Sequence record: OZ346212.1 | Direction: 5' to 3' (one strand) | Length of the DNA: 64,000 nt | Source of the DNA: a phage | Shown here: one piece after another, positions 1-64,000 of the stretch | How positions within the stretch are numbered: the stretch's first letter is position 1 | Layout of the letters: the number at the start of each line of letters is the position of its first letter | Program-made: the position numbers and the translations under genes | The notes under the pieces: model-generated | Database searches by the model: none | The model's input: the letters and a program-made list of their open reading frames with translations, nothing else | Told to the model about the DNA's origin: nothing

Positions 1-1
1 C

Positions 2-1462
2 TGTGGATGTGCAAACGCAGTAGATACTTTTGCAAACAATGAGAAATTTATCCGTAGCTACGGAACAGTGGTCCTTGCAATGGACAACGATGCGGCTAAC
101 GAGGTAGAGAAGCAAAAACACGTTATCAAAGGTGTTGAAGCCACACATAATATTGCAGCATTTTTGATGGCTGACAACGTTTACCACGTGGAATATCCTG
201 GCGAGGTAAACGACCCTGATGGTGTAAAAGATATCCGTGACATGCTGAAGGCTAAAAAGCTGGAAGATATTGTAAACATGTTCCGGCATCCTGTTAAGTA
301 TGTGCCTGATGCTGTGTCGGATTTAGAAGACTTCTCTATCGAATCTTTGCGGAAAAAGACTTCCAACGGGGTAGATATCAGCGCAGAGTTTCCAAAACTG
401 CAAAAAATGCTAAAAGGCTTGCACAAAGGGACACTCGTAATGCTTACAGGTCCATCAGGAGGTGGTAAAACAACTGTAGCCAAAAAACTGGAACACTGTA
501 TTGCAAGATACCTAATGGACCCGACATGTCCAAAGGCCGATGACTACGAAGAGGATGATCGTCTATGCATGATTCATCTTGAGGAGGACCCAGAGGAAGC
601 AATTAACTCCTTGTATGCAAACCAGTTAGGGTTTGATGTTAAAGAGTTTGTTGAAGATCCTAGCCAGTTTTTAACTGATCAAGAACATGCAGAGATTCAC
701 CAATCATGGGCAAAAGCTGGAAAAATCAAAGTGTTCAAACATTTCGGGTCTATTCCAGTGGACGAGTTGATTACCAAGCTTAAGCAAATGGTCTGCCTGT
801 ACCATTGTCGCTATATTGTGCTGGATCACCTGTCTATGGTAATTTCAGGGCTTAATGTTAAAGATGAGCGAAAAGAACTGGACATGGCTATGACTCAGCT
901 GGCTGCGTTTTGTAAGCAGTTTAACGTGTTTATCTTGGTGATCGCTCACCTCAAACGTACAGAGATTGTGCCTCCTAAGGACAAGGATGGTAACCCATTA
1001 CCTTTCTGGTATCCTGTGCGAAAAGAGAATTTGCGAGGATCGGCTGGGCTTGAACAGTTGAGTTGGGTAGTCATAGGTGTCGAGGCCGAAGAAATGGTGG
1101 ATCGTTCTCGTGGGCGTGTCCGTCTGGTAGGTCTTAAAAACCGTCCAGCAAAAACTTTAGGTATTGCTGACACTTTAGTTATGGACCCACATACAGGTAA
1201 GTTCCATGATGCCAGTAATTGGTACTGGGACAAAGAAATGCAGATGTTTACAGACGGAGAAGGTGGGGAGGTTGTTTGGAGACCTCAGGCCATGTTTGAG
1301 GACCAAGAGCATGCAGTTGTAGAAACACCTATGGGCAAGGTTGTAGCCGATAAGGTTGTAACTCCTACTATTAAGCCTGTTGACACGCAGGAAGACCTTC
1401 AGTACGATGATCCATCCTCTGATCCGGTCCCCGGTTTTGAGGATGATGAAACACCTTTTTAA
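2..1462 (+). CDS. DNA primase-helicase (T7 gp4-like), 5' end outside window
   Basis: Frame open to window edge; TOPRIM-like LAMDNDAANE; Walker A GPSGGGKTT; DnaB-type motifs IVLDHL, LVIAHLKR; acidic tail DDETPF. Confidence 0.85.
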   Translation, partial: CGCANAVDTFANNEKFIRSYGTVVLAMDNDAANEVEKQKHVIKGVEATHNIAAFLMADNVYHVEYPGEVNDPDGVKDIRDMLKAKKLEDIVNMFRHPVKYVPDAVSDLEDFSIESLRKKTSNGVDISAEFPKLQKMLKGLHKGTLVMLTGPSGGGKTTVAKKLEHCIARYLMDPTCPKADDYEEDDRLCMIHLEEDPEEAINSLYANQLGFDVKEFVEDPSQFLTDQEHAEIHQSWAKAGKIKVFKHFGSIPVDELITKLKQMVCLYHCRYIVLDHLSMVISGLNVKDERKELDMAMTQLAAFCKQFNVFILVIAHLKRTEIVPPKDKDGNPLPFWYPVRKENLRGSAGLEQLSWVVIGVEAEEMVDRSRGRVRLVGLKNRPAKTLGIADTLVMDPHTGKFHDASNWYWDKEMQMFTDGEGGEVVWRPQAMFEDQEHAVVETPMGKVVADKVVTPTIKPVDTQEDLQYDDPSSDPVPGFEDDETPF

Positions 1463-1520
1463 TGTTTAACAAAGAGTGGGAGGGGTAGTACAACCGCCTC
1501 CCCTTTAAGGAGAACTGTAT

Positions 1521-3944
1521 ATGAGCATGTGGTCGTTCGACTTTGAGTCATCCGGTTTGCTGGAAGACCCAGATCTTTATTATCACTGCGGCCTGTTTAA
1601 AGAGCTGAATAAGAACCGTTTTATGCTGTTCCTTCCTCTAAATGACCGCACACACTACTCCGAGGAGGATATAGAAAAGGCTAAGAACTTCATTCTGGCA
1701 AAGAAAACTCTTTATAAAGATTTTGAAGTTCGCATAGCAGATTTTTCAGAGTTGGAAGGTTGGCTTACAGGAAATTCTGACTGGTCACCAACAGCTTTGA
1801 ACTGCCATAACTGCTACAGTTATGACTTTATGCTGATGGAAAGATTATCTGGTATTCATTTTGATATGTTCCGTGATCCTAAGTGTATGGGGACTATCAA
1901 CGATCACCAGGTTAACCTGTTTGATACGTTGGCGATGAGCCGAATCTTGTGGCCTGATCGCCCTTTACCAAAAGGTTGTCCGGACTCTGTATTCAACCCG
2001 GTTACTAAGAAAATGCAGCCTGTTGGTCCTCACGGCCTTATGGCATGGGGCTACGCCCTTGGTAACCAGAAAGTTCAAATTGATGACTGGCGCGATCTTC
2101 CGTTATGGAAGTATGTGGATCGTGTATTTGAGGACGTTATCATCCAGGAGCTGCTCTGGAAAGAGCTGGTAGCGGAATCAAAAGGTGTATTCTACGGCAA
2201 ATCTGACATGCAGAACTTTATGTACGATCCTGCCAAAGAGAAGCCGAAAGGGTTCAAGAAGATCACCTGGAAGAACGCATTACGTCGAGGCATGTTGCAG
2301 CACTTCCTGATGGAGCTGCAGGCCCGTCAGGGTGTATACTTCGACATAGATGGGGCTATTGCTTTACGTGACCGCTGCGATGCGTGGATGAAAGAGATCG
2401 CTGATCGTGTTGAACCACAACTGCCTTTAAAAGAGCTGTCAATGTCTCAGCGGCCCAAGTTCCCTGAAAAGCCGTTTAACCAAGATGGGACAATCTCTAA
2501 TAATGGTTGGAAATGGTTAAAAGATAAGCTTGGCTATCCTGTGGACATGAGTGCTTTAGAGTTCAAAGCCCCACCTAAGCGAGCATTTACCTCTACAGGA
2601 GATGTCAGTAAGATGGGGATAAAATGGTGTGAAGAGATGGGCTGCAAAGACCACGATAAGATGGCTGATTTCTTGAGAGGTTATATTAAGGGCACCTCCA
2701 CACCACAACCTTTACCTAAAGAGCTGATGGATCAGGCAATAAGCGATCTGCAACAGAAGCGAATGCCTGACTGCAAGATACCTATGAAAATCAGCAATCA
2801 GGACGACATTAAGCGATACCTGATCAGTGCTGGTTGGCTTCCGACAATGTGGAGAACTAAGGATGTAACTAAGGACAGCAAGAAGAAAGCTCTACCTGAT
2901 GCAGATGTTGATGCACGAGTATATGCATACATGGACGAGCTTTTAGAGTCAGAGTATTGTGACCTAATTATCAACTTCTGGAACAAAACTGATGCTAAGT
3001 TTCAGACAACAGTGCACAAGTTCCGAAGCTTTCCTAACTCCGAAAGGATTAAAAAGGAAGTGTTCGGGAAAATACGCAGAAAAGCCAGGGCACTTATTAC
3101 TTCTCCGCAACTGAAAGATACGTTTGGACACCTATGTCCGAATCTTGAAAAATTGAACGGAGAGATGGCTAAAGATATCGTCTTGTGGTTATCATTGCGA
3201 AACCGCAGATCGGTCCTTGATCCAATCAAGGAGGATAAGGTTGATACTGGTCTTCTTAATCACCCACGTTTGAAGATTGACCATAAGCTTCCTGCTAAAA
3301 GCTCTGGATTAACAAACACTTCCCGACAGAAACACAGTATTTGTGCAAACATGCCTAAACCATCTCCTAAAGTGGTTATGGGTAAAGAGATGCGTAGCTT
3401 GTGGGGTGTTCCTCCTGGATACTTTGAGATCGGTATTGACGGGTCCAACTTAGAGCAGCTTATCGGGGCTTGGGGTGCCTTTGAGTTCGACAACGGCTTG
3501 TACTATGATGTTGTAAGTAACGGGGACGCACACCAAAACAATGCTGAGGCATATACAAAAGTAGCAGGCAGAGAGGTGTCTCGTAACGACGGTAAACCTA
3601 TCACGTATGGGGTTATGTACGGGGCACAAAAAGATAAAGTTGCAGATATGCTGGATATCTCCCCAGAGTTGGGGCAAAGGGTGATCGATGCACTTTGGGA
3701 TGCCAACCCAGGTCTTAAGGGGCGCAAAGAGGATCTGGAGAAATTCTGGGAAGCAACAGGTAAGAAGTTTATCTACTCTTTTGATGGTCATGCTATCTGG
3801 ACCCGATCTAAACACTCTTTACTTAATGCATACCAACAAAATGGCGGCGCATCGTTGTGTGACTTAGTTGGGATACTCATGCACCATCAAATGGTGAAGC
3901 GTGGGTGGTACGATGAAGGTGTTCGTCGTATTATCTATTACCAT
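1521..3944 (+). CDS. DNA polymerase family A, exon 1
   Basis: RBS AAGGAG before ATG 1521; Exo I FDFESSG; motif B KPITYGVMYGAQ; ORF ends at the His that should start motif C (HDE). Confidence 0.85.
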
Positions 3945-4786
3945 AAATAACATTGTGGCTTCGTGCAGTGATGCACGTCGAAAACCTCTTTAATTGACGG
4001 GAAGGCTAAGTTGACTTTTACACCTAAACATGGTAAAAGCTCAATATGCTAATCCGCAGCGAAGACTAAAGGGGTGTAGTTAAAATGGCTAGATCAGTTG
4101 AGTATCACGGATATACCGTGTTTGATGATGGAACAATACCTTTATCGAAACGTGATCATACAACAATGTTTTGTTTTGATAATGGTCGAGGTTACCTTTG
4201 CGTAACCATGTTCATCGAGGGGAAGCAGTGCACAAAAGGTGTCCACCACTTGGTTGCTGAATGCTTTGTATCAAACCCTGATCCTGAAAGGCTCACATGG
4301 GTGAACCATAAGGACGGAAACAAATACAACAATGCATACTGGAACCTTGAATGGACCACCCCTGGTGGAAATATCAAACACGCTTATGATAATGACCTCA
4401 GAGTAAGGCCAGTCGGTGAGTATAATGCCAACGCTGTACTGACCGAGGATGAGGTAACGGAGATTTGCGAACTGTTACAAAGTGGTTTACGACAATGCGA
4501 GATTAGGGATCTTGGGTATCCTTATGAGACGGTCAGAGCCATAAAGCAAAGAAGACAGTGGAAACATATCTCTAAAAACTACACCTGGTAGTAACGTTCA
4601 GAGACTATCGAAAGCATAGCGCCAACATAAATTGGTGCGAAGAAGCGAGTAGAGTAGACCAGCAAGTGCGGTCGAAATGGGAGGTGCCTTGGTAACAAGG
4701 TAGTGAGATAGTCCGATCCATACAGGAAACTGTATGGCTGTGCACGTAATGGTGCGGGGTAGCTTAACGACCTACCTGAACTATTG
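3945..4786 (+). mobile_element. group I intron interrupting DNA polymerase motif C
   Basis: Exon 1 ends in T3944, intron ends in G4786; P/Q/R/S-like elements at 3994, 4051-4060 (AATCCGCAGC), 4596-4610 (GTTCAGAGACTATCG), 4705-4714 (GAGATAGTCC); contains HNH ORF. Confidence 0.7.
4085..4591 (+). CDS. HNH homing endonuclease (intron-encoded)
   Basis: RBS AAAGGGG; HNH signature NHKDGNKYNNAYWNLEW; located inside intron. Confidence 0.8.
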   Translation: MARSVEYHGYTVFDDGTIPLSKRDHTTMFCFDNGRGYLCVTMFIEGKQCTKGVHHLVAECFVSNPDPERLTWVNHKDGNKYNNAYWNLEWTTPGGNIKHAYDNDLRVRPVGEYNANAVLTEDEVTEICELLQSGLRQCEIRDLGYPYETVRAIKQRRQWKHISKNYTW

Positions 4787-5140
4787 GATGAGTACCAACT
4801 TCAAGTCCCTGACACACCGAAGTATAAGACTGTGTACACCTTCGACACAATCGAAGAACTGGAAGCATTTAAGGCAGAGCAGGAGGCCAAACTTCATGTG
4901 TTCGACGGTCATAAGTACAAAAAGGCACGCAAGGATGAGGACGGAAACGAAGTGGTTGACAGAGACGGAAACACGGTGTACGATCCTATCCTGAACGATG
5001 ACGGAAAGCTTGAACTTATCTGGAGCCCTGTGGGTGAAATGGTGGTGCATTGCTTCTGGCAAGCTTCTAAAATGATGGGCGTCCCGTTCCAGATCACGGG
5101 TGAATACCTGTGTGGTCGTAATTGGGGTGATTGTCACTAA
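4787..5140 (+). CDS. DNA polymerase family A, exon 2
   Basis: Begins with DE completing motif C (IIYYH|DEYQLQV); C-terminus GRNWGDCH matches Pol I / T7 pol ends. Confidence 0.75.
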   Translation, partial: DEYQLQVPDTPKYKTVYTFDTIEELEAFKAEQEAKLHVFDGHKYKKARKDEDGNEVVDRDGNTVYDPILNDDGKLELIWSPVGEMVVHCFWQASKMMGVPFQITGEYLCGRNWGDCH

Positions 5141-5189
5141 TGTAAACTATCAACACATGGAAGTGTTGTTGAGCAAAGAGGAGACTTTT

Positions 5190-5474
5190 ATGGTAGTAGA
5201 ACCAACAAAAACATTTACATCCATGACTATCCCTGTTATTATGCAGGTGGAGTGTGTTCAGGTATCTCAAGTGTGGCCTGGCACCAAAATCCCGACAGGG
5301 CCTGATTTCTTTCAGGTTGGCAAAGTGTACAATGTCTGGAAGGCACCAGATTGTTACCCTTTCATCAAAGATGACCGTGGGATGCTGTGGTATCTTGGAA
5401 ATGATTTGACACTGCACCTTGGGAATGCTATTATTGCAGTATTCAGACTTAACAAGAAGGAGACTGATCAATGA
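5190..5474 (+). CDS. hypothetical protein
   Basis: ORF track; start moved to ATG 5190 with RBS AAGAGGAG. Confidence 0.45.
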   Translation: MVVEPTKTFTSMTIPVIMQVECVQVSQVWPGTKIPTGPDFFQVGKVYNVWKAPDCYPFIKDDRGMLWYLGNDLTLHLGNAIIAVFRLNKKETDQ

Positions 5475-5698
5475 CGACTTTGGTTAAAGCTACCTTTGTA
5501 GAAGAAAAGATGACAGACCTGTCATTCTTTAAAGAAGGAAAGACCTACGAGGTTTATTACGATAAAGCTCGTGCAAATAAAATGATTAAAGACGAGGAAG
5601 GGGTTGCCTGGTTTATCTCCCATCTGGCAAACGGTGAGTATCATATCTACGGAACCACCCTGCTTGCCAAGTTTGTAGCTGTTGAAGAGGACCTATGA
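5471..5698 (+). CDS. hypothetical protein
   Basis: ORF track; RBS AAGGAG; ATGA overlap with upstream gene. Confidence 0.5.
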   Translation: MTTLVKATFVEEKMTDLSFFKEGKTYEVYYDKARANKMIKDEEGVAWFISHLANGEYHIYGTTLLAKFVAVEEDL

Positions 5699-5889
5699 AA
5701 GTAAAGTATCTGGCTGAGGGTATGAGTAGGTATTTCACCCTTGGTGAAGAATATTGGCCATTTACAAGCAACGGCGATGTCTACGTGAAAGATAATTTCG
5801 GCACGCCATGGTTTTTGCACCCTAACGGGTTAGGGTATTCTATTTATCGCAGTGCAATGAGCGACACAACCCTTGCAGAGTTTGTATAG
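5695..5889 (+). CDS. hypothetical protein
   Basis: ORF track; RBS GAAGAGGA. Confidence 0.45.
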   Translation: MKVKYLAEGMSRYFTLGEEYWPFTSNGDVYVKDNFGTPWFLHPNGLGYSIYRSAMSDTTLAEFV

Positions 5890-5899
5890 AGGAGGTAGA

Positions 5900-6271
5900 A
5901 TGTTAGTAAAAGGTACTCACACAGTCAAACAACGTATCGAAGTTGAGATCGATGACTGCGAGCTGAAGCATATTTTACGGTCATGTTCCAACGTTTTGCT
6001 CCTTAGTATTCTCCAGGAGCGAGCGGAGAACGAGTTCTTAAATGCACTGGCAGGCCGCCCTGGTGATTTCTGTGTGCGTAAGCGTGGTGACAACAAGTCA
6101 TGGCTGTGGGAGATAGACGCAGAATGGGATTACCATAAAAATGAGGGTATAGATGAACCTATTCGTGAATTGACGGACAACGAGGTTCAGATGTACAATG
6201 AAGTTTGTCAGTGGGCAAAAAGTCAACAAACTTATCTTGATCCTTGGTGGATGATCGAAAATAGTCGTTGA
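5900..6271 (+). CDS. hypothetical protein
   Basis: ORF track; start moved to ATG 5900 after RBS AGAGGAGG. Confidence 0.5.
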   Translation: MLVKGTHTVKQRIEVEIDDCELKHILRSCSNVLLLSILQERAENEFLNALAGRPGDFCVRKRGDNKSWLWEIDAEWDYHKNEGIDEPIRELTDNEVQMYNEVCQWAKSQQTYLDPWWMIENSR

Positions 6272-6296
6272 CAGGAAGTAAGATTAGATATAAGAT
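6268..6296 (+). promoter_or_regulatory. sigma70-like promoter (TTGACA-N17-TAAGAT)
   Basis: Hexamers read directly from sequence. Confidence 0.5.
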
Positions 6297-6347
6297 GCTT
6301 CACACAAACAGAGCGTTGATTGTTTAACACTTAAGGAGACCGCTAAG

Positions 6348-6602
6348 ATGAAAATTACTCTGAAGCCAGAATGCGTTGAAAATGACCGAGCTTTTAAAGA
6401 TTGCACAATCGGTGCAATTTATGAAGCAGAGTTTTGTGAGAACCCTTTGGTAAAAGCCCTTCTGGAAGAAGGAGCTCCTCTATCACAGGAAGAGCTTGAT
6501 GAGTTGGAAAACTCAGCACAGTGCCTTACCTTTAAAGATGATGAAGGAGACTCTGTCTGGTGCACTGTTAATGAAGTAGTTTTTGTAAAACCTGAACATT
6601 AA
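6348..6602 (+). CDS. hypothetical protein (paralog of 6666..6938)
   Basis: RBS TAAGGAGA; shares KP-Y/CVE-D-AF-DCT pattern with next gene. Confidence 0.55.
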   Translation: MKITLKPECVENDRAFKDCTIGAIYEAEFCENPLVKALLEEGAPLSQEELDELENSAQCLTFKDDEGDSVWCTVNEVVFVKPEH

Positions 6603-6605
6603 TGC

Positions 6606-6634
6606 TTGACAACAGTCATAGGGCCTACTATAAT
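6606..6634 (+). promoter_or_regulatory. consensus sigma70 promoter (TTGACA-N17-TATAAT)
   Basis: Perfect -35 and -10 hexamers, 17-nt spacer. Confidence 0.65.
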
Positions 6635-6665
6635 GGCCCTATCAAAACGAAAGGGGACCACAGCA

Positions 6666-6938
6666 ATGACCAAACAATATCAACGAATTAAAGCCAAGGT
6701 TAAGCCAGACTATCTGGAGAAGGACTCTGCTTTTCGGGACTGCACAGCTGACAAAGTTTACACAGGGGCCGTCCTGTTGAACGATGAACTTGAAGTAGAT
6801 ATTCTGGGTAAAGAGGCCACTATTAAGGACGACCAAGGCGATTATGTTTGCTGCACCACACGTGAGCTAGAAATCTTAGAATACTTCGGTGAAATCTTCA
6901 CCTCTCTTGATGATTACTTAGATGATGAGGAAGCGTGA
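6666..6938 (+). CDS. hypothetical protein (paralog of 6348..6602)
   Basis: Track TTG start at 6606 is actually the promoter -35; ATG 6666 has RBS AAAGGGGA. Confidence 0.55.
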   Translation: MTKQYQRIKAKVKPDYLEKDSAFRDCTADKVYTGAVLLNDELEVDILGKEATIKDDQGDYVCCTTRELEILEYFGEIFTSLDDYLDDEEA

Positions 6939-7327
6939 TGAAAAATATTTGGGATATCGATATCTTTGAAGCCTCTAAGCTTGATGGTGCTGATGGAGTG
7001 ATTATGGTGTCTGATGGCAAAGCAACACTAACTTCCGGAGATATCATCTATGCCTTGGACGAGCTGGCGCTTCTGAAATCTACCGGTAACACTTTAGAGG
7101 AGCGTCTTCAAGGCTTCGCCTTCAAAGAAGGCACAAATACCGCCATGATGTGCACCACACGGACAGTTCAAGTTGGTAACGGTGTCTATATGATCATTGC
7201 TGTGTGTCCTAAATTCAGCAACGTCAACAAAGATGATGCTGACGCTGTCAACGATGTGGTTGTTCTCTTCGTGGGTGACGCTATGGCAGATCTGATGAAT
7301 GCAGGAGAAGCAGCAAATGAAGACTGA
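6938..7327 (+). CDS. hypothetical protein
   Basis: ORF track; ATG 6938 after RBS GAGGAAG. Confidence 0.5.
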   Translation: MKNIWDIDIFEASKLDGADGVIMVSDGKATLTSGDIIYALDELALLKSTGNTLEERLQGFAFKEGTNTAMMCTTRTVQVGNGVYMIIAVCPKFSNVNKDDADAVNDVVVLFVGDAMADLMNAGEAANED

Positions 7328-7619
7328 AAACATCACCCCCGCAGGGTTCTTAAAAGTATACCGTGAACTGCTATATACTACAGAGGACAGTGTTCTAGAG
7401 TATCCAGAATATCTTTTGCTGTATAAGTATCTGCAGGAGGCTGGTGAAAATCTGCCAGTTAGTGCAGAAGGTGGTCCGAACTGGATATACAGCGCATGGA
7501 GAAAGGTTGACATTCTCCCAGATCCGGGTAAAGATATGGTAGTTTGGCAGCTTATCAACAACATCGGGATTCCAATCTTTGATGAAGCTGTTAAAATCTA
7601 TTTTGAACTTGACGATTAA
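7317..7619 (+). CDS. hypothetical protein
   Basis: ORF track; internal ATG 7317 with RBS AGGAG chosen. Confidence 0.45.
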   Translation: MKTENITPAGFLKVYRELLYTTEDSVLEYPEYLLLYKYLQEAGENLPVSAEGGPNWIYSAWRKVDILPDPGKDMVVWQLINNIGIPIFDEAVKIYFELDD

Positions 7620-7636
7620 TATCAGGAGACCTTAAG

Positions 7637-7882
7637 ATGGCTGAAGTAGTTGCTCGCGCAGGACAGAAAGTACGTTGTGTGGAAGTAGGTTTTGGTGGCA
7701 AAGGGTGTCAAAACTTGACTCAAGGTAAGGAATACGCTGTTATTTCTGGTGGTGGCGACGAGAGTATTGTGTTCGAGGGCCACATCCTGGATGCTGAAAA
7801 CTTTGAAATCTTTGACGACGATGGAGATCCGATCACCTGCCTGCTGGACGGGAATTGGGGAACTTTCGAAGTGATTGGCTAA
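7637..7882 (+). CDS. hypothetical protein
   Basis: ORF track; RBS CAGGAGA. Confidence 0.5.
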   Translation: MAEVVARAGQKVRCVEVGFGGKGCQNLTQGKEYAVISGGGDESIVFEGHILDAENFEIFDDDGDPITCLLDGNWGTFEVIG

Positions 7883-7965
7883 CAAATACCTATTGTAATT
7901 TACAGAAGGGGATGCTAAAATAGTGTCTCCTTCTATGTTGTTCAAATAAAATCGGAGATTCCATA

Positions 7966-8331
7966 ATGGAACAAATGAACGATCAAGCGTCGGTTGCGAT
8001 GAACGAGCAAGAACAACCTCAAGAATTTTTCTTAGGGTTAAGTAAAGATCAAGTGTCTCTTCTGCTAGTGCTTTCTTCTTTCATGGGAAGACTTCAGGAG
8101 CTCACACAACAGCCAGAGGCTGAACAATTATTCCAAGCTTTGCGTGAAGAAGAAAAATATCGTCGTTTGGACTATGCCTTAGGTTGGGTAGCTCAACAAC
8201 GAGATATGCTGATGGCCCTCTCTGGGACCACAAGTTTTGCAATGGGGCTGTTGGCTCAAGTTCAGGACAAATTAATTCAAGCAGGGTTTGCACACACGGC
8301 AAACACTAACGAAGAACAAGGAGACAAATAA
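7966..8331 (+). CDS. hypothetical protein
   Basis: ORF track; RBS TCGGAGA. Confidence 0.5.
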   Translation: MEQMNDQASVAMNEQEQPQEFFLGLSKDQVSLLLVLSSFMGRLQELTQQPEAEQLFQALREEEKYRRLDYALGWVAQQRDMLMALSGTTSFAMGLLAQVQDKLIQAGFAHTANTNEEQGDK

Positions 8332-9557
8332 TGAGCGTTATTCAACAATTCGCTAACCCGATGAATCCGCGTGAAACTGTTTTACTGGCTCACGGCATGA
8401 TTAAACGTGTCAGCATCAAGCCTATCAAAGGTGCTGATCCTACAACAGGTATTAAAACCACTGTGTGGCAAGGTAAGAAAATTGAATCCAGCCACACCAT
8501 CTCTTTACTGATTTCTGAACTGGATTCCTCTGATAACCTGCTTCAAGGTGGTGAAGAAGTTTGGATCAGCATGGGTGATAAGCTGCTTAAACCTGGTCAT
8601 CAAGACTCTGTCTCTGTTAAAATTGATGACAAGTGGGAAACCGTAACGCCGGGATGGATCGTAAATATTCCTTTGAAGGCAAACGAGCATAACGGTAAGA
8701 CCTATTACAAAGGCTCACTGGCTAAGATGGTCAAGCTGGGTGCAGGAGAGGCTCCAGCAGCGACTCAGCAGCAAAAACAGCAACAAGGTGCACAATCACA
8801 AGGCCAGAAGCAGAAACCTCAGCAGAATGCCAATCAGGACGTTTTACGCATCTATGGTGATGTGACTCAGATTGTTGGCAACGTGGTTACTGTTAATGAC
8901 CACAAGATTGGCGAAGGTGCTATGGTTGTAACTGATGAGCAGCTTAAAGACCTGGTGGTAGGTGGTCGTGTTGCAGCCATTGTTGACAAAGACACCGGAA
9001 ACATTATCAGTGGTTTCAAGGCCTATCCTCCTAAGGCAGAGAACGGCACTCAAGGCTCTGGTGGCAAGCGTAAATCCTCTTACGACCCTATCGGTGTGGA
9101 AACGGGGCATAGCATCAATGCGTTGCAGATCATCCTGGATCGCGGGTTTAAGGTAGACGACCCACTGGGCGTGGCTAAAACACTGCACGTAGTCACCATT
9201 GAGCTTAAGAAAGAGTATGCTCAAGCCACCAACCGAGCTGAAGATGAAGTAGGTGCCAGTGTCGGTAATGCGGTGTTGAACGCTTGTCGCCGTATTGACA
9301 AGAAAACGAAAGTTGATGATTTTGCAGTGGCAATTACTGCAGAAGCAAAAGATGTCTTGACTAATCTAGCTGAGCCGTTGTACGATTGGATCAAGAACGG
9401 TGCTGAGTCCACTGACCATCAAGAACCTCAGGCTGCCAAACAGGAAGCAGCTCCACAGCAAAACACTGTAGACGCTCCTCCTGTAAATGATGCGGAAGAT
9501 GACCCAATGGATCAGAATCCAGCACAGTACGTCTTTGATGATGACATCCCATTTTAA
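8331..9557 (+). CDS. ssb: single-stranded DNA-binding protein
   Basis: C-terminal DDDIPF identical to the bacterial SSB acidic tip; Q/G-rich linker; RBS AAGGAGA. Confidence 0.75.
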   Translation: MSVIQQFANPMNPRETVLLAHGMIKRVSIKPIKGADPTTGIKTTVWQGKKIESSHTISLLISELDSSDNLLQGGEEVWISMGDKLLKPGHQDSVSVKIDDKWETVTPGWIVNIPLKANEHNGKTYYKGSLAKMVKLGAGEAPAATQQQKQQQGAQSQGQKQKPQQNANQDVLRIYGDVTQIVGNVVTVNDHKIGEGAMVVTDEQLKDLVVGGRVAAIVDKDTGNIISGFKAYPPKAENGTQGSGGKRKSSYDPIGVETGHSINALQIILDRGFKVDDPLGVAKTLHVVTIELKKEYAQATNRAEDEVGASVGNAVLNACRRIDKKTKVDDFAVAITAEAKDVLTNLAEPLYDWIKNGAESTDHQEPQAAKQEAAPQQNTVDAPPVNDAEDDPMDQNPAQYVFDDDIPF

Positions 9558-9619
9558 CATTTAGTTAACATAGCCCTGCCAGAAAGGGTGGGGTATTTTT
9601 GTATAAGGAGATCTAAAAA

Positions 9620-10036
9620 ATGACATTAGAAGATATCATTGTTAAACCTGAGAACTATGACCAATACAACCTGTCAACTCAATCTGTAGACCTTGGATGC
9701 GCCACGGTCAGTGCGTGGCTGGTTAACGGAAAAGAGCTGGATAAATGCTTAGAAGCTCACATGTCTATTAACAAGTTTCTGGATGAAAATACTCACTGGC
9801 TTGAGGGTGCAGGAGTATATGCTTCATGGTTGGAAAGTATGGGATTCGACTACCAATCTGAAGAAGGGTGGTGGAGCTATTTAGCTATCTGCCCAGAGAC
9901 GCTGCAATGCTTCATGAAATATTCTGAAGATTTGGAGTACCGGGCGGTGGTTGATAGTGCTATTGCCCGTTATAGCCGTAAACCTTTTTCCCACGACATT
10001 AAAACTGTGGAAGAGTTTGTTGAAGTTTTCTGTTGA
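9620..10036 (+). CDS. hypothetical protein
   Basis: ORF track; RBS TAAGGAGA. Confidence 0.5.
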   Translation: MTLEDIIVKPENYDQYNLSTQSVDLGCATVSAWLVNGKELDKCLEAHMSINKFLDENTHWLEGAGVYASWLESMGFDYQSEEGWWSYLAICPETLQCFMKYSEDLEYRAVVDSAIARYSRKPFSHDIKTVEEFVEVFC

Positions 10037-10132
10037 CACAGGTGGAAAGGTGTGCAATTATAACTTCATAGAACGGGAGGACGTGATGAACGAAGAAAAC
10101 TGGGATGTATAACTAACAGGAGGCCACTGCCC

Positions 10133-10330
10133 ATGATTTATCGAATCCGTGTAAGAGAAGATGCACCAGGCTGTTACTTTGACTGGCGTGGGTGGTGGTT
10201 TCTCCACCCAATGGATGGACTCACAGATAGAATGCTGGATGCTGCCCTTTATACAGATACCGACATAGAATATAATCTCTATCTGAAGGACGGTATAGAT
10301 AACGGCCTGTTTGAAGCAATTCCTGTGTAA
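10133..10330 (+). CDS. hypothetical protein
   Basis: ORF track; RBS ACAGGAGG. Confidence 0.45.
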   Translation: MIYRIRVREDAPGCYFDWRGWWFLHPMDGLTDRMLDAALYTDTDIEYNLYLKDGIDNGLFEAIPV

Positions 10331-10398
10331 GAGACTGTAATAGCTATGTTTTATGATCTTCCTGTAGCACCACCACCTGTTGAACCCGGAGAACTAAG

Positions 10399-10824
10399 AT
10401 GATCTATGAAATGCCAAAACTGATTCGTGACGATGCCCAAAACGCCCACACCTTTATCATGGGCAAGCGCATGGATATTATTTGTCATAAAGATTTCTGG
10501 GAAGGTAGTTACTTCACAGAATATTTTGGTAAACTGGATAATGGTCTGCTGATCCAGTTCTACACCGATGCGGAAAACAATATCTGCTGGGAGTTCGAAA
10601 CTGAAGATATCCATAAACTTTTCACCTTCCTAGGTATTAAGGTTGAGGCCAAGTTTGAAGAAGGCGAGTGCGACGATTGTGGATTCTACGAGGTAACAGA
10701 TTTCTATCTCCCAAGTGGTGAGAACCTTTACTATGAAAGCCACTTCGGCAACTCAAATATGCCACAAGGTTGGGATGAGTTTTTTGAAATTGCGGAAGAG
10801 GAGCTGACATACCGTGATTATTGA
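10399..10824 (+). CDS. hypothetical protein
   Basis: ORF track; RBS CCGGAGA. Confidence 0.5.
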   Translation: MIYEMPKLIRDDAQNAHTFIMGKRMDIICHKDFWEGSYFTEYFGKLDNGLLIQFYTDAENNICWEFETEDIHKLFTFLGIKVEAKFEEGECDDCGFYEVTDFYLPSGENLYYESHFGNSNMPQGWDEFFEIAEEELTYRDY

Positions 10825-11272
10825 TACTGTAGCGGGAGATTTAATCTCCCTTTTTAAGAGCGGTGCTGGTCACCTGATCCACGGTTGTAACTGCTTTCAT
10901 ACAATGGGTGCAGGCATAGCGAAAGATATTGCCCGTGAGTTCCCTCAAGCACTGGCAGCCGACAAAGAGACTGCCTATGGTAATCTGGACAAGCTGGGTA
11001 TGTTTTCTTGTTGGGAGCATTTTGCCAAGAACAGGGTCGTATATGGAATCAACCTGTATACCCAGTTCTACCCAGGGCCCAATGCTGAATACTTCTCAAT
11101 AATGAAAGGTTTTGAGCGAGTCAACGAGGTATTCAAAGGTGTGTCATTGCCGTTCTACATTCCTAAAATTGGATGCGGTATTGGCGGTCTAAAGTGGGAA
11201 CATGTAGAAGATGTAATTAATCTTGCAACCACAGATATTGATGTGGTTGTAGTAGAGTACAAAAAGTGTTGA
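10814..11272 (+). CDS. macrodomain (ADP-ribose binding/processing) protein
   Basis: HGCNCFHTMGAGIAKDI resembles the macro-domain N..N / GxG(V/I) ADP-ribose pocket; GTG start. Confidence 0.6.
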   Translation: MIIDTVAGDLISLFKSGAGHLIHGCNCFHTMGAGIAKDIAREFPQALAADKETAYGNLDKLGMFSCWEHFAKNRVVYGINLYTQFYPGPNAEYFSIMKGFERVNEVFKGVSLPFYIPKIGCGIGGLKWEHVEDVINLATTDIDVVVVEYKKC

Positions 11273-11296
11273 CGACCATCTTCTGAGGTGATATAG
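11268..11296 (+). promoter_or_regulatory. sigma70-like promoter (TTGACG-N17-TATAGT)
   Basis: Read from sequence. Confidence 0.5.
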
Positions 11297-11523
11297 TTTC
11301 CACAACAACTAAGAGAGGAGAGCACTGTGGAGACTAAAATCTTAATTCTTGCTGTGGTAGATACAACCGAAGGAGCTATATTCGAATCTGCAGGGGGGTA
11401 TTTCTACCTACCATACGGAAAAAGAACTTCCGAGCCAAGTAAAGATTCAATCCTCAAGGTGTTCCCGTGTGCTTTCTGGCTGGAGATTTTGGTATAAGAT
11501 TGCAGAGGATTTGGGAGAGAATT

Positions 11524-11718
11524 ATGAGAAACAAGAAAGAGCTTTACTCTGGTGAGTGGATCAACGATCAACAGGTGGGAGAGGTAACCTGCTTCCGATG
11601 TTTTACCAGGTACAATCTTAAAACTGCACCAAAAAGTGTTCCAAAGACTGACGGTTATTACATAAAAGAACCTCATTGCCCAAAATGTAAATGCCGATTA
11701 TACTGGAGTAACCTGTAA
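11524..11718 (+). CDS. zinc-ribbon protein
   Basis: CFRC...CPKC; start moved to ATG 11524 after RBS GGGAGAG. Confidence 0.45.
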   Translation: MRNKKELYSGEWINDQQVGEVTCFRCFTRYNLKTAPKSVPKTDGYYIKEPHCPKCKCRLYWSNL

Positions 11719-11723
11719 AAGAT

Positions 11724-11751
11724 TGACATCTGAAAACTGCAGTGTATAATA
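11724..11751 (+). promoter_or_regulatory. sigma70-like promoter (TTGACA-N16-TATAAT)
   Basis: Read from sequence. Confidence 0.55.
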
Positions 11752-11781
11752 TATGCATAAACTAACAGAGAGTGATGTATT

Positions 11782-11973
11782 ATGGTAATTTTTAACCGGG
11801 ATGGTATCATAGTTAGACAGCACCCGTTCCTTGAATACTATCAAATTGAGCAATGGTGCTACGGGGATTGCAGTCACTCCTATGGGCAAAGTTGGGGATA
11901 TCGTACAGTTTTTGAATCCACAGACCTTGACAAAGTAAAACAGAAAGTTTTAGAACTTCTTAACAACAAGTGA
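11782..11973 (+). CDS. hypothetical protein
   Basis: ORF track. Confidence 0.4.
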   Translation: MVIFNRDGIIVRQHPFLEYYQIEQWCYGDCSHSYGQSWGYRTVFESTDLDKVKQKVLELLNNK

Positions 11974-11983
11974 GTATCGTGCC

Positions 11984-12316
11984 ATGGTAACATTGGAAAG
12001 ACGTAAAGCTATTGCCGCCACACTGGCAGACATCTTTTGGGATTGTAATTTAAAATCTACCCGAAATTGTGGTGCATCTGTAGATGTATTATTCCCACGG
12101 CCTACTATTGTTGCAATGGGCAACCTGCTCGATGTGGTATATGGAGCATGGGACAAGGAAGGTGGATTCTATATCTGGCAACCTGACTACGGGACTTGGA
12201 AAGAGGTTAGTGGTTCTTCGGACTTCACTCCTGCAGTGGCTAAAATGGATGGCTGGAAAATCTATGTCGGTAACGACATGGAACTGAAAGGCGAAATTGT
12301 TTACTGGTTACCTTAA
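11984..12316 (+). CDS. hypothetical protein
   Basis: ORF track. Confidence 0.45.
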   Translation: MVTLERRKAIAATLADIFWDCNLKSTRNCGASVDVLFPRPTIVAMGNLLDVVYGAWDKEGGFYIWQPDYGTWKEVSGSSDFTPAVAKMDGWKIYVGNDMELKGEIVYWLP

Positions 12317-12337
12317 GAAAGTCCAGGAGATAAAGTT

Positions 12338-12583
12338 ATGAACAAAGGGTGGACATTTGTAGACGGCGTTAAAAACATGCCTCTAGGAAAGTATATTGTA
12401 GCCATGGCAGATGAGAATGGCAAGGTTGATTTCGGAGTTTGCGAGGTTGTTCTTGCAGGATCTGGTGACTATGCTCACAAAACTGGGATAATTAACGGTC
12501 ATTTCTACTTTGATTACAACCCTGTTGTGGCGTATATGGCTATGCCAGAGTTCGAGCTCCCAAAGGAAGGTGCAGATGTTTAA
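12338..12583 (+). CDS. hypothetical protein
   Basis: ORF track; RBS CAGGAGA. Confidence 0.45.
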   Translation: MNKGWTFVDGVKNMPLGKYIVAMADENGKVDFGVCEVVLAGSGDYAHKTGIINGHFYFDYNPVVAYMAMPEFELPKEGADV

Positions 12584-12773
12584 GCTTAAATCTGCATGGA
12601 ACATCGCTGTGGGGGACGAGATCCGTATCCCAGGTGGAAAGACCATTATGAAAATATCTCGTATCGAGTACGAAGGTGATCGTGTATTTCATATCTTTGC
12701 AGAAGATGGTCGAGAGATTTATATACAGGTAGGATCTCACATCTATATTCGTAAGAAAGGGGAGGACAAATGA
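12576..12773 (+). CDS. hypothetical protein
   Basis: Start moved to ATG 12576 after RBS AAGGAAGG. Confidence 0.4.
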   Translation: MFKLKSAWNIAVGDEIRIPGGKTIMKISRIEYEGDRVFHIFAEDGREIYIQVGSHIYIRKKGEDK

Positions 12774-13099
12774 CAGAGATCATCATTTCAACTGCAGGGT
12801 ATGTATTCCTGACAATCATTGCACTGGCTATTTTGGTGACAGTGTATGGGTTTGTTATCCTTCCTATCCTTGAGACATTTAGTTTGTGTCGGTGTTGGAG
12901 AAAAGCTTACGGTCCACAACCATGGAAGGACTGGCCCCACCTGGTGCGCTTAGCGTTCTCTTATGCTTACGATCACTCCAGTAGTGCATGCATAACCGGA
13001 TACCACGCCCACAACTGGAGCTGGGAAGGGTTGAGGAAATGGAATGTTACAAAGACCATACCTCTGCGCATGTACAAACCTAAAAACAAAGACAACTGA
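12770..13099 (+). CDS. membrane protein
   Basis: N-terminal hydrophobic helix; RBS GGGGAGGA. Confidence 0.45.
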   Translation: MTEIIISTAGYVFLTIIALAILVTVYGFVILPILETFSLCRCWRKAYGPQPWKDWPHLVRLAFSYAYDHSSSACITGYHAHNWSWEGLRKWNVTKTIPLRMYKPKNKDN

Positions 13100-13705
13100 T
13101 ACTTGAAAATTCCTGGCATATCAAGTATAAGGGGGATTTCTAAAATGGATTTCCTCCTTTTGATATTTCACCGGGCTGGATATTTTAAAATTCTTAGAAA
13201 ATCAGAAAATGGATCGAAAACTAAAATGGATTTTTCAGAGTAGGCGCGACAAGCTGAATAACTCATCCTATCGTTTGCACCATATTCCAGGCCACCATTA
13301 TAGATTTCCCACACATGCTAACCTCTCCCTACTAGAACTTCCTCCACTTACCCTTGACCTTCTATGGTAACAATCTAACCGCTATCTTGAAGTTGCGGTG
13401 CAGCTTTCCAGGTACTCGATCTACTTTTCATTTCAGGGCTTGGATTTTCTGAAAATTTTTCTCGATAAATTTCTCAGTACTCGATCTGTTTTTCGTTTTC
13501 TGAATCGGATTTTCTGGAAATCGTTCCGGCTCTCAACCTGAAATTTTTGGGGACGAAATCGATTTTTCGTTTTCAGAAATGGATTTTTAAAATTTCTATA
13601 TGGGAATATTTTAGTGGATACTGTTTTATAGGAAATTGTTACGGAGGGTAATTAGCATGCTAATTAAATTTATTAAATGCGAGGAGTTCTCATTTAGAAT
13701 TTTGA
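13100..13705. repeat. AT-rich non-coding region with reiterated TGGATTTT-type motifs and ~50-bp direct repeats
   Basis: No credible ORF; motif at ~13147, 13181, 13230, 13440, 13510, 13590; direct repeats at ~13407 and ~13475. Confidence 0.6.
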
Positions 13706-14280
13706 ATGATAATCATTCTCGTTTGCAGAATAACGGGCAGGCCCGGTGATTGTCTCCCGGCCCCTGTTGCCCCGGCTTGTTATTATAGTATCACACAGGA
13801 CAAAGAAAGCAAGGACTTTTTGCATAAATTTTTAAATGATAATGATAACCGTTCTCATTTTATGCAGCGCCCATCCCCGGTGGTTGTCTCCCCCGTCACC
13901 GGTGCCTGCCGTCCTTTCGATATGTATATTGTGCCACCTGGCGGGGCCGCTGTCAACACTTTTCAAAAAATTTTTCTAACCTGGTGCGCTAACCGTTGCA
14001 ACCTGGCGGGGCCAGCCTGGCAGGACCTAACTGACCAGGTAGGGGAGAATGAAGGCTTGTAAACCTGGTGGGCCTATGCTACAGGATAGGTAACAATTGA
14101 AGAGGAGGTACAAAAATGATATGATCCCCCTGGAAAATGTAGCTATTAATGACTCTGAGGCTATCGCCCTGGTTGAAAAGGCTATGGCGGGAGCGTTGGA
14201 ACATAAAGAAGAGTACGAAAATGGTGGTTAACCTGGCGGGGGCGGCAGGTGGATTCTATCATAAAAATAATTTAAAATAG
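13706..14280. repeat. GC-rich repeat family (AACCTGGCGGGGCC) and duplicated ~60-bp segments
   Basis: Motif at ~13936, 14000, 14229 (also 20056); segments 13700-13790 and 13830-13920 share TGATAAT...CCGGTG(A/G)TTGTCTCCC. Confidence 0.55.
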
Positions 14281-14283
14281 TAG

Positions 14284-14311
14284 TTGACAACAAGGTTAAT
14301 CATGGTATTAT
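14284..14311 (+). promoter_or_regulatory. sigma70-like promoter (TTGACA-N16-TATTAT)
   Basis: Read from sequence. Confidence 0.55.
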
Positions 14312-14361
14312 TACCCTACAAGGTGAACAACACCGCACTAACCAGTAAAGAGGATAAATTT

Positions 14362-14559
14362 ATGAACGCATACGGGATCAAAGTACGTCGCAACACTCGC
14401 CAGGTGGTCACCAATCAAGTGATTTGCCGGGTGGATGTAACCATCAACAACGGGCAAGGCCTTTATAAATTTCGTCGCGGTCATAGCTATACCCTGCAAC
14501 AGCTTAATCGTTGCGCCCTGACAAAAGGTCAGATCAACCACTGGTTTAATAAAAAATAA
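14362..14559 (+). CDS. hypothetical early protein
   Basis: ATG 14362 after RBS AAGAGGA. Confidence 0.5.
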   Translation: MNAYGIKVRRNTRQVVTNQVICRVDVTINNGQGLYKFRRGHSYTLQQLNRCALTKGQINHWFNKK

Positions 14560-14623
14560 GTATTGACATACAGTCAGACACCAAATACACTAAAAGCACA
14601 AAAGACACTAAGAGGATAAAATC

Positions 14624-14809
14624 ATGAAAACCACTACCTTTAATTTTGATAATGCAGACTTTTCTTTTTCTGATGTCAAGAACTGCCGCCGTGATCGTGG
14701 ATTTTACAAGGCTTATAATCTGGTGGGCCTGGACGATGACAATAATTTGCACGAAGTAGCTGAGATCCAGCTTGACAGATTGGACGGGAAAGTACTAAAA
14801 ACTTATTGA
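14624..14809 (+). CDS. hypothetical early protein
   Basis: RBS AAGAGGA; own promoter at 14563. Confidence 0.5.
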   Translation: MKTTTFNFDNADFSFSDVKNCRRDRGFYKAYNLVGLDDDNNLHEVAEIQLDRLDGKVLKTY

Positions 14810-14811
14810 GT

Positions 14812-14856
14812 TTATTTTTAGATGGCCTTGACACCAGGGCCATCAATAAAGTAAAC
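14812..14856 (+). repeat. conserved 45-bp promoter-associated element, copy 1
   Basis: TTATTTTTAGATGGCCTTGACACCAGGGCCATCAATAAAGTAAAC; TTGACA sits in the loop of the ATGGCC/GGCCAT inverted repeat. Confidence 0.6.
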
Positions 14857-14889
14857 TAACCACAGTTGAGCGGAAAAGGAGGCTTAAAG

Positions 14890-15012
14890 ATGAGCACTAC
14901 ACGCCAGCACACAAAGGTAACCATCATCGTTTGCATCATTGGGTACATCCTGGCGCAAATGTTGATGGGTAGCGCCAACGGTGTCGCAAAATTTTTCTTA
15001 AACTTTTAATTG
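14890..15012 (+). CDS. small hydrophobic peptide (40 aa)
   Basis: Not in ORF track (<60 aa); RBS AAAGGAGG; MSTTRQHTKVTIIVCIIGYILAQMLMGSANGVAKFFLTFN. Confidence 0.45.
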
Positions 15013-15036
15013 ACAAGCTAACTTAAATCGATATAA
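15009..15036 (+). promoter_or_regulatory. sigma70-like promoter (TTGACA-N16-TATAAT)
   Basis: Read from sequence. Confidence 0.6.
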
Positions 15037-15088
15037 TAAGCACATAAACGGGAAAACTTCCCAGAACACACAAAAGGAGAAAAACACC

Positions 15089-15430
15089 ATGACTACTATG
15101 ACCGCCTCAGAAAAAGCTATGCAGATCGCTGAACTGAAAAAACAGATCGCAGACCTTGAGAATAAGATCGATAACTTTGAAATCGACGAGGACAAGTACG
15201 ACGAAAACTATGATGAATGGTTAGACGAGATCTACGGCGAAATTATGATCGGAAACATTTCTTTTCTTCCGTCGCGTATCCTCAAGGAGCTAGATCCTAT
15301 CGCTTACCGCTGCGGATTTAGCGACTACATCGACAGCCTGGATATTGAGGACGATGAAGAATACCAGGAATTACAGACAGAGTTAGAAGAAGCAAAAGAA
15401 GAGCTTGCGGAGCTGGAAGAAAACGAGTAA
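15089..15430 (+). CDS. acidic coiled-coil protein
   Basis: RBS AAAGGAGA; E/D-rich. Confidence 0.55.
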   Translation: MTTMTASEKAMQIAELKKQIADLENKIDNFEIDEDKYDENYDEWLDEIYGEIMIGNISFLPSRILKELDPIAYRCGFSDYIDSLDIEDDEEYQELQTELEEAKEELAELEENE

Positions 15431-15432
15431 GC

Positions 15433-15477
15433 TTATTTTTAGATGGCCTTGACACCAGGGCCATCAATAAAGTAAAC
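15433..15477 (+). repeat. conserved 45-bp promoter-associated element, copy 2
   Basis: Identical to copy 1. Confidence 0.6.
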
Positions 15478-15519
15478 TTTATACTGTTAACACTGAACTA
15501 ATGCATAGGAGTTAAAACC

Positions 15520-15765
15520 ATGGCAGCACTAATCACCAAATATTATGCCCCTACCAACACCAAAAGCGCCCGTATCATGGTAAAAGGCTTCGGACGTAAA
15601 AAGGTGTACACCTGGGATTATGCCTTAGACACGGAAGACAACTACACCAACGCAATGACCGATTTTATTAATGAACTAAATAAGCAGATCTTGACAAGTT
15701 ATAAAGTGACCGATATTGCTTATATAGGTGAAGGCGGGATCTGTTTTGTAGGCATTGTGAAATAG
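15520..15765 (+). CDS. hypothetical early protein
   Basis: RBS TAGGAG. Confidence 0.5.
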   Translation: MAALITKYYAPTNTKSARIMVKGFGRKKVYTWDYALDTEDNYTNAMTDFINELNKQILTSYKVTDIAYIGEGGICFVGIVK

Positions 15766-15839
15766 TTATTTTTTCGGTGGTCCTGGTTGCAGGGCCATCT
15801 ATAAAGATAATTTATTAACACCATGAAAGGAGAAAGTAC

Positions 15840-16193
15840 ATGATCAGCGGGGCAAGTTTTATTATTGGCGCTATTGCTACGGCTTTAATTGTAAATAAGA
15901 TCCAGGATAAAAAGGAAAGAGGAAGTACCGCCCTTGCAGAATATCCATTTTGGGCATTCAACGATAACGAAGATTATATTATAAAGTATAAAAATAAAGA
16001 AGGTGACCAAGTAACACCGCGACCGATCCCGGCTTACAAAATGCAGGAAACACTATACCGCCTGGAGGCGGGTGGCGCAAAAATTGTAGACTTTTGGGGA
16101 TACGACCACACAGATCAGGAAGTTATAAAGCGCCGTATCCGGGCTATTCAGGCCAATATTGAAGTTAGCAAGGGGGGAATATATGAAAATTAA
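15840..16193 (+). CDS. membrane-anchored protein
   Basis: N-terminal TM helix; RBS AAAGGAGA. Confidence 0.5.
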   Translation: MISGASFIIGAIATALIVNKIQDKKERGSTALAEYPFWAFNDNEDYIIKYKNKEGDQVTPRPIPAYKMQETLYRLEAGGAKIVDFWGYDHTDQEVIKRRIRAIQANIEVSKGGIYEN

Positions 16194-16380
16194 TTTCGAG
16201 AAAATTGTAAAGCGCCCTCATGATTCCGAAGAGCTGCCAGAACGCCGCCAGCGTAACAATAAACTGAATAAGCCAAAAAGGTTTGGGAAGATCTGGCGTA
16301 ATCATTATGATCGTAAATTGCCCGGCCTACTTTTGGAACGTGAACGACAGGCAGAACGATACCGCCATAAAGACAAATAA
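16183..16380 (+). CDS. small basic protein
   Basis: Start moved to ATG 16183 after RBS AAGGGGGG; K/R-rich. Confidence 0.45.
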   Translation: MKINFEKIVKRPHDSEELPERRQRNNKLNKPKRFGKIWRNHYDRKLPGLLLERERQAERYRHKDK

Positions 16381-16388
16381 CAACCAAC

Positions 16389-16418
16389 GCCCCGCCATTG
16401 TGCGGGGCTTTTTATTTC
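16389..16418 (+). terminator. intrinsic terminator
   Basis: GCCCCGC-cattgt-GCGGGGC followed by TTTTTATTT. Confidence 0.75.
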
Positions 16419-16537
16419 TATCCTACGAATAGCGCCCCTGGTTGGCCCTGTAAGCGCCAAAAAGGCCCCCACCTATGCAATCGCCCCTTTAACCTGAAAA
16501 CATCGCCCAGGGCCGTTTCATGGCGTTAAAAATATCA

Positions 16538-16565
16538 TTGACATCGTCAACAGGTTAGCTATACT
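16538..16565 (+). promoter_or_regulatory. sigma70-like promoter (TTGACA-N16-TATACT)
   Basis: Read from sequence. Confidence 0.55.
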
Positions 16566-16597
16566 AACCACATCAAAGAGAGAAAGGAGTAAACGCC

Positions 16598-16858
16598 ATG
16601 CGTAAATTAAAAAATTTTGATAAAGTTGATGTTATCCTGAATAATTTTTACTACTGCAACAACAAGGCTATTTGGTGGCGTGATAGTTCCACCGATAAAG
16701 TCAGGGCGCGCTTTCTTCAGGGGCACTGGCAAGGCCGCCCAGTGATTAAAATCATGGGGCAATCGGTAGCGTTTAAAAATTGCCGCCGTGTTGATGACGT
16801 TGAGGAGATTTTAAACATTTTGCGCCACAATAATTTAAAAAATAGTGTTGACAAGTAA
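16598..16858 (+). CDS. hypothetical early protein
   Basis: RBS AAAGGAG. Confidence 0.5.
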   Translation: MRKLKNFDKVDVILNNFYYCNNKAIWWRDSSTDKVRARFLQGHWQGRPVIKIMGQSVAFKNCRRVDDVEEILNILRHNNLKNSVDK

Positions 16859-16875
16859 GCCTCAATAAGTATACT
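16848..16875 (+). promoter_or_regulatory. sigma70-like promoter (TTGACA-N16-TATACT)
   Basis: Read from sequence. Confidence 0.55.
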
Positions 16876-16932
16876 TAAACACACAGGCGGGAAAACTTCC
16901 CGCCACTAACAAAGAAAATAGGAGAAAATATC

Positions 16933-17556
16933 ATGACCACCGTTAACATTACCGCAGGTTACAATTTATCTTTCGACGTGCTGACCGACGAACAAAAAGA
17001 AAAAGCCGTTGAAATGGTCCGCGAAAGAGAAGAACACAGCGGGGATAACTTTTTTGCAGAAAGTGTAATTGAATACTATAAAGAATATGTTTTTCCAGAG
17101 TATGGCCTTGAAGATACCGAAGTACATTGGTCAGGCTTTTGGTGCCAGGGTGACGGCGCGTCAATCAGTGCTGAAAACGTGGATTTAGAAAAATTTTTAC
17201 GTAAAGTAAAGGCCCTGACCAAGTTCCGATCAATTCGTCACTTGTTCGGCACAATGCACGATGGCGAGTTATCAGCCAGTGTTGAACGCGACAAGTACAG
17301 CCATTACAGCCATGAAAACACTGTAAGCGGGTACATTGATACCACTTGGCTAGATCTGACCGCCAAACAAGAAAACAAAGTGGAAGACCTGGAAGAACTG
17401 ATCACCGAGACGGTACGGGAGCTATCCCGCAAGGTTTACGTAGACCTGGAGGAGGCCTATCTAGAACAGTTCACCGCAGAAAACCTGATCGGCCTTATCG
17501 AGGCCAATGATTGGCGGTTTGATGTCGATGAATATGGTGAGATGACTTTTTCATAA
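16933..17556 (+). CDS. hypothetical early protein (207 aa, acidic)
   Basis: RBS TAGGAGA; largest ORF of the early cluster. Confidence 0.6.
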   Translation: MTTVNITAGYNLSFDVLTDEQKEKAVEMVREREEHSGDNFFAESVIEYYKEYVFPEYGLEDTEVHWSGFWCQGDGASISAENVDLEKFLRKVKALTKFRSIRHLFGTMHDGELSASVERDKYSHYSHENTVSGYIDTTWLDLTAKQENKVEDLEELITETVRELSRKVYVDLEEAYLEQFTAENLIGLIEANDWRFDVDEYGEMTFS

Positions 17557-17564
17557 ATAAAGTG

Positions 17565-17592
17565 TTGCAATAACCTAAAAACCTGCTATATT
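17565..17592 (+). promoter_or_regulatory. sigma70-like promoter (TTGCAA-N16-TATATT)
   Basis: Read from sequence. Confidence 0.5.
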
Positions 17593-17646
17593 AAAACTCA
17601 AGGGGGCAAGACGTTTGCCCCAACACAAAACAAAGAGGATAACATC

Positions 17647-18027
17647 ATGAAAAACACTACCAAGGCTATTGACACCGTTATGTTTAACCTGGTTACATTC
17701 CGTGAAGATATGAAAGATCTTCCTCGTGAAACAGTGTGCGACCATATCGAAAACTATCGCAAACTAATCAAAGAGTTGCCTTTAAAACGTGATCAATATG
17801 CGGCTAACGCCATGCTTAATGCCATGATCAAAAAGATGATCCAGTGTGATTTAACCCTGGCCTATGATTATGCAGGCGGTCGTTTTGCAGTATACAATCA
17901 GCCCGTGCCCGGTATGAGCACCACCGAAGAATTGCACGCGCTCAATCTAAAACAAGACGTGTGGGATAGTATGCCTCGCGTGGTGGTATGGGTAGAAAGC
18001 GGAAAGATTTACGGCGATAATTTTTAA
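17647..18027 (+). CDS. hypothetical early protein
   Basis: RBS AAGAGGA. Confidence 0.55.
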   Translation: MKNTTKAIDTVMFNLVTFREDMKDLPRETVCDHIENYRKLIKELPLKRDQYAANAMLNAMIKKMIQCDLTLAYDYAGGRFAVYNQPVPGMSTTEELHALNLKQDVWDSMPRVVVWVESGKIYGDNF

Positions 18028-18037
18028 TCAGGTAGCA

Positions 18038-18063
18038 GGCGGCATATTTGCCGCCTTATTGTT
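18038..18063 (+). terminator. intrinsic terminator
   Basis: GGCGGCA-tattt-GCCGCC followed by TTATTGTT. Confidence 0.6.
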
Positions 18064-18091
18064 AATCAGAACTGTAAAAGAGGTACATAGA

Positions 18092-18463
18092 ATGGAATTT
18101 ATTATTTTGGCTGTATTGGTTGCCTTGTTTAACGCCTGGATCGCTGGCAAGATGGGAAGATCCGCCTTTTTATGGTTTATTATATCTATTTTCCTGGGGG
18201 TGGTTGCAACTATTGTATTGGTTATCCTTGCAATTGTTGACAAGGGGAATAATAGAAAGGGTAAAGTATTTTCAGACCTGTACGACGCTCAAACGTTTGT
18301 CAACGCCTATTATAGTGATCTTCCAGTCTCCCTACGTTGCAGCCTTGCACAACAGGTTTTCGATGAAGCTAAAACCAGAGATCACGCCCATGAGATTTGT
18401 TTAACTGAGGCGGATCGCCTATTTGAGAGGAATAGAAAATATGTGGACCAGCCGTTTAAATAA
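18092..18463 (+). CDS. membrane protein
   Basis: Start moved to ATG 18092 after RBS AAGAGG; two hydrophobic helices. Confidence 0.5.
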   Translation: MEFIILAVLVALFNAWIAGKMGRSAFLWFIISIFLGVVATIVLVILAIVDKGNNRKGKVFSDLYDAQTFVNAYYSDLPVSLRCSLAQQVFDEAKTRDHAHEICLTEADRLFERNRKYVDQPFK

Positions 18464-18682
18464 TGCCACGTTAATTAACCCCTTTAGTAAAGATTTGAAG
18501 CCAGCCGCCTGGCGGGATGGATTCAATAACGAACGCTTTATTTTCAGGCCTGATCTTGAGGAATTTTATAACAATGGATCGAACAACAGCGGAGATAATT
18601 TTTCTTGTGGTGTGTGTCGTGATAGGACTCCTGGGGGCCATTGTAGATCGCGTCACTACTACCAGAAGGAAAGGGGGAGACG

Positions 18683-18802
18683 ATGACAACCAAGGATAAG
18701 CCCCGCACCGATAAGGTGCGCCGTGTTATGGTATGGCTTGAGATCATCGCCCTTGAAATATTGTTAGGCGTAGGGATGTATTTTATCTCTGTAAGTAACT
18801 GA
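18683..18802 (+). CDS. small membrane peptide (39 aa)
   Basis: Not in ORF track; strong RBS AAGGGGGAGA; MTTKDKPRTDKVRRVMVWLEIIALEILLGVGMYFISVSN. Confidence 0.45.
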   Translation: MTTKDKPRTDKVRRVMVWLEIIALEILLGVGMYFISVSN

Positions 18803-18806
18803 TAAC

Positions 18807-18838
18807 GGCCCCCGATCCCTGGGGGGCCTAACTTTTTT
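18807..18838 (+). terminator. intrinsic terminator
   Basis: GGCCCCC...GGGGGGCC followed by TTTTTT. Confidence 0.7.
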
Positions 18839-18861
18839 CAAAAAATTTTTCTTCCGGGGTG

Positions 18862-18890
18862 TTGCAATCCGGTCCTGAATATGGATAATA
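18862..18890 (+). promoter_or_regulatory. sigma70-like promoter (TTGCAA-N17-ATAATA)
   Basis: Read from sequence. Confidence 0.5.
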
Positions 18891-18945
18891 ACAATCAACG
18901 GGGAAACATCCCCACCAACACAAAAACCAGAAAGGAGAAACAAAA

Positions 18946-19146
18946 ATGAGCAACAATATCCGCGTTATTAACTTCAAAAAAGAAGAAAAAATTGCCGTGC
19001 TGATTGACGGTCAAGAAATCTTCAAGGGCGACTATGAAGATCATCAAACGGCGATTAGTATCACTCGCGTGATTGGTTACCATAATTTTTACCCCCAAGG
19101 CGCTGAGGCGGCGGTTAAACGAATCAAAGAGATTGTAGGCCTGTAA
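18946..19146 (+). CDS. hypothetical early protein
   Basis: RBS AAAGGAGA. Confidence 0.5.
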   Translation: MSNNIRVINFKKEEKIAVLIDGQEIFKGDYEDHQTAISITRVIGYHNFYPQGAEAAVKRIKEIVGL

Positions 19147-19149
19147 AAT

Positions 19150-19194
19150 TTATTTTTAGATGGCCTTGACTCTAGGGCCATCAATAAAGTAAAT
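19150..19194 (+). repeat. conserved 45-bp promoter-associated element, copy 3
   Basis: Two substitutions relative to copies 1 and 2. Confidence 0.6.
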
Positions 19195-19233
19195 TTAAAC
19201 CCTGTTAAAATACCACGCAGTTAACAAGGAGTA

Positions 19234-19539
19234 ATGATCATGTTTATCCAGGCTAATAATCTTTATTTCTTTGATGGTCAGATCGTAGATGGTGTGGAAG
19301 TGGAGATCACTGGGTGCCCTGGTGGTCAGGCTATGACTTTTCGGAATAATGCCTTTGATGATTCTCATATCGTTATGAGAATGGAAGTTACAAAGCTGGA
19401 CGACAAGAAAACGCTCATTGACTATTCCGTGAAAGATCATCCAGACTACCACATGATCTATGGTGATTTGTGCATTGTTGACCGTGACAAGGTGGGCGGC
19501 ATTGTGATCGCTATTGTGAACGATGTTTTCTCTGTATAG
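19234..19539 (+). CDS. hypothetical early protein
   Basis: RBS CAAGGAG. Confidence 0.5.
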   Translation: MIMFIQANNLYFFDGQIVDGVEVEITGCPGGQAMTFRNNAFDDSHIVMRMEVTKLDDKKTLIDYSVKDHPDYHMIYGDLCIVDRDKVGGIVIAIVNDVFSV

Positions 19540-19600
19540 TTCCGGCAAATGATGCAAAATAAGGCCCCTAGCAGGGCCTACAGCGATATAATCACATAAA

Positions 19601-19630
19601 GGCCATGCAACCGCATGGCCTTTATTATTT
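19601..19630 (+). terminator. intrinsic terminator
   Basis: GGCCATGC-aacc-GCATGGCC followed by TTTATTATTT. Confidence 0.7.
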
Positions 19631-19678
19631 TGGCGTTACAGCGGCCCCAAGGCGCTTAAAAATTTTTTAAAGAAGTAC

Positions 19679-19706
19679 TTGCATCAAGCCCTACAATATG
19701 GATAAT
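19679..19706 (+). promoter_or_regulatory. sigma70-like promoter (TTGCAT-N16-GATAAT)
   Basis: Read from sequence. Confidence 0.5.
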
Positions 19707-19717
19707 AGGACGTGTCA

Positions 19718-19731
19718 GGGGGGGGGGGGGG
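19718..19731 (+). repeat. G14 homopolymeric tract in 5' leader
   Basis: 14 consecutive G between the -10 box and the RBS of gene 19771. Confidence 0.9.
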
Positions 19732-19770
19732 AGGCCCCAATCATTAACCGGATAGATAGGAGTTAAAACC

Positions 19771-20055
19771 ATGGCTATTGTTACCGCTGGCGATGTAGTA
19801 GAAATGGAAGCAAAATACTTAAAAGCGGGTATGCATATCCTACGCAACGATCTTGAACTGGTCCTGACAATGGTTGACTATAACCCAGGGCAAGATTATC
19901 CAAGTGTTGACTACTTTTTTGAGTATGTTGATGAAGAGTTGAAAGAGGATGAGGCCTATTGCGGTGAGTTCTGCAACTTCTTTTGTCCTGATGAGGTTGT
20001 AAAGGTTATCTATCAACCTGGCGTAGCTTTCCCGCTGCACGCTATCAATAAATAA
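19771..20055 (+). CDS. hypothetical early protein
   Basis: RBS TAGGAG. Confidence 0.5.
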   Translation: MAIVTAGDVVEMEAKYLKAGMHILRNDLELVLTMVDYNPGQDYPSVDYFFEYVDEELKEDEAYCGEFCNFFCPDEVVKVIYQPGVAFPLHAINK

Positions 20056-20117
20056 ACCTGGCGGGGCCGAAAAGGCCCCCGCCTGAAATTATGAAAAATA
20101 AAAAGAGGCAAACTATC

Positions 20118-20351
20118 ATGATGGAACAAATTAAACGCGCTGAGGCTATTAATGGCAATGTAATCTATTTTGTCAGCAAAAACGAAAAAGGCGTACCCTA
20201 TGCGGCGGTAATAGTACAGCCTGACGGCGATTATTGGTGCACTGTGTACGGCGCTTATTCTTTTGGGCGTCCAGTGCATGATAAAATTTTGAAAGTAGCG
20301 AACCCTACCGGGAAAAATATTACAGCAGAAAAATTTTTTGAAAAAAGTTGA
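20118..20351 (+). CDS. hypothetical early protein
   Basis: Start moved to ATG 20118 after RBS AAGAGG. Confidence 0.5.
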   Translation: MMEQIKRAEAINGNVIYFVSKNEKGVPYAAVIVQPDGDYWCTVYGAYSFGRPVHDKILKVANPTGKNITAEKFFEKS

Positions 20352-20375
20352 CATGACCATATAAAACTGTAGTAT
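20348..20375 (+). promoter_or_regulatory. sigma70-like promoter (TTGACA-N16-TAGTAT)
   Basis: Read from sequence. Confidence 0.5.
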
Positions 20376-20427
20376 ATAAATCAAAGGGGGCAACAAGCCC
20401 CACCAACCACAAAGAGGATAAAAAATC

Positions 20428-20607
20428 ATGGCTATTATTGCAAAGACCGAGATCGTAGGCTTAGATTCTATTCTCCTCGCATATGAGGAAGCTATAGAAA
20501 TGTATGTGGTTTCCTATGGTGAGTATATCCGTGAATATGAATCTATTGATCTAGCTTTTGAATGTTATATTCGCCAGGTTAATAAAGCGTACGATGATTA
20601 TCGTTAA
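20428..20607 (+). CDS. hypothetical early protein (59 aa)
   Basis: Not in ORF track; RBS AAGAGGA. Confidence 0.45.
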   Translation: MAIIAKTEIVGLDSILLAYEEAIEMYVVSYGEYIREYESIDLAFECYIRQVNKAYDDYR

Positions 20608-20698
20608 AATAGTTTGACAACAAACAACCATCTAACAAAGCATAATACATAAGGTGGTAGAATGATCCGCCACCCGGAACAAAGAAGAGGTAAACACC

Positions 20699-20944
20699 AT
20701 GAAAAGCAATAAAGGTTATAACGGTTACAAAAACAAAACTCATTGGAATGTAAGCCTTTGGATTAATAACGATGAGTCATTGTACCGGTTGGCCCAAGGA
20801 TTTATTAACGCTAATGCTAATCGTAATGATGCGGCGCGGGATATGATGCTTTTTCTGGAGCTAACCGGACAAGATAAGACCCCGGACGGCTTCAAGTACA
20901 GCACTACGGCGATCCGTGCCGCGATGGTTGGAATGAAACACTAA
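20699..20944 (+). CDS. hypothetical early protein
   Basis: RBS AGAAGAGG. Confidence 0.5.
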   Translation: MKSNKGYNGYKNKTHWNVSLWINNDESLYRLAQGFINANANRNDAARDMMLFLELTGQDKTPDGFKYSTTAIRAAMVGMKH

Positions 20945-21271
20945 AAGCACATAGCCGCCAGATCTCAGAATTTACGTACGCTCACCAGTCTATAGCCTGC
21001 TAAGTATTTATTCCAACCATAGAATAACGGAATAGTCAATACCTGCATAAAATAATTATTCGTGTAAACTGCATAACATAAATCGGCTAGGATGTCAACA
21101 TTTTTCGTAAACAGCTCGAAATTATAACGGTGAGTTATAATAAACAGAGAAATCTTTAGTCGTCTAATGTTTACTGTACATTACTATACTGACTGGAATC
21201 ATTAGATGACTAAGAGAAAGATAAGAAATCATTAACAATGCAATTGTTTTATTCGTAACAATAAGGCAACT

Positions 21272-21563
21272 ATGCAAACGGATGGCATGGCGCGACGGAG
21301 TCGCGACATAATATAAAAGCAGTAACCATCACCCCCGTGATAGTTTGTCTGCAAACTATTAATCAGATCATAGTTGCCTTGTATTTAGTTAATCATGACA
21401 TAACAAGCAAGGCAACTATAGATCTGCTAATAGTTGCCCTGCTTTTATATTATGTCATAGATTATTAGCCTGTTAATTGTTAGTCAGTCAAATCAACAAC
21501 GTTATCATTTCAGTCTTTATTGTTGTTGATCGTTATTGTTATCATGCAAACGAATGGCATGGC
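21272..21563. repeat. dyad-symmetry cluster bounded by 20-bp direct repeats
   Basis: ATGCAAACG(G/A)ATGGCATGGC at 21272 and 21544; between them AGGCAACTAT in both orientations, ATGACATAA/TTATGTCAT and CGCGAC/GTCGCG palindromes. Confidence 0.6.
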
Positions 21564-21936
21564 TTATCATTTTTGAGTAAACAATCTATACGTGAACAGT
21601 GAGGCAAGTTAGCAGCCGATAGATTAGATATTAACCTGCAGACTTCTGACCGTCTAGACGTCTAAACGCCCACACAACAAGGATTATACATACAATACTG
21701 AATGTAAACAGGGCCGCAAAAATGCTACCATACCACAGATTGTAAATTTTTCATGCAGCACTTGACAAAGAGGAGAACTTAATTTTATCAGGATAGGCAA
21801 GAATGTCAAGGCATGACTGCTCACTAAACAAGCAAACAGTCATGTGTGGGAGGTAAGTGATTGTGGTGGTAGGAAATTTAGTTGAAAGATGTGTTATAGG
21901 TGCTTCCAGCACTTTAGCCGGGCAGCTAATTGTGTG

Positions 21937-22152
21937 TCAGTCCAGCGGTTCATCCTCTACTTCACTGAAATCAATGTTCATGGTCTCTTCCCAACCATCG
22001 ATCTCAGCACAAGAGTGGAGTTCTTTAGGGTTTACTCCTAAAGCCTCAGCAACAGAGTCTATATTTAACACCTCTGGCAGGTATGATTCATCAAATTCAA
22101 GGTAAATCAGGCCACGAGTGTTGTCAGCTCCACCAAATATTTCTATCTTCAT
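21937..22152 (-). CDS. hypothetical acidic protein
   Basis: ORF track. Confidence 0.45.
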   Translation of the reverse strand: MKIEIFGGADNTRGLIYLEFDESYLPEVLNIDSVAEALGVNPKELHSCAEIDGWEETMNIDFSEVEDEPLD

Positions 22153-22273
22153 AAAATCTCCTCTGGAAATGAGAGTGTGAACAGGGTTTTATACGTCCCA
22201 ATGCACAGGAATTATGCACGTTTTCCTCTTCAGGCCATGCTTTAGCATGAGGAACCTGTGTGGGCTCGGTGCT

Positions 22274-22486
22274 TCATAGTCTACCACCTCTGAACTCTTC
22301 GTGCTCAGGCATAATAGAGAACCAGATATCTACGATGTCCTCCCACGTCAGGTCATCAGCCTCAGGATCTGTCTGGGACGAAGATGAAGAGTCCTCAGAA
22401 TCTAAGTTTTCCTCTTTAACTGGCTCATCCAAGGGACATATGGTCACTCCTTCGGATGTCTCTTCAGATGCATGTGTGTTGATCAT
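22274..22486 (-). CDS. hypothetical acidic protein
   Basis: ORF track. Confidence 0.45.
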   Translation of the reverse strand: MINTHASEETSEGVTICPLDEPVKEENLDSEDSSSSSQTDPEADDLTWEDIVDIWFSIMPEHEEFRGGRL

Positions 22487-22780
22487 GTTCCACCCGTGAG
22501 TATTCCGGCAACAGCTGCTATGGACGTAATGATCATCAGGATCACCACTAAAACTTCGGACAATGTTCTCATTGTGTACTCCATATTCTACAAACTATGT
22601 GTGGATACTATCACTGGATCGGTAATGTGTCAACAGAAACGCCGCGAGGGTTTGGTTAAAATCCGAGCGTATGGTGATTTGGGTCAAAACGGACGTGCGT
22701 TCTCGCTACGCTCGAAAGAGAGATTTGTTTGTAGGAAGCTCTTAAACGCTCTGTAATGAGATTATCTGTCCAAGGTATGC

Positions 22781-22812
22781 AATCGTGCACCAGATAAAGA
22801 AAAGGACGCCAC
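22781..22812 (-). terminator. intrinsic terminator (minus strand)
   Basis: AGGACGC-loop-GCGTCCT followed on minus strand by TTTCTTTAT. Confidence 0.55.
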
Positions 22813-22846
22813 AGAGCGTCCTAGGTGTCTTAAATTTGATATTTTG

Positions 22847-23158
22847 CTATACCCATGAGGGCTTATCAAGGTTGGAGTAGCTGAAAGGTGTCAAAAGGTG
22901 ACTGTCAAAATCTCTCAAACTATCTAAATCTTTTTCCTCGTCCTGACACCATCTGTGCCTACATTTATTGTTGTAGTGCATAGAATGCATAGCGTTCTGC
23001 AACTTAACAGGTACAAGTGATTCAGGAGTAGATAGTATTGTTGGGTATGCCAGAATCACCTCAAACAGTGGAAACACATCGAAACTAAAGTCTACCTCTG
23101 CAGAGGTTGATGGCATATAGGAGTATTTAGCCGCCTTTGTAGACATAATCCACCTCAC
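22847..23158 (-). CDS. hypothetical protein
   Basis: ORF track. Confidence 0.5.
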   Translation of the reverse strand: MRWIMSTKAAKYSYMPSTSAEVDFSFDVFPLFEVILAYPTILSTPESLVPVKLQNAMHSMHYNNKCRHRWCQDEEKDLDSLRDFDSHLLTPFSYSNLDKPSWV

Positions 23159-23481
23159 ACAGGTTTGATAATACCTTTACCGAATAATTCTTCGTATCTA
23201 ATCTTATCCGGATCCCACTCTTGGATAATTTCGAAGACAATATCCAACCCAGGGATAATCACTTCTCCAGTGTCAAGTTTGGCAAGAACAAAACCAGAAG
23301 GCTGAATGGTTTCCCAGTTGCGCCGATTGGAATAGAAGACCTCGAAAATATCGCCGACCTTTATCTGTTGATCAAGATGTTCAAGATTCTCTTTCATATA
23401 GACGCAGCGGATTTTTCGTGCAGGCCATAGACCACCTGCATCACGTTCATTTAGCTCTTTTACAGTAATCGGTATACCCAT
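23155..23481 (-). CDS. hypothetical protein
   Basis: ORF track; ATGA coupling. Confidence 0.5.
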   Translation of the reverse strand: MGIPITVKELNERDAGGLWPARKIRCVYMKENLEHLDQQIKVGDIFEVFYSNRRNWETIQPSGFVLAKLDTGEVIIPGLDIVFEIIQEWDPDKIRYEELFGKGIIKPV

Positions 23482-23534
23482 CTCAAATCTCCTTCATAGA
23501 TAGTAAAGAGGGGCCCAAGCCCCCCTCTTTGTCA

Positions 23535-23840
23535 TCATTCTACAGAGCGTTTGAACAGAATGTCTGCCTCAGACATGTGCTCAACCTCTTCTTCGATTTT
23601 AGCGCGACGTTTTTCAGCCTCATAGCGAATATCGAACTCGGTAGCCACCAGAGATTTGATGAATTTAGGAGAATACAGGTGATCCTGCTTCTCAACGAGA
23701 ATGATATCCTTAATGGCATCTTTCAGATCTTTAATCTGAAGTTGGAGTTCTACCAGTTCTTCGATTGTTTTGCGAAGGCGATCACGCTCTGCAGTGTCAG
23801 AAGGAAGAGAGGTGAACAGTTCAACTTTAGATTTAGCCAT
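23535..23840 (-). CDS. hypothetical protein
   Basis: ORF track. Confidence 0.5.
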   Translation of the reverse strand: MAKSKVELFTSLPSDTAERDRLRKTIEELVELQLQIKDLKDAIKDIILVEKQDHLYSPKFIKSLVATEFDIRYEAEKRRAKIEEEVEHMSEADILFKRSVE

Positions 23841-23868
23841 AGTAAGAGTCTCCTTATGTTGTTTTAAA

Positions 23869-24120
23869 TTAACGTTCTACAAAAATACCGTTCAGTTCAA
23901 TAACCAGGAATTTCTGGTCTTCACTATCGTCTCGTGCCAGCACCTCACAGACGTATCGGTCATCCCCATCATCATCGCAGTCAAATACAAGACTGAGGAC
24001 TTTATCATGGTAAACCTTCGCCACTACCGCCTCGTAAGTATTGCCGATTGTGAATCCAAGATAATCTCCGATGCATTTGACAACAACATGGTCTCCAGCA
24101 TTTAAGTCAATCTTCGTCAT
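23869..24120 (-). CDS. hypothetical protein
   Basis: Start moved to ATG at 24120 after RBS AAGGAG. Confidence 0.5.
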   Translation of the reverse strand: MTKIDLNAGDHVVVKCIGDYLGFTIGNTYEAVVAKVYHDKVLSLVFDCDDDGDDRYVCEVLARDDSEDQKFLVIELNGIFVER

Positions 24121-24247
24121 TACTGCGCTCCTTGGGTAATAATACTGTATGTAAAACTTTAACCAGAGATGTGAATAACGCCCCAAAACACACCGATAGC
24201 GCTAAAACAGACAAGGCCATCATTAAAGCTTCAGTAAAATCAGTCAT
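24107..24247 (-). CDS. small membrane protein (46 aa)
   Basis: Not in ORF track; RBS AGAGGTGAG; hydrophobic core. Confidence 0.4.
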   Translation of the reverse strand: MTDFTEALMMALSVLALSVCFGALFTSLVKVLHTVLLPKERSNDED

Positions 24248-24275
24248 TCCTCACCTCTTGTTAGCCACTATACTA

Positions 24276-24539
24276 TCATTTATCCTTTTCGTCAAGAACT
24301 TTTTTAAATCTTTCAGGGATATCTCCCGTTCTTAGATAGTTCATGACCTCGCAAGGTTCCCACTTGAATTTCTTACAGAGCAGGGCGGCTGAGATTGTTT
24401 CATTGCGAAAAGAAAGGATATTAATATCCCACTCTGAGAACCCCAACTTCCGAAGGGTAGCTACAGAAATCCTCACCGCAACCCAGCAGCAAAAACATGC
24501 AACAAACGCCACTGCTACAACCCACATCAGGATGTTCAT
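24276..24539 (-). CDS. membrane-anchored protein
   Basis: N-terminal TM helix. Confidence 0.5.
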   Translation of the reverse strand: MNILMWVVAVAFVACFCCWVAVRISVATLRKLGFSEWDINILSFRNETISAALLCKKFKWEPCEVMNYLRTGDIPERFKKVLDEKDK

Positions 24540-24628
24540 ATAAGCACCTTACTGAAATACAAGACACAGTGTTAAGGTTACTGACCAGCAAATAATTAGC
24601 AGGACCATTGCAACCTTGGCAAGATTTA

Positions 24629-24916
24629 TCATAGTGCCTCTAAGATTTCATATCCTTCAGGTCGAAATACAAGCCACTCCGTGGCTCCGTTTGGTCGATA
24701 CGCTTTATACAGAACAACCTGATCTCGGCACATGCACATGGCTACATAGTTTTCATCCACACCTGCAGCCTGCATTGCATCTTCTTCTCCGGCAACTGCT
24801 TTGCTTACAACTTCCTTGGTAGGTAGGTGTGCGATCAGCTCGTCACCATCATTAATTCCAAAATGACTGAGTTCTCCATTGGTATCTTTAATCTTAATCT
24901 TAACCAGATCTTTCAT
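24629..24916 (-). CDS. hypothetical protein (small acidic family)
   Basis: ORF track. Confidence 0.5.
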   Translation of the reverse strand: MKDLVKIKIKDTNGELSHFGINDGDELIAHLPTKEVVSKAVAGEEDAMQAAGVDENYVAMCMCRDQVVLYKAYRPNGATEWLVFRPEGYEILEAL

Positions 24917-25245
24917 TAGTCTTTCTCCAGGTTCAAAGGTCCTAAGATTTCATATGCCAGATTAGAAGTTACCAGAGGGTCTTCTGCATCTTTAGTATTG
25001 TACCACCCGTGAATAACCAGAGTCCCACTTTGTTTCATATCCAACTGGAACTGTTCTGCAGTTTCCTCATCCAGCTCCAAGATTTCCATAAGGTATTTGA
25101 TGTTAGGAAGGTATGCAGCTGTTACAGTTCCCTCCACCAAACCTTCGGGCCAACCTACATCCGGATGACAAGTAGGAACCAGGTTGGTCAACTTAATGGT
25201 GTACGCTTTTTCTGCACGAGCCTTCAGTAACGGGTCAATCTTCAT
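24916..25245 (-). CDS. hypothetical protein
   Basis: ORF track. Confidence 0.5.
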   Translation of the reverse strand: MKIDPLLKARAEKAYTIKLTNLVPTCHPDVGWPEGLVEGTVTAAYLPNIKYLMEILELDEETAEQFQLDMKQSGTLVIHGWYNTKDAEDPLVTSNLAYEILGPLNLEKD

Positions 25246-25595
25246 TATTCGTCCTCCTCTTCGGTGCCTGCTTCCAGTAATAAGTTAAGAATATCTTCTG
25301 CACAAGGCTCATAGAACTCTTGGCCTTCATTATCGATGATTTTGTAGTCATCTCCACGAATAATCAGGGGATCACTCTCAAAATTATCGAGACCTTTAAC
25401 AACGACAACACGATCGATTGCCATCATTGTAAGAACTTTATCGACATCTTCCTCTGCTACACCATACTGCAGCAGAATGTCTTTGGTAGGAGGAACAGCA
25501 TCCACCACAACGCCGTTACCAAAACCTTCTGGAAGTTTAGCTAAAATATCTTCCGGAACCACATTCACATCAAAACCGGTAATTTCTACTTTCAT
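25245..25595 (-). CDS. hypothetical protein (MK(V/I)(E/K)I family)
   Basis: ORF track. Confidence 0.5.
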   Translation of the reverse strand: MKVEITGFDVNVVPEDILAKLPEGFGNGVVVDAVPPTKDILLQYGVAEEDVDKVLTMMAIDRVVVVKGLDNFESDPLIIRGDDYKIIDNEGQEFYEPCAEDILNLLLEAGTEEEDE

Positions 25596-25856
25596 TTACA
25601 GCACCTCTTCGTCAACTACTTCATAAAAATGGCCTGGGATTGCAATAGCGTTCTCACCTTCACCTGCAAACACAGTTCCGTCAAGAATCAACATCATAAG
25701 AATTTCTGTAATATCCTCTTCCGGAACGTTGCCAAAACCTTTAATCAGCTCGTAGGTTGGAATATTTACATCTAAGATGTCACCATCTTTAGAACGGAAA
25801 TCAACACCGTCCTGAATCTCTGCCGTTTCAAGGTTTTTCAATTTAATCTTCATCAA
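25596..25856 (-). CDS. hypothetical protein (MK(V/I)K family)
   Basis: ORF track. Confidence 0.5.
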   Translation of the reverse strand: MMKIKLKNLETAEIQDGVDFRSKDGDILDVNIPTYELIKGFGNVPEEDITEILMMLILDGTVFAGEGENAIAIPGHFYEVVDEEVL

Positions 25857-25932
25857 TCGGTCTCCTGTCTTGTTAAGATGAAGGTATTATTTCACACAGG
25901 GTTGGCGTTGTCAACACCTGTGTGCAAGAAAA

Positions 25933-26328
25933 TTACTGAAACAGTGCGGATAAATTACCTTCTGGTGGGAACTTATCTGCCAAAAACGGTGTTAGCACAG
26001 TAGCCTTCTGAAGATCTGGGGTCCACTCGTTGTTCAGAACATCCCAGTAGTACGCAATGTTGCTGTGTGGGTGCCGCATTACGAACTTTTTCCCTTCGTA
26101 GTCGTCTGAAACCTCTACAGAAGAAATAACAACAGAATCTTCAAGGGTTTCTTCATAGAAAGATCCCCCTTCAAATTTCCAACGAGATGCAAGAGCCCCT
26201 GCCTTGAACGCTGCAGATAACGGACTGTCGGCAAGAACATACATTTCTTGCACTCTGTCGCTGCGATCTTTGCTTCTTACGTTGTATACAGTATCTGAGC
26301 TATACTCAACACGGTATAGGCTTACCAT
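25933..26328 (-). CDS. hypothetical protein, paralog of 28140..28538
   Basis: Shared FV(M/I)(R/V)HP.S...YW.....(E/T)WTP block. Confidence 0.55.
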   Translation of the reverse strand: MVSLYRVEYSSDTVYNVRSKDRSDRVQEMYVLADSPLSAAFKAGALASRWKFEGGSFYEETLEDSVVISSVEVSDDYEGKKFVMRHPHSNIAYYWDVLNNEWTPDLQKATVLTPFLADKFPPEGNLSALFQ

Positions 26329-26660
26329 TACCGCACCTCCTCAATAACTTCCACATCTGAACCTACCACAAATGCAAAAGGACAGGTTTCATGAAAGACA
26401 TCTGGATCGCCGCCAAGCTTGCTAACAATCTCTCCACCACTAATAAACACAAGCTCACCGATATTCATCAGATTGCTGAAATAGTAACCATAATGATTAA
26501 AGAATGCAGCAGGGTCAGGTAGACTGGTAGCCTCAAGCACTACATCGGTTGAGGTTACTTTCTTATCATAACCTCTCGCCTTTTGAGATGCAAGATCTGC
26601 AGAATCCTCAGGAGACCGGAGATGCACAGGAATTGTTTCACCAATAAAGCGTACTTTCAT
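26328..26660 (-). CDS. hypothetical protein
   Basis: ORF track; start uncertain (26660 or 26687). Confidence 0.45.
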   Translation of the reverse strand: MKVRFIGETIPVHLRSPEDSADLASQKARGYDKKVTSTDVVLEATSLPDPAAFFNHYGYYFSNLMNIGELVFISGGEIVSKLGGDPDVFHETCPFAFVVGSDVEVIEEVR

Positions 26661-26664
26661 ATTA

Positions 26665-26928
26665 TCACCCAACAACCATAGCTTCAAAAGGAGTCATGAA
26701 CGAATAAACGGCATCATCATCTGCTTCAGGGAATGCTCCCAAAGACTTCATATCTGAACCCTTGACAAATACAAGGTTTTGATCAAAGGCTTCTTGGGGG
26801 TCAATCCGATACATATTTCGTAGAATATCGCTTACCTCCTCATCAAGAGGTGAGTATGCTGTGCACGTTTTTCCGATCAAGCTTTGAGAATCAGGGTATC
26901 CACCTGAAGTTTTAAAATAAACAATCAT
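26665..26928 (-). CDS. hypothetical protein
   Basis: ORF track. Confidence 0.5.
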   Translation of the reverse strand: MIVYFKTSGGYPDSQSLIGKTCTAYSPLDEEVSDILRNMYRIDPQEAFDQNLVFVKGSDMKSLGAFPEADDDAVYSFMTPFEAMVVG

Positions 26929-27019
26929 ATAGTATCACCTCTGGTAAGAGATTGGGATTCCTTTCCCACAAATAATTACAAATCTTCCTTATCGAGGAAG
27001 TATGCTAATCCAAGCAGGA

Positions 27020-27289
27020 TTATTCCTCTACAATCTCATACACATCAGGAGTTACAATCAACTCTTCTCCGTTACCCGGTGCAACAAACACCACCAAACC
27101 TTCAGGTGTGTGCTTTTTAGCCATCTCGATAACATCTTCTCGCAGAGCTGGCTCCATCAGATCAAAACCTTCACCCAGGGCATCACGAACCACCTTCATA
27201 TAGTCAACTGGTTGTGCTTCAACAATCATGCCTTCAACCAGTCCACAGTTTTTGTCTGCCAGCTCAGTTTTGAATAATTTAATTTTCAT
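27020..27289 (-). CDS. hypothetical protein (MKIK family)
   Basis: ORF track. Confidence 0.5.
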   Translation of the reverse strand: MKIKLFKTELADKNCGLVEGMIVEAQPVDYMKVVRDALGEGFDLMEPALREDVIEMAKKHTPEGLVVFVAPGNGEELIVTPDVYEIVEE

Positions 27290-27315
27290 TTAGAGGTCTC
27301 CTCAATTATTTGATA

Positions 27316-27417
27316 TTAATAGCCGTAACCTAACACATTAACTACAACTGCGATTGCAAACATAATTTCAAAGCATGCAATCTCTACATTTGGGACTAAT
27401 TTCTTAATCACACCCAT
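27316..27417 (-). CDS. small membrane peptide (33 aa)
   Basis: Not in ORF track; RBS GGAGAATGAGG; hydrophobic. Confidence 0.4.
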   Translation of the reverse strand: MGVIKKLVPNVEIACFEIMFAIAVVVNVLGYGY

Positions 27418-27426
27418 TGTAGCACC

Positions 27427-27747
27427 TCATTCTCCAAAGTCAATCTTTACTTTGCCTTTCCCCTTACCTTTCTTTCCACCGCATTTAGCCAGCTGACGTG
27501 CTGCAACATCTACCATACGGTCAGTTGCCTCGTAAGCATCACTGCCTTTAGCCTTGGCAATAACTTCTTTTCCAGAATTGTCAAAAATGAACGCCATAAC
27601 TTCCTGGTGATCATTTTCAACTTTTACACTTACACGTGCATAGTTAACAGAGGGATGTAAACGCTCCAGCTTGGACATTTTGCGGGAAATAAAAGATACC
27701 ATACCTTCTGTGATTTCTACATTGTTGCCAGTGATTTCAATTTGCAT
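27427..27747 (-). CDS. hpf: ribosome hibernation promoting factor (HPF/RaiA family)
   Basis: MQIEITGNNVEITEGM...KLER...YEATDRMVDVAARQLAK aligns along its length with E. coli HPF as I recall it (MQLNITGNNVEITEAL...KLEQ...YAAIDGLIDKLARQLTK). Confidence 0.8.
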   Translation of the reverse strand: MQIEITGNNVEITEGMVSFISRKMSKLERLHPSVNYARVSVKVENDHQEVMAFIFDNSGKEVIAKAKGSDAYEATDRMVDVAARQLAKCGGKKGKGKGKVKIDFGE

Positions 27748-27796
27748 AACGTGTTCCTTTTAAGGAAGAGGGAATAACTATCTCTCTTTGAAAACA

Positions 27797-27825
27797 ATGA
27801 TACTAAATCTGAAGCGTTGTGTCAA
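27797..27825 (-). promoter_or_regulatory. sigma70-like promoter for hpf (TTGACA-N17-TATCAT)
   Basis: Read on minus strand. Confidence 0.5.
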
Positions 27826-27831
27826 CAGTTT

Positions 27832-28122
27832 TTACAGCTTGTTGTCGATAGTTTTTAAAATATCCACAGCAAGATCTGCCATTTTTCGAACATACTCTGC
27901 AAACTCAACAGGATCCTTGATCAAAGAATTCACAGGGTCGTACCCTAGAGCGTTTAAAATGGCTGCAGCATCTACAACCTTCTCATCATTTGCGAAGATC
28001 TCTCCGTCAAACTTGTAGGTCTATTTTGAGTCAACCTTAGCAGAGCAGGGTTTGTCCATGCTTGTTACACCATCGTCTTTAAACTCTCCTGCGTTATCAA
28101 TATTTAGAATTAAATCCATCAT
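27832..28122 (-). pseudogene. ORF interrupted by in-frame TAG (33 aa + amber + 62 aa)
   Basis: ATG 28122..28120; TAG at 28023..28021 in frame; same frame stays open to TAA at 27834..27832. Confidence 0.4.
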
Positions 28123-28139
28123 GGTGACACCTCACTGTT

Positions 28140-28538
28140 TCAGTTTAGCTTTTCTTCAACAACCCCATAACTTGGGGCAGAGTCAAGAGCTTTCTGGTTT
28201 AAAAGTGGCGTAGCAGAATCTGCAAACGGTGTCCAAGTTTTTGTTCTGGAATTCCAGTAATGCTTCACTCTGGAATCTGGATGCACTATAACAAAAACTT
28301 TTTCACTTGTCAACACATTAATTTCTTCTACACCCTTGCTGATAATTTCTCCGTCATAGCCCCCAGTCTGGTATCCTTCGTACCAGGTTCTTGCATAGGC
28401 ATAGCCAGCCTGCCAGCATGCAGCCTCCTCCGAGGTGGAGACTACGTAGAAGTCTTTCTCAAATTCCGGAATACGCCCTTGCTTTACGCTCCAAGCTCCG
28501 CGAATTTTCATTGTTACTTTGAAAAGCTTGTTCTTCAT
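28140..28538 (-). CDS. hypothetical protein, paralog of 25933..26328
   Basis: Shared motif block. Confidence 0.55.
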   Translation of the reverse strand: MKNKLFKVTMKIRGAWSVKQGRIPEFEKDFYVVSTSEEAACWQAGYAYARTWYEGYQTGGYDGEIISKGVEEINVLTSEKVFVIVHPDSRVKHYWNSRTKTWTPFADSATPLLNQKALDSAPSYGVVEEKLN

Positions 28539-28539
28539 A

Positions 28540-28794
28540 CTACCGCTCTACAATCTCTACGTCTGTTCCTACACCGAAGGCATAGTAATGTTCTTCCCCA
28601 AAGTAATACTTGGGGACACCCGCTTTGATCAGATCTAACCCGCGAATAAATACCACACCGTGTGATACAGTGGAATGCTTCTGACGCACAGGATCGTTGT
28701 CAGGCAACCATTCAAAGTACACCGCAGGTACAACCTTTCCCTTCAGGAAGGATTGTCCCAAGTAGACGTTAGAATCAAGAATTTTAACCTTCAT
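28540..28794 (-). CDS. hypothetical protein (MKVK family)
   Basis: Paralog of 28784..29011 and 32434..32667. Confidence 0.5.
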   Translation of the reverse strand: MKVKILDSNVYLGQSFLKGKVVPAVYFEWLPDNDPVRQKHSTVSHGVVFIRGLDLIKAGVPKYYFGEEHYYAFGVGTDVEIVER

Positions 28795-29011
28795 TCTCGT
28801 CCTCCACTATCTCTGCATCCTCACCAAGGGCAAAGTTGTAGGTCCACTGGCTGTCAAAGCAGTCCTGAGATGCACCAGCGGCAATAAGATCTGCACCTTT
28901 TATTTTTAAAAGGTCAGGATAATCTTCGTTAGGGATAGCGGTAAACACTTTCCCCACTAAGGGCTCCTGACCAATATAGAAGCTTGAATCTAAAACTTTA
29001 ACTTTCATCAA
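28784..29011 (-). CDS. hypothetical protein (MKVK family)
   Basis: ORF track. Confidence 0.5.
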   Translation of the reverse strand: MMKVKVLDSSFYIGQEPLVGKVFTAIPNEDYPDLLKIKGADLIAAGASQDCFDSQWTYNFALGEDAEIVEDENEG

Positions 29012-29295
29012 CGGTCTCCCTCAGGCGGTTGTGGGACGTAAACACTGTTACGAATATCGTCAGCAGTGTAGTAATAAGTGGTTCCAACCCTATCTCGGGC
29101 TGCAATGTACTCTGCTATACCAACAAGTGCCATTGATTTGGTGGCGTATCTTCCCCACTCGTTAGCTCCCCAGTAGAATTTAGACCAGTAGGGAATAAGA
29201 CCGAACAAATATACCTTTTGACGAACTTCCCAGTAAGTGCCTTTTCCGACAAGTTTAAACTCTACTTCACTACTGTTAATCTTTTTCATTATCAA
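29008..29295 (-). CDS. hypothetical protein
   Basis: ORF track; ATGA coupling. Confidence 0.5.
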   Translation of the reverse strand: MIMKKINSSEVEFKLVGKGTYWEVRQKVYLFGLIPYWSKFYWGANEWGRYATKSMALVGIAEYIAARDRVGTTYYYTADDIRNSVYVPQPPEGDR

Positions 29296-29588
29296 TCTCC
29301 CTCTACCGTGGTCGGATTGTCAGTAAGAAATTGAGCATTGGCTGGAGGCACGCCTGACATTTTCCACACAACCATAAGTTTATAACCAGGCACTCTATTA
29401 AGTGCAGATCGAGTAGAGTTTGTGCACGTATACTTTCGCTTTCCAAACCCGTTCTCCATCATAATCCAGTACCCAGTATCTTTGTCACCAGGTATCGGTA
29501 GACCACCTTCATCAACCCACTGAATTGACCACGGCACGATGGCTACAGCTTTATATTTAAACTTTTTAAACCACTCAAAAAGTTTCAT
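29292..29588 (-). CDS. hypothetical protein
   Basis: ORF track. Confidence 0.5.
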   Translation of the reverse strand: MKLFEWFKKFKYKAVAIVPWSIQWVDEGGLPIPGDKDTGYWIMMENGFGKRKYTCTNSTRSALNRVPGYKLMVVWKMSGVPPANAQFLTDNPTTVEGD

Positions 29589-29888
29589 AATTCAGCCCCG
29601 CATAGACATAATCACTATAAATAGGCAAACAATGAATCCGAATGCCACGCCACCCATAAACGTTAATATTGATGCAATCATAGTCAATCAGCCTCGCCTG
29701 GCAACTCTTCTACCTTAACATGCCGAAAAGTGTTACCGTAATGGTTGATCCATGACATCAGCTCACTTTCTTGCTCTTCCTCTGGGATGAACTCTCGAAT
29801 ACTGACAAGTTTTAAGAAAACCTAATCACAATCTGCACCCATTCTACCAGACAGACAATAGTGCTTCATAAAAACCCTCCCGCCCGGT

Positions 29889-30083
29889 TTAGAATATTGC
29901 TTCTTCCATTGCGCCTGAGAGCAACAAAGAGGTGATCTGGCTAACATTCATCTCAGACTCTACTTCCTCCCCTTTGAAAGGTTCGCGGCAGAATAGGACT
30001 GTTTCAGGACTTTTACTTCGAACAATATAATACAAATCATTCAATGTGTTGTAGTAATAAGTGTTAAAACGTAAGTTTTTCAT
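29889..30083 (-). CDS. hypothetical protein
   Basis: ORF track. Confidence 0.45.
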   Translation of the reverse strand: MKNLRFNTYYYNTLNDLYYIVRSKSPETVLFCREPFKGEEVESEMNVSQITSLLLSGAMEEAIF

Positions 30084-30367
30084 TTTCTAGTCCTCTTCTT
30101 AGATTTTTGGGGAGAAACGCTTTCTGCAATACGAGACAGACGTTCTTCTGAAGCCTTACCTACTCCAGGTTTTTTGAGTGGATTATCTTTATGACCACAA
30201 TCCAACTGGATATTGGATACCTCTCCAACTTTGTAAGTCAATTCTAGCAAAAGGTTGTCGTCCTTGTCAAATGTTTTTACGATAAATTTTTTATCGTTCT
30301 CCTGAACTTCATATCTGGTACCTGCAGTATACAGCATGGTGCCATCAGCATAGGATATCCAGATCAT
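30080..30367 (-). CDS. hypothetical protein
   Basis: ORF track. Confidence 0.5.
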   Translation of the reverse strand: MIWISYADGTMLYTAGTRYEVQENDKKFIVKTFDKDDNLLLELTYKVGEVSNIQLDCGHKDNPLKKPGVGKASEERLSRIAESVSPQKSKKRTRK

Positions 30368-30711
30368 TGAGCCTCCTTTTGCTGCAACAGCATTAACTCT
30401 TTGTTAGAGATCTTTACTGCTGTTTTTATTGTTCCATCTTCACGAAACCACGACCAGAACTCTACAGTGTCACCACTATCAAGTAAAGCATGCCCATGGT
30501 AAAAATCTTTGTCCTTAGACAGTTTCTCATCTATATCTGCATCAACACATTCGTGATCCAGAGCATTTTGCCTGAACGCATCGGTTATGCCAATGCACGC
30601 CTTGCTCTCAAGACTGGTATATCCGATATCTTTTAATTCAGTTTCCCAAGTCCAGTACCCTATAAAAGCTAAAACAGCTACCCACAGTAATAACGTTTTA
30701 ATCTTTGGCAT
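30364..30711 (-). CDS. secreted/membrane-anchored protein
   Basis: N-terminal signal-like hydrophobic segment. Confidence 0.5.
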   Translation of the reverse strand: MPKIKTLLLWVAVLAFIGYWTWETELKDIGYTSLESKACIGITDAFRQNALDHECVDADIDEKLSKDKDFYHGHALLDSGDTVEFWSWFREDGTIKTAVKISNKELMLLQQKEAQ

Positions 30712-30773
30712 TCTCTCTACCTCTTTCTTAGTTTATTTCACTATGGCACATCCTTTGTGCCATATCTCAACTA

Positions 30774-31244
30774 CTACTTAAATAGTAGTTCAAAATAGTG
30801 CAAAATTAACAGAAGTTGAACTACACCTAGTGCAACGGCGAGTATGTTAATCTTAGAATCGAAAAACTTCTTAACTTTTACTCTAAAAGGTTCCTTAATG
30901 TCCTTTACGATCCTATCTATAGATGACCTCATATCTCTGATTACCATCCTGAACATTAAAGACGGATGCTCCCCCATCTCCGTAACGGAATCGAAAACAT
31001 ACTCTCTTCGGTCATAAGGGCCGCCAGCTCTGCGTATTAACCTCTCCACAGAGACCTCGAACGTCACACCTGTAACGTAATCATCTATAACAAGTCGTGA
31101 CGGGTCTTTACCTTTACTATCAAGAGGTATCAAAGTTATCTTTCCAGATTTTGTTAAAATTTCCCCTTTTTCAAGCAAGGTGTACCAATGCTCTCTGCCA
31201 AGACTGTTGAGGCACGTTTTTACATATTTAACAAACATCGTCAC
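30774..31244 (-). CDS. hypothetical protein with C-terminal TM helix
   Basis: ORF track. Confidence 0.5.
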   Translation of the reverse strand: MTMFVKYVKTCLNSLGREHWYTLLEKGEILTKSGKITLIPLDSKGKDPSRLVIDDYVTGVTFEVSVERLIRRAGGPYDRREYVFDSVTEMGEHPSLMFRMVIRDMRSSIDRIVKDIKEPFRVKVKKFFDSKINILAVALGVVQLLLILHYFELLFK

Positions 31245-31444
31245 CCCTCATCGCACGTCTGATATAACCACTCTATAAAATCTTGATACCATTCGCCCTC
31301 TGAGCGCTCCGTAGGCCAATAATCTTCACCCTCTCGTGCATTAAAATCTGAGTATTCAACTTTCCACTCCTTTACCAGCTCGTGGAGAAGGTTTTCAGCC
31401 TGCTCTAAAGATTTATTTTTTACCATTGCTGTCTCCTTTTTCAA
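31241..31444 (-). CDS. hypothetical protein
   Basis: ORF track. Confidence 0.5.
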   Translation of the reverse strand: MKKETAMVKNKSLEQAENLLHELVKEWKVEYSDFNAREGEDYWPTERSEGEWYQDFIEWLYQTCDEG

Positions 31445-31509
31445 GATAGTTATACATCAGAACTGCACCACCTAAGATGGCTACCAGTAACAATATCCCA
31501 GATAGCATC

Positions 31510-31662
31510 TCAATAAACATGGCTTGAAACACTGGAAGGTCTCCCTAAATTAACGCACCATTTTAAATACATGCTCTTTTCCCATAAAGGTGCCTGGCTA
31601 AGATCTGCGTAGAACGCAATCTCTTTAAGAACAGTATAGATAGTTTTAGGTGCGGTCTCCAT
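31510..31662 (-). CDS. hypothetical protein
   Basis: Start moved to ATG at 31662 after RBS AGGAAGGAGA. Confidence 0.35.
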   Translation of the reverse strand: METAPKTIYTVLKEIAFYADLSQAPLWEKSMYLKWCVNLGRPSSVSSHVY

Positions 31663-31873
31663 CCCTACTCTCCTTCCTGATATTCTTGTAGTAATCAACT
31701 AGGCACATTATTACGATGAAGATAACAACAGGCCAAAAAGGTGCAGCAGTGATGATGGTGATAAAATCATCAAACTTCACCCTTCGTCTGGACACGATGC
31801 ATACACCTGTCAAGAATACCGCTGTTATAACGGACATTACCAGGTAACCTATTAGCACAACATTTATACTCAT
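31646..31873 (-). CDS. two-TM membrane protein
   Basis: Two hydrophobic helices, charged C-terminus; holin-like topology but no adjacent lysin. Confidence 0.5.
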   Translation of the reverse strand: MSINVVLIGYLVMSVITAVFLTGVCIVSRRRVKFDDFITIITAAPFWPVVIFIVIMCLVDYYKNIRKESRDGDRT

Positions 31874-31903
31874 TGGTCCTCCCTTTGTAGGTTAAATTGT
31901 ATA

Positions 31904-32437
31904 CTACAAATGGTCGCTGAGGGTGTCAAGAAAATTATCCCGTTCTTTCTCAGAGTTTTCATGTGTGTAGCTGAAAAACATATCGAGAATAACCTTATTG
32001 ATATATTCCAGCTCCTCTGTGTTCAGATGCTTAGCAGGATCTACAATGACATCCCAAATATCATACAGACCGCACTCATGATACCCATAACGCCACTCAA
32101 TTGTCAAGCTGAGCGGCAAATCTTTACCTTCACAAACAACCTTCCATCTACATATGTTGGTATCTGGTCGTACCTGTGCACGGTACACCTGCACAAAATC
32201 CAATTTGAATTTGAGGTACTCGTCATACAATTTAAGCACAAAGCTCTCGATTTGTGGAGACACTTTTGCAGCAAACTGTGCGTATTCGTACTTGCACTGG
32301 ATGATCTTTCTGCGTTTTGCAGTTAAATTTTTTGCCGCCAGTTGTTCTTCAGTGTATCTCCACCTACGATCAACAAACGCAACAGGGTCTTTGTCCCCAT
32401 AGAGGTCTTCCCAGTTAATCAGAAGCATACCTGTCAC
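31904..32437 (-). CDS. hypothetical protein
   Basis: ORF track. Confidence 0.55.
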   Translation of the reverse strand: MTGMLLINWEDLYGDKDPVAFVDRRWRYTEEQLAAKNLTAKRRKIIQCKYEYAQFAAKVSPQIESFVLKLYDEYLKFKLDFVQVYRAQVRPDTNICRWKVVCEGKDLPLSLTIEWRYGYHECGLYDIWDVIVDPAKHLNTEELEYINKVILDMFFSYTHENSEKERDNFLDTLSDHL

Positions 32438-32667
32438 TCCTCCACAACTTCAAGGCCTTTACCGCCTCGCTCTGGCAGATTACTTAAAGATAGGTAATAC
32501 ATATAATCAGGAGAGATCCTGCCAGACTCTGCACCTGCAGCTAGTAAATCCTTCCCTTTAACCAGGACAACATTCTCGTTTGCAGATAGCCGTTTTGCTT
32601 CCACAATTTTACCAACACAGTCAACCAAGGAAGGGTACCCTAAATCTGTAAGAAATTTAACTTTCAT
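32434..32667 (-). CDS. hypothetical protein (MKVK family)
   Basis: ORF track. Confidence 0.5.
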   Translation of the reverse strand: MKVKFLTDLGYPSLVDCVGKIVEAKRLSANENVVLVKGKDLLAAGAESGRISPDYMYYLSLSNLPERGGKGLEVVEE

Positions 32668-32704
32668 GCTACCTCCTACCTACCGTCCCTGGTAAGATAA
32701 ATTA

Positions 32705-33103
32705 TTACTGAACAGAGCGCGGTGCTGGGAAGGATAACTCTTCTAAAGAGAAGATTTCATTTCCTACCACCCAAGTTGCTGGGTCATCTGGATCAACAGG
32801 TTGGATAATCATTACCTCATCCGCCTCGCACACACGTTTCCCACCCATAGTAGCGTCAGCCACTAACATACGCGGCTCTTCAGAAATGCACAGGTAGCCA
32901 CCTCGGCCCACTGTTCCTTCCACGGGATCCTGCCCTTTGACCACAATGAATACCTTCTCTCCTGTGGCGATATTACTTTTCACACTAACAGTTTGACCAA
33001 CTTTAGATGTACCGATCTTGGTGGCTTCAAACATTAAATCCCGAATTACTGTTGCATAGTTGCCGGACACTTTCTTACCTTCTTTAGTAATCTCAATCTT
33101 CAT
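32705..33103 (-). CDS. hypothetical protein
   Basis: ORF track. Confidence 0.5.
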   Translation of the reverse strand: MKIEITKEGKKVSGNYATVIRDLMFEATKIGTSKVGQTVSVKSNIATGEKVFIVVKGQDPVEGTVGRGGYLCISEEPRMLVADATMGGKRVCEADEVMIIQPVDPDDPATWVVGNEIFSLEELSFPAPRSVQ

Positions 33104-33339
33104 AACCTAGGCTCCTTAAATGAATCTATGTAATCAATTAAATCCCAAGCATCGCGATGGGCTGTCAGAGGGTATACTTCTCCGAGAGGGATCATAGCAA
33201 TAAGTCTATCAAAAACCCAGTCTGGACGCAACATTTTATGGTGATATTCCCACTCACCTTCCACAGATTTTTTCTGAGTGATCAGGATCTCTGTGTAGTG
33301 TTTCGCCTGTCTTGAGTAGATTGAAAATGACTTGTACAT
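33100..33339 (-). CDS. hypothetical protein
   Basis: Start moved to ATG at 33339. Confidence 0.45.
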   Translation of the reverse strand: MYKSFSIYSRQAKHYTEILITQKKSVEGEWEYHHKMLRPDWVFDRLIAMIPLGEVYPLTAHRDAWDLIDYIDSFKEPRL

Positions 33340-33374
33340 AAAGACCCCCTCTTGTTGAAAACAACAATACACAA

Positions 33375-33659
33375 CTACCAGGTTACTGTCAAGTAGGCAA
33401 CCGTATTATTTTTCTCTGGGGAGATGCCAACAACATCTACCTGCAGACCTCCTGCCCTTAAATCTCCAACAATGTGCGGGAAGTAATCTGAGAGATGCGA
33501 GGGTAGATTTATCGAAAATCCGCACCCCAGAAAGCCTGCTAACGCTTTATTTTGTATCTCCCCTACAATCGCATCATAAATGGAGTTAAGCTCGTCAGGG
33601 AGCGTTACAGGACGTTTTAGCGCTAACTGGTGTAATTTGTCCTTAGCACTCATTTTCAT
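33375..33659 (-). CDS. hypothetical protein
   Basis: Start ATG 33659 overlaps upstream TGA (ATGA). Confidence 0.5.
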   Translation of the reverse strand: MKMSAKDKLHQLALKRPVTLPDELNSIYDAIVGEIQNKALAGFLGCGFSINLPSHLSDYFPHIVGDLRAGGLQVDVVGISPEKNNTVAYLTVTW

Positions 33660-34189
33660 TTCAGGTCTACCTCTGGTGGTGCCAACCACATAAATGGCGG
33701 CAAGCCTAAACGGTTTTTCTTATCCCACACAAAATATGCATATGCTTGCCCGTCAGTTCTGCCATTTGATTGAAAAGATGGACGCTTAGATATTGTGATC
33801 ACAGTGGTAGGTGCATTATCAAGCCACCATTCAAATCTGGCTTTGCTTTCCAGAAAATTAAGACGCAAAAGCATAATAACTACGTCAGCATCTTTCAACG
33901 CCTTGTCTACAAACTCACGAGCCAAACTGTATGGTGGGTTGGTGATAATACAGTCAACATGGTTGTATTCTGTATTCAGATAGTCAACACCTTCTTGGAT
34001 TTCTCCCCATGCAGATCCTAACGGCATACGGGAGTAGAACACACCTGAGGCACTATTCCTGCAAGGCTCTAAGTAGGTCCAGTCTTCTGGGAACGGAATA
34101 AGGTCATACAGCCCTTCTGCACACCACTCCGGTGTCACATACTCATCGTAGGCGTTACGTTGTTCATCAGGTTTTCGAGCACAAGTCAT
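33656..34189 (-). CDS. DNA N6-adenine (or N4-cytosine) methyltransferase, small phage type
   Basis: Catalytic motif IV in VDCIITNPPYSLA. Confidence 0.6.
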   Translation of the reverse strand: MTCARKPDEQRNAYDEYVTPEWCAEGLYDLIPFPEDWTYLEPCRNSASGVFYSRMPLGSAWGEIQEGVDYLNTEYNHVDCIITNPPYSLAREFVDKALKDADVVIMLLRLNFLESKARFEWWLDNAPTTVITISKRPSFQSNGRTDGQAYAYFVWDKKNRLGLPPFMWLAPPEVDLK

Positions 34190-34240
34190 GCAAATCTCCA
34201 GATCATAAAAGCCCTCCGAAGAGGGCTTTAGAATTAATGT

Positions 34241-35290
34241 TTAAGCTTCTTCGACAATTCCTGCACCCAGGATTTTTTCATTGAGCTCTTTTGCTGTTTT
34301 AATAATATTGTCCACCAGACGCTTGCGAGTCTTATCTTTTACCTTAACCTCTTCACCGCCGTTCAGGGTTGTCTTCAATTGGGACAGAATGTCTTGAAGT
34401 TCAACGACAGAGAATCGCTGCAGATCTTCTGAGGTAATCTCGCCTAAGGCAATCTTAACGGTCTCACCACTTTCCATCTGCAGGTTCAGGAACACAGTGT
34501 GAACATCACCTTTCGAACCACCCGCTTTTGCAGATTCAACAGCATGAACTAGCTCATCTAAAGAGGTGCACTGGTGAATCTCCGGAAGACCTGCTTCACC
34601 TAGCACACCTTCTTCATCACCTTTTGCCAAAAGCTTTTTAGGTTTTTGTCCGTTCTGGATGCGTTGTATGTTGCCTTCATCCAGAATGATAGCTCCAGTT
34701 CGAGCTGCCAGCTCCTCTCCGTCCAACCACACTTCGCCACCCGCTGTGATGGATGCGATCTCATCTTCTGTCAGCACCCAACCGTAGTATTTTTCGATCA
34801 GGCGTTCGAAACGTTTTTTCCAGTAGCTGACCTGAGTATTCATGTTCACACCATTGCCATAAGTGCCGCCTTGATAGTAGTGGAACATAAACTCTGTGTC
34901 CGGAGCCACAGTGCGTTCTTTGCAACCCAGCCATAGGATTGTTCCAGCAGAGCAGCACATCCCTTCAGCATGTGCAACAACGCTTGCCTGAGACTCGCGG
35001 AATGCCTGTAGATAAGCCATTGCAATGTGCACGCAACCCCCAGGGCTATTGATGATCACACGAATGCTTTCTTCCGGCTGAGCCATACGGATCGTCTGCA
35101 GACGAGACATATGATCCTGCAGGTCCTCCAAATCGTCGATATAAAGAACGTGGTCAACAACAGGTGTTGGGTAGCTGTATGTTTCCATAATACCACCCGG
35201 CATACCAAACATTTTATTACTCATAGGTTCGAAACCGTTCTGTTTTTCTTTCATGCCGTGTACCATGGTTCTGCGAGGTGTTAAATTCAT
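34241..35290 (-). CDS. ClpP-family serine peptidase with C-terminal extension
   Basis: IINSPGG, GMCCSAG (Ser), MFHYYQGG (His) parallel ClpP INSPGG / GQAASMG / MIHQPLGG; ~130 extra C-terminal residues. Confidence 0.7.
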   Translation of the reverse strand: MNLTPRRTMVHGMKEKQNGFEPMSNKMFGMPGGIMETYSYPTPVVDHVLYIDDLEDLQDHMSRLQTIRMAQPEESIRVIINSPGGCVHIAMAYLQAFRESQASVVAHAEGMCCSAGTILWLGCKERTVAPDTEFMFHYYQGGTYGNGVNMNTQVSYWKKRFERLIEKYYGWVLTEDEIASITAGGEVWLDGEELAARTGAIILDEGNIQRIQNGQKPKKLLAKGDEEGVLGEAGLPEIHQCTSLDELVHAVESAKAGGSKGDVHTVFLNLQMESGETVKIALGEITSEDLQRFSVVELQDILSQLKTTLNGGEEVKVKDKTRKRLVDNIIKTAKELNEKILGAGIVEEA

Positions 35291-35350
35291 GAGAAATCCT
35301 TAATATTGGAAGTTGAAAGCTATTTATTTAAACCTGATTCACATTTACCT

Positions 35351-35662
35351 TTATTTAGCAATCACTATGGAATACTTACGATTGTCAGAAGCATCACAAC
35401 TCAATGATTGCCAGTCTACCACATACCACGTATCATTGTCAACAATTACTTTATCGCCTGTTCTGTAGCAAGTGCTGCTTTCAATAATTCGAGACTCGAT
35501 AAAGAATCTGTGTCGGCGCTCACGTAGCAACGCTAAGTTAATTATATTACCACCGCTGTCCTTGGTCCACACATTCTTGGATCCCTTATTTGCCAAAATT
35601 GTCTCGCCGTTATAGACAAACAGGCAGTATATTTTATTCAGTTTCTCTTGTATTGTAGCCAT
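35351..35662 (-). CDS. hypothetical protein
   Basis: ORF track. Confidence 0.5.
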   Translation of the reverse strand: MATIQEKLNKIYCLFVYNGETILANKGSKNVWTKDSGGNIINLALLRERRHRFFIESRIIESSTCYRTGDKVIVDNDTWYVVDWQSLSCDASDNRKYSIVIAK

Positions 35663-35763
35663 ACTGTCCTTCTCTCTGTTTTGTCCGATAATAATATCTA
35701 AAGCTTACCTATTTGTCAACAACTGTTTTAGATATTTAAGGGTGGAATAACCACCCTTCTGTA

Positions 35764-36552
35764 TTACTCGGAAACAGGGGTCCAAATATGATTTGCACGA
35801 TCCTCAATAAGATTGAGTGCGATCTGACGACCCAACCCAGAACGAACGACATCGTCTGGACTATCAAAGCTGATCATTCCAACCTCAGGATCTGGATGAC
35901 GAGTAAAGAAATCCGTCACCCATGCAAGGCCAGATTTACCAGGGATGTCACGTTGGCTATTATCACCCATAATTACAAGGGTGGCTTGATCAGAGATCCT
36001 TGTGATAATTGACAACATTTCTTCAGGGTTAGTTTGCTGTGCCTCGTCAATCAGGACAAAGCATCGCTCATCGAAACTACGACCACGAATGCTTTCAACT
36101 TCACAAATCTCGATACGGCTGTTCTGACCGTCTCCCAGCATTGCGGCAAAAGCACCTTTGCCAACACGACGACAAATCGTGTCCATCATGCTTCGAAGAT
36201 AGGGCCACAGTTTCTGCATTGCATTTCCAGGTTTAAATCCTGAAGTCTTTCCTGTCTGAACGTAAGGACGTGCAACAATAATCTTATCAATCTCGTTCTT
36301 ACGCAGAAGATCACCTGCATATGCAGATGCCATGAATGTCTTACCGGATCCAAACACACCGTTTACAATAATAATCTTACGTGACCCTAGATAATCAAGA
36401 TACTTTTGCTGCTTCTTATTCATTGGTCTGAGAGCTGGAGCGGTGTGCTCTCTTTCGTCAGCAAATTTCTCAGCAGCCTTACGCAGGCGATCAGATTTGC
36501 GAGCCTCTCTAGCTTCATCACGCATGCGTTTTGTTTCTTTAGCTCGACCCAT
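35764..36552 (-). CDS. phoH: PhoH-like ATPase
   Basis: Walker A GVFGSGKTFMA; Walker B VLIDEAQ; basic N-terminus. Confidence 0.75.
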   Translation of the reverse strand: MGRAKETKRMRDEAREARKSDRLRKAAEKFADEREHTAPALRPMNKKQQKYLDYLGSRKIIIVNGVFGSGKTFMASAYAGDLLRKNEIDKIIVARPYVQTGKTSGFKPGNAMQKLWPYLRSMMDTICRRVGKGAFAAMLGDGQNSRIEICEVESIRGRSFDERCFVLIDEAQQTNPEEMLSIITRISDQATLVIMGDNSQRDIPGKSGLAWVTDFFTRHPDPEVGMISFDSPDDVVRSGLGRQIALNLIEDRANHIWTPVSE

Positions 36553-36590
36553 GTTGGGACTCCTTTCAGATTGAGATGTGCCAAGTACTT

Positions 36591-36941
36591 TTACTGCAAC
36601 AGTTTTTCAATAGCCGCTTCCATGCTGCTTGCAACAGCCTGAACTCGGATATTCATCTCTTCTTGGTGGATCAGCTCCTTAAGCTCTTTAATGGTAAATT
36701 CTTTAGAGAAACCTTCCACCATAATCTTGTGCAAGGCTTCTTGCGTGTCTACTTGCAAGAACTTTTCCAGTTTGTTGGCAGAGGCTTCTAAATCAGCCCG
36801 AATACGAGGGTCATCTGTGCGATTCAGCATTAGGCGTAAGCCATCAAGATTAGTAGAAATAGCATCTGCATGTTGAGTAACTAACCGTGGCAAAATGAGA
36901 TCTACAAACTTATTAGCCAAATCGATACGTTCTTGTGTCAC
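36591..36941 (-). CDS. hypothetical protein
   Basis: ORF track; GTG start. Confidence 0.5.
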   Translation of the reverse strand: MTQERIDLANKFVDLILPRLVTQHADAISTNLDGLRLMLNRTDDPRIRADLEASANKLEKFLQVDTQEALHKIMVEGFSKEFTIKELKELIHQEEMNIRVQAVASSMEAAIEKLLQ

Positions 36942-37051
36942 TGTTGCACCCCCTCTTCATCTTCATGATGTTTCTTTTCACGCTTGTGTTTTTTCTTAAG
37001 CTCAAGCGCAATCTCTTTCTTGTACGCCTTCTTCAAGGCTTTTTTAGCCAT
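36938..37051 (-). CDS. small basic protein (37 aa)
   Basis: Not in ORF track; strong RBS AGAGGAGG; MAKKALKKAYKKEIALELKKKHKREKKHHEDEEGVQQ. Confidence 0.45.
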   Translation of the reverse strand: MAKKALKKAYKKEIALELKKKHKREKKHHEDEEGVQQ

Positions 37052-37113
37052 TTGGCACCTCCTCTGCTTTCATTACGGCAATTATAACCAACTCAACAAA
37101 GCTTTGTCAACAA

Positions 37114-37587
37114 CTAGTCTACCTGAACCCAACCGCCTGATACTTTTTTAAACATTCTTTGGTTATCACTGCCTCGGAACGGTTTCTTGGTTGGTAAATC
37201 TTTTACATACTTACCGTCAATGATGATATCAGCCAGTTTAATAACATCACTAGAGATATGGTCAAATGTGAACCCAGTATATACAAGAATAGTTTTCTTG
37301 TCACCAAATTTTTCCTTAATTTTCTCCATCAGGCTAATAATATCTGGCTCATTATAGTATGCTAAGGGTTCTCCACCCAGTAGAGAGATACCGCACACAG
37401 ACGGGTTATCTAAATCTGACAAGATTTTTTGCAAGTCTTCTTCAGTGAACTTCCTCCCCTTATCTTTTGACCAAAATGCCTGATTAAAGCAACCAGGGCA
37501 AGCGTGTGGGCACCCAGATACCCACAAGGCAGTTCTAATACCTGGTCCTTCGGTGTAAGATATTTCTGTGTATCCAGCAATGTTCAT
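37114..37587 (-). CDS. nrdG: anaerobic ribonucleotide reductase activating protein
   Basis: Radical-SAM cluster motif CPHACPGC. Confidence 0.8.
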   Translation of the reverse strand: MNIAGYTEISYTEGPGIRTALWVSGCPHACPGCFNQAFWSKDKGRKFTEEDLQKILSDLDNPSVCGISLLGGEPLAYYNEPDIISLMEKIKEKFGDKKTILVYTGFTFDHISSDVIKLADIIIDGKYVKDLPTKKPFRGSDNQRMFKKVSGGWVQVD

Positions 37588-37700
37588 AGATACTCCGCAT
37601 CACATTTAGGGCAATGCCAAATAAAATCGTCTAGTGCCTTGCACCAACGAAGATTACAACTACAGCCGCACTTGCAAATTTTATAAATACCTGATGACAT
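37584..37700 (-). CDS. small Cys-rich zinc-ribbon protein (38 aa)
   Basis: Not in ORF track; RBS AGGAGG; CxCxCxC...CxxC; stop overlaps nrdG start (ATGA). Confidence 0.5.
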   Translation of the reverse strand: MSSGIYKICKCGCSCNLRWCKALDDFIWHCPKCDAEYL

Positions 37701-37763
37701 ACTGCACCTCCTAGCTCACTGTGTGTCAATAATATGCCACATCCTTGTGGCTTTTGTCAAGAA

Positions 37764-39035
37764 TCAGCAACCACAACTTCCGTAGTGCTTAACTCGCTCG
37801 ATAACTTCCGCTTGCTTACCTTTATTGTAAGGACGGGAGTTAGGACTGGAAAGGTATCCAGACACACGTCGAATTACACTGATCGTTCCCTCTTCATGGT
37901 TTCCACACTCTGGGCATACAAAGCCTTTAGCTGTTGCACTGAACTCACCAGAGAAACCACACTTGAGACATTTATCCACAGGTTGGTTAATACCAAAATA
38001 CATAATGTGTTTATACCCGAAGTCAACAAGAGCCTCTAAAGCATCCAGGTTGTTTTTCAGGTTAGGTGTTTCTACGTATCCGATGTTGCCACCAGAGGAT
38101 ATCATAGCAAAACCTTCTTCATACTCCCACTTATCAAAAGGAGAGCTATTGATCCATACTGGCTGATGGAAACTGTTGGTGAGATATTCATGCTCGTGCT
38201 TCAACACTTCAGGATATTCACGATCCAGACAGGTTGCAGCTTTATAGCATAGACTCTCAGAAGGGGTGCCGTACAAACTAAACGCTAGTCTACTTTTCTT
38301 CTTGTATCGCTCACAAGCATCTCTCATGTGCTGAAGTATTCCAAGAGCTAAAGCCTTGTCACCCTCTCTGCCCAAAATCTGACAGGTTTCATACACACCA
38401 ATATACCCAATACTGATGGAAGCGTACCCGTCATAGAAGAGTTTATCAATACTCTCTTCAGGATCCAGGCGAGCAAGAGCGCCTTCACACCACATGATAG
38501 GGTTCTGCCCTGCCTTAGTGCCTTTCAGACGGTTAACCCTTACAAGGTGAGCTTCATATGCCAAATCCAGATACTCGTCAAGAACGGAAAAGAAATCAAC
38601 ACCTTCCGTCTTAGCTTTTGCCGCAATCATTGGCAGGTTAAGACTAACAACACCCAAGTTGAATCTGCCGAGGTATTTCTCCTCACCTGTTTCCAAGTCA
38701 TTGTATTTGCTAAGAAAACTCCGGCAACCCATGCTCGTTACTTTACCATCTGTCGAGCCTGTCACTTTACGATTTAGTGGAACAGAAACAAAGTCAGGAT
38801 AAATCCGCTCTGCAGAGCATTCCAGAGCTAATCGTTTCAAATCATAGTTAGGATCTCCAGGGTTCATGTTGACACCCTCTTCTAGGAAGAACAACACTTT
38901 AGGGAACACAGGTGTGATACGTTCTTCACCAAGACCCATTTTGTGGACTTTCAAGTAGTTTTTGGTAATCATTCTACCAAAGACTGAGGTGTCCAGACCT
39001 AAACTTAATGTGATGAATGGAGTCTGCTGTCTCCT
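37764..39035 (-). CDS. nrdD: anaerobic ribonucleotide reductase NrdD, exon 2
   Basis: Glycyl-radical motif RRVSGYL near C-terminus; frame open upstream of the track start to 39065. Confidence 0.8.
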   Translation of the reverse strand, partial: RRQQTPFITLSLGLDTSVFGRMITKNYLKVHKMGLGEERITPVFPKVLFFLEEGVNMNPGDPNYDLKRLALECSAERIYPDFVSVPLNRKVTGSTDGKVTSMGCRSFLSKYNDLETGEEKYLGRFNLGVVSLNLPMIAAKAKTEGVDFFSVLDEYLDLAYEAHLVRVNRLKGTKAGQNPIMWCEGALARLDPEESIDKLFYDGYASISIGYIGVYETCQILGREGDKALALGILQHMRDACERYKKKSRLAFSLYGTPSESLCYKAATCLDREYPEVLKHEHEYLTNSFHQPVWINSSPFDKWEYEEGFAMISSGGNIGYVETPNLKNNLDALEALVDFGYKHIMYFGINQPVDKCLKCGFSGEFSATAKGFVCPECGNHEEGTISVIRRVSGYLSSPNSRPYNKGKQAEVIERVKHYGSCGC

Positions 39036-39832
39036 CCCTGTGTTTCCACAGGGCCAGACTATCTCTTACTCTACTTCAATAAGATAATAACCCTTTATTG
39101 TGAGATGCTTACCTTCGGCATTTCCTTCGATAGCCCTATGAACGTTACCTACGTTCAAATTTAAGGCTTTTGCACAGGCATAGAGTGAAGGATATTCACC
39201 CACCAAGGTTTTACCTTTGTATGCCTGCACTTTCCTATAGCACTTACCTGGACAAAGTCCTGTTCGGAAAGCATGTCTCTTATTATCTTCCGGCAAAACC
39301 CACTCTAGGTTAGACGGATGATCATTCAATGTATTGCCATCTTTATGATTCACTTCCCAGTTTTCAGGGTCTTCTGGGACATCCGGCAAACAATACAAGG
39401 CAACAATCCTTGAGGTTTGGATTCGAATCTTTTTACCTTTGTGGTTGAAAGAGTACATATAACGGCGTTTAACATGCTTGTTACCTTTTCCATAACCTCC
39501 CCACAATATTGGGTGTAGCATTCCACGTTTTCCGTATACGTTTCCAACCTCATCAATCACATAGTTTGATTCTTCACCATTAAGAATGATCTTTTTCATA
39601 GAGCCTCTCCATTTCGAAGTTAGTATTTCAACTAACCCCTACACTACTTGGTTCAGAAATGTTTGTCAAGCATTTCTGCCTTTCGTTAGTCGTTACAACC
39701 GTTCCAACTCCTGTAAGAACTAGTCACGGGATTGGCATAGCTTTCGCCTTAGCGTTCCCCGTTAGCCGGATTTACCGACCCCTCTTATGAGGTTAGGAGA
39801 GTTTTACAACGGCCAGTTTGTTAACCGTTGAC
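39036..39832 (-). mobile_element. group I intron in nrdD
   Basis: 5' intron core contains ACGGGGAAC...CAATCCCGTG as in T4 td/nrdB/nrdD introns; ends in G before exon 2; HNH ORF inside. Confidence 0.7.
39066..39599 (-). CDS. HNH homing endonuclease (intron-encoded)
   Basis: NHKDGNTLNDHPSNLEWV; paralog of the HNH at 4085..4591. Confidence 0.8.
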   Translation of the reverse strand: MKKIILNGEESNYVIDEVGNVYGKRGMLHPILWGGYGKGNKHVKRRYMYSFNHKGKKIRIQTSRIVALYCLPDVPEDPENWEVNHKDGNTLNDHPSNLEWVLPEDNKRHAFRTGLCPGKCYRKVQAYKGKTLVGEYPSLYACAKALNLNVGNVHRAIEGNAEGKHLTIKGYYLIEVE

Positions 39833-40684
39833 AGAAGTTAACGTGTTGATTTGATAGAGCAAAGTCTGCATGCTGTCAAATACGTCTTTATCTGTCATTT
39901 GCATTGCAACAGTTTCAGCATCCGGCAACCAATGTTCCTGGCAAAATTTAAGGTTCTTCTCATAGGTTGCTTCAGCATACTGTGCCAGATAATGATCAAT
40001 ATGGCTCATAGTCTGACCACCATATTGAGCACTAGCTACCGCACTAGAGATTTGGCTAAGGATTGTTGTTGCAACCCCTATTGACTTCGGCTTACTGACA
40101 TGGGCGTTACCAATGTTGAATCCGTTTTCCAACATATCTGGATAATTTACCAAACAACAGTTTGTTAACGGACTGATCAAGTAGTCAAGATCATGCACAT
40201 GGATGAATCCTTTATTGTGCTCTTCGGAGACACGGTCTGGCAGGATCTGTGTTGATGCAAGGTGTTTGCTAAGAATACCTGCAAGCAGGTCGCGATGAGT
40301 GTGTACATGATTAGTAGGCTTATTTGCGTTTTCTTTTGTAAATTCATCACAAGTTCGATCCAAGAAGCCACTAATATCTGCAAGCAGTTTTCCACCTGCC
40401 TCTCTGTTATTATCTCTTGTCTGTCTATACTGGATGTATTCTCTGGCTGCACATTTTAAACCCATATCCATAAGAGCATCTTCAACAAGGATATGGATAT
40501 TTTTTACAGAGATCGTGCACTGGTCGGTTGGTAGATTGTTAGCAACAACTTCATTAACCGCGCAGGCGATCCGGTAAGCTTCTTCTTCAGTATGTCCAGA
40601 CTCAAGTAAGGCGGACTCTGCCGCCTTGATCACCTTAATTCCGTTATAGAACTCTTCTCTACCGTCCCGTTTTACAACTTTCAC
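39833..40684 (-). CDS. nrdD: anaerobic ribonucleotide reductase NrdD, exon 1
   Basis: N-terminal ATP-cone MKVVKRDGREEFYNGIKVIKA; exon end placed at TCT (Ser), boundary +/- a few codons. Confidence 0.8.
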
Positions 40685-40959
40685 TTTTTCTCTCCAAAAC
40701 CATTCTTAACAAAAGAGATGAAATCGTCGGCACCGCCTATATGGACACTGTCAAGATCGCTTTCTAAGAAGATCTGCGGCAACGTTCTGGGGACAATTGG
40801 ACTGCACTTCTCAATAAGCTCTTCTTTTGTGTAGCCCTCGCCAAGTGTCTTATATACAAAAGGCAGACCTTTGCTGATTGCAAATTCTTTTGCTCTGACA
40901 CAATGTGGGCAGTTATCATTACCGTAAATGATGATGAAAAAAGATTTTTCGCAGCTCAT
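40681..40959 (-). CDS. glutaredoxin / NrdH-like redoxin
   Basis: CPHC active site and TLPQIF motif. Confidence 0.65.
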   Translation of the reverse strand: MSCEKSFFIIIYGNDNCPHCVRAKEFAISKGLPFVYKTLGEGYTKEELIEKCSPIVPRTLPQIFLESDLDSVHIGGADDFISFVKNGFGEKK

Positions 40960-40962
40960 ATA

Positions 40963-42051
40963 TTAAAACTCCCAAATTTCTTCTTCAGCGTCGTTAACAG
41001 TTGTGTTGACGCGGTAGTCAGTGTTCGACATTTCTTGGTTCGCCGTCTGTTGTAATGAAGGTTTCATCCACACCTGCATAAACGGTAGCGGGTCCTTTGT
41101 TGGCGGCACAAAGTCTTTGTCGATGTCGTAGTAATCATAAATCGGTGAGCAGTTATAGTCAACCCACTCTTTAAGCAACGGTGAGTTAAGACCTATAATC
41201 GCTCTTCCTTCGCTGAAAATATAGTCACTCCAACCGTACTCTTTGGTTCGTACTTCATCAAGAATCTCTTTTAACTCCCCCTTTATCTCAAGGAAGCTTT
41301 TCTCCCATGCGGGATCATTAAGCAAGATATCAATGATGGCAAAATCACCTTTCGAATGTAGCATTTCGTCAAGCATGATTTTTTGAACAAGCTGCGCCAC
41401 CTGAACAAAGATACCCTGTTCAGCTACTGCGAAAGTGCATGCAAAACTTGCAATAAACTCAATACTTTCCAGAGCTAAAAGTGCAAAAAGCGCTCTAAGA
41501 ATGCATTTCCGCACAACATCTTCTTCAACACTAGAAGGATCCAGTCGGTATTTTGCACCAATAACCTCAAGCTCTTGCATGTATTTGACAATAACGCCAG
41601 ATCTGCTCAGAACGTTTTGGTTTTCCTGAATCTCTTCTATAATCTCACGGGCATTGGGGAGGCATTGTCTAACAATCTCTGAGTAAGTTAGTGCGTGAAG
41701 AACTTCAATCTCTGACTGTTTCATCAATAGAGTGAAAAGCTCACTATTAGTGATGAATGGTGAAAAGAGGCAGATGATCGATCTTGCCGCAACGCTATCA
41801 GCCTCCCATTGCCACATCAAGGTCTGCACCATCACGTCATAAGTTGACTTTGAGCATGTTACAAAATCTGAAATAGATTGCGACAAATCCACTTCATCCT
41901 CTGCCCAATCTTGCTCTTTTTGTTTTTTGTATAGTTCAAACAGTTGTGGATATTTTTTGTTGATAGAGTCGTACATACCCATTTGCTGTCCCAGAAACAG
42001 CGGATAGTCACCAGTTTTATGAGCGGTGTTCTCAGCATTAAATACAGCCAT
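40963..42051 (-). CDS. nrdB: ribonucleotide reductase small subunit
   Basis: Ferritin-like diiron residues; start moved to ATG at 42051 after RBS GAGGTAG. Confidence 0.85.
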   Translation of the reverse strand: MAVFNAENTAHKTGDYPLFLGQQMGMYDSINKKYPQLFELYKKQKEQDWAEDEVDLSQSISDFVTCSKSTYDVMVQTLMWQWEADSVAARSIICLFSPFITNSELFTLLMKQSEIEVLHALTYSEIVRQCLPNAREIIEEIQENQNVLSRSGVIVKYMQELEVIGAKYRLDPSSVEEDVVRKCILRALFALLALESIEFIASFACTFAVAEQGIFVQVAQLVQKIMLDEMLHSKGDFAIIDILLNDPAWEKSFLEIKGELKEILDEVRTKEYGWSDYIFSEGRAIIGLNSPLLKEWVDYNCSPIYDYYDIDKDFVPPTKDPLPFMQVWMKPSLQQTANQEMSNTDYRVNTTVNDAEEEIWEF

Positions 42052-42089
42052 TATTCTACCTCTAAAATGGGGCCGAAGCCCCTTTAAAA

Positions 42090-44405
42090 TTATAGTGCAC
42101 AGCTTTCGCAATACGGATCTTCAACTGAACTATCTGCAATCAAAGGATAGTTCTTTCTGGTTTCATCTTCAGCCTGTTTCTTGGCATGGAGTTCCTCTGC
42201 CAAGGAGTCACCAGCACCAACCCTAGAGTTTAAATAATACCATGTCTTCATCCCGAATTTAGTGGCACGGATAAGGTACCCTAGCTGCTCCTTCATTGAA
42301 ATTTTACCATCTTTCAACTTGGTGTAGTCTATGTATAAATCCGCGCTGATTGCCTGACCTGTGAATTTTTGAATCACAGCATACATATCGATCATGTCGT
42401 TAGTATCAACGTCCCAAGCCGAAGTGTAATACTCTTTCAACTCATCGTATTCAGGAACGATAAACAGCACCTGCCCTTGTGGCGACTTTTTAAAGATAAT
42501 GTGCTCACGGACAGGATAAACCCCGTTAGTGGTGTTTGTTGCCAGCGAAGAGCTTTCATTAGGCATATATGCTTCAAGAACGCTATTACGTAGCCCACCA
42601 TTTTCAATGATTTCTTTACGTAACCCTTCCCAATCCTGTTTAAGAGAAGGATCTTTCACCACACTATCGACCTCTTTGTTATAAGTGTCGATTGGTAACC
42701 AACCTTCTGGATATTTTGTTTTATACATCCACTCGCAGACACCACGCTCTTTTGCCAACCGTAAACTTGCCTTATGCAAGCTGTAGCTGTGAAGTTCTGC
42801 AAGATCGTGAACAAGCTGTTTACTTTCAGGAGATCCGTAAGTAACCTTGTGGCTGGCAATAAAATGTGCAACATTGGTAAGGCCAACCCCGATGGATCTG
42901 CGTTTTTTAACAGTACTCTCCATGTTTTCATACGGATATGCCATGATTTCCATAACATTGTCAATCATAAGCACCGTGTAGTATGCAACATCCTCATACT
43001 CCTCTGGGGTAACCCTTCCAGCTACAAGAGATGACAGGAAGCACAATGCAACCTCACCATCATCAACATCGTACTTGAAGATATTACGCATATCTGAATA
43101 GCCTTTTGTCGGGAGGGCTATTTCTGCACACAGGTTGCTTGAATAGATCACATCTTTAAAAGGTGTATGTCTATTCATCTCATCTGTCCAGTATACGTAC
43201 AGCCTTCCCACCTCAGTACGCTGCGTGATCAGCTCAACAGCAAGATCTCTAGCCCGGATCCATGTCTTAGGAATACTGTCATCTTTAGCAATACGCTCAA
43301 CCTCTGCATCGAACTCCTCCATAGACATGGTGAAGATACCCTCATACAGTTGAGGAGCGTGCTTATAAGAAACAAGCATCCAATCTAAATTCTTAGCCAC
43401 ACGGTTGATAAACGACCTATTAATACCGATGGAGTAGTCCATGGTGTTGATTCTTTTTGAAGCAACAGTCATAGGGTTTCTCAAACGGATTAGCTCATCA
43501 ATCTGCGGGTCCAGTGCAAGGAATGATACTGTTGCAGAACCGCCACGTGATTGTTGTCTGTTCTCCTTAACACCAGCATCAATACCTCGATAATATGGAA
43601 TCTTACCCATGTGTTTAATAGTGTTACCGCGAACACCATCACCTGCAGATCTTGATGATAAATAGTAGCCGATACCTGCTTGGTTAACCGTCATTGTGTA
43701 CGCAACTTCACGTGCCACACCAATAGATTTTGCTGTATCGTCAGCTTTTATTACACAACAAGATGCATACCCTGTCTTACCTGTGCGCAGCCCGTTTAAG
43801 TACGGTGTCGGGGCATTGATCTTTAAGTCGGACAGATAAGTGTATAATTTTACAACATCGTTGATACGACGTTCTTTCGGCATATTCTTCATGACAGCCA
43901 TTGCTATCCCCATAAACATCATCTGGGGAGATTCAAACAAGGTGTCTTTAAGAGTATCCTTGATCCCGTATTTGTCGCGAAACTGTTTAAGGACTGCATA
44001 GCCATAGCCGAGATCTTTACTGTGGTCAATAACAGCGTCTAAAGTGTTTAGCTCGGTAAAGCTATATCCCATATCCTCCCAATACCCTTTCTCAACCATG
44101 TCGTTGTAAAATGATGGTAAGGAAGGGATCTTTGTAAACCCTCCAAAAGCCTCTTTATAAATCTGACCAATAAGAACACGACCAGCCATACGGGAATGTG
44201 CTTCGTCTTTACGGCTAACACAGGAGTCTATGATAGCTTGGTTAACTTCTTTGGTTGTACATCCATCATACAGTCGTTTGTATGCATCCAGTGCAATATG
44301 TGACCAATTGCCGTTACCGTCGTCACCGAAAATAGCTGCCTTATTTAAACGTTCTGGATCGAATGCCACTTCACATCCGTTGCTTTTAATTACCTTGGTG
44401 ATCAA
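42090..44405 (-). CDS. nrdA: ribonucleotide reductase large subunit
   Basis: 771 aa; ATP-cone VIKSNGCEVAFDPERL; class I RNR catalytic region. Confidence 0.9.
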   Translation of the reverse strand: MITKVIKSNGCEVAFDPERLNKAAIFGDDGNGNWSHIALDAYKRLYDGCTTKEVNQAIIDSCVSRKDEAHSRMAGRVLIGQIYKEAFGGFTKIPSLPSFYNDMVEKGYWEDMGYSFTELNTLDAVIDHSKDLGYGYAVLKQFRDKYGIKDTLKDTLFESPQMMFMGIAMAVMKNMPKERRINDVVKLYTYLSDLKINAPTPYLNGLRTGKTGYASCCVIKADDTAKSIGVAREVAYTMTVNQAGIGYYLSSRSAGDGVRGNTIKHMGKIPYYRGIDAGVKENRQQSRGGSATVSFLALDPQIDELIRLRNPMTVASKRINTMDYSIGINRSFINRVAKNLDWMLVSYKHAPQLYEGIFTMSMEEFDAEVERIAKDDSIPKTWIRARDLAVELITQRTEVGRLYVYWTDEMNRHTPFKDVIYSSNLCAEIALPTKGYSDMRNIFKYDVDDGEVALCFLSSLVAGRVTPEEYEDVAYYTVLMIDNVMEIMAYPYENMESTVKKRRSIGVGLTNVAHFIASHKVTYGSPESKQLVHDLAELHSYSLHKASLRLAKERGVCEWMYKTKYPEGWLPIDTYNKEVDSVVKDPSLKQDWEGLRKEIIENGGLRNSVLEAYMPNESSSLATNTTNGVYPVREHIIFKKSPQGQVLFIVPEYDELKEYYTSAWDVDTNDMIDMYAVIQKFTGQAISADLYIDYTKLKDGKISMKEQLGYLIRATKFGMKTWYYLNSRVGAGDSLAEELHAKKQAEDETRKNYPLIADSSVEDPYCESCAL

Positions 44406-44632
44406 TTTGCTTCCTCCACTTCATCAACGTATTTATCAAGGCAGGTATCAGTATCTTGCTGGATAAAGGTATCCTCTTCTACAGAGATATTTATAATTTT
44501 GCCTGTATACTCGTCATAATAAACATCATCATACATTTTAATATCGTTTGTCAGGCCGTTGAACCAAAGCCAACCAACATACTCTGACCGACTTGCAAAA
44601 CCAAGATCCTTCCACTTGGAGTTATGACTCAT
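44402..44632 (-). CDS. hypothetical protein
   Basis: Start moved to ATG at 44632 after RBS AAGGTGG. Confidence 0.45.
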   Translation of the reverse strand: MSHNSKWKDLGFASRSEYVGWLWFNGLTNDIKMYDDVYYDEYTGKIINISVEEDTFIQQDTDTCLDKYVDEVEEAN

Positions 44633-44642
44633 CTTCACCACC

Positions 44643-45143
44643 TTAGCTTTCAATACCGAATAATTTTTCCAGGCGATGCAGATCTTCAAAATTGAAAGGT
44701 TCATCAACAATATGAATATCTTCAGCCTTTTCAGATTGTTTTGTATACTTTCTTACATTAACACGATCCTCTACAGGAATATCATACGGAAGATCTTGAA
44801 CAAGCATTGCCTCACCAGGTGCTTTATCCACATCTAAAATATCTACACCGTTATACATTTGCGGGTATCTAAAGTCTGCACGCATGACACCAGCAAATAC
44901 ATCTGCCTTTCGATAATGTGTTGGCTTATTTTTGCATCGAACGTTTTTTCCACGAAGAACATCAATACTTTTTAAATCAAACCCTACGGCAAAGAGTGCA
45001 GCTCGGAGACCGTTTCGTGTGCGAACGTTAAACCCGGGAACGGTAGATAGGAAATCCAAAGTAACTGAAATAAATGTCTTTTTAGGAATCATAACATTAC
45101 TCATATCTGTCTCCATTTCTGGCTCACCAACAAAGTGAGCCAT
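44643..45143 (-). CDS. hypothetical protein
   Basis: ORF track; start uncertain. Confidence 0.5.
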   Translation of the reverse strand: MAHFVGEPEMETDMSNVMIPKKTFISVTLDFLSTVPGFNVRTRNGLRAALFAVGFDLKSIDVLRGKNVRCKNKPTHYRKADVFAGVMRADFRYPQMYNGVDILDVDKAPGEAMLVQDLPYDIPVEDRVNVRKYTKQSEKAEDIHIVDEPFNFEDLHRLEKLFGIES

Positions 45144-45202
45144 TATTATAGATTATCTAATACTATTAGTCAACACAAAAGTTACCTATCGCTGTGATAG
45201 GA

Positions 45203-46186
45203 TTAACCTTTCACGAAGTGGTTATTAAGCAGTTGTCTGTGCTGAACCCACCCACAAAAGTTGGCAGACCAGAATTTACCATCACGGTCTTGATGGGTTA
45301 CACCTTCCTGCCAAGTACTGATGTCTTGTGTGATTTCACATGAAGACAGGTAGTAGTTTAAACGTTCCATTGCGTTATCGTGATCCATAGGTGTTGCCTG
45401 GTGCTCGTAAGGGCTTGCATGAATACGATCCCCACCAATCAATTTTTTAGCCACACTGTCTGCCTTTTCAAACGTGCTGTCAATATTTCGATAAGATACT
45501 TGTGCACAGCAACTAGCACTGATAGACAGAGCTTCTTTAGTATCGAGAATGCAGAGCTTTCCTTCTGTGTCACGTACAGCGTAGTTAAACTCCCCGTCCA
45601 AATAAACGTGCTCTACATATGGAGTGTGCCATTGACCCGGTTTAAGGATTTCAGGAGTGCTATTCACAAGAGCCTCCCACATACAATTAGCTAACATCTG
45701 AATCGTAGGATCCGCATCGTGCCAGCAACGGAGGTGGAAAAAATTATTCCACTCGGTGCTTGTTACAACTGTTTTCATGCGCTGAAAAGGCTCCACTAAG
45801 CGGTTACATACTTGCTTATGGTAACCAGCAAGGGCAAACTTCTCTGCATGCCAAGCGGCGTTTTTTGCAGCTTCTTTCCAAAACTCTTCCGGAGTTAGCT
45901 CCATATCAGTGTACTCTACACGGATCTTTTGATCGTGTTCCCCACCATCTTCCATTCCTCGCTTATTTACACCGAAGCGAACTGGCATTGCCGGATTCTC
46001 CACAATCTGTTGCAGCATCTTTCCGACAGGCACTGCACGGGAAGACATGGCGTTTCGGCTGAACACTCGGTGCGTCATAAGCTCTGAGTGAATAATTCGA
46101 GGATACTCTAGCTCAAAAGTGGTGATGCGCTTACCTTTCTCGGAAATGCTGTCAGCAATGATCTTTGCAGTGCACAGTTTTAGCAT
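45203..46186 (-). CDS. thyX: flavin-dependent thymidylate synthase
   Basis: ThyX-type motif THRVFSRNAMSSR (H-R-X7-S). Confidence 0.65.
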   Translation of the reverse strand: MLKLCTAKIIADSISEKGKRITTFELEYPRIIHSELMTHRVFSRNAMSSRAVPVGKMLQQIVENPAMPVRFGVNKRGMEDGGEHDQKIRVEYTDMELTPEEFWKEAAKNAAWHAEKFALAGYHKQVCNRLVEPFQRMKTVVTSTEWNNFFHLRCWHDADPTIQMLANCMWEALVNSTPEILKPGQWHTPYVEHVYLDGEFNYAVRDTEGKLCILDTKEALSISASCCAQVSYRNIDSTFEKADSVAKKLIGGDRIHASPYEHQATPMDHDNAMERLNYYLSSCEITQDISTWQEGVTHQDRDGKFWSANFCGWVQHRQLLNNHFVKG

Positions 46187-46386
46187 TATTTAGCTCTCCT
46201 TGTTTTAATTTTGGAAATTTCGTCTGGGTTTATGTTGGCCTTAAATGCAAGGTATCTGTTGAACATATCGGAGCACATGTCTTGGGTGATCCTGGAGGCA
46301 TACACCAGCTTACCTCCCAGATCATACACCTCTAGCCAGTCACCGTATCTGACTACAGGATCGCCACCTTTAGAACATCTGCCCAT
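46186..46386 (-). CDS. hypothetical protein
   Basis: ORF track. Confidence 0.45.
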   Translation of the reverse strand: MGRCSKGGDPVVRYGDWLEVYDLGGKLVYASRITQDMCSDMFNRYLAFKANINPDEISKIKTRRAK

Positions 46387-46387
46387 T

Positions 46388-46981
46388 TCAAATACCTTCT
46401 AAAAACTTTCCTATTTTATACCAGCTATTAGCGGTATAGTCAACACTGACCTTTAACTCCTCAAATTGCTCATAAGGCGTATCTTTTAGGATTTTAATAA
46501 CTTCAGGGCGTGAAGCGAATTGGTTCAGGTATTCATGCCTGTCGTCAATTATAACATCTACAGCCACATTTCCCTTGAAATGCGTGGCGTAGAAGCCGTG
46601 ACCCTGGGTGTGATCGTCCAGATCCATAAAATCACTAGTCCAACGCTTTAAGAACCTTGATTTAGATGCAAGGTGACCTTTCTTGCATACCGAGATAAAT
46701 GCAAGCTTGTGACCACGAGCCACCAAATCTTTCATAACCTCAATAGCCCCCTCTTCAGGCTTAAGAAAGTCGTAGAGGAACGGGTCACTCCAGAAATCAA
46801 AAGGCCCTATGATGTTTTCTTTGGGGCGATCAGGCCAATACTTTGACAGATCGTAATACATTAACCCATTAGAAGGTTTAGTGACTGTCTTACTGGCTGG
46901 ACCATATAAACGCTCCAACCACTCCCACCATGCTGTTCCTGAATCTACCAGTGTCAAATCTACATCAATACCGATTAACAT
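46388..46981 (-). CDS. HAD-family 5'-nucleotidase / deoxyribonucleotidase
   Basis: HAD motif I DVDLT at N-terminus. Confidence 0.55.
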   Translation of the reverse strand: MLIGIDVDLTLVDSGTAWWEWLERLYGPASKTVTKPSNGLMYYDLSKYWPDRPKENIIGPFDFWSDPFLYDFLKPEEGAIEVMKDLVARGHKLAFISVCKKGHLASKSRFLKRWTSDFMDLDDHTQGHGFYATHFKGNVAVDVIIDDRHEYLNQFASRPEVIKILKDTPYEQFEELKVSVDYTANSWYKIGKFLEGI

Positions 46982-47592
46982 TCTTCTTGGGCCTCTTTAG
47001 CATCAATATACTTGCACACAATCTCCGATGCACATTCCCAAGGTGCACCTTCAGGGTTTACAACATCGAACTCAATTCCTTTTATTCCGTTCTTTTCCAG
47101 ACTTAGATAGGTTCTGGAATCATTTCCCCAGTCATATCCGACACGGTGAATACGGAACAACAACAGATCTCCACCTGTGCTGTACGCGTACTCGCTAAGG
47201 CATGCCAGCTCCTCTTTGAATCCACCATCGGAGTAAACAACAACCCCTTTACCTTTAGGGAAATCTTTCTTCAAAGATGCGACTGCGGCTTTACCGAAAG
47301 CATCTTCACCAAAGATAGGTTTAATCAGATTTTCACTACAATGGATCATCCATTCTCGCGGAGAAACATGCTTGCCGTCTATCATTAAGAAAGGGCAAGG
47401 CTCTTCTTTGTAGTGGCGGTCATAAAGTGCATTCCAGAGTTGAGGAGTTACACCAGCTGCCTTAATTGCCACACTGAAGAGCATCTCCTTAACCTCACGG
47501 TGGTGTGAGTTAGGAATAGCTTCCAACAAGAGATCTGCAATGTGATCCTTACCACTGCTGGGTGGGGCGTTAAGAACAATAATATCCATCAA
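46975..47592 (-). CDS. deoxynucleoside monophosphate kinase
   Basis: P-loop NAPPSSGKD like T4 gp1 SGKD. Confidence 0.6.
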   Translation of the reverse strand: MMDIIVLNAPPSSGKDHIADLLLEAIPNSHHREVKEMLFSVAIKAAGVTPQLWNALYDRHYKEEPCPFLMIDGKHVSPREWMIHCSENLIKPIFGEDAFGKAAVASLKKDFPKGKGVVVYSDGGFKEELACLSEYAYSTGGDLLLFRIHRVGYDWGNDSRTYLSLEKNGIKGIEFDVVNPEGAPWECASEIVCKYIDAKEAQEEC

Positions 47593-47792
47593 AAACCTCC
47601 GTGGTATTCTTCAACTGCATCAATAATACTTTTACACTTATCTACCAGCTCGTTAGCCACTACAGCATCGTCTTCCCAAACAGCTTCCTCGATCTGATCA
47701 AGCAATGATCGCATCTTACCCATCATTTCTGGGATAAAGTCTTCTGAAAAGCTGTCTGGAATTGTTAACTTTAGTGTCATTGCGTTCTCCAA
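47589..47792 (-). CDS. hypothetical protein
   Basis: ORF track. Confidence 0.45.
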   Translation of the reverse strand: MENAMTLKLTIPDSFSEDFIPEMMGKMRSLLDQIEEAVWEDDAVVANELVDKCKSIIDAVEEYHGGF

Positions 47793-47807
47793 TCATACTA
47801 TGCGTTA

Positions 47808-48266
47808 TTAGAAGTTTGTTTTTACACGTCCCTTTTCATCAACCTCGTTGTTGGCTAGAAGCGTTACAAAGTCTGTGAAACGGACATGAAGAACTCTTTT
47901 CTTATCAAGGTATCCTAAAGCCACCCCTGAGAAATTTAGCATCAAAGGGGCTAAAGAAGCTCTGGCACTGAAATGCTGTTGTTCTACCCTTCCAACACCC
48001 TTAGTGTAGGATGGGTTAAGATTGTAAGTTCTGAATCCCAGTTTTGTTGGAGCTTTAGAATTAAAAACAACTTTATAGCGTTTCTTACTCAACTTATGCT
48101 CCAGGATAAGCATTCCCTTATCACCCTTGATAAGTTGAAAATCTGTAAAGTGCTCTTTTAATACGAAAGGTAGTGCCAGTCCCATCGCCTGCCCCCTTTG
48201 TACCGCTGTCTCACCAAAAGCTTTTGCATCAGTAAGTTCTTTGGTCAAGTCTATGCTTTTGATCAT
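47808..48266 (-). CDS. hypothetical protein; possible 2H-phosphoesterase fold
   Basis: Two H-x-T/S motifs (EHFTDF near residue 39, QHFSAR near residue 98); weak. Confidence 0.5.
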   Translation of the reverse strand: MIKSIDLTKELTDAKAFGETAVQRGQAMGLALPFVLKEHFTDFQLIKGDKGMLILEHKLSKKRYKVVFNSKAPTKLGFRTYNLNPSYTKGVGRVEQQHFSARASLAPLMLNFSGVALGYLDKKRVLHVRFTDFVTLLANNEVDEKGRVKTNF

Positions 48267-49047
48267 ACCTAGTCTCCAAAATGTATTGTAGTTCTTTCTT
48301 ACCTATACTCTTCATTCCGGCAGTCTTACCTGCTTCTTCTTGAAAAGAAGAATAGCATTCAGCAAACACTCTGTCAACACCGTCAACTAAAGATTTTATG
48401 AAATATGTTGATTCTTCAGATTTTGGGTCATCCTCCCCCAATACTTTTCCAGCATTATACCCAACACGTCTTACACAGAAGTCGTAGTCATCTGGAGTGC
48501 TAAAAGAAAATAACTTATTCTCCCCAATCTCTACAGGATCCCTGTTGCACGCCTTTTTCTCCCAAATTTGGAAAACACACGGCACGTCATAAGGTTTGCC
48601 ATTAAGTAGAAACGAGTTCTTAGGGCACCTTTCACTGTAGACAAGGTGCATCGACATGTCCAGTTTGTTTGCAAAAAATATTTTTTCAAATGTCCGTGGC
48701 AAGATGAAGGCTATAGCCCCTCCAAGCTCTAGCAATGATGCACAATGGTTAAAGAATTTGCAAGCTAAAGATGAATTCTTGCCAAATGGTGGGTTACCTA
48801 TGAAGACATCTGCCTTGGGATGCACCTCCAAGAAGTTTGCCTGAATGCACGGTGTTGGTCCTTCAAATTCAGGATCTGGTACTAGATCGTAAGACAGTAT
48901 CTCTGAAAATAGTTTTGAAAAAGAACCCCTTCCAGCAGAAGGCTCAACGTATGCACAATTTCCATACTTATCTTTTACTTTACCAACAAGATATTCTGCA
49001 TACTCAGGGTTTGTGTAATATTTGTCGTTGGACTCTTTCTTGCTCAA
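48229..49047 (-). CDS. DNA N6-adenine methyltransferase
   Basis: Motif I VEPSAGRGSF, motif IV FIGNPPFG; TTG start after RBS GGAGG. Confidence 0.7.
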   Translation of the reverse strand: MSKKESNDKYYTNPEYAEYLVGKVKDKYGNCAYVEPSAGRGSFSKLFSEILSYDLVPDPEFEGPTPCIQANFLEVHPKADVFIGNPPFGKNSSLACKFFNHCASLLELGGAIAFILPRTFEKIFFANKLDMSMHLVYSERCPKNSFLLNGKPYDVPCVFQIWEKKACNRDPVEIGENKLFSFSTPDDYDFCVRRVGYNAGKVLGEDDPKSEESTYFIKSLVDGVDRVFAECYSSFQEEAGKTAGMKSIGKKELQYILETRYDQKHRLDQRTY

Positions 49048-49056
49048 AGTGCCTCC

Positions 49057-49084
49057 AAAAGGAAAAGGGAGGCGCAAGCCTCCC
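49057..49084 (-). terminator. intrinsic terminator (minus strand)
   Basis: GGGAGGC-loop-GCCTCCC followed on minus strand by TTTTCCTTTT. Confidence 0.55.
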
Positions 49085-49093
49085 TATACTTGA

Positions 49094-50083
49094 TTAGATT
49101 ATCTGAATCAGGGTGTTTTTCATTTCTTCTCTGGTACGGATGTTGTTACGGTCACGAACAACAGATCCACAACCTTCGCAGCGATATGTTTTAAATGCAC
49201 TCAGTTGAGTATACGCCAAAGCTTCTTCCTCGTGAAGGTGTTCTCCACCGCAGCGTGGGCAACGAACTTTTGGCTCCTCATCCTGGTAGTACAATGACAT
49301 ATTGGGGTGCTGCTTAGCAAACGGGCGTGCCAGCAAATACAGGCCTTCCAGAGATAGGATATCACCAACATTGTACTCCCGCATCTGTTTAAACGCCTCA
49401 AGATCACCATGAACACACTTGATCCACATTTCAAATGTGTGGTCAATCAGTTTCTGTCGGGCAAGTTGGAAGTATTTGCATGCATACTCCAAAGTGTTTG
49501 CATTCAAACGGAATGCCTTCTTGATCATTTTAAGGGTGTCAACCTCTTTGTATGGGCTTGTTGGAGGCAACCCGTGAAATGCAAATCGTTGGTTTGCCCA
49601 CCCACAGTCAAAACCTGAATTGTGGGCTACTGCGACATCACATTTATCCAGATAATACCACAAGTCCTGAATCAATTCGAGGTCATTGTGAATATCCTCA
49701 TCCCACATTTTGTAATCGGGAAGAGCGCAGTCAACCACACTAGGACTGTCTAACCACTTACCTGCGAAAGTTAGCATATAGGGCATAATTTCAATACCGC
49801 AGGTTTGAATGTTGGTCTTATAGTGCCCAAAGAACCAGCCGTTTGTTGGTGATGTTTCTGTATCATACACCCAAACTTTAGCTCCTTTGTGTTCTTCAAG
49901 GAAGCGCTCAGTTGCTTCTCCTACAATCTCTGACATATTCTCTTGTGCACGTTTAAGCTGTAGTCGGATCCAACTCTCACGTGACTCACGGCCTAAAAAT
50001 TCACGAGCAATTTGTCTATTAGTGTATCCCTGCTGCTTTAGTGTTAAAATTTGCTCAAGAGTTAACTTTGTCATCATCGTCAA
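49094..50083 (-). CDS. DEDD-type 3'-5' exonuclease with N-terminal HTH and C-terminal zinc ribbon
   Basis: Exo I VYDTETS; Exo III VAHNSGFD; CPRCGG...CEGCG. Confidence 0.7.
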   Translation of the reverse strand: MTMMTKLTLEQILTLKQQGYTNRQIAREFLGRESRESWIRLQLKRAQENMSEIVGEATERFLEEHKGAKVWVYDTETSPTNGWFFGHYKTNIQTCGIEIMPYMLTFAGKWLDSPSVVDCALPDYKMWDEDIHNDLELIQDLWYYLDKCDVAVAHNSGFDCGWANQRFAFHGLPPTSPYKEVDTLKMIKKAFRLNANTLEYACKYFQLARQKLIDHTFEMWIKCVHGDLEAFKQMREYNVGDILSLEGLYLLARPFAKQHPNMSLYYQDEEPKVRCPRCGGEHLHEEEALAYTQLSAFKTYRCEGCGSVVRDRNNIRTREEMKNTLIQII

Positions 50084-50089
50084 AATTCC

Positions 50090-50311
50090 TTAGTAAAACT
50101 GAAGAATGTCTTTTAAAGCGAAGTCACGATATTCGCCCTTGTCTACATCAAAGGCATGCATCAACCACTGCTCTTCTTTATGATACTCTGTAGAGCCAAA
50201 CCATAAATTAGGCTCAGTAACGCAGCGATCTGCAACAACACCTTTCCAGTTACGGTATTTCATCCTGATCAGGACTGAGTCGCAAGGATTGAATACCTTT
50301 TTCATCCCCAT
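50090..50311 (-). CDS. hypothetical protein
   Basis: ORF track. Confidence 0.4.
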   Translation of the reverse strand: MGMKKVFNPCDSVLIRMKYRNWKGVVADRCVTEPNLWFGSTEYHKEEQWLMHAFDVDKGEYRDFALKDILQFY

Positions 50312-50855
50312 AGAAATCTCTCTCCTCAGTTTTCTTTATAAACTCCTGCATGTAGGACTCAATAGCCTCATGCTTGGTGCACTCTGGATTAATGACAAGA
50401 TTGAGATCTGATTCTGCTCGTGCAATAATCGTAGCTTTAGAGCATCTCCTCAAGAACTTTGTCATATCATCTCTGTAGTTTTTGTGGAGCGGGAAGTCGC
50501 TGTAGTCTTTCTCCAGATAGTCAGCCATCCGGCGCAACGCCTCTGATAAACTGCAATCTGTATACTCGTTACAGTATTTCATCCAGTATTTAAGCACATA
50601 CCCCTCAAAGGTATTAGTGCACTGAGACAAAACACCCCTGCAACGACCAGTCAGATGATCATGATCTAAACAAGGCTTACGAAGTGGCTCGCACAAGATC
50701 GGATCAAGACCATCCTGCTCCTCTGACAATTCTTTTCGAAAGTTGGCTATGTCCTTAGAATCTTTTAGCCACCCGCTATGAACGGGGGCTTTGACAGCTT
50801 TCTTTCTTATTTTACGCTTTGCGATAACCCCTCCAGATGCGCCCTGCCTATCCAA
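50250..50855 (-). CDS. HNH endonuclease (free-standing)
   Basis: CLDHDHLTGRCRGVLSQCTN; overlaps both neighbours, start uncertain. Confidence 0.6.
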   Translation of the reverse strand: MDRQGASGGVIAKRKIRKKAVKAPVHSGWLKDSKDIANFRKELSEEQDGLDPILCEPLRKPCLDHDHLTGRCRGVLSQCTNTFEGYVLKYWMKYCNEYTDCSLSEALRRMADYLEKDYSDFPLHKNYRDDMTKFLRRCSKATIIARAESDLNLVINPECTKHEAIESYMQEFIKKTEERDFYGDEKGIQSLRLSPDQDEIP

Positions 50856-51436
50856 TAAGCATCTGCGAGATCGGCCTTACCTTGTACCAAATTGATCCCA
50901 TCTAGGAACCCAGGTTCAGATACTTCGCAGGCCTTAACCATCAACTTTTTATCCATCGTAACAGGTTTCTTCACAGTATGCTCTTTACCTGTCTTTTTGT
51001 CAAGCTTTTTCTTCTCCTCAAAAGCAAGTTCCTCAGGAAGATGACTACGAGCAAACTTTTTGGCAGTTGTTGGTGTCACAGTGTGGACCTTAAACAGGCC
51101 GTCATTTTCACAATCAGCTAAAGCATCCCAAAGCATAACTTCAAGACCGTAAAACAACCCAGCCAGTTCGCGTGTGGCATCCCCGCGTGATCCAAAGGAA
51201 AGCCCTTCCATAACCACGGTGTCAACGCCGTGCGTGTGGATGTAATATCTGACCTGTTTGCAGATCCAGTCAATACGCTCAGCAGCTGTTGCAAAAGAAA
51301 CCGTCCCTGGTTTCTTCTCTTTTGCAGATGAGCTTTGAGTTCGTAACACAACCTTATGAACAGGCTTTCCATCGTCCCATACAACGCAAGCTGTGTGTGT
51401 CAACGACTGGTCTATGGATAATAGACGCTCTCTCAT
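50807..51436 (-). CDS. RuvC-like Holliday junction resolvase
   Basis: LSIDQSLTHTACVV (cf. RuvC GIDPG), VVMEG, DLADAYWIG. Confidence 0.65.
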   Translation of the reverse strand: MRERLLSIDQSLTHTACVVWDDGKPVHKVVLRTQSSSAKEKKPGTVSFATAAERIDWICKQVRYYIHTHGVDTVVMEGLSFGSRGDATRELAGLFYGLEVMLWDALADCENDGLFKVHTVTPTTAKKFARSHLPEELAFEEKKKLDKKTGKEHTVKKPVTMDKKLMVKACEVSEPGFLDGINLVQGKADLADAYWIGRAHLEGLSQSVK

Positions 51437-51765
51437 GCTTCCTCGTCCTCCTCTCCTTCATCAGGAGCATAAGCCTTATCTTTGAACAAGACGAGAGAGC
51501 AAAGCTTAACATCTGTTTCCACACTGGTGAACATGCATAACCGCTCGCCCTCAATCAGCTCACAATCCTCTTTTAAAACAGCAGACCATACACGGTCATC
51601 TGCGTAATCATCCGTGTACAGGATGTATGAAATGGTGTCATCTTCATACAACCGCCACATACCTGTGGCAACAACGAATGTATTTTTTGTTTTAAGTGTC
51701 CCTGTTGTGTGATCATCCTCAAAAACAGCTTCCATAATTGCGTTATCTACAGCATTTTTAGTCAT
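51433..51765 (-). CDS. hypothetical protein
   Basis: ORF track. Confidence 0.5.
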   Translation of the reverse strand: MTKNAVDNAIMEAVFEDDHTTGTLKTKNTFVVATGMWRLYEDDTISYILYTDDYADDRVWSAVLKEDCELIEGERLCMFTSVETDVKLCSLVLFKDKAYAPDEGEEDEEA

Positions 51766-52904
51766 CAGATTGCTCCAACATTTCTAAGAACGTTAACAAG
51801 TTTTGTCTGGTCATTAAATGTCCGCTTCATATACAAACAGTCAAAAATTATACTCATCCATTGACCTACGGAAATTCTACGATCAATACCATTGAAGTCA
51901 GTATACTTAACAACACCTTTCGGGAACCACTTCTTGTACTGATCAATAATAGCCACCCACATCTCCTTTGGAGTGCTGCACTGAGACAGTAGGTAGAATG
52001 CTGAGGCATCCCCGAACTTACCCTTACCGATAAGTCCTTGATACGGCTTGATGTTGTCAGCAGAGTCACCACACAGCATTTGGTATCCGAAGAACAGCAT
52101 CCCGTAACCGCCAACCTCTCCATTGGGCTTCATGAAGATGTTCCCCATACCGTTATCGATCAGCATAGGGGTTTCCCTTACAAAATCTCCCTTATCGTTT
52201 CGCATGGGATCGAACACAAGCCCCGGTAGTGTTCTTTGGTCCTTATCAATAGAGATAATAAACTTGTTGAACTTACCTGTTTTTTGGTAGTGGTTCCAAC
52301 CTTCAAATTGCTGGATAGCTAACCAGTCGTCAGCCTCGATACCGTTGATCACTTGAGCATTATACTGCTTTTGGAGATACTGTCTTGCATCTCCAAGCAG
52401 CAGTGGTCGAAGAGTATTGTTACGGTTGGCTTTATATCTTTCCGGCATGGGAAGATCTAGTCTGAAATTACCTGTGCCTCCAAGTACCCCCACGCACCGA
52501 TCTTCCGGAATACCGAGATAATTAAGGACTGCATTAGCTTTACACTTAATTGTGTGCAAGCAGTTCTCTACAGGATCAGGGGTTTGGATATCCAAGACAT
52601 CGAAATCTTCTCGTGTCCACGGAATAAACTCCTTGCCAGCCTTTTTACATGCAGCTTCACGGTTGGTATTCTCAGCTTTTAACCAACCACCAACGGTGTT
52701 CTTCTGCCGCCCCCAGAACTCTGTTCGTGTTTTAAACATCTTCTTACGTCCGGAGGCTTTGTGTGTTACCTCAATTGTCCTTTTTTCACAACTTGCTGCA
52801 GCTTGATATGCAACCTGATCGAAGTCATAATAAACTATAGCGTCAGGTTCAAGAAGATCAGCCAGACAATCTATGGACTCAATAAGTGGATATTCTCTAC
52901 TCAA
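51765..52904 (-). CDS. 5'-3' exonuclease / flap endonuclease
   Basis: GIEADDWLA and LCGDSADNIKPYQGLIGKGK match the Pol I 5'-nuclease / T4 RNase H family. Confidence 0.7.
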   Translation of the reverse strand: MSREYPLIESIDCLADLLEPDAIVYYDFDQVAYQAAASCEKRTIEVTHKASGRKKMFKTRTEFWGRQKNTVGGWLKAENTNREAACKKAGKEFIPWTREDFDVLDIQTPDPVENCLHTIKCKANAVLNYLGIPEDRCVGVLGGTGNFRLDLPMPERYKANRNNTLRPLLLGDARQYLQKQYNAQVINGIEADDWLAIQQFEGWNHYQKTGKFNKFIISIDKDQRTLPGLVFDPMRNDKGDFVRETPMLIDNGMGNIFMKPNGEVGGYGMLFFGYQMLCGDSADNIKPYQGLIGKGKFGDASAFYLLSQCSTPKEMWVAIIDQYKKWFPKGVVKYTDFNGIDRRISVGQWMSIIFDCLYMKRTFNDQTKLVNVLRNVGAI

Positions 52905-53205
52905 AGACCCTCCTGTTAGTTATTCTGCAAGATGGTTGGATGCTGTAATGGAATGCATCATCACTCTCTGCAATAAGTGACTCAACATCCCAATACTTTT
53001 CAAAAAGGAACGGATTAGACCCCCAGTGGTGGGTTATTTTCATCAAGGAGTCTGGTATCATATAACCACAGATCTTAATTACATCGCCAGGTTGAATTGT
53101 GTTTTCATGAAGGTTGCTTGCCTTCTTCAGAATCATACCTTTATGATTCTCGTTTGCATACAACTGGACAATATCTTTATCTTCAACAATAAAAATTTTA
53201 AGCAT
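52897..53205 (-). CDS. hypothetical protein
   Basis: ORF track. Confidence 0.5.
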   Translation of the reverse strand: MLKIFIVEDKDIVQLYANENHKGMILKKASNLHENTIQPGDVIKICGYMIPDSLMKITHHWGSNPFLFEKYWDVESLIAESDDAFHYSIQPSCRITNRRVFE

Positions 53206-53264
53206 ATCTAGTTCTCCTAGTTTATAGATATCTGACCGATAATATCAGATTAATAACACTTTTG

Positions 53265-53558
53265 TCAAGACTTTTTAGTCTTTCTTGGAGAGCTTTTTGT
53301 TGATCTTTTCCTTTTGTGGTAGATTCCAAGTGCAGCGTTTTCTTGGGCGCACGTTTTAACAGTTCTCAGAGAAGAACTTTCAGCTTTAGGCAGGTTTAAC
53401 TCCCACCAACCGAGCCAGTAAAGTTCTGATTCCGACAGCTGCTCAGATTCAGCCTTCCGATACAATGATTGCATACCTCTAATGATGTCGTCCAGAGGTG
53501 TATCGAATACAAAAGCTGTCTTATCGAATTTCTCTTTTACAGGTCTCTTAGCCATCAA
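53265..53558 (-). CDS. hypothetical protein with basic C-terminus
   Basis: ORF track. Confidence 0.45.
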   Translation of the reverse strand: MMAKRPVKEKFDKTAFVFDTPLDDIIRGMQSLYRKAESEQLSESELYWLGWWELNLPKAESSSLRTVKTCAQENAALGIYHKRKRSTKSSPRKTKKS

Positions 53559-54063
53559 GGTAACCCTCTATCCACGAAAAGTCAGTCTTCCATTCTGGAA
53601 CTTTACTAAGCTCACGCCACTCTGCAAAGCAGTCTCGGTAATACGCCTCTGCCATACTCTTGGTGATCTTATTCACCTTAGCCAACTGATTAACTGCCTG
53701 AGCATACTTTCCACGGATATTTGCTAACCCAGGATGCACCGATGTGTGACAATCCGGGCACAGTGCTATCAGTCCGACAAGCCGGATCACTCCCTCTTCG
53801 AAAGTGTAAAGTTCATGACACTCCACTGGGTGTTTGCTGCCTTTACCGCCGCACACCTCACAAGTGTAGTTGGCTTCTCTATAGCACTTCTTACGTATCT
53901 TATCCCACTCACTCTTCTTCACAGCGTTTCGGAGGTTATTATACCAAGCTGTTTCTGGGATCAGTTGCACAATAAGCCTGCGTTCAGACTTCATTAAACG
54001 TCCGTCTTCCACGTGTTCTCCCTCATTCAAAGAAATGGGTGCGAGGGCAGGAACCTGCCTCAC
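53548..54063 (-). CDS. zinc-finger protein, possible HNH-like nuclease
   Basis: CEVCGG...ECHELY...CPDCH. Confidence 0.4.
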   Translation of the reverse strand: MRQVPALAPISLNEGEHVEDGRLMKSERRLIVQLIPETAWYNNLRNAVKKSEWDKIRKKCYREANYTCEVCGGKGSKHPVECHELYTFEEGVIRLVGLIALCPDCHTSVHPGLANIRGKYAQAVNQLAKVNKITKSMAEAYYRDCFAEWRELSKVPEWKTDFSWIEGYLDG

Positions 54064-54229
54064 CTTGTTTCACAAGCTCGTAGAGCTCACCTTGACTTGT
54101 CTCATAAAGGCAAATACGTTTACCATTGTCCCGATATACATCGACAAGATACGCTGTTTCACCTGCAAACACGACACCACAGGCCAGACATGCTACCATG
54201 AACAAAATTGCCAATAGAAAATCTTTCAT
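54023..54229 (-). CDS. small signal-peptide protein, possible lipoprotein
   Basis: MKDFLLAILFMVACLACG; directly downstream of endolysin. Confidence 0.45.
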   Translation of the reverse strand: MKDFLLAILFMVACLACGVVFAGETAYLVDVYRDNGKRICLYETSQGELYELVKQGEAGSCPRTHFFE

Positions 54230-54292
54230 GGTTAAGCCCTCCTAAACATTTTATGAGGTAACAATACCACGTCCGTGTGGTTATGTCAATGA

Positions 54293-54763
54293 TCAATCAA
54301 GGACAACACCGCCTGCCTTTTTAAACACCTCGATCAACTTCTCGATCTTCTGTTCATGCTGACCATATCCAGCACCAGGTAACGAAGCCCAGCGGGAACG
54401 GCATTTATGGATAGCCTCGTGGATACGCCCTTCGTCAATGTCGGCGAGAGCCTTGCACTCACGGATCAGTTGCAACGCAATCTTGTCCTGACTGGCGGGG
54501 CCAAAATCTGGCAATCCTAACTGTTCCATGTAGTGTTTAGCAAACTTCTCCAAAACCTGGTAACGACCAGCAGCGGAGGAGGTAAGTTTAGCATTTAGCT
54601 TAACGTACACACCTGGATGCTTGCTGTAATCGCTAAACAGCTTGCCACCAACTATGACATCGTATCCCCGATCCTTAGTGGGTTGCCTACCATTATCTGT
54701 GCCTTCCGAATATGCGATCATGTCCAAGAAAGCTTTTCGTTGAACATTTTTATCAAGTTTCAT
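54293..54763 (-). CDS. endolysin (lambda R-type lytic transglycosylase)
   Basis: NVQRKAFLDMIAYSEGTDNGRQ...DVIVGG...SAAGRYQ...WASLPGAGYGQ closely parallels lambda R as I recall it. Confidence 0.9.
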   Translation of the reverse strand: MKLDKNVQRKAFLDMIAYSEGTDNGRQPTKDRGYDVIVGGKLFSDYSKHPGVYVKLNAKLTSSAAGRYQVLEKFAKHYMEQLGLPDFGPASQDKIALQLIRECKALADIDEGRIHEAIHKCRSRWASLPGAGYGQHEQKIEKLIEVFKKAGGVVLD

Positions 54764-54886
54764 TTTTCATACTCTCCAGTTTACTCATAACTAACACGAT
54801 CAACAACACTACACAGTGTGGTTATGTAGGTGCCGATTGAAAACCATCATTCAATTGGCTACCGTTACCTACTGAACCTTCCTACA

Positions 54887-56170
54887 TCATTCAAGCACCT
54901 CCCAAGTGTCTGGGTTAACATTTCGGACGCAGATACCGACAGGGAATTGGTAATTGTTGTCTTCTGTCCTTGCTTGGTATTTGAAGGTGACAAACTTGCC
55001 GATCATTTCCTGCATCCTGTCATAGCTACGCTCCTCGTGCGTGCCTTTCATCTTCATTTTAACAACAACACCTTCCTTGTCAACACAGATAAGAACACCT
55101 TCATCATTCTTATCTTTCTCAACGTCAATAACTTTCACCTCTGCGTCGTTGAACTTTTTCCATTTCAATGCTTCAGATGTTCGCTGACCATACTCATATT
55201 TACCGCAGAAATTACGCATGATAGTACCTTCATATCCTTCGGACATGAATATACCAACAGATTCTTCGCAATGATCAACTGTGTACGCAAGCTCTGCGTC
55301 AACAACCTTGATATGATCAAGCATCAGAGTGGTAACGGTATCCTCTGCATCCATAAGATCCTTGCAGCGTCCAGACTCTGTTTCTGGATCCCACCACACC
55401 TTGTCGCTAGGAATATCAAAAATGTGATACTCCAGATCGTAGCTACAGTATCCACCGTAACGCAAATCATCACGAACAGGCTCAACATCGACAGGAATAT
55501 CTACCTTGTTGAAGTTTTTGTATGTTGATAAGCCTGCCTTAATTGCTGCATGACGGCGTTTTTTATCTGCCTCATAGTCTTTATCGATCTCGGCCTGAAT
55601 CTCTTCCTGTGTGCGCCACCGTTTAGCAAGAGACACTATTTTCTGCAAAGGAAGACCATGAATGTATAGTTCCCCATCAAGTTGTTTAATCCCAGTGGTA
55701 GAATGGAAAGAACGAAGTTGCTCTAAAAGCTTTCCTTGAATAGGGTAGGACTTATTACCACGGGAAATAAATTTAGGCTCACCATTTTGGAAAACAACAA
55801 GCAGACGAAGGCCATCTAACTTACGCAAGATCCAGCAAGGTAATTTAAGTGCCTTGCCACGCTTCAGGTAGTCATGCACCAGCATAGGTAAAAGATCAAC
55901 ACCCTGCTCGCAATCTTCCATGTTTTCAACATACCCCAGACGGACTTGTTTTTCCCACTTGCTGATAGCCTCAAGCTCGGCCTGTTGCTCAGCTGTAGTC
56001 TCGTTGGCACGACCTACGTTTTTAGGTGTACATACCGTCTCTTTGTACTGCAATTTACCGTCAAGCTTGCCAAACTCTACGATAACCTTTTCGCCATCAG
56101 TGAATACTTTCCACTGTTGGTAGCTGCCATCTTTGTTCAGTGCGTACAGTGTTGTTTTGATTTGATGCAT
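54887..56170 (-). CDS. ATP-dependent DNA ligase
   Basis: Motif I RKLDGLR, motif IV EGTIMR, motif V LKWKKF. Confidence 0.8.
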   Translation of the reverse strand: MHQIKTTLYALNKDGSYQQWKVFTDGEKVIVEFGKLDGKLQYKETVCTPKNVGRANETTAEQQAELEAISKWEKQVRLGYVENMEDCEQGVDLLPMLVHDYLKRGKALKLPCWILRKLDGLRLLVVFQNGEPKFISRGNKSYPIQGKLLEQLRSFHSTTGIKQLDGELYIHGLPLQKIVSLAKRWRTQEEIQAEIDKDYEADKKRRHAAIKAGLSTYKNFNKVDIPVDVEPVRDDLRYGGYCSYDLEYHIFDIPSDKVWWDPETESGRCKDLMDAEDTVTTLMLDHIKVVDAELAYTVDHCEESVGIFMSEGYEGTIMRNFCGKYEYGQRTSEALKWKKFNDAEVKVIDVEKDKNDEGVLICVDKEGVVVKMKMKGTHEERSYDRMQEMIGKFVTFKYQARTEDNNYQFPVGICVRNVNPDTWEVLE

Positions 56171-56439
56171 TACTCGGCCTCTTCCTTAAAAATTTTAAAC
56201 ATCTCTTCTTTACTCATTACCAACCAGTCTCCCATAAAGTCAACTAACCAATCTCCCTGGTACAAAACCAAGTTGCCAAACGGCTCAACAAGCTCACACA
56301 TGCGACGAATATCTCTGGTCCGAACAGGTGACGATGTAAACACACCTGTATCAATCCACCGTTGCAGATCAGATACTGATGAAGAGCTTCCATCAAACTG
56401 GTGTGCTTCTACAGGTTTAGCAAGATTAAATAACGGCAT
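56170..56439 (-). CDS. hypothetical protein
   Basis: ORF track. Confidence 0.45.
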   Translation of the reverse strand: MPLFNLAKPVEAHQFDGSSSSVSDLQRWIDTGVFTSSPVRTRDIRRMCELVEPFGNLVLYQGDWLVDFMGDWLVMSKEEMFKIFKEEAE

Positions 56440-56734
56440 TGCAGTCCTCCTTCTGTAGTAGGTCTTTTATAGGATAAACAAGTAAGTGTGGATCGGAATA
56501 ACGTATAGTCCTATTCTGCCACACTATGAACTTTATTACAACCAAATTTACAATATCTTTATCACCATGTAGCCCAACACACACATTTGTCCATATTTTG
56601 TGGTTGAAGATCTTGCTATCGATGTAGATTTTAGTGTCAAACTTATCTTCCATTCTACCTATAAGTTTGATCAGCTCCTTCATCTGGTCGCCAAACACAG
56701 CATCTTTTTCAAGATCTCTGGAATGCTTGTACAT
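56426..56734 (-). CDS. hypothetical protein
   Basis: ORF track. Confidence 0.45.
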   Translation of the reverse strand: MYKHSRDLEKDAVFGDQMKELIKLIGRMEDKFDTKIYIDSKIFNHKIWTNVCVGLHGDKDIVNLVVIKFIVWQNRTIRYSDPHLLVYPIKDLLQKEDCNAVI

Positions 56735-56796
56735 AACTAACTACCTCACTGCATACTTTCCATAATAAGTAAAGCCGGGTAATCCCGGCTATGTTG

Positions 56797-57510
56797 TTAA
56801 ATATACTCTGTTACATCCTTGAAGCTCGAAGGCTTCATAATCTTACCTTTACTGTCAAGGAATATAATAACTTTATTACCGTTGTAGAACTCCTCTTTAG
56901 CAACGAAACCTTCGTAGCGACCACCAAAACGACGCTCAAGATCTTCAATCTCTAACTCTATGAGCAATTCAGTAGACATATCTGCACTGGCACCGTGAGA
57001 ATATCGTAGATGGTTGATCCGTGCAAACTTGCTGTCATTAGATTTGAGAACCTTCCGCATCATCCCACACACATCGCCGCGAAGCTGGAACAGCAAAGCT
57101 GTTGACAACTCCGCTAAGCGGTAAGCTGACGCTCTTTGCTTGGATGTGTTTTTCGCAGCGATCAGTGTATCATAGAACTCACCGATCTTGAACTTAAGAC
57201 CTCGTGGATTATCAAACAGGTTTGACCACTTTTCGTGATTATCATTAACAAGATAAGCGGCATAACTTGTGACAACGTGAAGATCGCAGGCCTCTTTTAG
57301 CAGGTGATCTCCACCATCACCTTTCTCCAGCTCTTCCAAAACCTCATTGAACTCTTCCTCAATGAAGCTAAGCTGTAATTCGAATGGTGTGTATGATTTT
57401 TTCACTTTAGCTGCCACACGGTTCCAGTTTTCCACCCAGTTGGCAGACCAAAGGTAGTTTTCAGGCTGAGACAGTTTTTCCAGGTTGTCGATCAGTTTAG
57501 TATTCAGCAT
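56797..57510 (-). CDS. hypothetical protein, possible MazG-like NTP pyrophosphohydrolase
   Basis: EEEFNEVLEELEKGD...LLKEACD; weak. Confidence 0.5.
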   Translation of the reverse strand: MLNTKLIDNLEKLSQPENYLWSANWVENWNRVAAKVKKSYTPFELQLSFIEEEFNEVLEELEKGDGGDHLLKEACDLHVVTSYAAYLVNDNHEKWSNLFDNPRGLKFKIGEFYDTLIAAKNTSKQRASAYRLAELSTALLFQLRGDVCGMMRKVLKSNDSKFARINHLRYSHGASADMSTELLIELEIEDLERRFGGRYEGFVAKEEFYNGNKVIIFLDSKGKIMKPSSFKDVTEYI

Positions 57511-57523
57511 TAAAGGTCTCCTT

Positions 57524-58285
57524 TTAAAGTTCCATAAAGTTTTCTACAGTTTCAATAAATGCTTTATCAGAGAAAGCGTCAACAGCACCGTTAAACCATA
57601 CAGGGATCCCGCGATCCTCATATTGATAAAGGTCGCTACGTGAAATGCCACTCCCATCTGCACTCTGCGAGTCATACTTGTTTACAATCAGCAGTTTTGT
57701 GCCTTTACAAGTAGCAGGAAACAATTCCCAGTTAAAATTAATAACTGTGTTAGAACAACCTACTAGGATCACCATATCATTGCTTGTGAGAGATGTCAAC
57801 AGGTCATACATGTCTGTATACTTAGGAGCAACCTCACCGAAGAACACTACATTGGGCTTAACCCAGGTATACTTGCCTGTATCTACCTCCGTGTATCCGA
57901 TATTTTTAATTACATCATTACCTTCAGCATCTTCGTAGGTGATTTCAGGCAAATACCCGTGGACATGTAAAATATCTTCATGTTTTACACCAGCACGCTC
58001 CAGCAAATCATCTACATTGGTGGTAAGGTTGATCACACGACCAGACCAGCGGGAATACCACTCAGCGATCCGAAGATGTGCAAGGTTAGGATCAACACTG
58101 CCCAGAGCTACACGACGTGCATTGTAAAAGTCATGCACCTTATAGTAGTTCTTGGCAAAGGTGTGGATGTTGCACACCTCATCGATGCTGAAATTCTCCC
58201 ACATTGCAGTGCTACCAGATCGGAAAGTGGGAATACCAGATTCAGCGCTCAAACCAGCACCGGAGATAATAATCAGTCGTCGCAT
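57524..58285 (-). CDS. Sir2-family (sirtuin-like) NAD-dependent protein
   Basis: N-terminal GAGLSAESGIPTFRSGSTAMW matches sirtuin GAGIS..SGIP.FR. Confidence 0.75.
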   Translation of the reverse strand: MRRLIIISGAGLSAESGIPTFRSGSTAMWENFSIDEVCNIHTFAKNYYKVHDFYNARRVALGSVDPNLAHLRIAEWYSRWSGRVINLTTNVDDLLERAGVKHEDILHVHGYLPEITYEDAEGNDVIKNIGYTEVDTGKYTWVKPNVVFFGEVAPKYTDMYDLLTSLTSNDMVILVGCSNTVINFNWELFPATCKGTKLLIVNKYDSQSADGSGISRSDLYQYEDRGIPVWFNGAVDAFSDKAFIETVENFMEL

Positions 58286-58293
58286 AAGTGTCC

Positions 58294-58644
58294 TCAGTAG
58301 ATGTTTTGTTTAATCTCTATTCCAAACTTCTTGAATGAGTCAGCAGCAAGCATAAATTTACGAGCTGCCGATGGATTAGAAGTATGCACGAAAATAATCA
58401 CGTTGTCAATAAGTGGTGGCTTTCCGAATACAAGTTTCTCCTCTAGCGCAGAGAAGCAGTCGTACCCTTCAAGCACTTCACCTAGATCATTGTCAAAATA
58501 CCACTCAGATACGCGTCTGTAGAGCTTTCTCTTATCATTAAGAAAATCCATAAACTCAGAAGAATTCTTTAGCCACAGAGCGTCTGGGAGTCCATAATCT
58601 GACGGATCTCTAAAATCATCAAGCCACACAATCCACTTCTTCAT
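58294..58644 (-). CDS. hypothetical protein
   Basis: ORF track. Confidence 0.5.
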   Translation of the reverse strand: MKKWIVWLDDFRDPSDYGLPDALWLKNSSEFMDFLNDKRKLYRRVSEWYFDNDLGEVLEGYDCFSALEEKLVFGKPPLIDNVIIFVHTSNPSAARKFMLAADSFKKFGIEIKQNIY

Positions 58645-59576
58645 TGCATATAGTCCTCGTTGTGGAAATAGTAGTCCAGTATCTCACGACGCTCCTGCTC
58701 TAATAAGCAATTCCACACATCTTCTGTATAGTTGCTACGAATAAATTTTACCATACCGTAAAACTCTTCGTCAACACGTTTAAAGATATCATCATCCCAA
58801 ATCTTCCAAGCTTTACCCCTCATTACTGCCTTCCGTGCCAGATAGTATGGAGACTTGATCTTCAGCTGCAGATCATAAGGGTAGTAAGGCTTACGAATCA
58901 TATACCCTTCACCTCTTGTTTCTGCAGCTAATTCTTTTGCATAGCTGAACGGAATTTCACGCACAGTGTTAGGACGTTTTGCACCAAGGTATTTGGCAAT
59001 CCCATCTAAAGCTGCTTCTGGTAGCATTATTCCAGAATCATTATATCTGCAACCTATCAAATATGCGCCATGGTCTTCTTGAACAATATGCGGATCTGAA
59101 GGGTGACAAATTTCAAACATGAATGTCATGTTTTCATTGCCCATAACCTTCTTGATAAGATCTAAATTACCACATTGCTCTTGGATGGTTTCCTTTGCAA
59201 GGTTACAATATGGAGAATCAAGAGACCCGGTTGTTGAGAACAATAGGTCACCTTTATGAGATGATACCACACCAAGGAATCCGTTCTTTTTCTCTACCGC
59301 AGTCACAAGCTTATTGTCAGGCAGGTTGGTGGAGTTTTCTCCCAAGTTAAACACTTTTGTGAAGGGCCATGCCACAACATTTCCTTCATTACCTACAACA
59401 ATGCCTCGGCACTCCAGTAAACGAGGGGACAAATGCCATAAATTGTTGTAAAATACTTTTCTAGCATATTTATAGATCTTTAACCCGAGATCTGGGTAAT
59501 ACCTACTGGTTACAAGACCTTTGTCAACTAGGTCGTCTGCATTAAAATACTTCATTATATGTTCCTCATTTGTCAT
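58641..59576 (-). CDS. RNA ligase (nucleotidyltransferase superfamily)
   Basis: Motif I VEKKNGF (KxNG), motif IV EGYMIRK, motif V LKIKSPYY; alternative start at 59555 has the better RBS. Confidence 0.6.
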   Translation of the reverse strand: MTNEEHIMKYFNADDLVDKGLVTSRYYPDLGLKIYKYARKVFYNNLWHLSPRLLECRGIVVGNEGNVVAWPFTKVFNLGENSTNLPDNKLVTAVEKKNGFLGVVSSHKGDLLFSTTGSLDSPYCNLAKETIQEQCGNLDLIKKVMGNENMTFMFEICHPSDPHIVQEDHGAYLIGCRYNDSGIMLPEAALDGIAKYLGAKRPNTVREIPFSYAKELAAETRGEGYMIRKPYYPYDLQLKIKSPYYLARKAVMRGKAWKIWDDDIFKRVDEEFYGMVKFIRSNYTEDVWNCLLEQERREILDYYFHNEDYMQ

Positions 59577-59619
59577 TTTGTCAGTCTATCCTGCCACACA
59601 AATAACCTAGTGTCAACAC

Positions 59620-59648
59620 TTGAAATTAACAAAACAGTTAGGTATACT
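59620..59648 (+). promoter_or_regulatory. sigma70-like promoter (TTGAAA-N17-TATACT)
   Basis: In the divergent intergenic region. Confidence 0.5.
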
Positions 59649-59676
59649 ACCGTTGAAATTAAAACGGAGGGTCGCT

Positions 59677-60087
59677 ATGTCTAAAATGCTATATATCGTG
59701 CGTGGTCTACCAGGGTCTGGCAAATCAACACTGGCAAATGAGCTATCTTTAGAGGGTCTGTATCCACATTTTGAGAACGACATGTTCTGGTATGACGATG
59801 ACGGCAATTACAACTGGGATGCAAGTAAAGTAACACTCGCAGCAAAATGGTGCAAAGATAACGTAGAAGATATGATGCGTATGGGATACGACCGTATCGT
59901 GGTAAGTAATACGTTTACAAAAGAAAAACATGTGCAGGAATATGTTGACATGGCAATCACTCACGGGTATAGTTATACCGTGATCGTGGTTGAAAACCGC
60001 CACGGTAATAAAAGCATTCATGATGTTCCAGACAAGGTTGTGGATCGTATGGAACGCCAGCTTAAAAACTGCATTAAACTTAAATGA
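59677..60087 (+). CDS. polynucleotide kinase-like P-loop kinase
   Basis: MLYIVRGLPGSGKSTLA (cf. T4 Pnk GCPGSGKST); start moved to ATG 59677 after RBS ACGGAGGG. Confidence 0.65.
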   Translation: MSKMLYIVRGLPGSGKSTLANELSLEGLYPHFENDMFWYDDDGNYNWDASKVTLAAKWCKDNVEDMMRMGYDRIVVSNTFTKEKHVQEYVDMAITHGYSYTVIVVENRHGNKSIHDVPDKVVDRMERQLKNCIKLK

Positions 60088-60094
60088 GGAATGT

Positions 60095-60649
60095 ATGAAA
60101 TACTTTGTAACAAGCGACACACACTTTCTCCACCAGCGGGTCATGGAGTTTGATTCATGTCAAAAACACAGATCTCAGTATGATCACAATCTTGACAGTA
60201 TGAATGCAGGAATCATCGCCGAGTGGAACTCTGTTGTGTCACCTGCAGACACTGTGTTCCACTTGGGAGATATTGCGTGCACTAATGATAAGAATATCAA
60301 CAACTTACTTCCAGATATTCTAAATATGTTGAACGGACATATTATTCTTGTTCGTGGCAACCATGACACAAGGACGACTGTCAGAATTATGAAAGAGTTC
60401 GGTCATGAGGTTGTAGATTATTACGAGCTTCGCCACAACAAGAATTTGATCTGTATGAGCCATTACCAGTTTGCAAAGTGGAACAGAAAGCCTCACGGAT
60501 CAGTCCAACTGTTCGGTCATGCTCACGGAACCACACAACAGTTGTTTGGCAGGCAGCTTGATGTCGGTTGGGATGTGTGGGGGAGACTCTTACCATTAGA
60601 AGAGGCATACCGTATTGCAATGAGTTTTGATATTGACAGCAGGGAGTAA
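60095..60649 (+). CDS. calcineurin-like metallophosphoesterase
   Basis: DTHF, GDIACT, VRGNHD, GHAHG motifs; start moved to ATG 60095. Confidence 0.8.
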   Translation: MKYFVTSDTHFLHQRVMEFDSCQKHRSQYDHNLDSMNAGIIAEWNSVVSPADTVFHLGDIACTNDKNINNLLPDILNMLNGHIILVRGNHDTRTTVRIMKEFGHEVVDYYELRHNKNLICMSHYQFAKWNRKPHGSVQLFGHAHGTTQQLFGRQLDVGWDVWGRLLPLEEAYRIAMSFDIDSRE

Positions 60650-60696
60650 TCCCTGCTATTTTAAAGAAAATTGCCACACAAGGAGAATCAGGAGAT

Positions 60697-61047
60697 ATGA
60701 AAGATGGGGATAAGCTGCTATATCTTAAAGTCCCCCTTGAAATACTATCTATGTCAAAAGTTTTGAATGACACAACTGGGGAGGTTGTTGTTCTTGACTT
60801 GTATGACAAGATCGTATACTGCTACCTGCACAACTGGTATAAGCTTGGAGGAAATTCACGCTTCACACCAAGCACAAGGAAAATTGCAGCAGATGTTGGG
60901 ATAAAGAAAACAAAAGCAGCAGCGTGCGTTAAAACTTTAGAATGTGCAGGAGTGGTTGAAACATCCACACAAGGGAGAGGTAAAAGATGCACATTTTCCA
61001 AAGTTTTGCCACCAGAAGAAGTTATTCGGATGTCAACAACTGGTTAG
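60697..61047 (+). CDS. HTH DNA-binding protein (possible initiator/regulator)
   Basis: RBS AAGGAGA; helix-turn-helix-like STRKIAADVGIKKTKAAACVKTLECAGVVE. Confidence 0.5.
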   Translation: MKDGDKLLYLKVPLEILSMSKVLNDTTGEVVVLDLYDKIVYCYLHNWYKLGGNSRFTPSTRKIAADVGIKKTKAAACVKTLECAGVVETSTQGRGKRCTFSKVLPPEEVIRMSTTG

Positions 61048-61122
61048 ACCAGTAAAAACTTAAATATCTGTACTATAAGGATTCGTATGTTTTATGTTCG
61101 CCATGGAACGGATACTATTAAC

Positions 61123-61203
61123 TGTCCGTGATACGGACACTACTGTCCGTCACGCGGACACATCTGCCCGTAATACGGACACTAACTGTCCGTGATACGG
61201 ACA
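61123..61203. promoter_or_regulatory. array of four 17-bp palindromic sites (TGTCCGTgatACGGACA) at 21-22 bp phasing
   Basis: Sites at 61123, 61144, 61165, 61187; followed by a ~120-bp AT-rich tract. Confidence 0.65.
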
Positions 61204-61329
61204 CATAAAGAATATAACTAAAATAACTAAATAATAAAAAATAAAAGATCTAGTACTTATGGTACTAAGTACATATACTTAACTTATGTAGAATATACTA
61301 GATCCTAAGTACCATGTTTTAAATTTATT

Positions 61330-61600
61330 ACTTACTATGGGCAGTGTCGGCCCTTCATTGGCACTCGCCTACGAGGGGGCGAGATGCCGGGCCTCCTTGG
61401 CGCACACAATAACAGAAGTTCATACATGCAGGTCTGTTAACATGTGTGGGAGCGAAGCGATAGCGCAGGCCAAAGGCCGAGCACTGATGTGGACCACCGA
61501 CGAAAGCTTGCCAGCGCCGTAAGGAGTCGGTTGAGAGTCTCCCGCGCGAGCTTGGATGAAGTTTATGTGTGGAAACTGACAAGAAGGCCCCTAAATCGCT
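61330..61600. ncRNA. GC-rich island, candidate structured RNA
   Basis: Local GC jump; only overlapping both-strand ORFs without RBS; several short hairpins. Confidence 0.25.
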
Positions 61601-61708
61601 CCACAGCTATATAAACTATACCAGGTAATGCAATCGCACCAGTTTGATAGAAAAGCTCGTTACAAAGCGATACAGTGAGTTTTTCTATAACTTGAAGAGG
61701 AGGCAGCT

Positions 61709-62287
61709 ATGGGTTCACGCAAAGATGACCGTGAAAAGATTGCAAAACGTTATCAGAATGAAGAACAGATGGAGAAAACTTTCAAGTGGAAGCCAGGTTT
61801 CCAGCGTAATCATTCTAACGCTCGTGATCGTAAGCATCCGGATAAGTGGCTAACACCGCCAAATGATGGCATGCAGGTTGGGGATGAGAAGGAGATGTCG
61901 CCTGGAAAAGATGGCAACTACATTCGCACTAAGGACGCTGGTCCAAAGGATGACAGCTATCTTGTAGATAAGGTTCTTGATGGTATCAATGTAGATGTTG
62001 ACACTGCACGAAACCTTTTTCTTGGGTGGTATCGCACAGGTTTTTTCGACATCAAGGCTATTCGTCGTGTTTGTGATATTAAAAAGTCTGCATATGATGA
62101 CGACTCGTTACATCGCACCCTGAGACAATATTCAGAAAGATATGGTCATCCGGTTATCACTCTTGACGATGTTAACGAAGTGATGTATCATGCAGAGGTT
62201 GTTGCAGGAAGATTCGGTGATGCATATCTTGATATCCTTTCTGCAAAGGATGAGGTAATGTTAAATAAGATTTACTATGAACGCTGA
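61709..62287 (+). CDS. hypothetical protein
   Basis: Strong RBS AGAGGAGG. Confidence 0.55.
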   Translation: MGSRKDDREKIAKRYQNEEQMEKTFKWKPGFQRNHSNARDRKHPDKWLTPPNDGMQVGDEKEMSPGKDGNYIRTKDAGPKDDSYLVDKVLDGINVDVDTARNLFLGWYRTGFFDIKAIRRVCDIKKSAYDDDSLHRTLRQYSERYGHPVITLDDVNEVMYHAEVVAGRFGDAYLDILSAKDEVMLNKIYYER

Positions 62288-62297
62288 GGAGCGCTTA

Positions 62298-62486
62298 ATG
62301 AACAACCCGGTAGCAAAGAACTGTAATAAGTTCAACAAGTCTGCAATTCACACTGACAGGAAAAAGAGCTGGTCTCCTGACATTGACGAGGAGCTTGAGA
62401 GTTACTTTGAAGACCTGGTCACTAATGCAGATGAGGTTGCGATTAAAGAATACGCAGACAGGAAGGATAAGGCCGGAATCTGTTGA
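62298..62486 (+). CDS. hypothetical protein
   Basis: Start moved to ATG 62298 after RBS GAGGAG. Confidence 0.45.
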   Translation: MNNPVAKNCNKFNKSAIHTDRKKSWSPDIDEELESYFEDLVTNADEVAIKEYADRKDKAGIC

Positions 62487-62511
62487 CAAAAATAGTGTTA
62501 CCTGATAAGAT
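62483..62511 (+). promoter_or_regulatory. sigma70-like promoter (TTGACA-N17-TAAGAT)
   Basis: Read from sequence. Confidence 0.5.
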
Positions 62512-62562
62512 CTGCAATATGATGTGATGCAATTTTAACTTACGAGGTCTACAGGTAATGCT

Positions 62563-62805
62563 ATGTTTAAGGTTAAGCTCGTTTTTCGTTCCATGAATGA
62601 GGATTATTTAGAAGATGAAGGTGAATTTCGTGCACTGGATGATGCAATAGATTTTGCCAACGACTTAGCTTGTATGAATACGGGTTATGGGCTATGCTGT
62701 TGGGATGGTGGTGTTCAGATCGGTGATAGCAAGATCTTCTACTTCTACCCTGAGCCTGATAACAAACAAATTAAGTATGTTTTATTTATTTGTGCTTTAC
62801 AATGA
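62563..62805 (+). CDS. hypothetical protein
   Basis: ORF track. Confidence 0.45.
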   Translation: MFKVKLVFRSMNEDYLEDEGEFRALDDAIDFANDLACMNTGYGLCCWDGGVQIGDSKIFYFYPEPDNKQIKYVLFICALQ

Positions 62806-62829
62806 GGTTGTTTTCGTGTATCATGATGA

Positions 62830-63092
62830 ATATCCAATTTAAAGATGAATTTGATGGCTTTATCTCCGGATGCTTTGAAACAGGGTTCGGAGAAGGCTGA
62901 GTTCCCCTTAGAGGGCTTGATAGTGCACCACACTTAAAATGGTAGGGGCAGCCAGCACATGACGATGTGACCCCAGCCAACCTGTAATAAGGTCGAGCCA
63001 AAGTGCGGTAATGGGCTCTGGTAACCCACTTGTTGGGTCTTGCTGGTCCAGGACGCTGGACAAGTCGCAGGGAATACCACCCTGCGGCGAAC
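62830..63092. ncRNA. GC-rich island, candidate structured RNA
   Basis: GC-rich, overlapping short ORFs on both strands, no RBS. Confidence 0.2.
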
Positions 63093-63121
63093 TTGACAAT
63101 CAGTATTTGCTATGATAAAAT
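63093..63121 (+). promoter_or_regulatory. sigma70-like promoter (TTGACA-N17-TAAAAT)
   Basis: Read from sequence. Confidence 0.55.
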
Positions 63122-63149
63122 CCACCTATCACGTGATAATGGAGGAAAC

Positions 63150-63488
63150 ATGGCGGATACAACTAAAAAGCGTCGCCGTAGAGGCAGACCTCTGAAAGAG
63201 GAGTCCAACGCCATTCAGCTAGAGAAGAACATCCTTGATATGAAGGAATCTTTTATAGCGATGGTTCCAGAAGCTCACAAAGTTTTAAGAGAGCTGATGT
63301 TGGACCCGAAAACCAAACAAAATATTCGTCAAAGCATTGCAGAGTATGTTCTTGATAAGGCAGACCGAATGCAGGAAGAATATGATGAGATGTTTGGTGA
63401 AGAGGAAGAGGTGGTAGTAGAAGAGGCTGAAAAACCAGCACCTTTTATGCCATTCACCACAGAAATACAGCCTGTTGGCAATAGTTAA
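63150..63488 (+). CDS. hypothetical protein with basic N-terminus
   Basis: Start moved to ATG 63150 after RBS GGAGGA; KKRRRRGRP then acidic tail. Confidence 0.5.
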   Translation: MADTTKKRRRRGRPLKEESNAIQLEKNILDMKESFIAMVPEAHKVLRELMLDPKTKQNIRQSIAEYVLDKADRMQEEYDEMFGEEEEVVVEEAEKPAPFMPFTTEIQPVGNS

Positions 63489-63497
63489 AATATTTTC

Positions 63498-63526
63498 TTG
63501 ACAAACTTTGCTTAACAGTGTAATAT
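63498..63526 (+). promoter_or_regulatory. sigma70-like promoter for tRNA cluster (TTGACA-N17-TAATAT)
   Basis: Read from sequence. Confidence 0.55.
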
Positions 63527-63584
63527 TGTAAACATGGTCTCCCACCTTTTCTGGCGGCTAAGGTGTAAAAGAAAGCCACCCAGT

Positions 63585-63659
63585 GCCCTGTTAGCTTAGT
63601 GGATAAAGCAGCGGCCTTCTAAGCCGTTGACACTGGTTCGAGTCCAGTACGGGGTGCCA
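63585..63659 (+). tRNA. tRNA-Arg (anticodon TCT)
   Basis: Cloverleaf folded by hand: acceptor GCCCTGT/ACGGGGT, D-stem GCTT/AAGC, anticodon loop CTTCTAA, T-loop TTCGAGT, encoded CCA. Confidence 0.8.
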
Positions 63660-63663
63660 AATT

Positions 63664-63750
63664 GGGGAGTTATCCCGTAGAGGTAGCGGTGTAGACTGTA
63701 AATCTATTGTCATTGCGACTCGGGTGGTTCGACTCCACCACTCCCCACCA
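63664..63750 (+). tRNA. tRNA-Tyr (anticodon GTA)
   Basis: Acceptor GGGGAGT/ACTCCCC, anticodon loop CTGTAAA, long variable arm, T-loop TTCGACT, encoded CCA. Confidence 0.8.
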
Positions 63751-63864
63751 AATTTATATTTTTAGATGCATAAATAATACAGATAATGGCATTGATATTT
63801 ATCGTCGTTTATACTAGTCACTAACTGCTCGAAAATCAGTGTCATTATCAGTATTATTTATAAA

Positions 63865-63955
63865 GGAGGGTAGGGAGCAATGGTGCTCAATCGGTCTTGA
63901 AAACCGTCCCGTTGAGGATGACTCGATGATGGTTCGATTCCATTACTCTCCGCCA
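63865..63955 (+). tRNA. tRNA-Ser (anticodon TGA)
   Basis: Acceptor GGAGGGT/ACTCTCC, anticodon loop CTTGAAA, long variable arm, T-loop TTCGATT, encoded CCA. Confidence 0.7.
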
Positions 63956-64000
63956 CATTGTTGACCTTGTAATTAAGCGAAAGTCGGAAGCAGAACCGGA

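Follow-up and report, generated by a model that had tools for sequence, protein, structure and literature searches.

A putative self-splicing group I intron of subgroup IA2, carrying an HNH endonuclease gene, in the nrdD gene of a Vequintavirus

The nrdD gene of the bacteriophage analysed here is very probably interrupted by a group I intron of subgroup IA2 which carries an HNH endonuclease gene and which, as judged from its sequence, is predicted to self-splice. The window, a stretch of 64,000 nucleotides (sequence record OZ346212.1), comes from a Vequintavirus, that is, an rV5-like coliphage, and is 99.7% identical to Escherichia phage magaca. The exact boundaries of the intron, its fold and the conservation of this fold, the family of its ORF and the selection acting on it, and the presence/absence polymorphism of the element among related phages were all established. 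The initial annotation had proposed a group I intron with an HNH gene within nrdD, and this proposal is supported by the RNA fold, by the alleles with an empty site and by the continuity of the protein profile across the break.

The split nrdD gene

The nrdD gene lies on the minus strand, in the gene block nrdA-nrdB-grx-nrdD-nrdG, and is split after codon 287. The list of ORFs of this strand contains the two nrdD pieces that had been pointed out initially (39821..40684, 287 aa, and 37764..38972, 402 aa), with a 177-aa ORF (39066..39599) in between. Their description as an ATP-cone half and a glycyl-radical half agrees with the Pfam domains. The Pfam NRDD profile stops at position 154 in the first piece and is picked up at 155 in the second, an exact abutment, and the second piece, when read from 39065, gives NRDD 155-562 followed by the Gly_radical domain. 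The frame of exon 2 was found open up to 39065, as had been claimed, the preceding codon being the TAA of the HNH ORF, which is in the same frame by chance. The joined CDS brings the ATP-cone, the NRDD barrel and the C-terminal glycyl-radical domain together in one chain (Pfam), and its product matched T4 NrdD (1h78; E 4e-165) and PDB 9d3x (E 2e-161) over the full length. The adjoining gene of the NrdG activase (37114..37587) gives the layout of a class III ribonucleotide reductase; nrdAB are also present in the window.

Table 1. Coordinates of the nrdD exons, the intron, its ORF and its structural elements in the window.
Feature	Position	Strand	Description
nrdD exon 1	39824..40684	-	287 codons; GTG start overlaps glutaredoxin stop; ends in ...GTC AAC GGT; based on ATP-cone and NRDD profile 1-154, 3' end set by intronless allele and P1
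Group I intron, subgroup IA2	39823..39027	-	797 nt; opens with in-frame TAA; last base G39027
P1	39808..39829	-	exon AACGGU (39829..39824) pairs with guide GCCGUU (39813..39808); U39824·G at 5' splice site
P10	CUG 39816..39814 with exon-2 CAG 39026..39024	-	contiguous with P1
P3, 5' strand CUCUCC	39796..39801	-	pairs with GGAGAG (39610..39605)
Two small hairpins, CCUC/GAGG and GUCGG/CCGGC	39765..39792	-	between P3 and the UAA joiner before P4
P4-P5-P5a-P6 domain	39701..39762	-	includes td-type signature ACGGGGAAC...CAAUCCCGUG
P7, 5' strand GACUA	39687..39691	-	pairs with UAGUC (39061..39057)
P7.1 (CAGAAAUG/CAUUUCUG), GUA linker, P7.2 (GGGGUUAGU/ACUAACUUC)	39616..39678	-	
P3, 3' strand GGAGAG	39605..39610	-	also Shine-Dalgarno sequence of the HNH ORF
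P8, 5' strand GCUCUAU	39598..39604	-	pairs with GUAGAGU (39074..39068), the last ORF codons
Intron ORF, I-HmuI-like HNH homing endonuclease	39066..39599	-	177 aa; fills the P8 loop
J8/7 AAGAGA and P7 3' strand UAGUC	39057..39067	-	J8/7 overlaps the ORF stop codon
P9 hairpin CCCUGUG-GAAA-CACAGGG and 9-nt tail AGGAGACAG	39027..39053	-	tail ends in terminal G
nrdD exon 2	37764..39026	-	420 codons and stop; begins CAG ACT CCA TTC (QTPF); based on NRDD profile 155-562 and Gly_radical, alignment to T4 NrdD and PDB 9d3x

Intron boundaries

Intronless nrdD genes, contiguous across the site, are present in Murica, rV5_ev156, CarlMeissner and other relatives. Both splice sites were set from such alleles (e.g. 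Murica), the 5' one after T39824 (AACGGT|TAA) and the 3' one after G39027 (...GGAGACAG|CAGACT). Joining 39824 to 39026 yields a CDS of 2124 nt, equal in length to that of Murica, and the predicted spliced protein (...LTSVNG|QTPFITL...) has no gap with respect to Murica, T4 NrdD or PDB 9d3x. The alignment of the joined product to NrdD, proposed at the outset as a check, is thus collinear with T4 NrdD and 9d3x once a 9-nt tail is assigned to the intron. The initial annotation had begun exon 2 at 39035 (RRQQTPF); the frame was right and the start 9 nt too early, RRQ (39035..39027) being intron. It had also placed a G immediately before exon 2, which holds for 39036 and 39027 alike, the true junction being 39027|39026.

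The 3' splice of this same intron could be placed after G39036, so that exon 2 would open with AGG AGA CAG and NrdD would carry an extra RRQ: the P9 hairpin is closed by G39036, the reading frame is open at this point, and 39036 is also where the Rfam alignment stops. We regard this as very improbable. The intronless alleles are 9 nt shorter than such a join, and neither they nor any of the solved homologues contain the 9 nt or the corresponding 3 residues; when the 9 nt were wrongly kept in the joined NrdD, a gap (NG---QTPF) was opened against T4 NrdD and PDB 9d3x. FV3 has a 1-nt indel within the 9-nt tail, an insertion which would shift the frame, and consequently the tail cannot be coding. 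In addition, the sister introns described below have unrelated 9-nt tails (UGGGGACCG and GUGGGGCCG), yet both end in G before CAA/CAG ACC, and AGG is unable to pair with the guide CUG, whereas CAG is able to do so. The length difference of 9 nt, the gap in the alignment, the indel of FV3 and the pairing in P10 led us to drop the junction 39036|39035.

RNA fold and its conservation

The intron can be drawn as a full subgroup IA2 fold, comprising P1 with its U·G pair, P3 to P9, P7.1-GUA-P7.2, P10 and the terminal G (Table 1). The presence of P7.1-GUA-P7.2 between P7 and P3' is the criterion for IA2 quoted in PMC3428280, and this arrangement was found in the nrdD intron (P7.1 at 39678..39654, GUA at 39642..39640 and P7.2 at 39639..39616, then GAAAU and P3'), T4 td and nrdD showing an equal layout. 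P10 is short, with 3 bp in the window intron and 2 bp in the sister introns, and the ligated exons AACGGU|CAG would form 9 contiguous pairs with CUGGCCGUU.

Pairs were tabulated helix by helix because the P7.1-P8 region, which is diverged in the introns of the type found in HeinrichReichert (HR), is misaligned by MAFFT. P1, P3-P9, P7.1 and P7.2 could be drawn without mismatch in 8 variants from 3 lineages, a sample whose statistical power is limited by the number of lineages, the one exception being L104, a more distant ORF-less relative, in which a single terminal pair of P4 is swapped from G·U to A·C. Apart from this swap, all single changes yield G·U or A-U pairs, as in the P8 strand of FV3 (ACUCUAU, G·U to A-U), and the pairing of P1 is the same in all 8 variants. 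Two-sided compensatory changes were found in P3 (CUCUGC/GCAGGG in an ORF-less sister intron), hairpin b, P6 and P9 (CCUUGUG/CAUAAGG in HR and CUUUGUG/CACAAAG in L104). P7.1 and P8 are wholly replaced across lineages with their pairing retained: in L104, P7.1 is an entirely different stem (GUGC/GCAC) and P8 a compact hairpin (AGCAUC-UGGGA-GAUGCU). When the ORF-less form of 257 nt was folded without constraints, the MFE structure contained P1, P3, P4-P6, P7.1, P7.2, P8 and P9; its z-score was -3.5, and not one of 200 shuffles matched it.

Beside P3 there is an insertion of about 30 nt forming two small hairpins, whose pairing is kept by one- and two-sided changes in HR, L021 and L104. Neither the T4 td nor the T4 nrdD intron contains it, and it lies outside the canonical group I plan. 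An alternative canonical P3, with its strand just before UAA-P4 (CCGGC/GCUGGC, aligned by MAFFT to T4 UCUGCC), was rejected because in both variants this strand lacks a 3' sequence complementary to it.

The Rfam search of the whole window at gathering thresholds gave two tRNAs only, the nrdD intron being seen in E-value mode only. The group I scan that had been suggested initially gave a match of the window intron to RF00028 of 27.8 bits (E 1e-4), under the gathering threshold of 50 and distorted by the 534-nt ORF. The ORF-less HR form (29.8 bits, E 1e-5) and L104 (32.9 bits, E 1.5e-6) matched RF00028 over the full length, also below the 50-bit threshold. As controls, the T4 td and nrdB introns, both proven, scored 40.3 and 35.7 bits, likewise less than 50, and T4 nrdD reached 105. 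The core signature ACGGGGAAC..CAATCCCGTG has a single occurrence (39725..39762, minus strand) and none of 100 shuffles contains it. It had been called the same as that of the T4 td, nrdB and nrdD introns, which is exact for td; the T4 nrdD intron has only a variant (ACGGGAAAC..CAATCCGTTG) and in nrdB no exact match to ACGGGGAAC..CAATCCCGTG was found. The T4 td, nrdB and nrdD introns can all be aligned to the blocks AACGACUA, GUAGGG, CGAAAYG and AGAUAGUCUG, and phi92 to the first and the last of them.

The HNH endonuclease gene

The intron ORF matched Pfam HNH_3 (29.3 bits, cutoff 24.8) and phrog_59 (E 1.5e-26). Its similarity to I-HmuI (PDB 1u3e) is weak (E 2.7e-4), aligns residues 8-159 of I-HmuI to 8-160 and includes the conserved VNHKDGN...NLEW. 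Among 7 phages, 26 of the 30 variable codons have synonymous changes only and 4 change the amino acid; by this count the ORF is under purifying selection. The gene overlaps P3', P8 and J8/7, the 5' strand of P8 holding the A and U of its AUG.

The nrdD intron had been presented as the second of its kind in the window, and another group I intron is indeed located in the DNA polymerase gene (3935..4736; RF00028 39.1 bits, E 3e-8). To call the two HNH proteins paralogous was generous: both belong to one broad family, phrog_59, and they share 42% identity across 64 residues only. They are encoded in different loops, P8 in the nrdD intron and P6 in that of the polymerase. A sigma-70-like promoter (TTGACA-17-TAGTGT) was seen by eye in the enlarged P7.1; the promoter scan passed it over, its second hexamer being too weak, and no claim is made on it.

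Proposed splicing and homing

According to the mechanism that we propose, nrdD would be transcribed within a single pre-mRNA of nrdA-nrdB-grx-nrdD-nrdG, from which the 797-nt intron would excise itself. The guide CUGGCCGUU would form base pairs with AACGGU, which ends exon 1 and provides the U·G pair where cleavage takes place, and with CAG, the three bases that open exon 2. A free guanosine, bound at P7, would attack after U39824; the terminal G39027 would next occupy the guanosine site and the exons would be ligated, giving a 707-aa NrdD (...LTSVNG|QTPFITL...). The in-frame TAA at the start of the intron would keep ribosomes out of the unspliced RNA. Translation of the HNH gene should in turn be masked by the folded ribozyme, since the 3' strand of P3 serves as its ribosome-binding site and its start codon AUG is located in P8. 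The HNH enzyme presumably nicks or cuts the intronless nrdD of co-infecting Vequintaviruses near AACGGG|CAAACC, and repair off the intron-bearing genome would then copy the intron in. Self-splicing, endonuclease activity and homing are predictions from sequence comparison; a near-identical intron in diverged genomes, together with its presence/absence polymorphism, points to the behaviour of a mobile element and, with the purifying selection on the ORF, lends indirect support to cleavage and homing.

A different reading would be that an unspliced endonuclease cassette separates two genes, whose ATP-cone and glycyl-radical polypeptides assemble in trans. Many GenBank records, including that of magaca, the closest relative, list two nrdD CDSs, and an ATG at 38972 starts the 402-aa ORF. 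There is also a precedent, as summarised in PMC7344957, in the nrdA gene of Aeromonas phage Aeh1, which is split by mobE and gives two polypeptides assembling in trans. In Aeh1, as in the window, an HNH endonuclease gene interrupts a ribonucleotide reductase gene; neither ribozyme nor splicing is involved there, whereas in the window the ORF is flanked by a complete group I core. Compensatory changes preserve this core in the two versions devoid of the endonuclease gene as well (257 and 277 nt), and a mere cassette would have no reason for keeping it. Moreover, the first ATG of the second piece is 18 codons downstream of the break and inside the conserved fold, so a start there would delete QTPFITLSLGLDTSVFGR, and the sequence near this ATG is ordinary coding sequence common to the intronless allele. 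Joining at the boundaries determined above also yields a protein in exact collinearity with the uninterrupted NrdD. We give little credence to two separate polypeptides and retain the spliced intron.

Least credible of all is a decayed intron whose ribozyme no longer splices, with nrdD as a tolerated pseudogene of the lineage, which could be thought of given the low Rfam score, the unusual insertion beside P3 and a class III reductase dispensable in aerobic growth in a phage with nrdAB, against which stand two exons that are intact full-length ORFs, 94-98% identical to functional-looking intronless alleles, the lack of any disruptive helix change in the 8 variants and the purifying selection estimated for the endonuclease ORF.

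Distribution and annotation in Vequintaviruses

About 28 of some 120 Vequintavirus records carry the intron, 14 carry an ORF-less sister and the rest are empty. Escherichia phage MaxBurger Bas54 (MZ501093), FV3, FFH2 and slur16 share the ORF-bearing form, its site and its HNH ORF included. This form is 98-99% identical between phages, the 3-kb nrdD region of these being 94-98% identical to the window, and no substantive difference separates the MaxBurger/FV3-type introns from that of the window. ORF-less introns of 257 and 277 nt occupy the same nrdD site, e.g. in HeinrichReichert Bas58 (MZ501073), with the fold kept via compensatory changes. The site offers a natural series: empty, ORF-less with a compact P8, and ORF-bearing with an I-HmuI-like gene in P8. 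Perhaps this series could serve to reconstruct the invasion of a pre-existing ribozyme by an endonuclease gene, or the extra hairpins beside P3 form an undescribed functional peripheral element; we consider this unlikely, and if it were true the locus would serve well as a small model, without being a new kind of element.

In IMG/VR, a scan with the intron-specific pattern GGCTAACGGGGAACGCTAAGG found one contig only, from another Vequintavirus, and the broad td-type signature was present in 83 contigs, mostly with other introns. A search with a P7-based pattern gave one useful more distant relative, L104.

The GenBank record of MaxBurger (MZ501093, 98.3% identical) already describes nrdD as two joined pieces with a homing endonuclease nested between them. 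The BASEL records likewise join nrdD and place a 'putative homing endonuclease' inside it; according to the BASEL paper, comparative genomics was used to set intron boundaries. In the magaca and FV3-type records there are two separate nrdD CDSs and no join, and the rV5 paper reports terminase introns only, the nrdD intron being absent from it. No paper with a fold, a subgroup assignment or splicing data of the nrdD intron came up in our literature search. The correct annotation of the gene is complement(join(37764..39026, 39824..40684)), encoding 707 aa, and not two 'NrdD-like' fragments, a correction that applies to the genome of the window and to many related GenBank records. The nrdD intron is a mobile element of an ordinary kind, one that has already been annotated in the nucleotide-metabolism genes of phages. 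It adds no new principle and leaves the existing understanding of such elements unchanged, being another case of endonuclease-bearing IA2 introns that target the most conserved codons of these genes.

Comparison with known introns

The T4 td intron (IA2, I-TevI) has the identical P4/J5-4 signature (ACGGGGAAC..CAAUCCCGUG) and shares the order P7, P7.1, GUA, P7.2, GAAAY, P3' and P8, then AGAUAGUC. The td intron and that of the window both begin with UAA. In td, the ribosome-binding site of the ORF is buried in RNA structure, and the same can be read from the sequence of the window intron. The host gene differs, being that of thymidylate synthase in T4 td, which also has a P2, whereas the window intron is without P2 and has two extra hairpins after P3. 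Furthermore, the td ORF is a GIY-YIG one in the P6 loop, unlike the HNH ORF in P8.

The T4 nrdD (sunY) intron resides in the same host gene, belongs to the same IA class and has the same conserved 3' core blocks. Its site is, however, 32 nt upstream in the gene, within the Tyr180 codon, whereas the window intron is inserted between the codons equivalent to Gly190 and Gln191; its core has a different sequence and is contiguous (RF00028 105 bits), and its GIY-YIG ORF (I-TevII) is downstream of P9. As both the insertion site and the ORF family differ, the window intron is not its orthologue. True relatives of the T4 nrdD intron in this phage group are found at a second nrdD site (phi92, phita32), which is empty in the window. 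The empty, ORF-less and ORF-bearing states, with this second T4-like site nearby, make the locus convenient for studies of homing and intron gain.

IA2 introns with nicking HNH enzymes include those of SPO1/SP82 (I-HmuI/I-HmuII), Pf-WMP3 (I-PfoP3I) and Twort (I-TwoI). The SPO1/SP82 introns, in the DNA polymerase gene, are likewise IA2 introns in a phage DNA-metabolism gene, and a two-domain HNH enzyme of about 175 aa is common to the I-HmuI-type introns and that of the window. The similarity of the proteins is distant (E 2.7e-4), and the host gene and target site differ. The Pf-WMP3 intron, like the nrdD intron of the window, is without P2.

The nrdD gene and the limits of its intron

The 3-kb nrdD region of the window is 99.7% identical to that of Escherichia phage magaca and 94–98% identical to those of many other Vequintavirus (rV5-like) genomes. 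The two ORFs taken in the initial annotation as halves of an intron-interrupted nrdD were both found at the expected places, with a 177-aa ORF between them (table below). In the Pfam analysis the first piece matched the ATP-cone and the NRDD profile at positions 1-154, and the second one, read from 39065, matched positions 155-562 and the glycyl-radical domain. Therefore, this is a single gene cut at a single point. The exon-2 frame is indeed open up to 39065, because the HNH ORF shares this frame and is parted from it only by its own TAA codon (39066..39068).

The exons joined at the junction implied by the initial annotation were used as a query against the phage collection. Many Vequintaviruses, among them Murica, rV5_ev156, CarlMeissner and nimi, gave one contiguous match that was 9 nt shorter than this query and, as a consequence, the intron comprises 797 nt. 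The intronless nrdD of Murica (target sequence ...GTCAACGGGCAAACCCCATTC...) reads ...ACT TCT GTC AAC GGG CAA ACC CCA TTC... over the site, and the boundaries in the window are ...GTC AAC GGT | TAA... upstream and ...GGAGACAG | CAG ACT CCA TTC... downstream. The joined coding sequence (861 + 1263 = 2124 nt) has the length of the Murica nrdD. Intron-bearing and empty alleles show synonymous differences directly at the site (GGT|CAG ACT versus GGG CAA ACC), the T of GGT being needed for the U·G pair at the splice site.

The junction first proposed was rejected on four further grounds. Alignment of the protein so joined with T4 NrdD and PDB 9d3x leaves a 3-residue gap (NG---QTPF); phage FV3 carries a 1-nt insertion within the 9-nt stretch, which would be intolerable in a coding sequence; the 9-nt tails of both sister introns are unrelated, yet end in G ahead of CAA/CAG ACC; and the guide sequence can pair only with the corrected exon 2 (CAG). 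Thus the interruption of nrdD was confirmed and its interpretation as an intron is supported, with a junction displaced by 9 nt.

Coordinates and elements of the nrdD locus, its intron and other features (window positions unless a sequence is named)
Feature	Position	Strand	Sequence or remark
Gene block		minus	nrdA, nrdB, glutaredoxin gene, interrupted nrdD, nrdG
nrdD first ORF	39821..40684	minus	287 aa
nrdD second ORF	37764..38972	minus	402 aa
nrdD intron	39823..39027	minus	797 nt
Intron HNH ORF	39066..39599	minus	177 aa
Core motif	39725..39762	minus	ACGGGGAAC..CAATCCCGTG
P1			AACGGU/GCCGUU; U·G at splice site
P3			CUCUCC, partner GGAGAG 190 nt downstream
Two small hairpins after P3	39765..39792	minus	CCUC/GAGG and GUCGG/CCGGC
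Joiner, then P4			UAA, then ACGGGG/UCCCGU
P5, P5a, P6			between P4 and P7
P7			GACUA/UAGUC
P7.1			CAGAAAUG/CAUUUCUG
Linker P7.1-P7.2			GUA
P7.2			GGGGUUAGU/ACUAACUUC
Joiner, then P3'			GAAAU, then GGAGAG
P8			GCUCUAU/GUAGAGU; encloses entire ORF
J8/7			AAGAGA
P9			CCCUGUG-GAAA-CACAGGG
Tail			AGGAGACAG
ORF-less form, comparison sequence L001	2378..2634		257 nt
ORF-less form, IMG/VR contig L104	8505..8781		277 nt
Second nrdD intron site	~38715		empty in window
Second-site intron, comparison sequence L003	3484..4233
Second-site intron, comparison sequence L005	about 1877..2141
DNA polymerase gene	1521..3950		resumes around 4737
Polymerase intron	3935..4736	plus
Polymerase intron HNH ORF	4085..4591		168 aa
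Sigma-70-type site	37081..37110	minus	TTGACA-18-TATAAT, 12/12
Sigma-70-type site	37731..37760	minus	10/12, extended TG
Small ORF	37584..37700		38 codons
tRNA gene	63585..63656	plus
tRNA gene	63666..63745	plus	long variable arm

Secondary structure of the intron

The fold was read by homology with the sequences of the T4 td and nrdD introns and then checked on natural variants. The guide CUGGCCGUU and the ligated exons AACGGU|CAG form one uninterrupted helix. Phage introns of subgroup IA2 are recognized by P7.1 and P7.2 joined by GUA and by the lack of P2 (PMC3428280), and the nrdD intron fits this pattern. In addition, the blocks AACGACUA, GUAGGG, CGAAAYG and AGAUAGUCUG align with T4 td, nrdB, nrdD and phi92 (MAFFT).

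The core motif occurs once in the window and is absent from all shuffles. It had been presented as the signature of the three T4 introns, which holds for td, where it is identical; T4 nrdD has only a near variant and nrdB no exact match. The same motif was found in 83 IMG/VR contigs; such a core signature is widespread in IA-type introns of phages and not peculiar to the nrdD locus.

Where the window intron has two hairpins after P3, T4 td, T4 nrdD and canonical group I introns have only a joiner. Covariation preserves both hairpins in three lineages. UAAC is present on either side of the insertion.

A match to the group I family RF00028 was obtained over the full length, although below the 50-bit threshold, with 27.8 bits for the window, 29.8 for a 257-nt form and 32.9 for the L104 form (E-values of 1e-4 to 1.5e-6). 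The T4 td and nrdB introns, which are experimentally proven, were also below the threshold (40.3 and 35.7 bits, respectively; T4 nrdD reached 105) and, therefore, a low score is weak evidence either way.

Natural variants at the same site

Three intron lineages occupy the same nrdD site. About 28 phage records contain the ORF-bearing form; with an identity of about 99% between them, it is more conserved than the surrounding 3-kb nrdD region (94–98% identity to the window). Fourteen records and one IMG/VR contig contain a 257-nt ORF-less form (HeinrichReichert, navn, A147 and comparison sequence L021 included), and a related 277-nt ORF-less form interrupts nrdD between the same two codons in a more distantly related phage (L104, the 121-kb contig IMGVR_UViG_3300045988_157310).

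All helices hold in the 8 distinct sequences of these lineages (8/8). Position 5 of P3 switches from C-G to G-C, positions 2 and 3 of P9 change from C-G to U-A, and two-sided changes affect one of the small hairpins (hairpin b) and P6, while in P7.1 and P8 the sequence is replaced and the pairing retained. Single changes in helices all yield G·U or A-U pairs; the sole non-standard pair, at the last position of P4 in L104, is A·C in place of G·U. The P8 of L104 is a plain, compact 6-bp hairpin, consistent with the ORF having been added to an existing ribozyme. The unconstrained minimum free energy fold of the 257-nt form recovered P1, the long-range P3, P4-P6, P7.1, P7.2, P8 and P9; with a z-score of -3.5, it was not equalled by any of 200 shuffles.

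The putative intron-encoded endonuclease

The 177-aa protein passes Pfam HNH_3, is a member of phrog_59 and aligns over nearly its whole length (E 2.7e-4) with I-HmuI (1u3e), the nicking HNH endonuclease from the SPO1 polymerase intron. Its best relatives outside Vequintavirus nrdD show 30-45% identity. Among seven phages, 26 of the 30 variable codons of the ORF differ only synonymously, which shows purifying selection on the protein. The 3' strand of P3 also serves as the Shine-Dalgarno sequence (GGAGAGG) of the ORF, the AUG falls within the 5' strand of P8, and the final codons and the stop are part of P8 and J8/7. Therefore, ribozyme folding and ORF translation should exclude each other, in parallel to the T4 introns.

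Probable splicing and homing

Most likely, the nrdD intron self-splices and homes via its endonuclease, although we infer all the catalytic steps. Splicing would follow the standard two-step guanosine-initiated pathway and give a 707-aa NrdD. Like the three T4 introns, the window intron opens with an in-frame TAA codon, so ribosomes on unspliced RNA would halt where exon 1 meets the intron. During mixed infections the endonuclease would attack empty nrdD alleles, into which repair would then copy the intron.

NrdD could also be made without splicing as two polypeptides, for which Aeh1 nrdA/mobE offers a precedent. This is unlikely, since ORF-less versions retain the ribozyme core and the first ATG of the second piece is 18 codons inside the fold. 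A dead intron within a dispensable gene is disfavoured by the intact exons, the undisturbed helices and the selection on the ORF.

The nrdD intron is an already known element, annotated in GenBank for the BASEL phages. Their records, annotated by comparative genomics, give nrdD as a join in which a homing endonuclease is nested. Records of magaca, FV3 and others list two nrdD fragments. The finding is thus correct, though ordinary, and among split reductase genes of phages nrdD is the commonest (PMC3653736). Only the hairpins after P3 and the series of empty, ORF-less and ORF-bearing alleles at a single site are mildly unusual. The T4 nrdD intron lies 32 nt upstream of the site of the window intron and carries its own GIY-YIG enzyme, I-TevII, after the core; by position and sequence, they are different introns.

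Other introns and features of the window

About 310 nt downstream of the site of the window intron there is a second nrdD intron site, between the exon-2 codons ...SMG and CRSFL..., so that an intron there immediately precedes the codon for Cys in the motif MGCRSFL. It is occupied by an ORF-containing intron in phita32, JEP1 and 'Campylobacter' phage C2, and by an ORF-less one, annotated as 'spliced variant', in phi92. The second-site intron is closely related to the T4 nrdD (sunY) intron (RF00028, 70.6 bits in phi92).

The first intron, relative to which that of nrdD was counted as the second, splits the family A DNA polymerase gene; it is a group I intron matching RF00028 over its full length (39.1 bits, E 3e-8), with an HNH ORF in the P6 loop. 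The HNH proteins of the polymerase and nrdD introns share only 42% identity over 64 aa.

A perfect sigma-70-type consensus is located just downstream of nrdG. A second sigma-70-type site, just past the nrdD stop, precedes a small ORF that overlaps the nrdG start. Rfam also identified two tRNA genes, the second one barely above threshold. Finally, several GenBank MG0656xx records with the name 'Campylobacter phage' (e.g. A147, C2, D1) are near-identical E. coli Vequintaviruses flagged UNVERIFIED, and their host labels are probably wrong.

Follow-up and report, generated by a model that had tools for sequence, protein, structure and literature searches.

A stand-alone DEDDy-type 3'-5' exonuclease with a predicted helix-turn-helix head and zinc ribbon in an rV5-like phage of E. 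coli and its possible role in DNA 3'-end trimming

The exonuclease described here is a stand-alone member of the DEDD superfamily and, by prediction from its motifs and modelled fold, a catalytically competent, metal-dependent 3'-to-5' enzyme of the DEDDy subclass. It is encoded in a 64,000-nucleotide stretch of phage DNA (sequence record OZ346212.1; the window hereafter). The conserved unit of its family is the exonuclease core together with a Cys4 ribbon, to which an optional and variable head, predicted to be of the helix-turn-helix (HTH) type, is added at the N terminus. It is independent of the exonuclease domain of the phage's own DNA polymerase. Judged by fold, conservation, and gene neighbours, chances appear even that it serves as an accessory exonuclease trimming DNA 3' ends within the replication-recombination module of the phage. 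The features discussed are compiled in Table 1.

Table 1. Position of the exonuclease gene, its parts, and related genes in the window.
Feature	Coordinates	Strand	Basis
Exonuclease CDS, 327 aa	49094..50077	minus	ORF list, deposited CDS boundaries, PHROG 403 match
HTH-type predicted DNA-binding head, residues ~5-48	49934..50065	minus	modelled helices, weak HTH matches
Acidic low-confidence linker, residues ~49-64	49886..49933	minus	pLDDT, alignment occupancy
DEDDy 3'-5' exonuclease domain, RNase H-like fold (modelled), residues ~65-256	49310..49885	minus	AlphaFold, Foldseek, Pfam matches of relatives
Exo I VYDTETS, residues 70-76 (D72, E74)	49850..49870	minus	sequence and conservation
Exo II VAHNSGFD, residues 150-157 (N153, D157)	49607..49630	minus	aligns with VIHNAAFD of E. 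coli epsilon
Exo III YNVGD (Y235, D239)	49361..49375	minus	conservation; defines the DEDDy subclass
Predicted Cys4 zinc ribbon, C-terminal, residues ~268-310	49148..49276	minus	cysteine conservation, modelled strands
Endonuclease VII-type junction-resolving nuclease	50250..50855	minus	Endonuclease_7 E=1.4e-7, phrog_423 E=2.9e-37
RuvC-like Holliday junction resolvase or RNase H-like protein	50807..51436	minus	phrog_159 E=3.3e-39
FEN-type 5'-exonuclease	51765..52904	minus	phrog_107 'exonuclease' E=6.3e-71; annotated 'putative 5'-exonuclease'
T7 gp5-like family-A DNA polymerase (PolA)	1521..3944 + 4787..5140	plus	phrog_17 E=1.3e-90, T7 gp5 PDB match 9.5e-15
Insertion with HNH ORF, probable group I intron	3945..4786	interrupts PolA	mapped against CarlMeissner, Rfam Intron_gpI E=3e-8

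The ORF represents a genuine gene, and its phage is an rV5-like one infecting E. coli. Phages of the rV5-like Vequintavirus group are 99.9% identical to the window, and a 100% identical exonuclease protein is found in phages slur16 and MaxBurger. Of two possible start codons, the ATG at 50077 is favoured on sequence grounds; it is the start used in the records of near-identical phages (CarlMeissner bas48_0199, pangalan_121), and an AAGGA Shine-Dalgarno-like sequence lies 9 nt before it. The same sequence is only 3 nt before the TTG at 50083, the less likely start, which would extend the protein to 329 aa. In rV5-like records, the exact protein carries the label 'DnaQ-like 3'-5' exonuclease' or 'DNA polymerase/exonuclease'. 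Hence, the exonuclease is already known, its identical sequence being deposited and annotated and its family being a named PHROG.

All three motifs of the DEDDy subclass are present, namely Exo I as D-x-E, Exo II as N-x2-3-(F/Y)-D, and Exo III as Y-x3-D. In an alignment of 158 family representatives of at most 50% mutual identity, D72, E74, Y235, and D239 are each conserved in 99% of the sequences, D157 in 100%, and N153 in 97%; D72, E74, Y235, and D239 are invariant in alignments A1 and A2. The catalytic DEDD residues are, thus, retained on alignment, and with conservation of 99-100% for these and 98-99% for the cysteines of the ribbon, the motifs lie far beyond chance. Exo III is Y-x3-D and not H-x4-D, and the enzyme is therefore DEDDy and not DEDDh as in DnaQ/epsilon. 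This corrects the sequence-only reading, from which the strings VYDTETS, VAHNSGFD, LKQQGYTNRQIAREF, and two CxxC motifs can all be found in the ORF: VYDTETS is indeed Exo I, but VAHNSGFD, which had been taken for Exo III, is Exo II and follows the pattern h-x-h-N-x2-F-D. The stand-alone DEDD exonuclease that it proposed is borne out by the match to PHROG 403, the conserved catalytic residues, and the AlphaFold fold. Its term 'DnaQ-like' is appropriate for the superfamily but not for DnaQ proper, as the dnaQ equivalog models fail (NF004316 with 26.8 bits versus 196, TIGR01406 with 23.0 versus 222.7).

General profiles place the protein less sharply. For PF00929 (RNase_T), the exonuclease scores 21.7 bits versus a cut-off of 24, and the match is confined to the Exo II region (residues 137-211 in the numbering of the 329-aa form). 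PF13482 (RNase_H_2) is absent from the 18 Pfam families that the exonuclease matches at E<=1 in hmmscan. Relatives at 25-47% identity carry precomputed matches to PF13482 and also to PF00929 and PF10108. Since these relatives match PF13482 and the exonuclease itself does not, its kinship with that family is transitive only.

The fold was predicted by AlphaFold. A first prediction with 8 sequences (pLDDT 60.6) was too poor for use, and the model considered herein was obtained with 88 sequences (mean pLDDT 80.1). Its exonuclease core, with block-mean pLDDT values mostly of 77-98 and a lowest value of 71, is predicted to adopt an RNase H-like alpha/beta fold. The best Foldseek matches are the exonuclease domains of the KOD, 9N, Tgo, and Pfu PolB enzymes, of Pol epsilon, and of Pol III epsilon. 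T7 gp5 and the exonuclease domain of DinG are matched as well, and RNase T stands at rank 50. The PDB yields 41 structural matches at E<=1e-3, and those listed are all exonuclease-containing polymerases, epsilon, the DinG exonuclease, or a DnaQ domain. Among viral structures, the LKA1 protein is matched best (E=1e-23). A profile search of the PDB returned remote matches only and no solved structure of a close relative. The DEDDy fold alone cannot tell DNA from RNA substrates, RNase D and Rrp6 also being DEDDy enzymes.

The core is flanked by two smaller elements. At the N terminus, which contains LKQQGYTNRQIAREF at residues 13-27 (nt 49997..50041, minus strand), the model shows helices 7-15, 20-28, and 31-48, with block-mean pLDDT values of 85-90 over residues 11-40. 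In isolation, this segment gives weak Pfam matches, with scores under the gathering cut-off, to HTH_38 (E=0.003) and HTH_7 (E=0.009). When the heads of 41 family members are considered, HTH_38 is matched by 9 and HTH_23 by 6 of them (best E=3.6e-6), one head matches Myb (E=1.2e-8), and the top 25 families displayed in the tally are all DNA-binding or transposase/terminase-type helical families, mostly HTH, Myb, or homeodomain-like. The head is shorter than 20 aa in 24 of the 158 representatives. It is, thus, predicted from sequence and model to be an optional DNA-binding HTH whose type varies between family members. The subsequent linker has pLDDT <50 over residues 48-64 and an alignment occupancy of 0.57-0.59. 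At the C terminus, C273 and C276 of CPRC (residues 273-276) and C300 and C303 of CEGC (residues 300-303) are conserved in 98-99% of the 158 representatives, and the model contains the beta strands 281-289, 294-300, and 306-308. Zinc-ribbon families in Pfam are matched many times, but weakly and always below threshold (E about 2e-3). The zinc-ribbon and HTH domains named from the letters alone have, hence, fared differently: the ribbon is supported by its conserved cysteines, and the head is backed less directly by weak Pfam matches, modelled helices, and the family tally.

The polymerase of the phage was compared by alignment of its N terminus with those of T7 gp5 and of four further PolA enzymes from phages. 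The N-terminal domain has no Pfam match and no significant PDB match and was identified via tblastn to phage polymerases and the alignment with T7 gene 5. In it, FDFES is retained as Exo I, HNCYSYD as Exo II, and, from Exo III, the aspartate (..FEDVII), in agreement with the earlier statement that the polymerase has an exonuclease motif of its own. Where T7 gp5 has its Exo III tyrosine, all five non-T7 polymerases compared (rV5-like, ICP1, RIO-1, S2 lineage) have arginine. That the exonuclease of PolA is dead and needs a proofreader in trans was rejected, as D, E, D, and D are kept and the Tyr-to-Arg exchange is common to these five polymerases. An origin by recent duplication of the exonuclease domain of PolA was likewise rejected, as BLASTP of the exonuclease against PolA gave no similarity.

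The family to which the exonuclease belongs is large. The match to PHROG 403 is full-length, with E=1.4e-110 and 370 bits, and places residues 4-328 of the 329-aa ORF on positions 2-320 of the 321-position profile. The family comprises 4,722 clusters at 50% identity, and tblastn detects it in 1,527 of 50,697 phage records (about 3%); T4-like phages are not among the organisms listed for these matches. The literature on the rV5/Vequintavirus exonuclease, the 'DNA polymerase exonuclease subunit', ICP1 gp189, and the phiKMV-group exonuclease yielded no functional study, and for no verified family member was a biochemical or genetic characterisation found in the literature. Mycobacteriophage Girr gp37 is probably the cluster F orthologue, judged by size and position. 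It is moderately toxic when overexpressed (PMC11075535), which is the only phenotype found in the literature for a putative family member.

On the minus strand of the window, the gene order is FEN-type 5'-exonuclease, a 110-aa ORF, RuvC-like protein, endonuclease VII, a 73-aa ORF, the exonuclease, and a methyltransferase-like ORF; further downstream of the exonuclease follow a P-loop NTPase, ThyA, and RNR. The PolA gene is about 45 kb away. Comparable neighbours recur in other lineages, in which a recombination protein is encoded no more than about two genes away. In Luutsna-6 (Autographiviridae), endonuclease VII lies directly upstream of the family member and is itself preceded by an RNaseH-annotated (FEN-type) gene; in f20-Xaj, a 128-aa unclassified 'endonuclease' lies directly upstream; and in one metagenomic locus (L009), endonuclease VII is found about 1.3 kb upstream. 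The phrog_190 Holliday junction resolvase (DUF1064, endonuclease-I-like) lies within about two genes in Cellulophaga phage Calle_1 and three further loci (L026, L058, L065). Near other family members are encoded NinG (marine siphovirus-like loci L007 and L008), a Sak-like annealing protein (L062), and a UvsX-like recombinase (mycobacteriophage Lilac). A tally of 10 non-redundant IMG/VR loci gives mostly primase/helicase, polymerase, resolvase, and exonuclease families, and the upstream ORF of the metagenomic family members has no assigned function in 4 of 10; the IMG/VR loci, 13 after removal of redundancy, stem mostly from one marine subclade and are a limited and biased sample of contexts. 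The neighbourhood pattern has exceptions: no recombination neighbour was seen beside the family member of crAss cr108_1, Asterion, or Flavobacterium phage sniff9-1, and in Che8 the gene sits after the lysis cassette. Since replication modules are compact, adjacency to resolvases is partly expected by chance. The stretches covered around Che8 gp37 (12.7 kb), in L007 (21 kb out of 38.7 kb of contig), and in L005 showed no gene for a polymerase.

For an accessory 3'-end trimmer, a mechanism can be outlined in which we infer the DNA substrate, the trimming of 3' ends, the link to recombination, and the ligands of ribbon and head. The optional and swappable HTH head would tether the exonuclease to DNA, and the flexible acidic linker would join it to the core, while the constant Cys4 ribbon would most likely grip single-stranded DNA or a partner protein. 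The enzyme could then trim ends that carry a 3' tail, a 3' flap, or a 3' mispair, such as would arise in recombination-dependent replication and in the processing of concatemers. Its partners would be the products of genes immediately upstream, namely a FEN-type 5'-exonuclease, a RuvC-like protein, and an endonuclease VII. A more far-reaching version is put forward only tentatively: that this DNA-tethered trimmer of 3' ends and flaps, with an invariant core of exonuclease and zinc ribbon and with interchangeable HTH or Myb heads that read sequence, is a dedicated and as yet unrecognised recombination or replication-restart factor in >1,500 phages, which together with resolvases makes branched intermediates packageable and is not a polymerase subunit. 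It is suggested by the recurrence of the gene beside the non-homologous endonuclease VII, RuvC-like, NinG, DUF1064/endonuclease-I-like, Sak-like, and UvsX-like proteins. DnaQ-like 3'-5' nucleases do occur in lambdoid recombination modules according to a 2025 paper, which lends independent support; however, 3'-5' exonucleases usually inhibit and do not promote homologous recombination, which counts against such a role (PMC12315714).

The family name suggests a proofreading subunit acting in trans, with the exonuclease docking onto PolA or, where the phage has no polymerase, onto host Pol III and editing 3' misincorporations. Fold and DEDDy chemistry are those of polymerase proofreading domains, and in the polymerase profile phrog_17 the stand-alone enzyme matches positions 645-843 (E=1.8e-9), where the exonuclease region lies. 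The exonuclease domain of the RIO-1 PolA is annotated as PF13482, as are relatives of the exonuclease, a PolA gene is often only a few kb away, and the zinc ribbon could serve for docking. The Exo III arginine of the rV5-like, ICP1, RIO-1, and S2 polymerases might also be taken as a deficit; yet this exchange is lineage-wide in the five non-T7 polymerases and cannot yet be linked to the presence of the stand-alone enzyme, and PolA, which keeps all four acidic exonuclease residues, leaves no deficit to fill. Polymerases adjoining family members elsewhere have N-terminal room for, or matches to, an exonuclease domain. The distance between the two genes in the window, the failed dnaQ models and DEDDy signature, and the stretches without a visible polymerase gene, which argue against an obligate link, make this role unlikely. 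Because PolA retains its own D-E-D-D set and carriers exist for which no polymerase was seen in the stretches examined, the database label 'polymerase subunit' is unsupported for the family. An equally improbable function is the degradation of host DNA with salvage, whereby the cut host chromosome is digested to dNMPs for reuse, with T4 DexA or T7 gp6 as analogues. The P-loop NTPase, ThyA, and RNR genes of the window fit this, as do virulent carriers with nucleotide-metabolism neighbours (ThyA and NrdA in ICP1; ThyX, PhoH, and RNR in IME180; RNR in P3_CHA). The toxicity of Girr gp37, a probable orthologue by size and position, is consistent with an attack on host DNA but is non-specific for nucleases. 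The family also occurs in temperate Che8, with integrase and immunity repressor nearby, and in a small siphovirus-like contig with ERF, DnaB-like, and NinG genes, and phages of these kinds do not usually destroy host DNA early. Hence, this role, which had been suggested from the sequence, is not supported; the variable head and the conserved ribbon rather suggest targeted than bulk breakdown.

RNA has also been considered as the substrate, in 3'-end processing or turnover for the maturation of phage tRNAs or the decay of host transcripts. Some DEDDy enzymes act on RNA, RNase D among them; the phage of the window encodes tRNAs (63585..63955), tRNA genes lie about 1.5 kb upstream of the copy in Lilac, and RNase T appears among the structural matches. 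These points are outweighed by the best structural matches, which are all proofreading domains of DNA polymerases, and by gene neighbours that are enzymes of DNA replication and recombination. HTH heads typically bind double-stranded DNA, Pfam and NCBIfam gave no RNA-processing family match beyond the generic PF00929, and phiKMV-type Autographiviridae, which carry the gene, are not typically known to encode tRNAs. The RNA-processing role offered by the sequence-only reading, thus, finds no support and is very unlikely. A nuclease for counter-defence would destroy an immune product or signal of the host, such as reverse-transcriptase cDNA, retron msDNA, or oligonucleotide messengers. Family members occur widely, as accessory genes, in phages that are unrelated, their heads vary, and PADLOC gives weak matches to a Cas-associated DEDDh model (E=3.7e-6) and PDC-S48 (E=0.0018). 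These matches cover only the generic Exo II region, however, and the gene resides in core replication/recombination modules and not in early or anti-defence clusters. Whereas anti-defence genes typically evolve fast, the core shows very strong conservation from host to host, and support in the literature was not found, which leaves this explanation highly improbable. Membership of the exonuclease in a defence system was rejected, the PADLOC matches being weak and partial.

By itself, the finding of an exonuclease is correct but largely ordinary and adds little. The analysis corrects the class, which is DEDDy of the polymerase-proofreading type and not epsilon-type DEDDh. It also gives no support from context for two widely propagated names, 'DNA polymerase exonuclease subunit' and the alternative 'DNA polymerase III subunit'. 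The lead lies in the recurrence of the gene beside unrelated junction-resolving or annealing proteins. Few uncharacterised phage proteins of DNA metabolism are as widespread as this family, and thousands of genes would be re-annotated by a single biochemical study.

Compared with known systems, the exonuclease differs in nothing structural from PHROG 403 ('DNA polymerase exonuclease subunit'), which is the same family and whose names imply a role as polymerase subunit. T4 DexA is a functional analogue, being a stand-alone phage 3'-5' DNA exonuclease of the DEDD superfamily that is accessory to replication. It is DEDDh, has neither HTH nor zinc ribbon, and is not detectably related to the exonuclease by the sequence comparisons made here. 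MrfB (YprB) of Bacillus subtilis, the founder of PF13482, is a stand-alone 3'-5' exonuclease of DNA repair (PMC11194089), and JGI calls relatives of the exonuclease 'YprB with RNaseH-like and TPR domain'. However, MrfB belongs to the DEDDh enzymes, contains a TPR domain, and is partnered by the MrfA helicase, whereas the phage enzyme has an HTH and a zinc ribbon, both predicted, and no TPR. E. coli DnaQ (epsilon) belongs to the same superfamily, with an Exo II region that aligns with the exonuclease (E=0.007) and a structural match to 2ido; it is DEDDh with H-x4-D, as opposed to the DEDDy Y-x3-D of the phage enzyme, in which an epsilon-like C-terminal alpha-binding tail is not evident and the predicted zinc ribbon stands in its place. 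The proofreading domains of KOD, Pfu, and Tgo PolB, Pol epsilon, and T7 gp5 have the same RNase H-like fold as the modelled exonuclease (Foldseek E about 1e-5, TMq about 0.42), those of PolB and T7-type PolA share its DEDDy set of DxE, NxxxFD, and YxxxD, and the exonuclease region of Pfu-type PolB is reached from it by profile-level sequence matches. Compared with all of these domains, the stand-alone exonuclease is unfused and carries, in addition to the common core, a predicted HTH head and Cys4 zinc ribbon.

The stand-alone exonuclease gene of this rV5-like E. coli myovirus very probably encodes an active, metal-dependent DEDDy 3'-5' exonuclease fitted with an HTH-type head and a Cys4 ribbon. 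Close and distant homologues invariably share D72 and E74 of Exo I, N153 and D157 of Exo II, and Y235 and D239 of Exo III. When the top 158 family representatives are aligned with MAFFT, the five catalytic residues D72, E74, D157, Y235, and D239 are conserved to 99–100%, so that the DEDD set expected by the sequence-only reading is present. Since Exo III reads YNVGD, the protein falls in the DEDDy subclass, to which polymerase proofreading domains belong, rather than in DEDDh with DnaQ/epsilon. All strings quoted in that reading occur in the protein; VAHNSGFD, assigned therein to Exo III, is Exo II, being the counterpart of VIHNAAFD of E. coli epsilon in the alignment. The HMM search it had proposed gave a full-length match to PHROG 403 ("DNA polymerase exonuclease subunit"; E=1.4e-110). 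Curated models matched weakly: Pfam RNase_T at 21.7 bits (cut-off 24), dnaQ equivalog models at 23–27 bits (cut-offs near 200), many zinc-ribbon Pfam families at E about 2e-3, and HTH_38 and HTH_7 at E 0.03–0.09.

The AlphaFold model, built from 88 sequences, has a mean pLDDT of 80.1. It consists of a confident N-terminal helical head, a disordered linker (residues 48–64), an exonuclease core with block means mostly of 77–98, and a three-stranded ribbon followed by a C-terminal helix. Foldseek matches in the PDB cover the core only (E from near 1e-5, TMq about 0.42) and include the exonuclease domains of KOD, 9N, Tgo, and Pfu PolB and of Pol epsilon, as well as Pol III epsilon, the S. aureus DinG exonuclease domain, the Streptococcus thermophilus DnaQ domain, T7 gp5, and RNase T. 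No solved structure with the exonuclease-plus-ribbon architecture was found in the PDB, where the family profile gave remote sequence matches only. The best match in a viral predicted-structure library is the "YprB RNase H-like" protein of phage LKA1 (E=1e-23).

Among 1.84 billion representative proteins searched with a profile, 4,722 clusters matched at E <=1e-3 and 1,800 at E <=1e-30. Among the 158 representatives, the ribbon cysteines C273, C276, C300, and C303 are conserved to 98–99%. Occupancy of the first ~60 residues is merely 57–82%, and 24 proteins have <20 residues ahead of the core. The N-terminal extensions of 41 members, scanned one by one against Pfam, gave, among the matches listed, hits to DNA-binding helical domains, mostly of HTH, Myb, or homeodomain type (HTH_38 in nine, HTH_23 in six, HTH_7 and Sleeping-Beauty HTH in three each, Myb in one), with best E about 4e-6 to 1e-8 and a class that varies from member to member. 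Hence, exonuclease and Cys4 ribbon together form the conserved unit, to which the HTH is an optional, swappable head. The ribbon may not always bind zinc, since in a large marine subclade serine or some other residue stands at C276 and C303, where each CxxC pair has its second cysteine, and one member (L019:9854-10759) has a ribbon-like segment at the N terminus instead of the HTH.

The ~4 kb around the gene share 99.9% identity with the Vequintavirus phages HdK5, pangalan, and CarlMeissner of Escherichia, and slur16 and MaxBurger encode a 100% identical protein. Existing annotations read "DnaQ-like 3'-5' exonuclease" (bas48_0199) and "putative DNA polymerase/exonuclease" (pangalan_121); novelty is low, since gene and family are already known and annotated. 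An AAGGA Shine-Dalgarno-like sequence lies 9 nt ahead of the ATG and just 3 nt ahead of the TTG, which makes the ATG the better-placed start. Window positions 48000..52000 are also matched by 20 records that bear the name "Campylobacter phage," 18 of which give Campylobacter jejuni as host, and the protein of one of them, A141, is 99.4% identical; either this host assignment is doubtful, it seems, or propagation or contamination with coliphage took place.

Features of the window discussed in the text
Feature	Coordinates	Strand	Remark
Exonuclease ORF	49094..50083	minus	TTG start, 329 aa (ORF list)
Exonuclease CDS in deposited records	49094..50077	minus	ATG at 50077, 327 aa
Nuclease island upstream of exonuclease	50090..52904	minus	compact, overlapping, co-oriented
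FEN-type 5'-exonuclease	51765..52904	minus	first in island
110-aa ORF		minus	between FEN-type and RuvC-like genes
RuvC-like protein	50807..51436	minus	
Endonuclease VII	50250..50855	minus	
73-aa ORF		minus	between endonuclease VII and exonuclease
"Putative N6-adenine methyltransferase" (pangalan)	48229..49077	minus	NPPF motif (FIGNPPFG)
"Putative N6-adenine methyltransferase" (pangalan)	47808..48266	minus	overlaps preceding ORF
PolA gene	1521..5140	plus	interrupted
PolA coding parts	1521..3944 + 4787..5140	plus	T7-gp5-like family-A polymerase
PolA N-terminal exonuclease domain	1521..2300		
PolA insertion	3945..4786		842 bp
HNH homing-endonuclease ORF	4085..4591		inside insertion
Rfam group I intron model match	3935..4736		full length
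tRNA genes Arg-tct, Tyr-gta, Ser-tga	63585..63955	plus	cluster of three

The exonuclease gene closes a nuclease island of uniform orientation, in which the endonuclease VII ORF overlaps its neighbors by about 50–60 nt, suggesting translational coupling. Next comes an N6-adenine-methyltransferase-like ORF, and farther downstream are the genes for a P-loop NTPase, ThyA, and RNR. The larger methyltransferase-like ORF best matches phrog_5172, a family of unknown function; together with the ORF overlapping it, it could form a split or two-part methyltransferase.

A recombination neighborhood recurs across lineages, which is suggestive only. The rV5 order, with a FEN-type gene upstream, the exonuclease, and then ThyA and/or RNR, is also found in ICP1 and P3_CHA. 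Within the Autographiviridae, Luutsna-6 has an RNaseH-annotated (FEN-type) gene, EndoVII, and the exonuclease in succession, and f20-Xaj an unclassified 128-aa "endonuclease" directly upstream. A phrog_190 resolvase (DUF1064/endonuclease-I-like) lies directly upstream in three marine podovirus-like contigs (L026, L058, L065), a DUF1064 protein one gene away in Cellulophaga phage Calle_1, NinG one gene away in two marine siphovirus-like loci (L007, L008), a Sak-like annealing protein adjoining in L062, a UvsX-like recombinase one gene away in mycobacteriophage Lilac, and EndoVII about 1.3 kb upstream in L009. The lineages are unrelated, and the partners are non-homologous. Primase/helicase, polymerase, resolvase, and exonuclease families dominate a PHROG tally of 102 neighbor ORFs; four of 10 metagenomic upstream ORFs have unknown function, and Che8, crAss cr108_1, Asterion, and Flavobacterium phage sniff9-1 are counter-examples. 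Just downstream of the family member, L058:10949-11866, L065:11233-12156, L026:10758-11696, and Calle_1 (L101:6697-7599) encode another stand-alone DEDD exonuclease (PF10108/PF13482), which is distantly related and lacks the ribbon family signature; such genomes would hold up to three exonuclease domains, the polymerase's own included.

For the role of the protein, chances are about even that DNA 3' ends are its substrate and that it serves the replication-recombination module as an accessory enzyme. In that capacity it would work beside FEN and the junction resolvases and trim 3' tails, flaps, or mispairs. A 2025 study reports DnaQ-like 3'-5' nucleases from lambdoid recombination modules and comments that nucleases of this kind usually inhibit recombination (PMC12315714). 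That the enzyme is a nuclease separate from the polymerase, as the sequence-only reading held, stands, and the roles it proposed found no positive evidence: degradation of host DNA, considered here together with nucleotide salvage, is improbable, and RNA processing is very improbable, although the phage does carry tRNAs. Counter-defence is about as improbable as RNA processing, the PADLOC matches being weak throughout.

A proofreader acting in trans is likewise unlikely. PolA does have an exonuclease motif of its own: aligned with T7 gene 5 and four other phage polymerases, it keeps Exo I (FDFES), Exo II (HNCYSYD), and the Exo III aspartate. The T7 Exo III tyrosine (DYNVQD) is replaced by arginine (DRVFED and similar) in all five non-T7 polymerases compared (rV5-like, ICP1, RIO-1, Seunavirus, Erwinia S2), in which all four acidic residues are kept; with this as the sole change, the exonuclease of PolA looks intact. 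The first 260 residues of PolA have homologues in the N termini of ICP1, RIO-1, Erwinia phage S2, and pelagiphage PolA, and no pairwise similarity between PolA and the stand-alone protein was found. Polymerases near family members elsewhere have N-terminal regions large enough to hold an exonuclease domain; one of them matches such a domain weakly. No polymerase gene was seen in 12.7 kb around the family member Che8 gp37 of a temperate mycobacteriophage, which directly follows the lysis cassette, in 21 kb of the 38.7-kb contig L007, which carries ERF, DnaB-like, and NinG genes, or in the stretch examined at locus L005. The database name of the family thus overstates what is known.

The PolA insertion lies exactly within catalytic motif C (..IIYYH|DEYQL..), and its Rfam group I intron match scores 39.1 bits (gathering score 50; E=3e-8). 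The CarlMeissner gene is uninterrupted (926 aa). As the rV5 paper (PMC3606486) lists a polymerase of 775 aa and places introns nowhere but in the terminase gene, polymerase introns may be under-annotated in the rV5 group.

That paper does not discuss the exonuclease gene, and no functional study of the family was found in the literature. Girr gp37, a 273-aa cluster F1 "DnaQ-like exonuclease," is moderately cytotoxic when overexpressed (PMC11075535); it matches Che8 gp37 in size and position and is on that basis a putative member. The outcome is a sharper description: a DEDDy enzyme with a constant exonuclease-plus-ribbon core and a variable HTH head. Its distant relatives carry the Pfam domains PF13482, PF00929, and PF10108. 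MrfB, the characterized founder of PF13482, is a DEDDh enzyme with a TPR domain (PMC11194089), whereas the present family is DEDDy; hence, the two are related but distinct.

Follow-up and report, generated by a model that had tools for sequence, protein, structure and literature searches.

Dispersed lysis genes in an rV5-like phage: a lambda-R-type endolysin next to a predicted secreted mini-protein

How is lysis organised in a phage whose endolysin gene lies among DNA-metabolism genes, and what is the small protein with a hydrophobic N-terminus encoded beside it? Both questions are raised by a locus in the stretch of 64,000 nucleotides analysed here (sequence record OZ346212.1; the window), which derives from an rV5-like virulent myophage of the genus Vequintavirus. 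The region is 100% identical to that of phages naswa and magaca, and about 80 further rV5-like genomes show 95–99% identity to the endolysin region. Papers of 2013 and 2019 had already reported the isolated endolysin gene after the ligase, the missing holin and the two-TM (transmembrane) candidate at 31646..31873 (rV5 gp129), the rV5 paper of 2013 containing all of it, and the main observation adds nothing beyond the papers on rV5 (2013), LL12 (2019) and LysECP26 (2020). The dispersed layout of lysis genes is a known Vequintavirus trait, and its observation here is real, ordinary and already known. What is new in this analysis concerns the small protein, a predicted secreted 68-aa precursor with a variable Sec signal peptide and a conserved putative signal peptidase I (SPase-I) site.

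The locus contains the following features.

54887..56170, minus strand: ATP-dependent DNA ligase (Pfam PF01068 and PF14743; phrog_114, E = 3e-83)
54293..54763, minus strand: soluble lambda-R-type endolysin of 156 aa, orthologue of rV5 gp89 and LysECP26 (PDB, phrog_90)
54261..54289, minus strand: candidate sigma70-like promoter, TTGACA, 17-nt spacer, TATTGT, with TGn before the latter (consensus scan)
54023..54229, minus strand: 68-aa precursor of a predicted small secreted protein, orthologue of rV5 gp90 (phrog_4641, E = 5e-28)
54164..54229, minus strand: predicted signal peptide, aa 1–22 of the 68-aa ORF (family alignments)
54026..54163, minus strand: predicted 46-aa mature part of the 68-aa ORF (family alignments)
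about 53548..54012, minus strand: free-standing HNH (homing-type) endonuclease (phrog_5200, E = 4e-72; start codon uncertain)
51765..52904, minus strand: putative 379-aa exonuclease (phrog_107, E = 6e-71)

The ligase gene lies directly upstream of the endolysin gene, across a 123-bp spacer. Downstream of the endolysin, the order is the 68-aa ORF, the HNH endonuclease (for which the LL12 annotation has a 465-nt CDS), a 97-aa ORF, a 102-aa 'transposase-like' ORF and the exonuclease. The latter, put forward in the original prediction as a 5'-3' exonuclease, is called from phrog_107 and database product names only, its relatives being annotated as exodeoxyribonuclease or RNase H, and the ORF gave no match in Pfam, NCBIfam or PDB sequence searches. 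The original prediction that the endolysin is embedded among DNA-metabolism genes with no holin next to it is thus correct, with the exonuclease side resting on phrog_107: no ORF with a membrane segment lies beside the endolysin on either strand and, instead of a canonical lysis cassette, its neighbours are the ligase, the 68-aa predicted secreted protein and the HNH endonuclease. The sequence 5' of the endolysin is not conserved in the relatives L013 or L012. A 12-mer, ACATAACCACAC, precedes the endolysin gene as well as the 68-aa gene (two occurrences versus 0.31 expected), but two were also reached in 3 of 100 shuffles, and we discarded it as too weak for a regulatory element.

The identification of the endolysin as lambda-R-type was confirmed in phmmer searches of PDB sequences, where it matched lambda lysozyme (1AM7, E = 3.4e-56) over nearly its full length, query residues 4–154 pairing with chain residues 3–153, and 3D3D (E = 4.6e-56); it also matched phrog_90, 'endolysin' (E = 3e-56). 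Since scans with Pfam-A and NCBIfam yielded zero matches, the family assignment stands on the PDB and PHROG results. The catalytic Glu is conserved, with Glu20 (AYSEGTDNGRQ) pairing with lambda Glu19 (AWSEGTDNGRQ), and by homology the enzyme would be a lytic transglycosylase. Its close relative LysECP26 (97% identity) was purified and described in 2020 as highly active, lysing EDTA-treated (outer-membrane-permeabilised) Gram-negative cells and toxic in BL21. We consider it extremely improbable that the window copy is an inactive remnant complemented by a canonical holin-endolysin-spanin cassette elsewhere in the genome. We found nothing in favour of such a remnant: the ORF is intact and full-length, retains the catalytic Glu and is close to an enzyme of demonstrated activity. 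No such cassette is known in this phage group, several independent annotations of rV5-type genomes or close relatives report none, and an annotated 50-kb stretch of MiataMamis contains no lysis-gene product names.

The endolysin N-terminus, MKLDKNVQRKAFLDM, is charged, and a hydropathy scan flagged no transmembrane (TM) segment. The protein thus has neither a signal nor a SAR sequence and is of the soluble cytoplasmic type, from which we infer that it depends on a holin. The remaining lysis genes lie elsewhere. In LL12, whose endolysin is gp90, the 2019 paper assigned the i-spanin to gp66 and the o-spanin to gp65 and did not identify a holin; the rV5 paper (2013) described the same dispersed layout and likened it to that of T4. 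The LL12 spanin genes are directly upstream of terL, and gp65 has a canonical LLCGC lipobox. For the phage studied here, the window ends in the tRNA cluster preceding the spanins, which adjoin terL some 0.8 kb past that end.

Two ORFs within the window are candidates for the holin.

31646..31873, minus strand: 75-aa two-TM protein with a charged C-terminus, orthologue of rV5 gp129 (TM 3–21 and 40–58)
18092..18463, plus strand: 123-aa two-TM protein, second holin candidate (TM scan; phrog_13090, unknown function)

The first of these had been singled out as the only holin-like two-TM protein, and it does encode such a 75-aa product, but the second shows that it is not the only one. The 75-aa ORF is 88% identical to rV5 ORF129, with 55–100% identity among relatives, and Table S3 of the rV5 paper (2013) lists gp129 as 'putative holin, 2 TMD'. 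Orthologues of the 123-aa protein are labelled 'putative holin' in the BASEL records MZ501093, MZ501111, MZ501083 and MZ501102; across the 119 records that matched, identity never fell below 90%. Judged from their sequences, both fit the form of class II holins, being small proteins with two TM domains and a charged C-terminus. Pfam-A and NCBIfam scans of the two gave no useful matches. Records of the same genus therefore apply the label 'putative holin' to two different ORFs, each of which is a candidate, and our literature search retrieved no paper naming a Vequintavirus holin experimentally. We also considered LL12 gp67, encoded directly upstream of the i-spanin, but rejected it as a holin because it has no hydrophobic segment. 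The rV5-like group is widely used as therapeutic and biocontrol phages.

Vequintaviruses also encode a SleB-like murein hydrolase with a Sec signal (Pfam PF07486, a family unrelated to the R-type), upstream of rIIA/rIIB and about 68 kb away, outside the window; within the window we found neither a SleB-like gene nor a two-TM gene resembling CB7_82. Lysis may therefore involve, or mainly depend on, an enzyme other than the R-type endolysin. The R-type endolysin could even be a recently acquired accessory and the Sec-exported SleB-like hydrolase the principal lysis enzyme, which would explain the lack of a canonical holin. CB7, ChuuTotoro and the Vequintaviruses all carry SleB-like genes whose products have signal peptides; the CB7 paper notes that the homologue CR3_087 has been linked to lysis and that expression of CB7_83 is toxic. 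Moreover, a small two-TM gene overlaps the end of the SleB-like gene in CB7 and ChuuTotoro, and the cytoplasmic endolysin varies by genus, being R-type here, GH19 in ChuuTotoro and a T5-like peptidase in CB7. However, a cytoplasmic-type endolysin is kept in every lineage examined, the R-type gene is retained at 95–100% identity in about 120 genomes and its product LysECP26 is highly active, while in Vequintavirus no two-TM gene follows the SleB-like gene and rIIA comes directly next. Together, these observations make a mere accessory role for the R-type enzyme unlikely, and we favour it as the holin-dependent endolysin of a dispersed lysis system.

The 68-aa ORF is 98.5% identical to rV5 gp90. 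Its N-terminus is hydrophobic (Kyte-Doolittle 2.86 over residues 4–22), and alignments of the gp90 family (A1 and A2) revealed a variable N-terminus ahead of a conserved mature part in which C40 and C61 are invariant. Among 29 family members, the N-terminal 19–35 aa vary, and the mature part comprises 43–48 aa with exactly two Cys. The residue at position −1 is A in 22, S in four and G in three; position −3 is occupied by A (18), V (4), S (3), C (2), T (1) or L (1), small or aliphatic in every case. The n-region has a net positive charge in 22 of the 29 and is neutral in the other seven, including the window copy, and the hydrophobic stretch is of variable sequence and spans 13–25 aa (19 in the window copy). 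With small residues at −3 and −1, the 68-aa ORF conforms to the tripartite organisation of Sec/SPase-I signal peptides. In the window copy, given its long hydrophobic stretch and lack of net n-region charge, a fraction could stay membrane-anchored. A function as holin is unlikely, the variable hydrophobic stretch being followed by a predicted SPase-I site conserved in all 29 members.

The original prediction described this N-terminus as a signal or lipobox-like sequence, possibly of a spanin-like partner of the endolysin. The export signal stands; the lipobox and the spanin do not. The window copy and its closest relatives do contain a weak lipobox-like FM[VAT]AC (FMVAC at residues 10–14, with Cys14), which would speak for an o-spanin or another outer-membrane lipoprotein, but both Cys14 and Cys17 are missing from most family members. 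Because there is no conserved lipobox, we conclude that the protein is not a spanin. In addition, no i-spanin gene is adjacent to, overlapping or embedded in the 68-aa ORF, the genuine spanin pair adjoins terL, and an AlphaFold2 (AF2) model shows a mature part that is beta-rich instead of proline-rich. A lipoprotein is accordingly a very improbable identity for it.

The AF2 model (pLDDT 80.6) consists of a helix at residues 2–16 followed by four strands. Fold searches with this model against the PDB returned generic small beta-barrels (ribosomal L2, Mop; best E 0.039), and those against BFVD matched only uncharacterised phage proteins; likewise, the sequence profile found nothing credible among PDB sequences (no match at E ≤ 0.001), and Pfam-A and NCBIfam scans gave no useful matches. 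The rV5 record leaves gp90 unannotated, and later records call it 'putative membrane protein'. We propose that gp90-type ORFs carrying this GenBank label are better annotated as predicted precursors of secreted, disulfide-containing 46-aa mini-proteins, and not as spanins.

The gp90 family is small and phage-only. When 1.84 billion representative proteins were searched exhaustively with an HMM, only 27 clusters were recovered, all but two of them stand-alone proteins of 57–91 aa, and the 19 inspected share the same layout. In three lineages the endolysin gene has the small gene as its neighbour, the two having diverged in parallel (100/98.5%, 80/74% and about 61/61% identity); the gene order of L012 places the pair elsewhere. 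This adjacency would equally fit a functional link. ChuuTotoro-like phages and more distant gp90 members have the same ligase-downstream block with no R-type endolysin there; the whole ChuuTotoro genome lacks one, its lysozyme-like gene being a GH19 located 13 kb away. A specific partnership between endolysin and mini-protein is therefore no more than a possibility. Unrelated 45-kb Salmonella siphoviruses share DNA similarity with this locus in the endolysin gene alone (67–77% identity), in keeping with a horizontal origin of that gene. We also examined whether the R-type gene had replaced a SleB-like hydrolase in place after the ligase and rejected this, because the slot in ChuuTotoro is occupied by a gene for a 152-aa protein with an N-terminal TM segment and the SleB-like gene lies elsewhere.

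The candidate promoter lies between the endolysin stop codon and the 68-aa gene, and a TTGACA-17-TAnnnT arrangement occupies the corresponding site in the diverged L013 and L012/L011 spacers (three spacers in all). Because sigma70-like matches are no commoner than chance in the region (11 found versus 11.1 expected), promoter function is put forward only as an inference.

These data bear on whether the 68-aa protein acts with the endolysin in lysis timing, either as a holin or antiholin anchored by its signal (N-in, C-out), comparable to T4 T/RI, or as a periplasmic factor that regulates or inhibits murein hydrolysis. In three lineages the two genes have stayed together and diverged in step, also after the pair changed position, which would fit such a role, as would the 19-residue hydrophobic stretch of the window copy, the failure of the LL12 and rV5 papers to identify a holin in the group, and the pairing of an acidic mature peptide with a basic enzyme (pI 4.8 versus 9.3; rV5 Table S3). 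Nevertheless, the hydrophobic segment is not conserved and measures only 13–15 residues in several members, the predicted SPase-I site is present throughout the family, and the 68-aa gene has a candidate promoter of its own. The family also occurs in ChuuTotoro, without any R-type endolysin and far from its GH19 gene, and in distant members without a neighbouring endolysin. We thus regard a lysis-timing component as distinctly unlikely, and prefer to view the 68-aa ORF as encoding a secreted mini-protein.

Overall, the best explanation, to which we assign a probability of roughly 0.8, is a holin-dependent, soluble R-type endolysin in a phage with dispersed lysis genes, flanked by a secreted mini-protein that is not a spanin. 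The endolysin would build up folded in the cytoplasm, meeting the murein only once a separately encoded holin opens the inner membrane, and the terL-adjacent i-/o-spanin pair would then break the outer membrane. Because the enzyme would be harmless in the cytoplasm, it can be transcribed with the replication genes, and the timing of lysis would be set elsewhere than at the endolysin locus. A sigma70-type promoter of its own appears to drive the 68-aa gene, whose precursor would be exported by Sec and processed by signal peptidase I behind residue 22 (VFA|GE), the product probably being an acidic, beta-rich periplasmic mini-protein of 46 aa with a Cys40-Cys61 disulfide. Judged by its distribution, the gp90 family predates the R-type endolysin in this genome block; the endolysin gene probably arrived by horizontal transfer at a site directly upstream of the 68-aa gene, the pair having since been inherited together. 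Enzyme identity, the features of the export signal, synteny and the distribution of the family are what the data show directly; holin dependence, cleavage of the signal peptide, the disulfide, use of the promoter and the role of the mini-protein go beyond them.

The most likely roles of the mini-protein would be in the envelope, in superinfection exclusion or in the modulation of periplasmic murein hydrolysis; a core component of lysis is unlikely. It is quite improbable that gp90 is a new regulator of lysis or murein hydrolysis, such as an inhibitor of the SleB-like enzyme or of a host transglycosylase, or an antiholin-like sensor. If true, it would help explain how lysis is timed in large myophages with no recognisable holin, and the linkage of gp90 and endolysin in three lineages would be functional instead of historical.

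Comparison with known systems places the locus as follows. In T4 (e, t, the spanin pair, rI and sp), the endolysin gene is likewise apart from the holin and spanin genes, among early or middle genes; T4 has the holin T, whereas no T-like holin was recognised here. T4 also produces small periplasmic proteins, the antiholin RI and Spackle, which inhibits the tail lysozyme and confers superinfection exclusion, but neither is similar in sequence or fold to the 68-aa protein, modelled as all-beta. The SleB-like CB7_83/CR3_087 type is a second murein hydrolase, implicated in lysis, of the same phages as the R-type but, unlike it, Sec-exported. The o-spanins of the two-component spanins of the rV5 family (Kongari 2018; LL12 gp66/gp65) are also small and have an N-terminal export signal, yet the 68-aa protein differs from the LL12 spanins in having neither a conserved lipobox Cys nor a partner i-spanin, and in being encoded elsewhere in the genome. 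Lambda R is of similar length (158 versus 156 aa), aligns end to end with the endolysin, shares the catalytic Glu in AxSEGTD and likewise has no signal or SAR sequence, but it belongs to the S-R-Rz/Rz1 late cassette, whereas the endolysin here follows the DNA ligase in a replication-gene unit. Finally, rV5 gp89/LysECP26 and rV5 gp90 are orthologues at the same locus, and the window pair is essentially no different from them.

The 1.5 kb around the endolysin locus are 100% identical in Escherichia phages naswa and magaca, and 95–99% identical in about 80 other rV5-like myophages (genus Vequintavirus). Approximately 19 MG0656xx records labelled 'Campylobacter phage' (C14, A112b, D1 and others) also contain rV5-type sequence that is 96–100% identical to the E. 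coli phage sequence examined here, and are probably mislabelled or derived from mixed lysates. GC skew and ORFs indicate that the minus strand carries every gene from roughly 22 kb to 59.6 kb, a block that is the counterpart of the long transcription unit of genes 82–163 described in the rV5 paper. The genes around the endolysin are as follows.

56797..58285 and 58641..59576, minus strand: two tandem genes, Sir2-like in the LL12 annotation, and a T4 Rnl1-type RNA ligase gene, upstream of the DNA ligase
Directly upstream of the endolysin: ATP-dependent DNA ligase
54293..54763, minus strand: endolysin, 156 aa (lambda lysozyme structures 1AM7 and 3D3D; phrog_90, 'endolysin')
54023..54229, minus strand: 68-aa ORF, orthologue of rV5 gp90 (phrog_4641, function not annotated)
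53548..54012, minus strand: free-standing HNH endonuclease (phrog_5200), between the 68-aa gene and the exonuclease
52897..53205, minus strand: 102-aa 'transposase-like' ORF (phrog_14449), in the same interval
Downstream of the 68-aa ORF, the HNH endonuclease and two small ORFs: 379-aa exonuclease

The original prediction of an endolysin lying between a DNA ligase and an exonuclease, with no holin beside it, was borne out: the ligase is directly upstream, the exonuclease, called from phrog_107 and database names only, is downstream, and neither flank contains an ORF with a membrane segment on either strand. The interval that holds the HNH and 'transposase-like' ORFs is indel-prone; FV3, rV5_ev147 and JEP1 have additional insertions there, and ECP26 and L013, a metagenome contig from a divergent lineage, an additional 72-aa DUF7205 ORF. 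Upstream of the ligase, the L013 orthologue of the second Sir2-like gene contains Pfam SIR2, and the RNA ligase gene is annotated in LL12 as 'RNA ligase and tail attachment protein'. We found no convincing ORFs at 61050..61700 and 62810..63030 (+), stretches of ~0.2–0.65 kb that lie between the tRNA cluster (Arg, Tyr and Ser genes, n=3, 63585..63955) and the divergent promoter region and that may or may not correspond to a 'non-coding' box in the rV5 map.

The assignment of 54293..54763 to the lambda R type was also correct. The protein aligns end-to-end with the lambda lysozyme structures 1AM7 (E=3.4e-56) and 3D3D, matches phrog_90 and retains the catalytic glutamate, with Glu20 (AYSEGTDNGRQ) opposite lambda Glu19. 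The observation is real, yet ordinary and already described, rV5 gp89 having been called 'an obvious lysin' in the rV5 paper (2013). No Pfam-A or NCBIfam model matched the endolysin at a threshold of E≤0.01, nor do its orthologues have any precomputed Pfam assignment; the rV5 authors reported pfam00959 for their protein from an older Pfam release. Domain-based pipelines can miss this clear lambda-R homologue, and a recent paper on the related phage CF01 reported no endolysin.

LysECP26, the purified enzyme of phage ECP26, was toxic in BL21 and, at doses in the ng/ml range, lysed Gram-negative cells treated with EDTA. Because the endolysin of the window is 97% identical to this active enzyme, and because spanins are placed beside terL, we do not regard it as an inactive copy accompanying a complete lysis cassette elsewhere. 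In LL12 the spanin genes are immediately upstream of terL, one product having an N-terminal TMD and the other a canonical lipobox (LLCGC). The window stops inside the tRNA cluster that, by synteny with LL12, precedes these genes, and the spanins of this phage would thus start ~0.8 kb past its 3' end.

The 68-aa product had been proposed to carry an export signal with a lipobox-like, perhaps spanin-like character; the export signal stands, and the lipobox does not. A 5.8-billion-protein collection, searched twice, and 1.84 billion cluster representatives, searched exhaustively once with an HMM, yielded only 27 representative clusters, with stand-alone proteins of 57–91 aa in all but two. In an alignment of 29 members, the first 19–35 residues vary freely but always comprise an n-region that is basic or neutral, 13–25 hydrophobic residues and a c-region ending in A, S or G at −1 and with A, V, S, C, T or L at −3 (29/29 for both). 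Such features characterise a Sec signal peptide, predicted to be cut by signal peptidase I between VFA and GE, and do not point to a lipoprotein or a membrane-anchored holin. Cys14 and Cys17 of the window copy occur only in its closest relatives, and we reject the spanin or lipoprotein reading. The mature part (43–48 residues) is well conserved, with exactly two cysteines, Cys40 and Cys61 in window numbering, invariant in all 29 members. AlphaFold2 on the family alignment modelled four beta strands after a signal helix (pLDDT 80.6), and fold searches with this model returned nothing informative. As a minor annotation refinement, the ORF can be annotated as a secreted phage mini-protein belonging to a small family.

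A partnership between this protein and the endolysin would agree with their adjacency (spacer ~63–68 bp) in three lineages, namely Vequintavirus proper and two that are more divergent and known from metagenome contigs only, and with their parallel divergence (endolysin/small protein identities of 100/98.5%, 80/74% and 61–64/61%). The pair is even kept when repositioned: in L011 and L012, which represent the most divergent lineage, the order is exonuclease, 109-aa ORF, phosphoesterase, the pair and RuvC, and the pair does not come directly after the ligase. However, Serratia phages of the ChuuTotoro type, and contigs related to them, have a homologue (33–40% identity) in the same block from ligase to exonuclease, and no endolysin is encoded within 10 kb of it. 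A tblastn search (E≤1) of the complete ChuuTotoro genome revealed no R-type endolysin; the lysozyme-like gene of this phage is a GH19 located 13 kb downstream, flanked by glutaredoxin and PhoH. For more distant members with available context, the neighbour was again an upstream ligase, or else a NADAR gene, and no R-type enzyme was present. The endolysin gene alone has a DNA-level match (67–77% identity) to unrelated 45-kb Salmonella siphoviruses. In the simplest history, the small secreted protein would be a long-standing resident of the block, and the R-type endolysin would have been acquired horizontally, landing just upstream of it, with both co-inherited since.

A sigma70-type promoter (TTGACA, 17 nt, TAnnnT, with a TGn extension) is predicted in the spacer at 54261..54289 (−), although such hits as a class are not enriched in this region. 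It keeps its position in the three lineages (L013 ~3940..3975, L012 ~3945..3980) while the spacer has otherwise diverged, which suggests that the 68-aa gene is transcribed independently. An identical 12-mer, ACATAACCACAC, is present upstream of both the 68-aa gene (54275..54286) and the endolysin gene (54816..54827), on the minus strand; these are its only two matches in the window (0.31 expected; 3 of 100 shuffles reached two). The role of the 68-aa protein is most likely superinfection exclusion or envelope modulation and not core lysis; participation in regulating lysis or murein hydrolysis appears improbable.

The only holin-like ORF originally noted, at 31646..31873 (−), is real but not the sole candidate; a second one is listed here, along with a neighbouring tail-anchored protein.

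31646..31873, minus strand: 75-aa two-TM ORF, 88% identical to rV5 ORF129 (gp129-type identity among relatives, 55–100%)
30774..31244, minus strand: 156-aa tail-anchored protein whose only TM segment is C-terminal (phrog_7821, 'virion structural protein')
18092..18463, plus strand: 123-aa ORF with two TM segments and a C-terminal tail of ~70 aa (a longer ORF starts at 18059)

The 123-aa ORF, previously missed, is conserved at 90% identity or more in each of the 119 matching records, and several BASEL genomes annotate it as 'putative holin'. Vequintavirus thus has two conflicting holin annotations, gp129 in the rV5 paper and the 123-aa ORF in BASEL records, and we found no experimental test of either in the literature. 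The tail-anchored protein, ~400 bp downstream of the gp129-type ORF, is orthologous to rV5 gp133, for which there is mass-spectrometry evidence.

According to the CB7 paper, all Vequintavirinae genera encode a SleB-like murein hydrolase that carries a signal peptide, and in Certrevirus the end of this gene is overlapped by a 65-aa two-TM gene. No SleB-like gene was found in the window; Vequintavirus genomes have one, with 47% identity to CB7_83. In phage isim it lies at 2938..3438, directly upstream of rIIA-rIIB and ~68 kb from the endolysin, and encodes a clear signal peptide and a Pfam Hydrolase_2 domain (PF07486). A small two-TM gene overlaps the 3' end of the SleB-like gene in CB7 (SleB-like gene at 447..1171), as does an 80-aa two-TM gene in ChuuTotoro (SleB-like gene at 16012..16769), but this overlapping gene is missing in Vequintavirus. 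Since the endolysin has no export signal and a SleB-like gene is present, there are two murein hydrolases per phage, one cytoplasmic and one exported.

In the mechanism that we propose, the endolysin would build up in the cytoplasm during the replication phase, while the 68-aa protein would be cleaved, disulfide-bonded and active in the periplasm. The spanins would complete envelope disruption after a distant putative holin had released the endolysin, as with e and t of T4.
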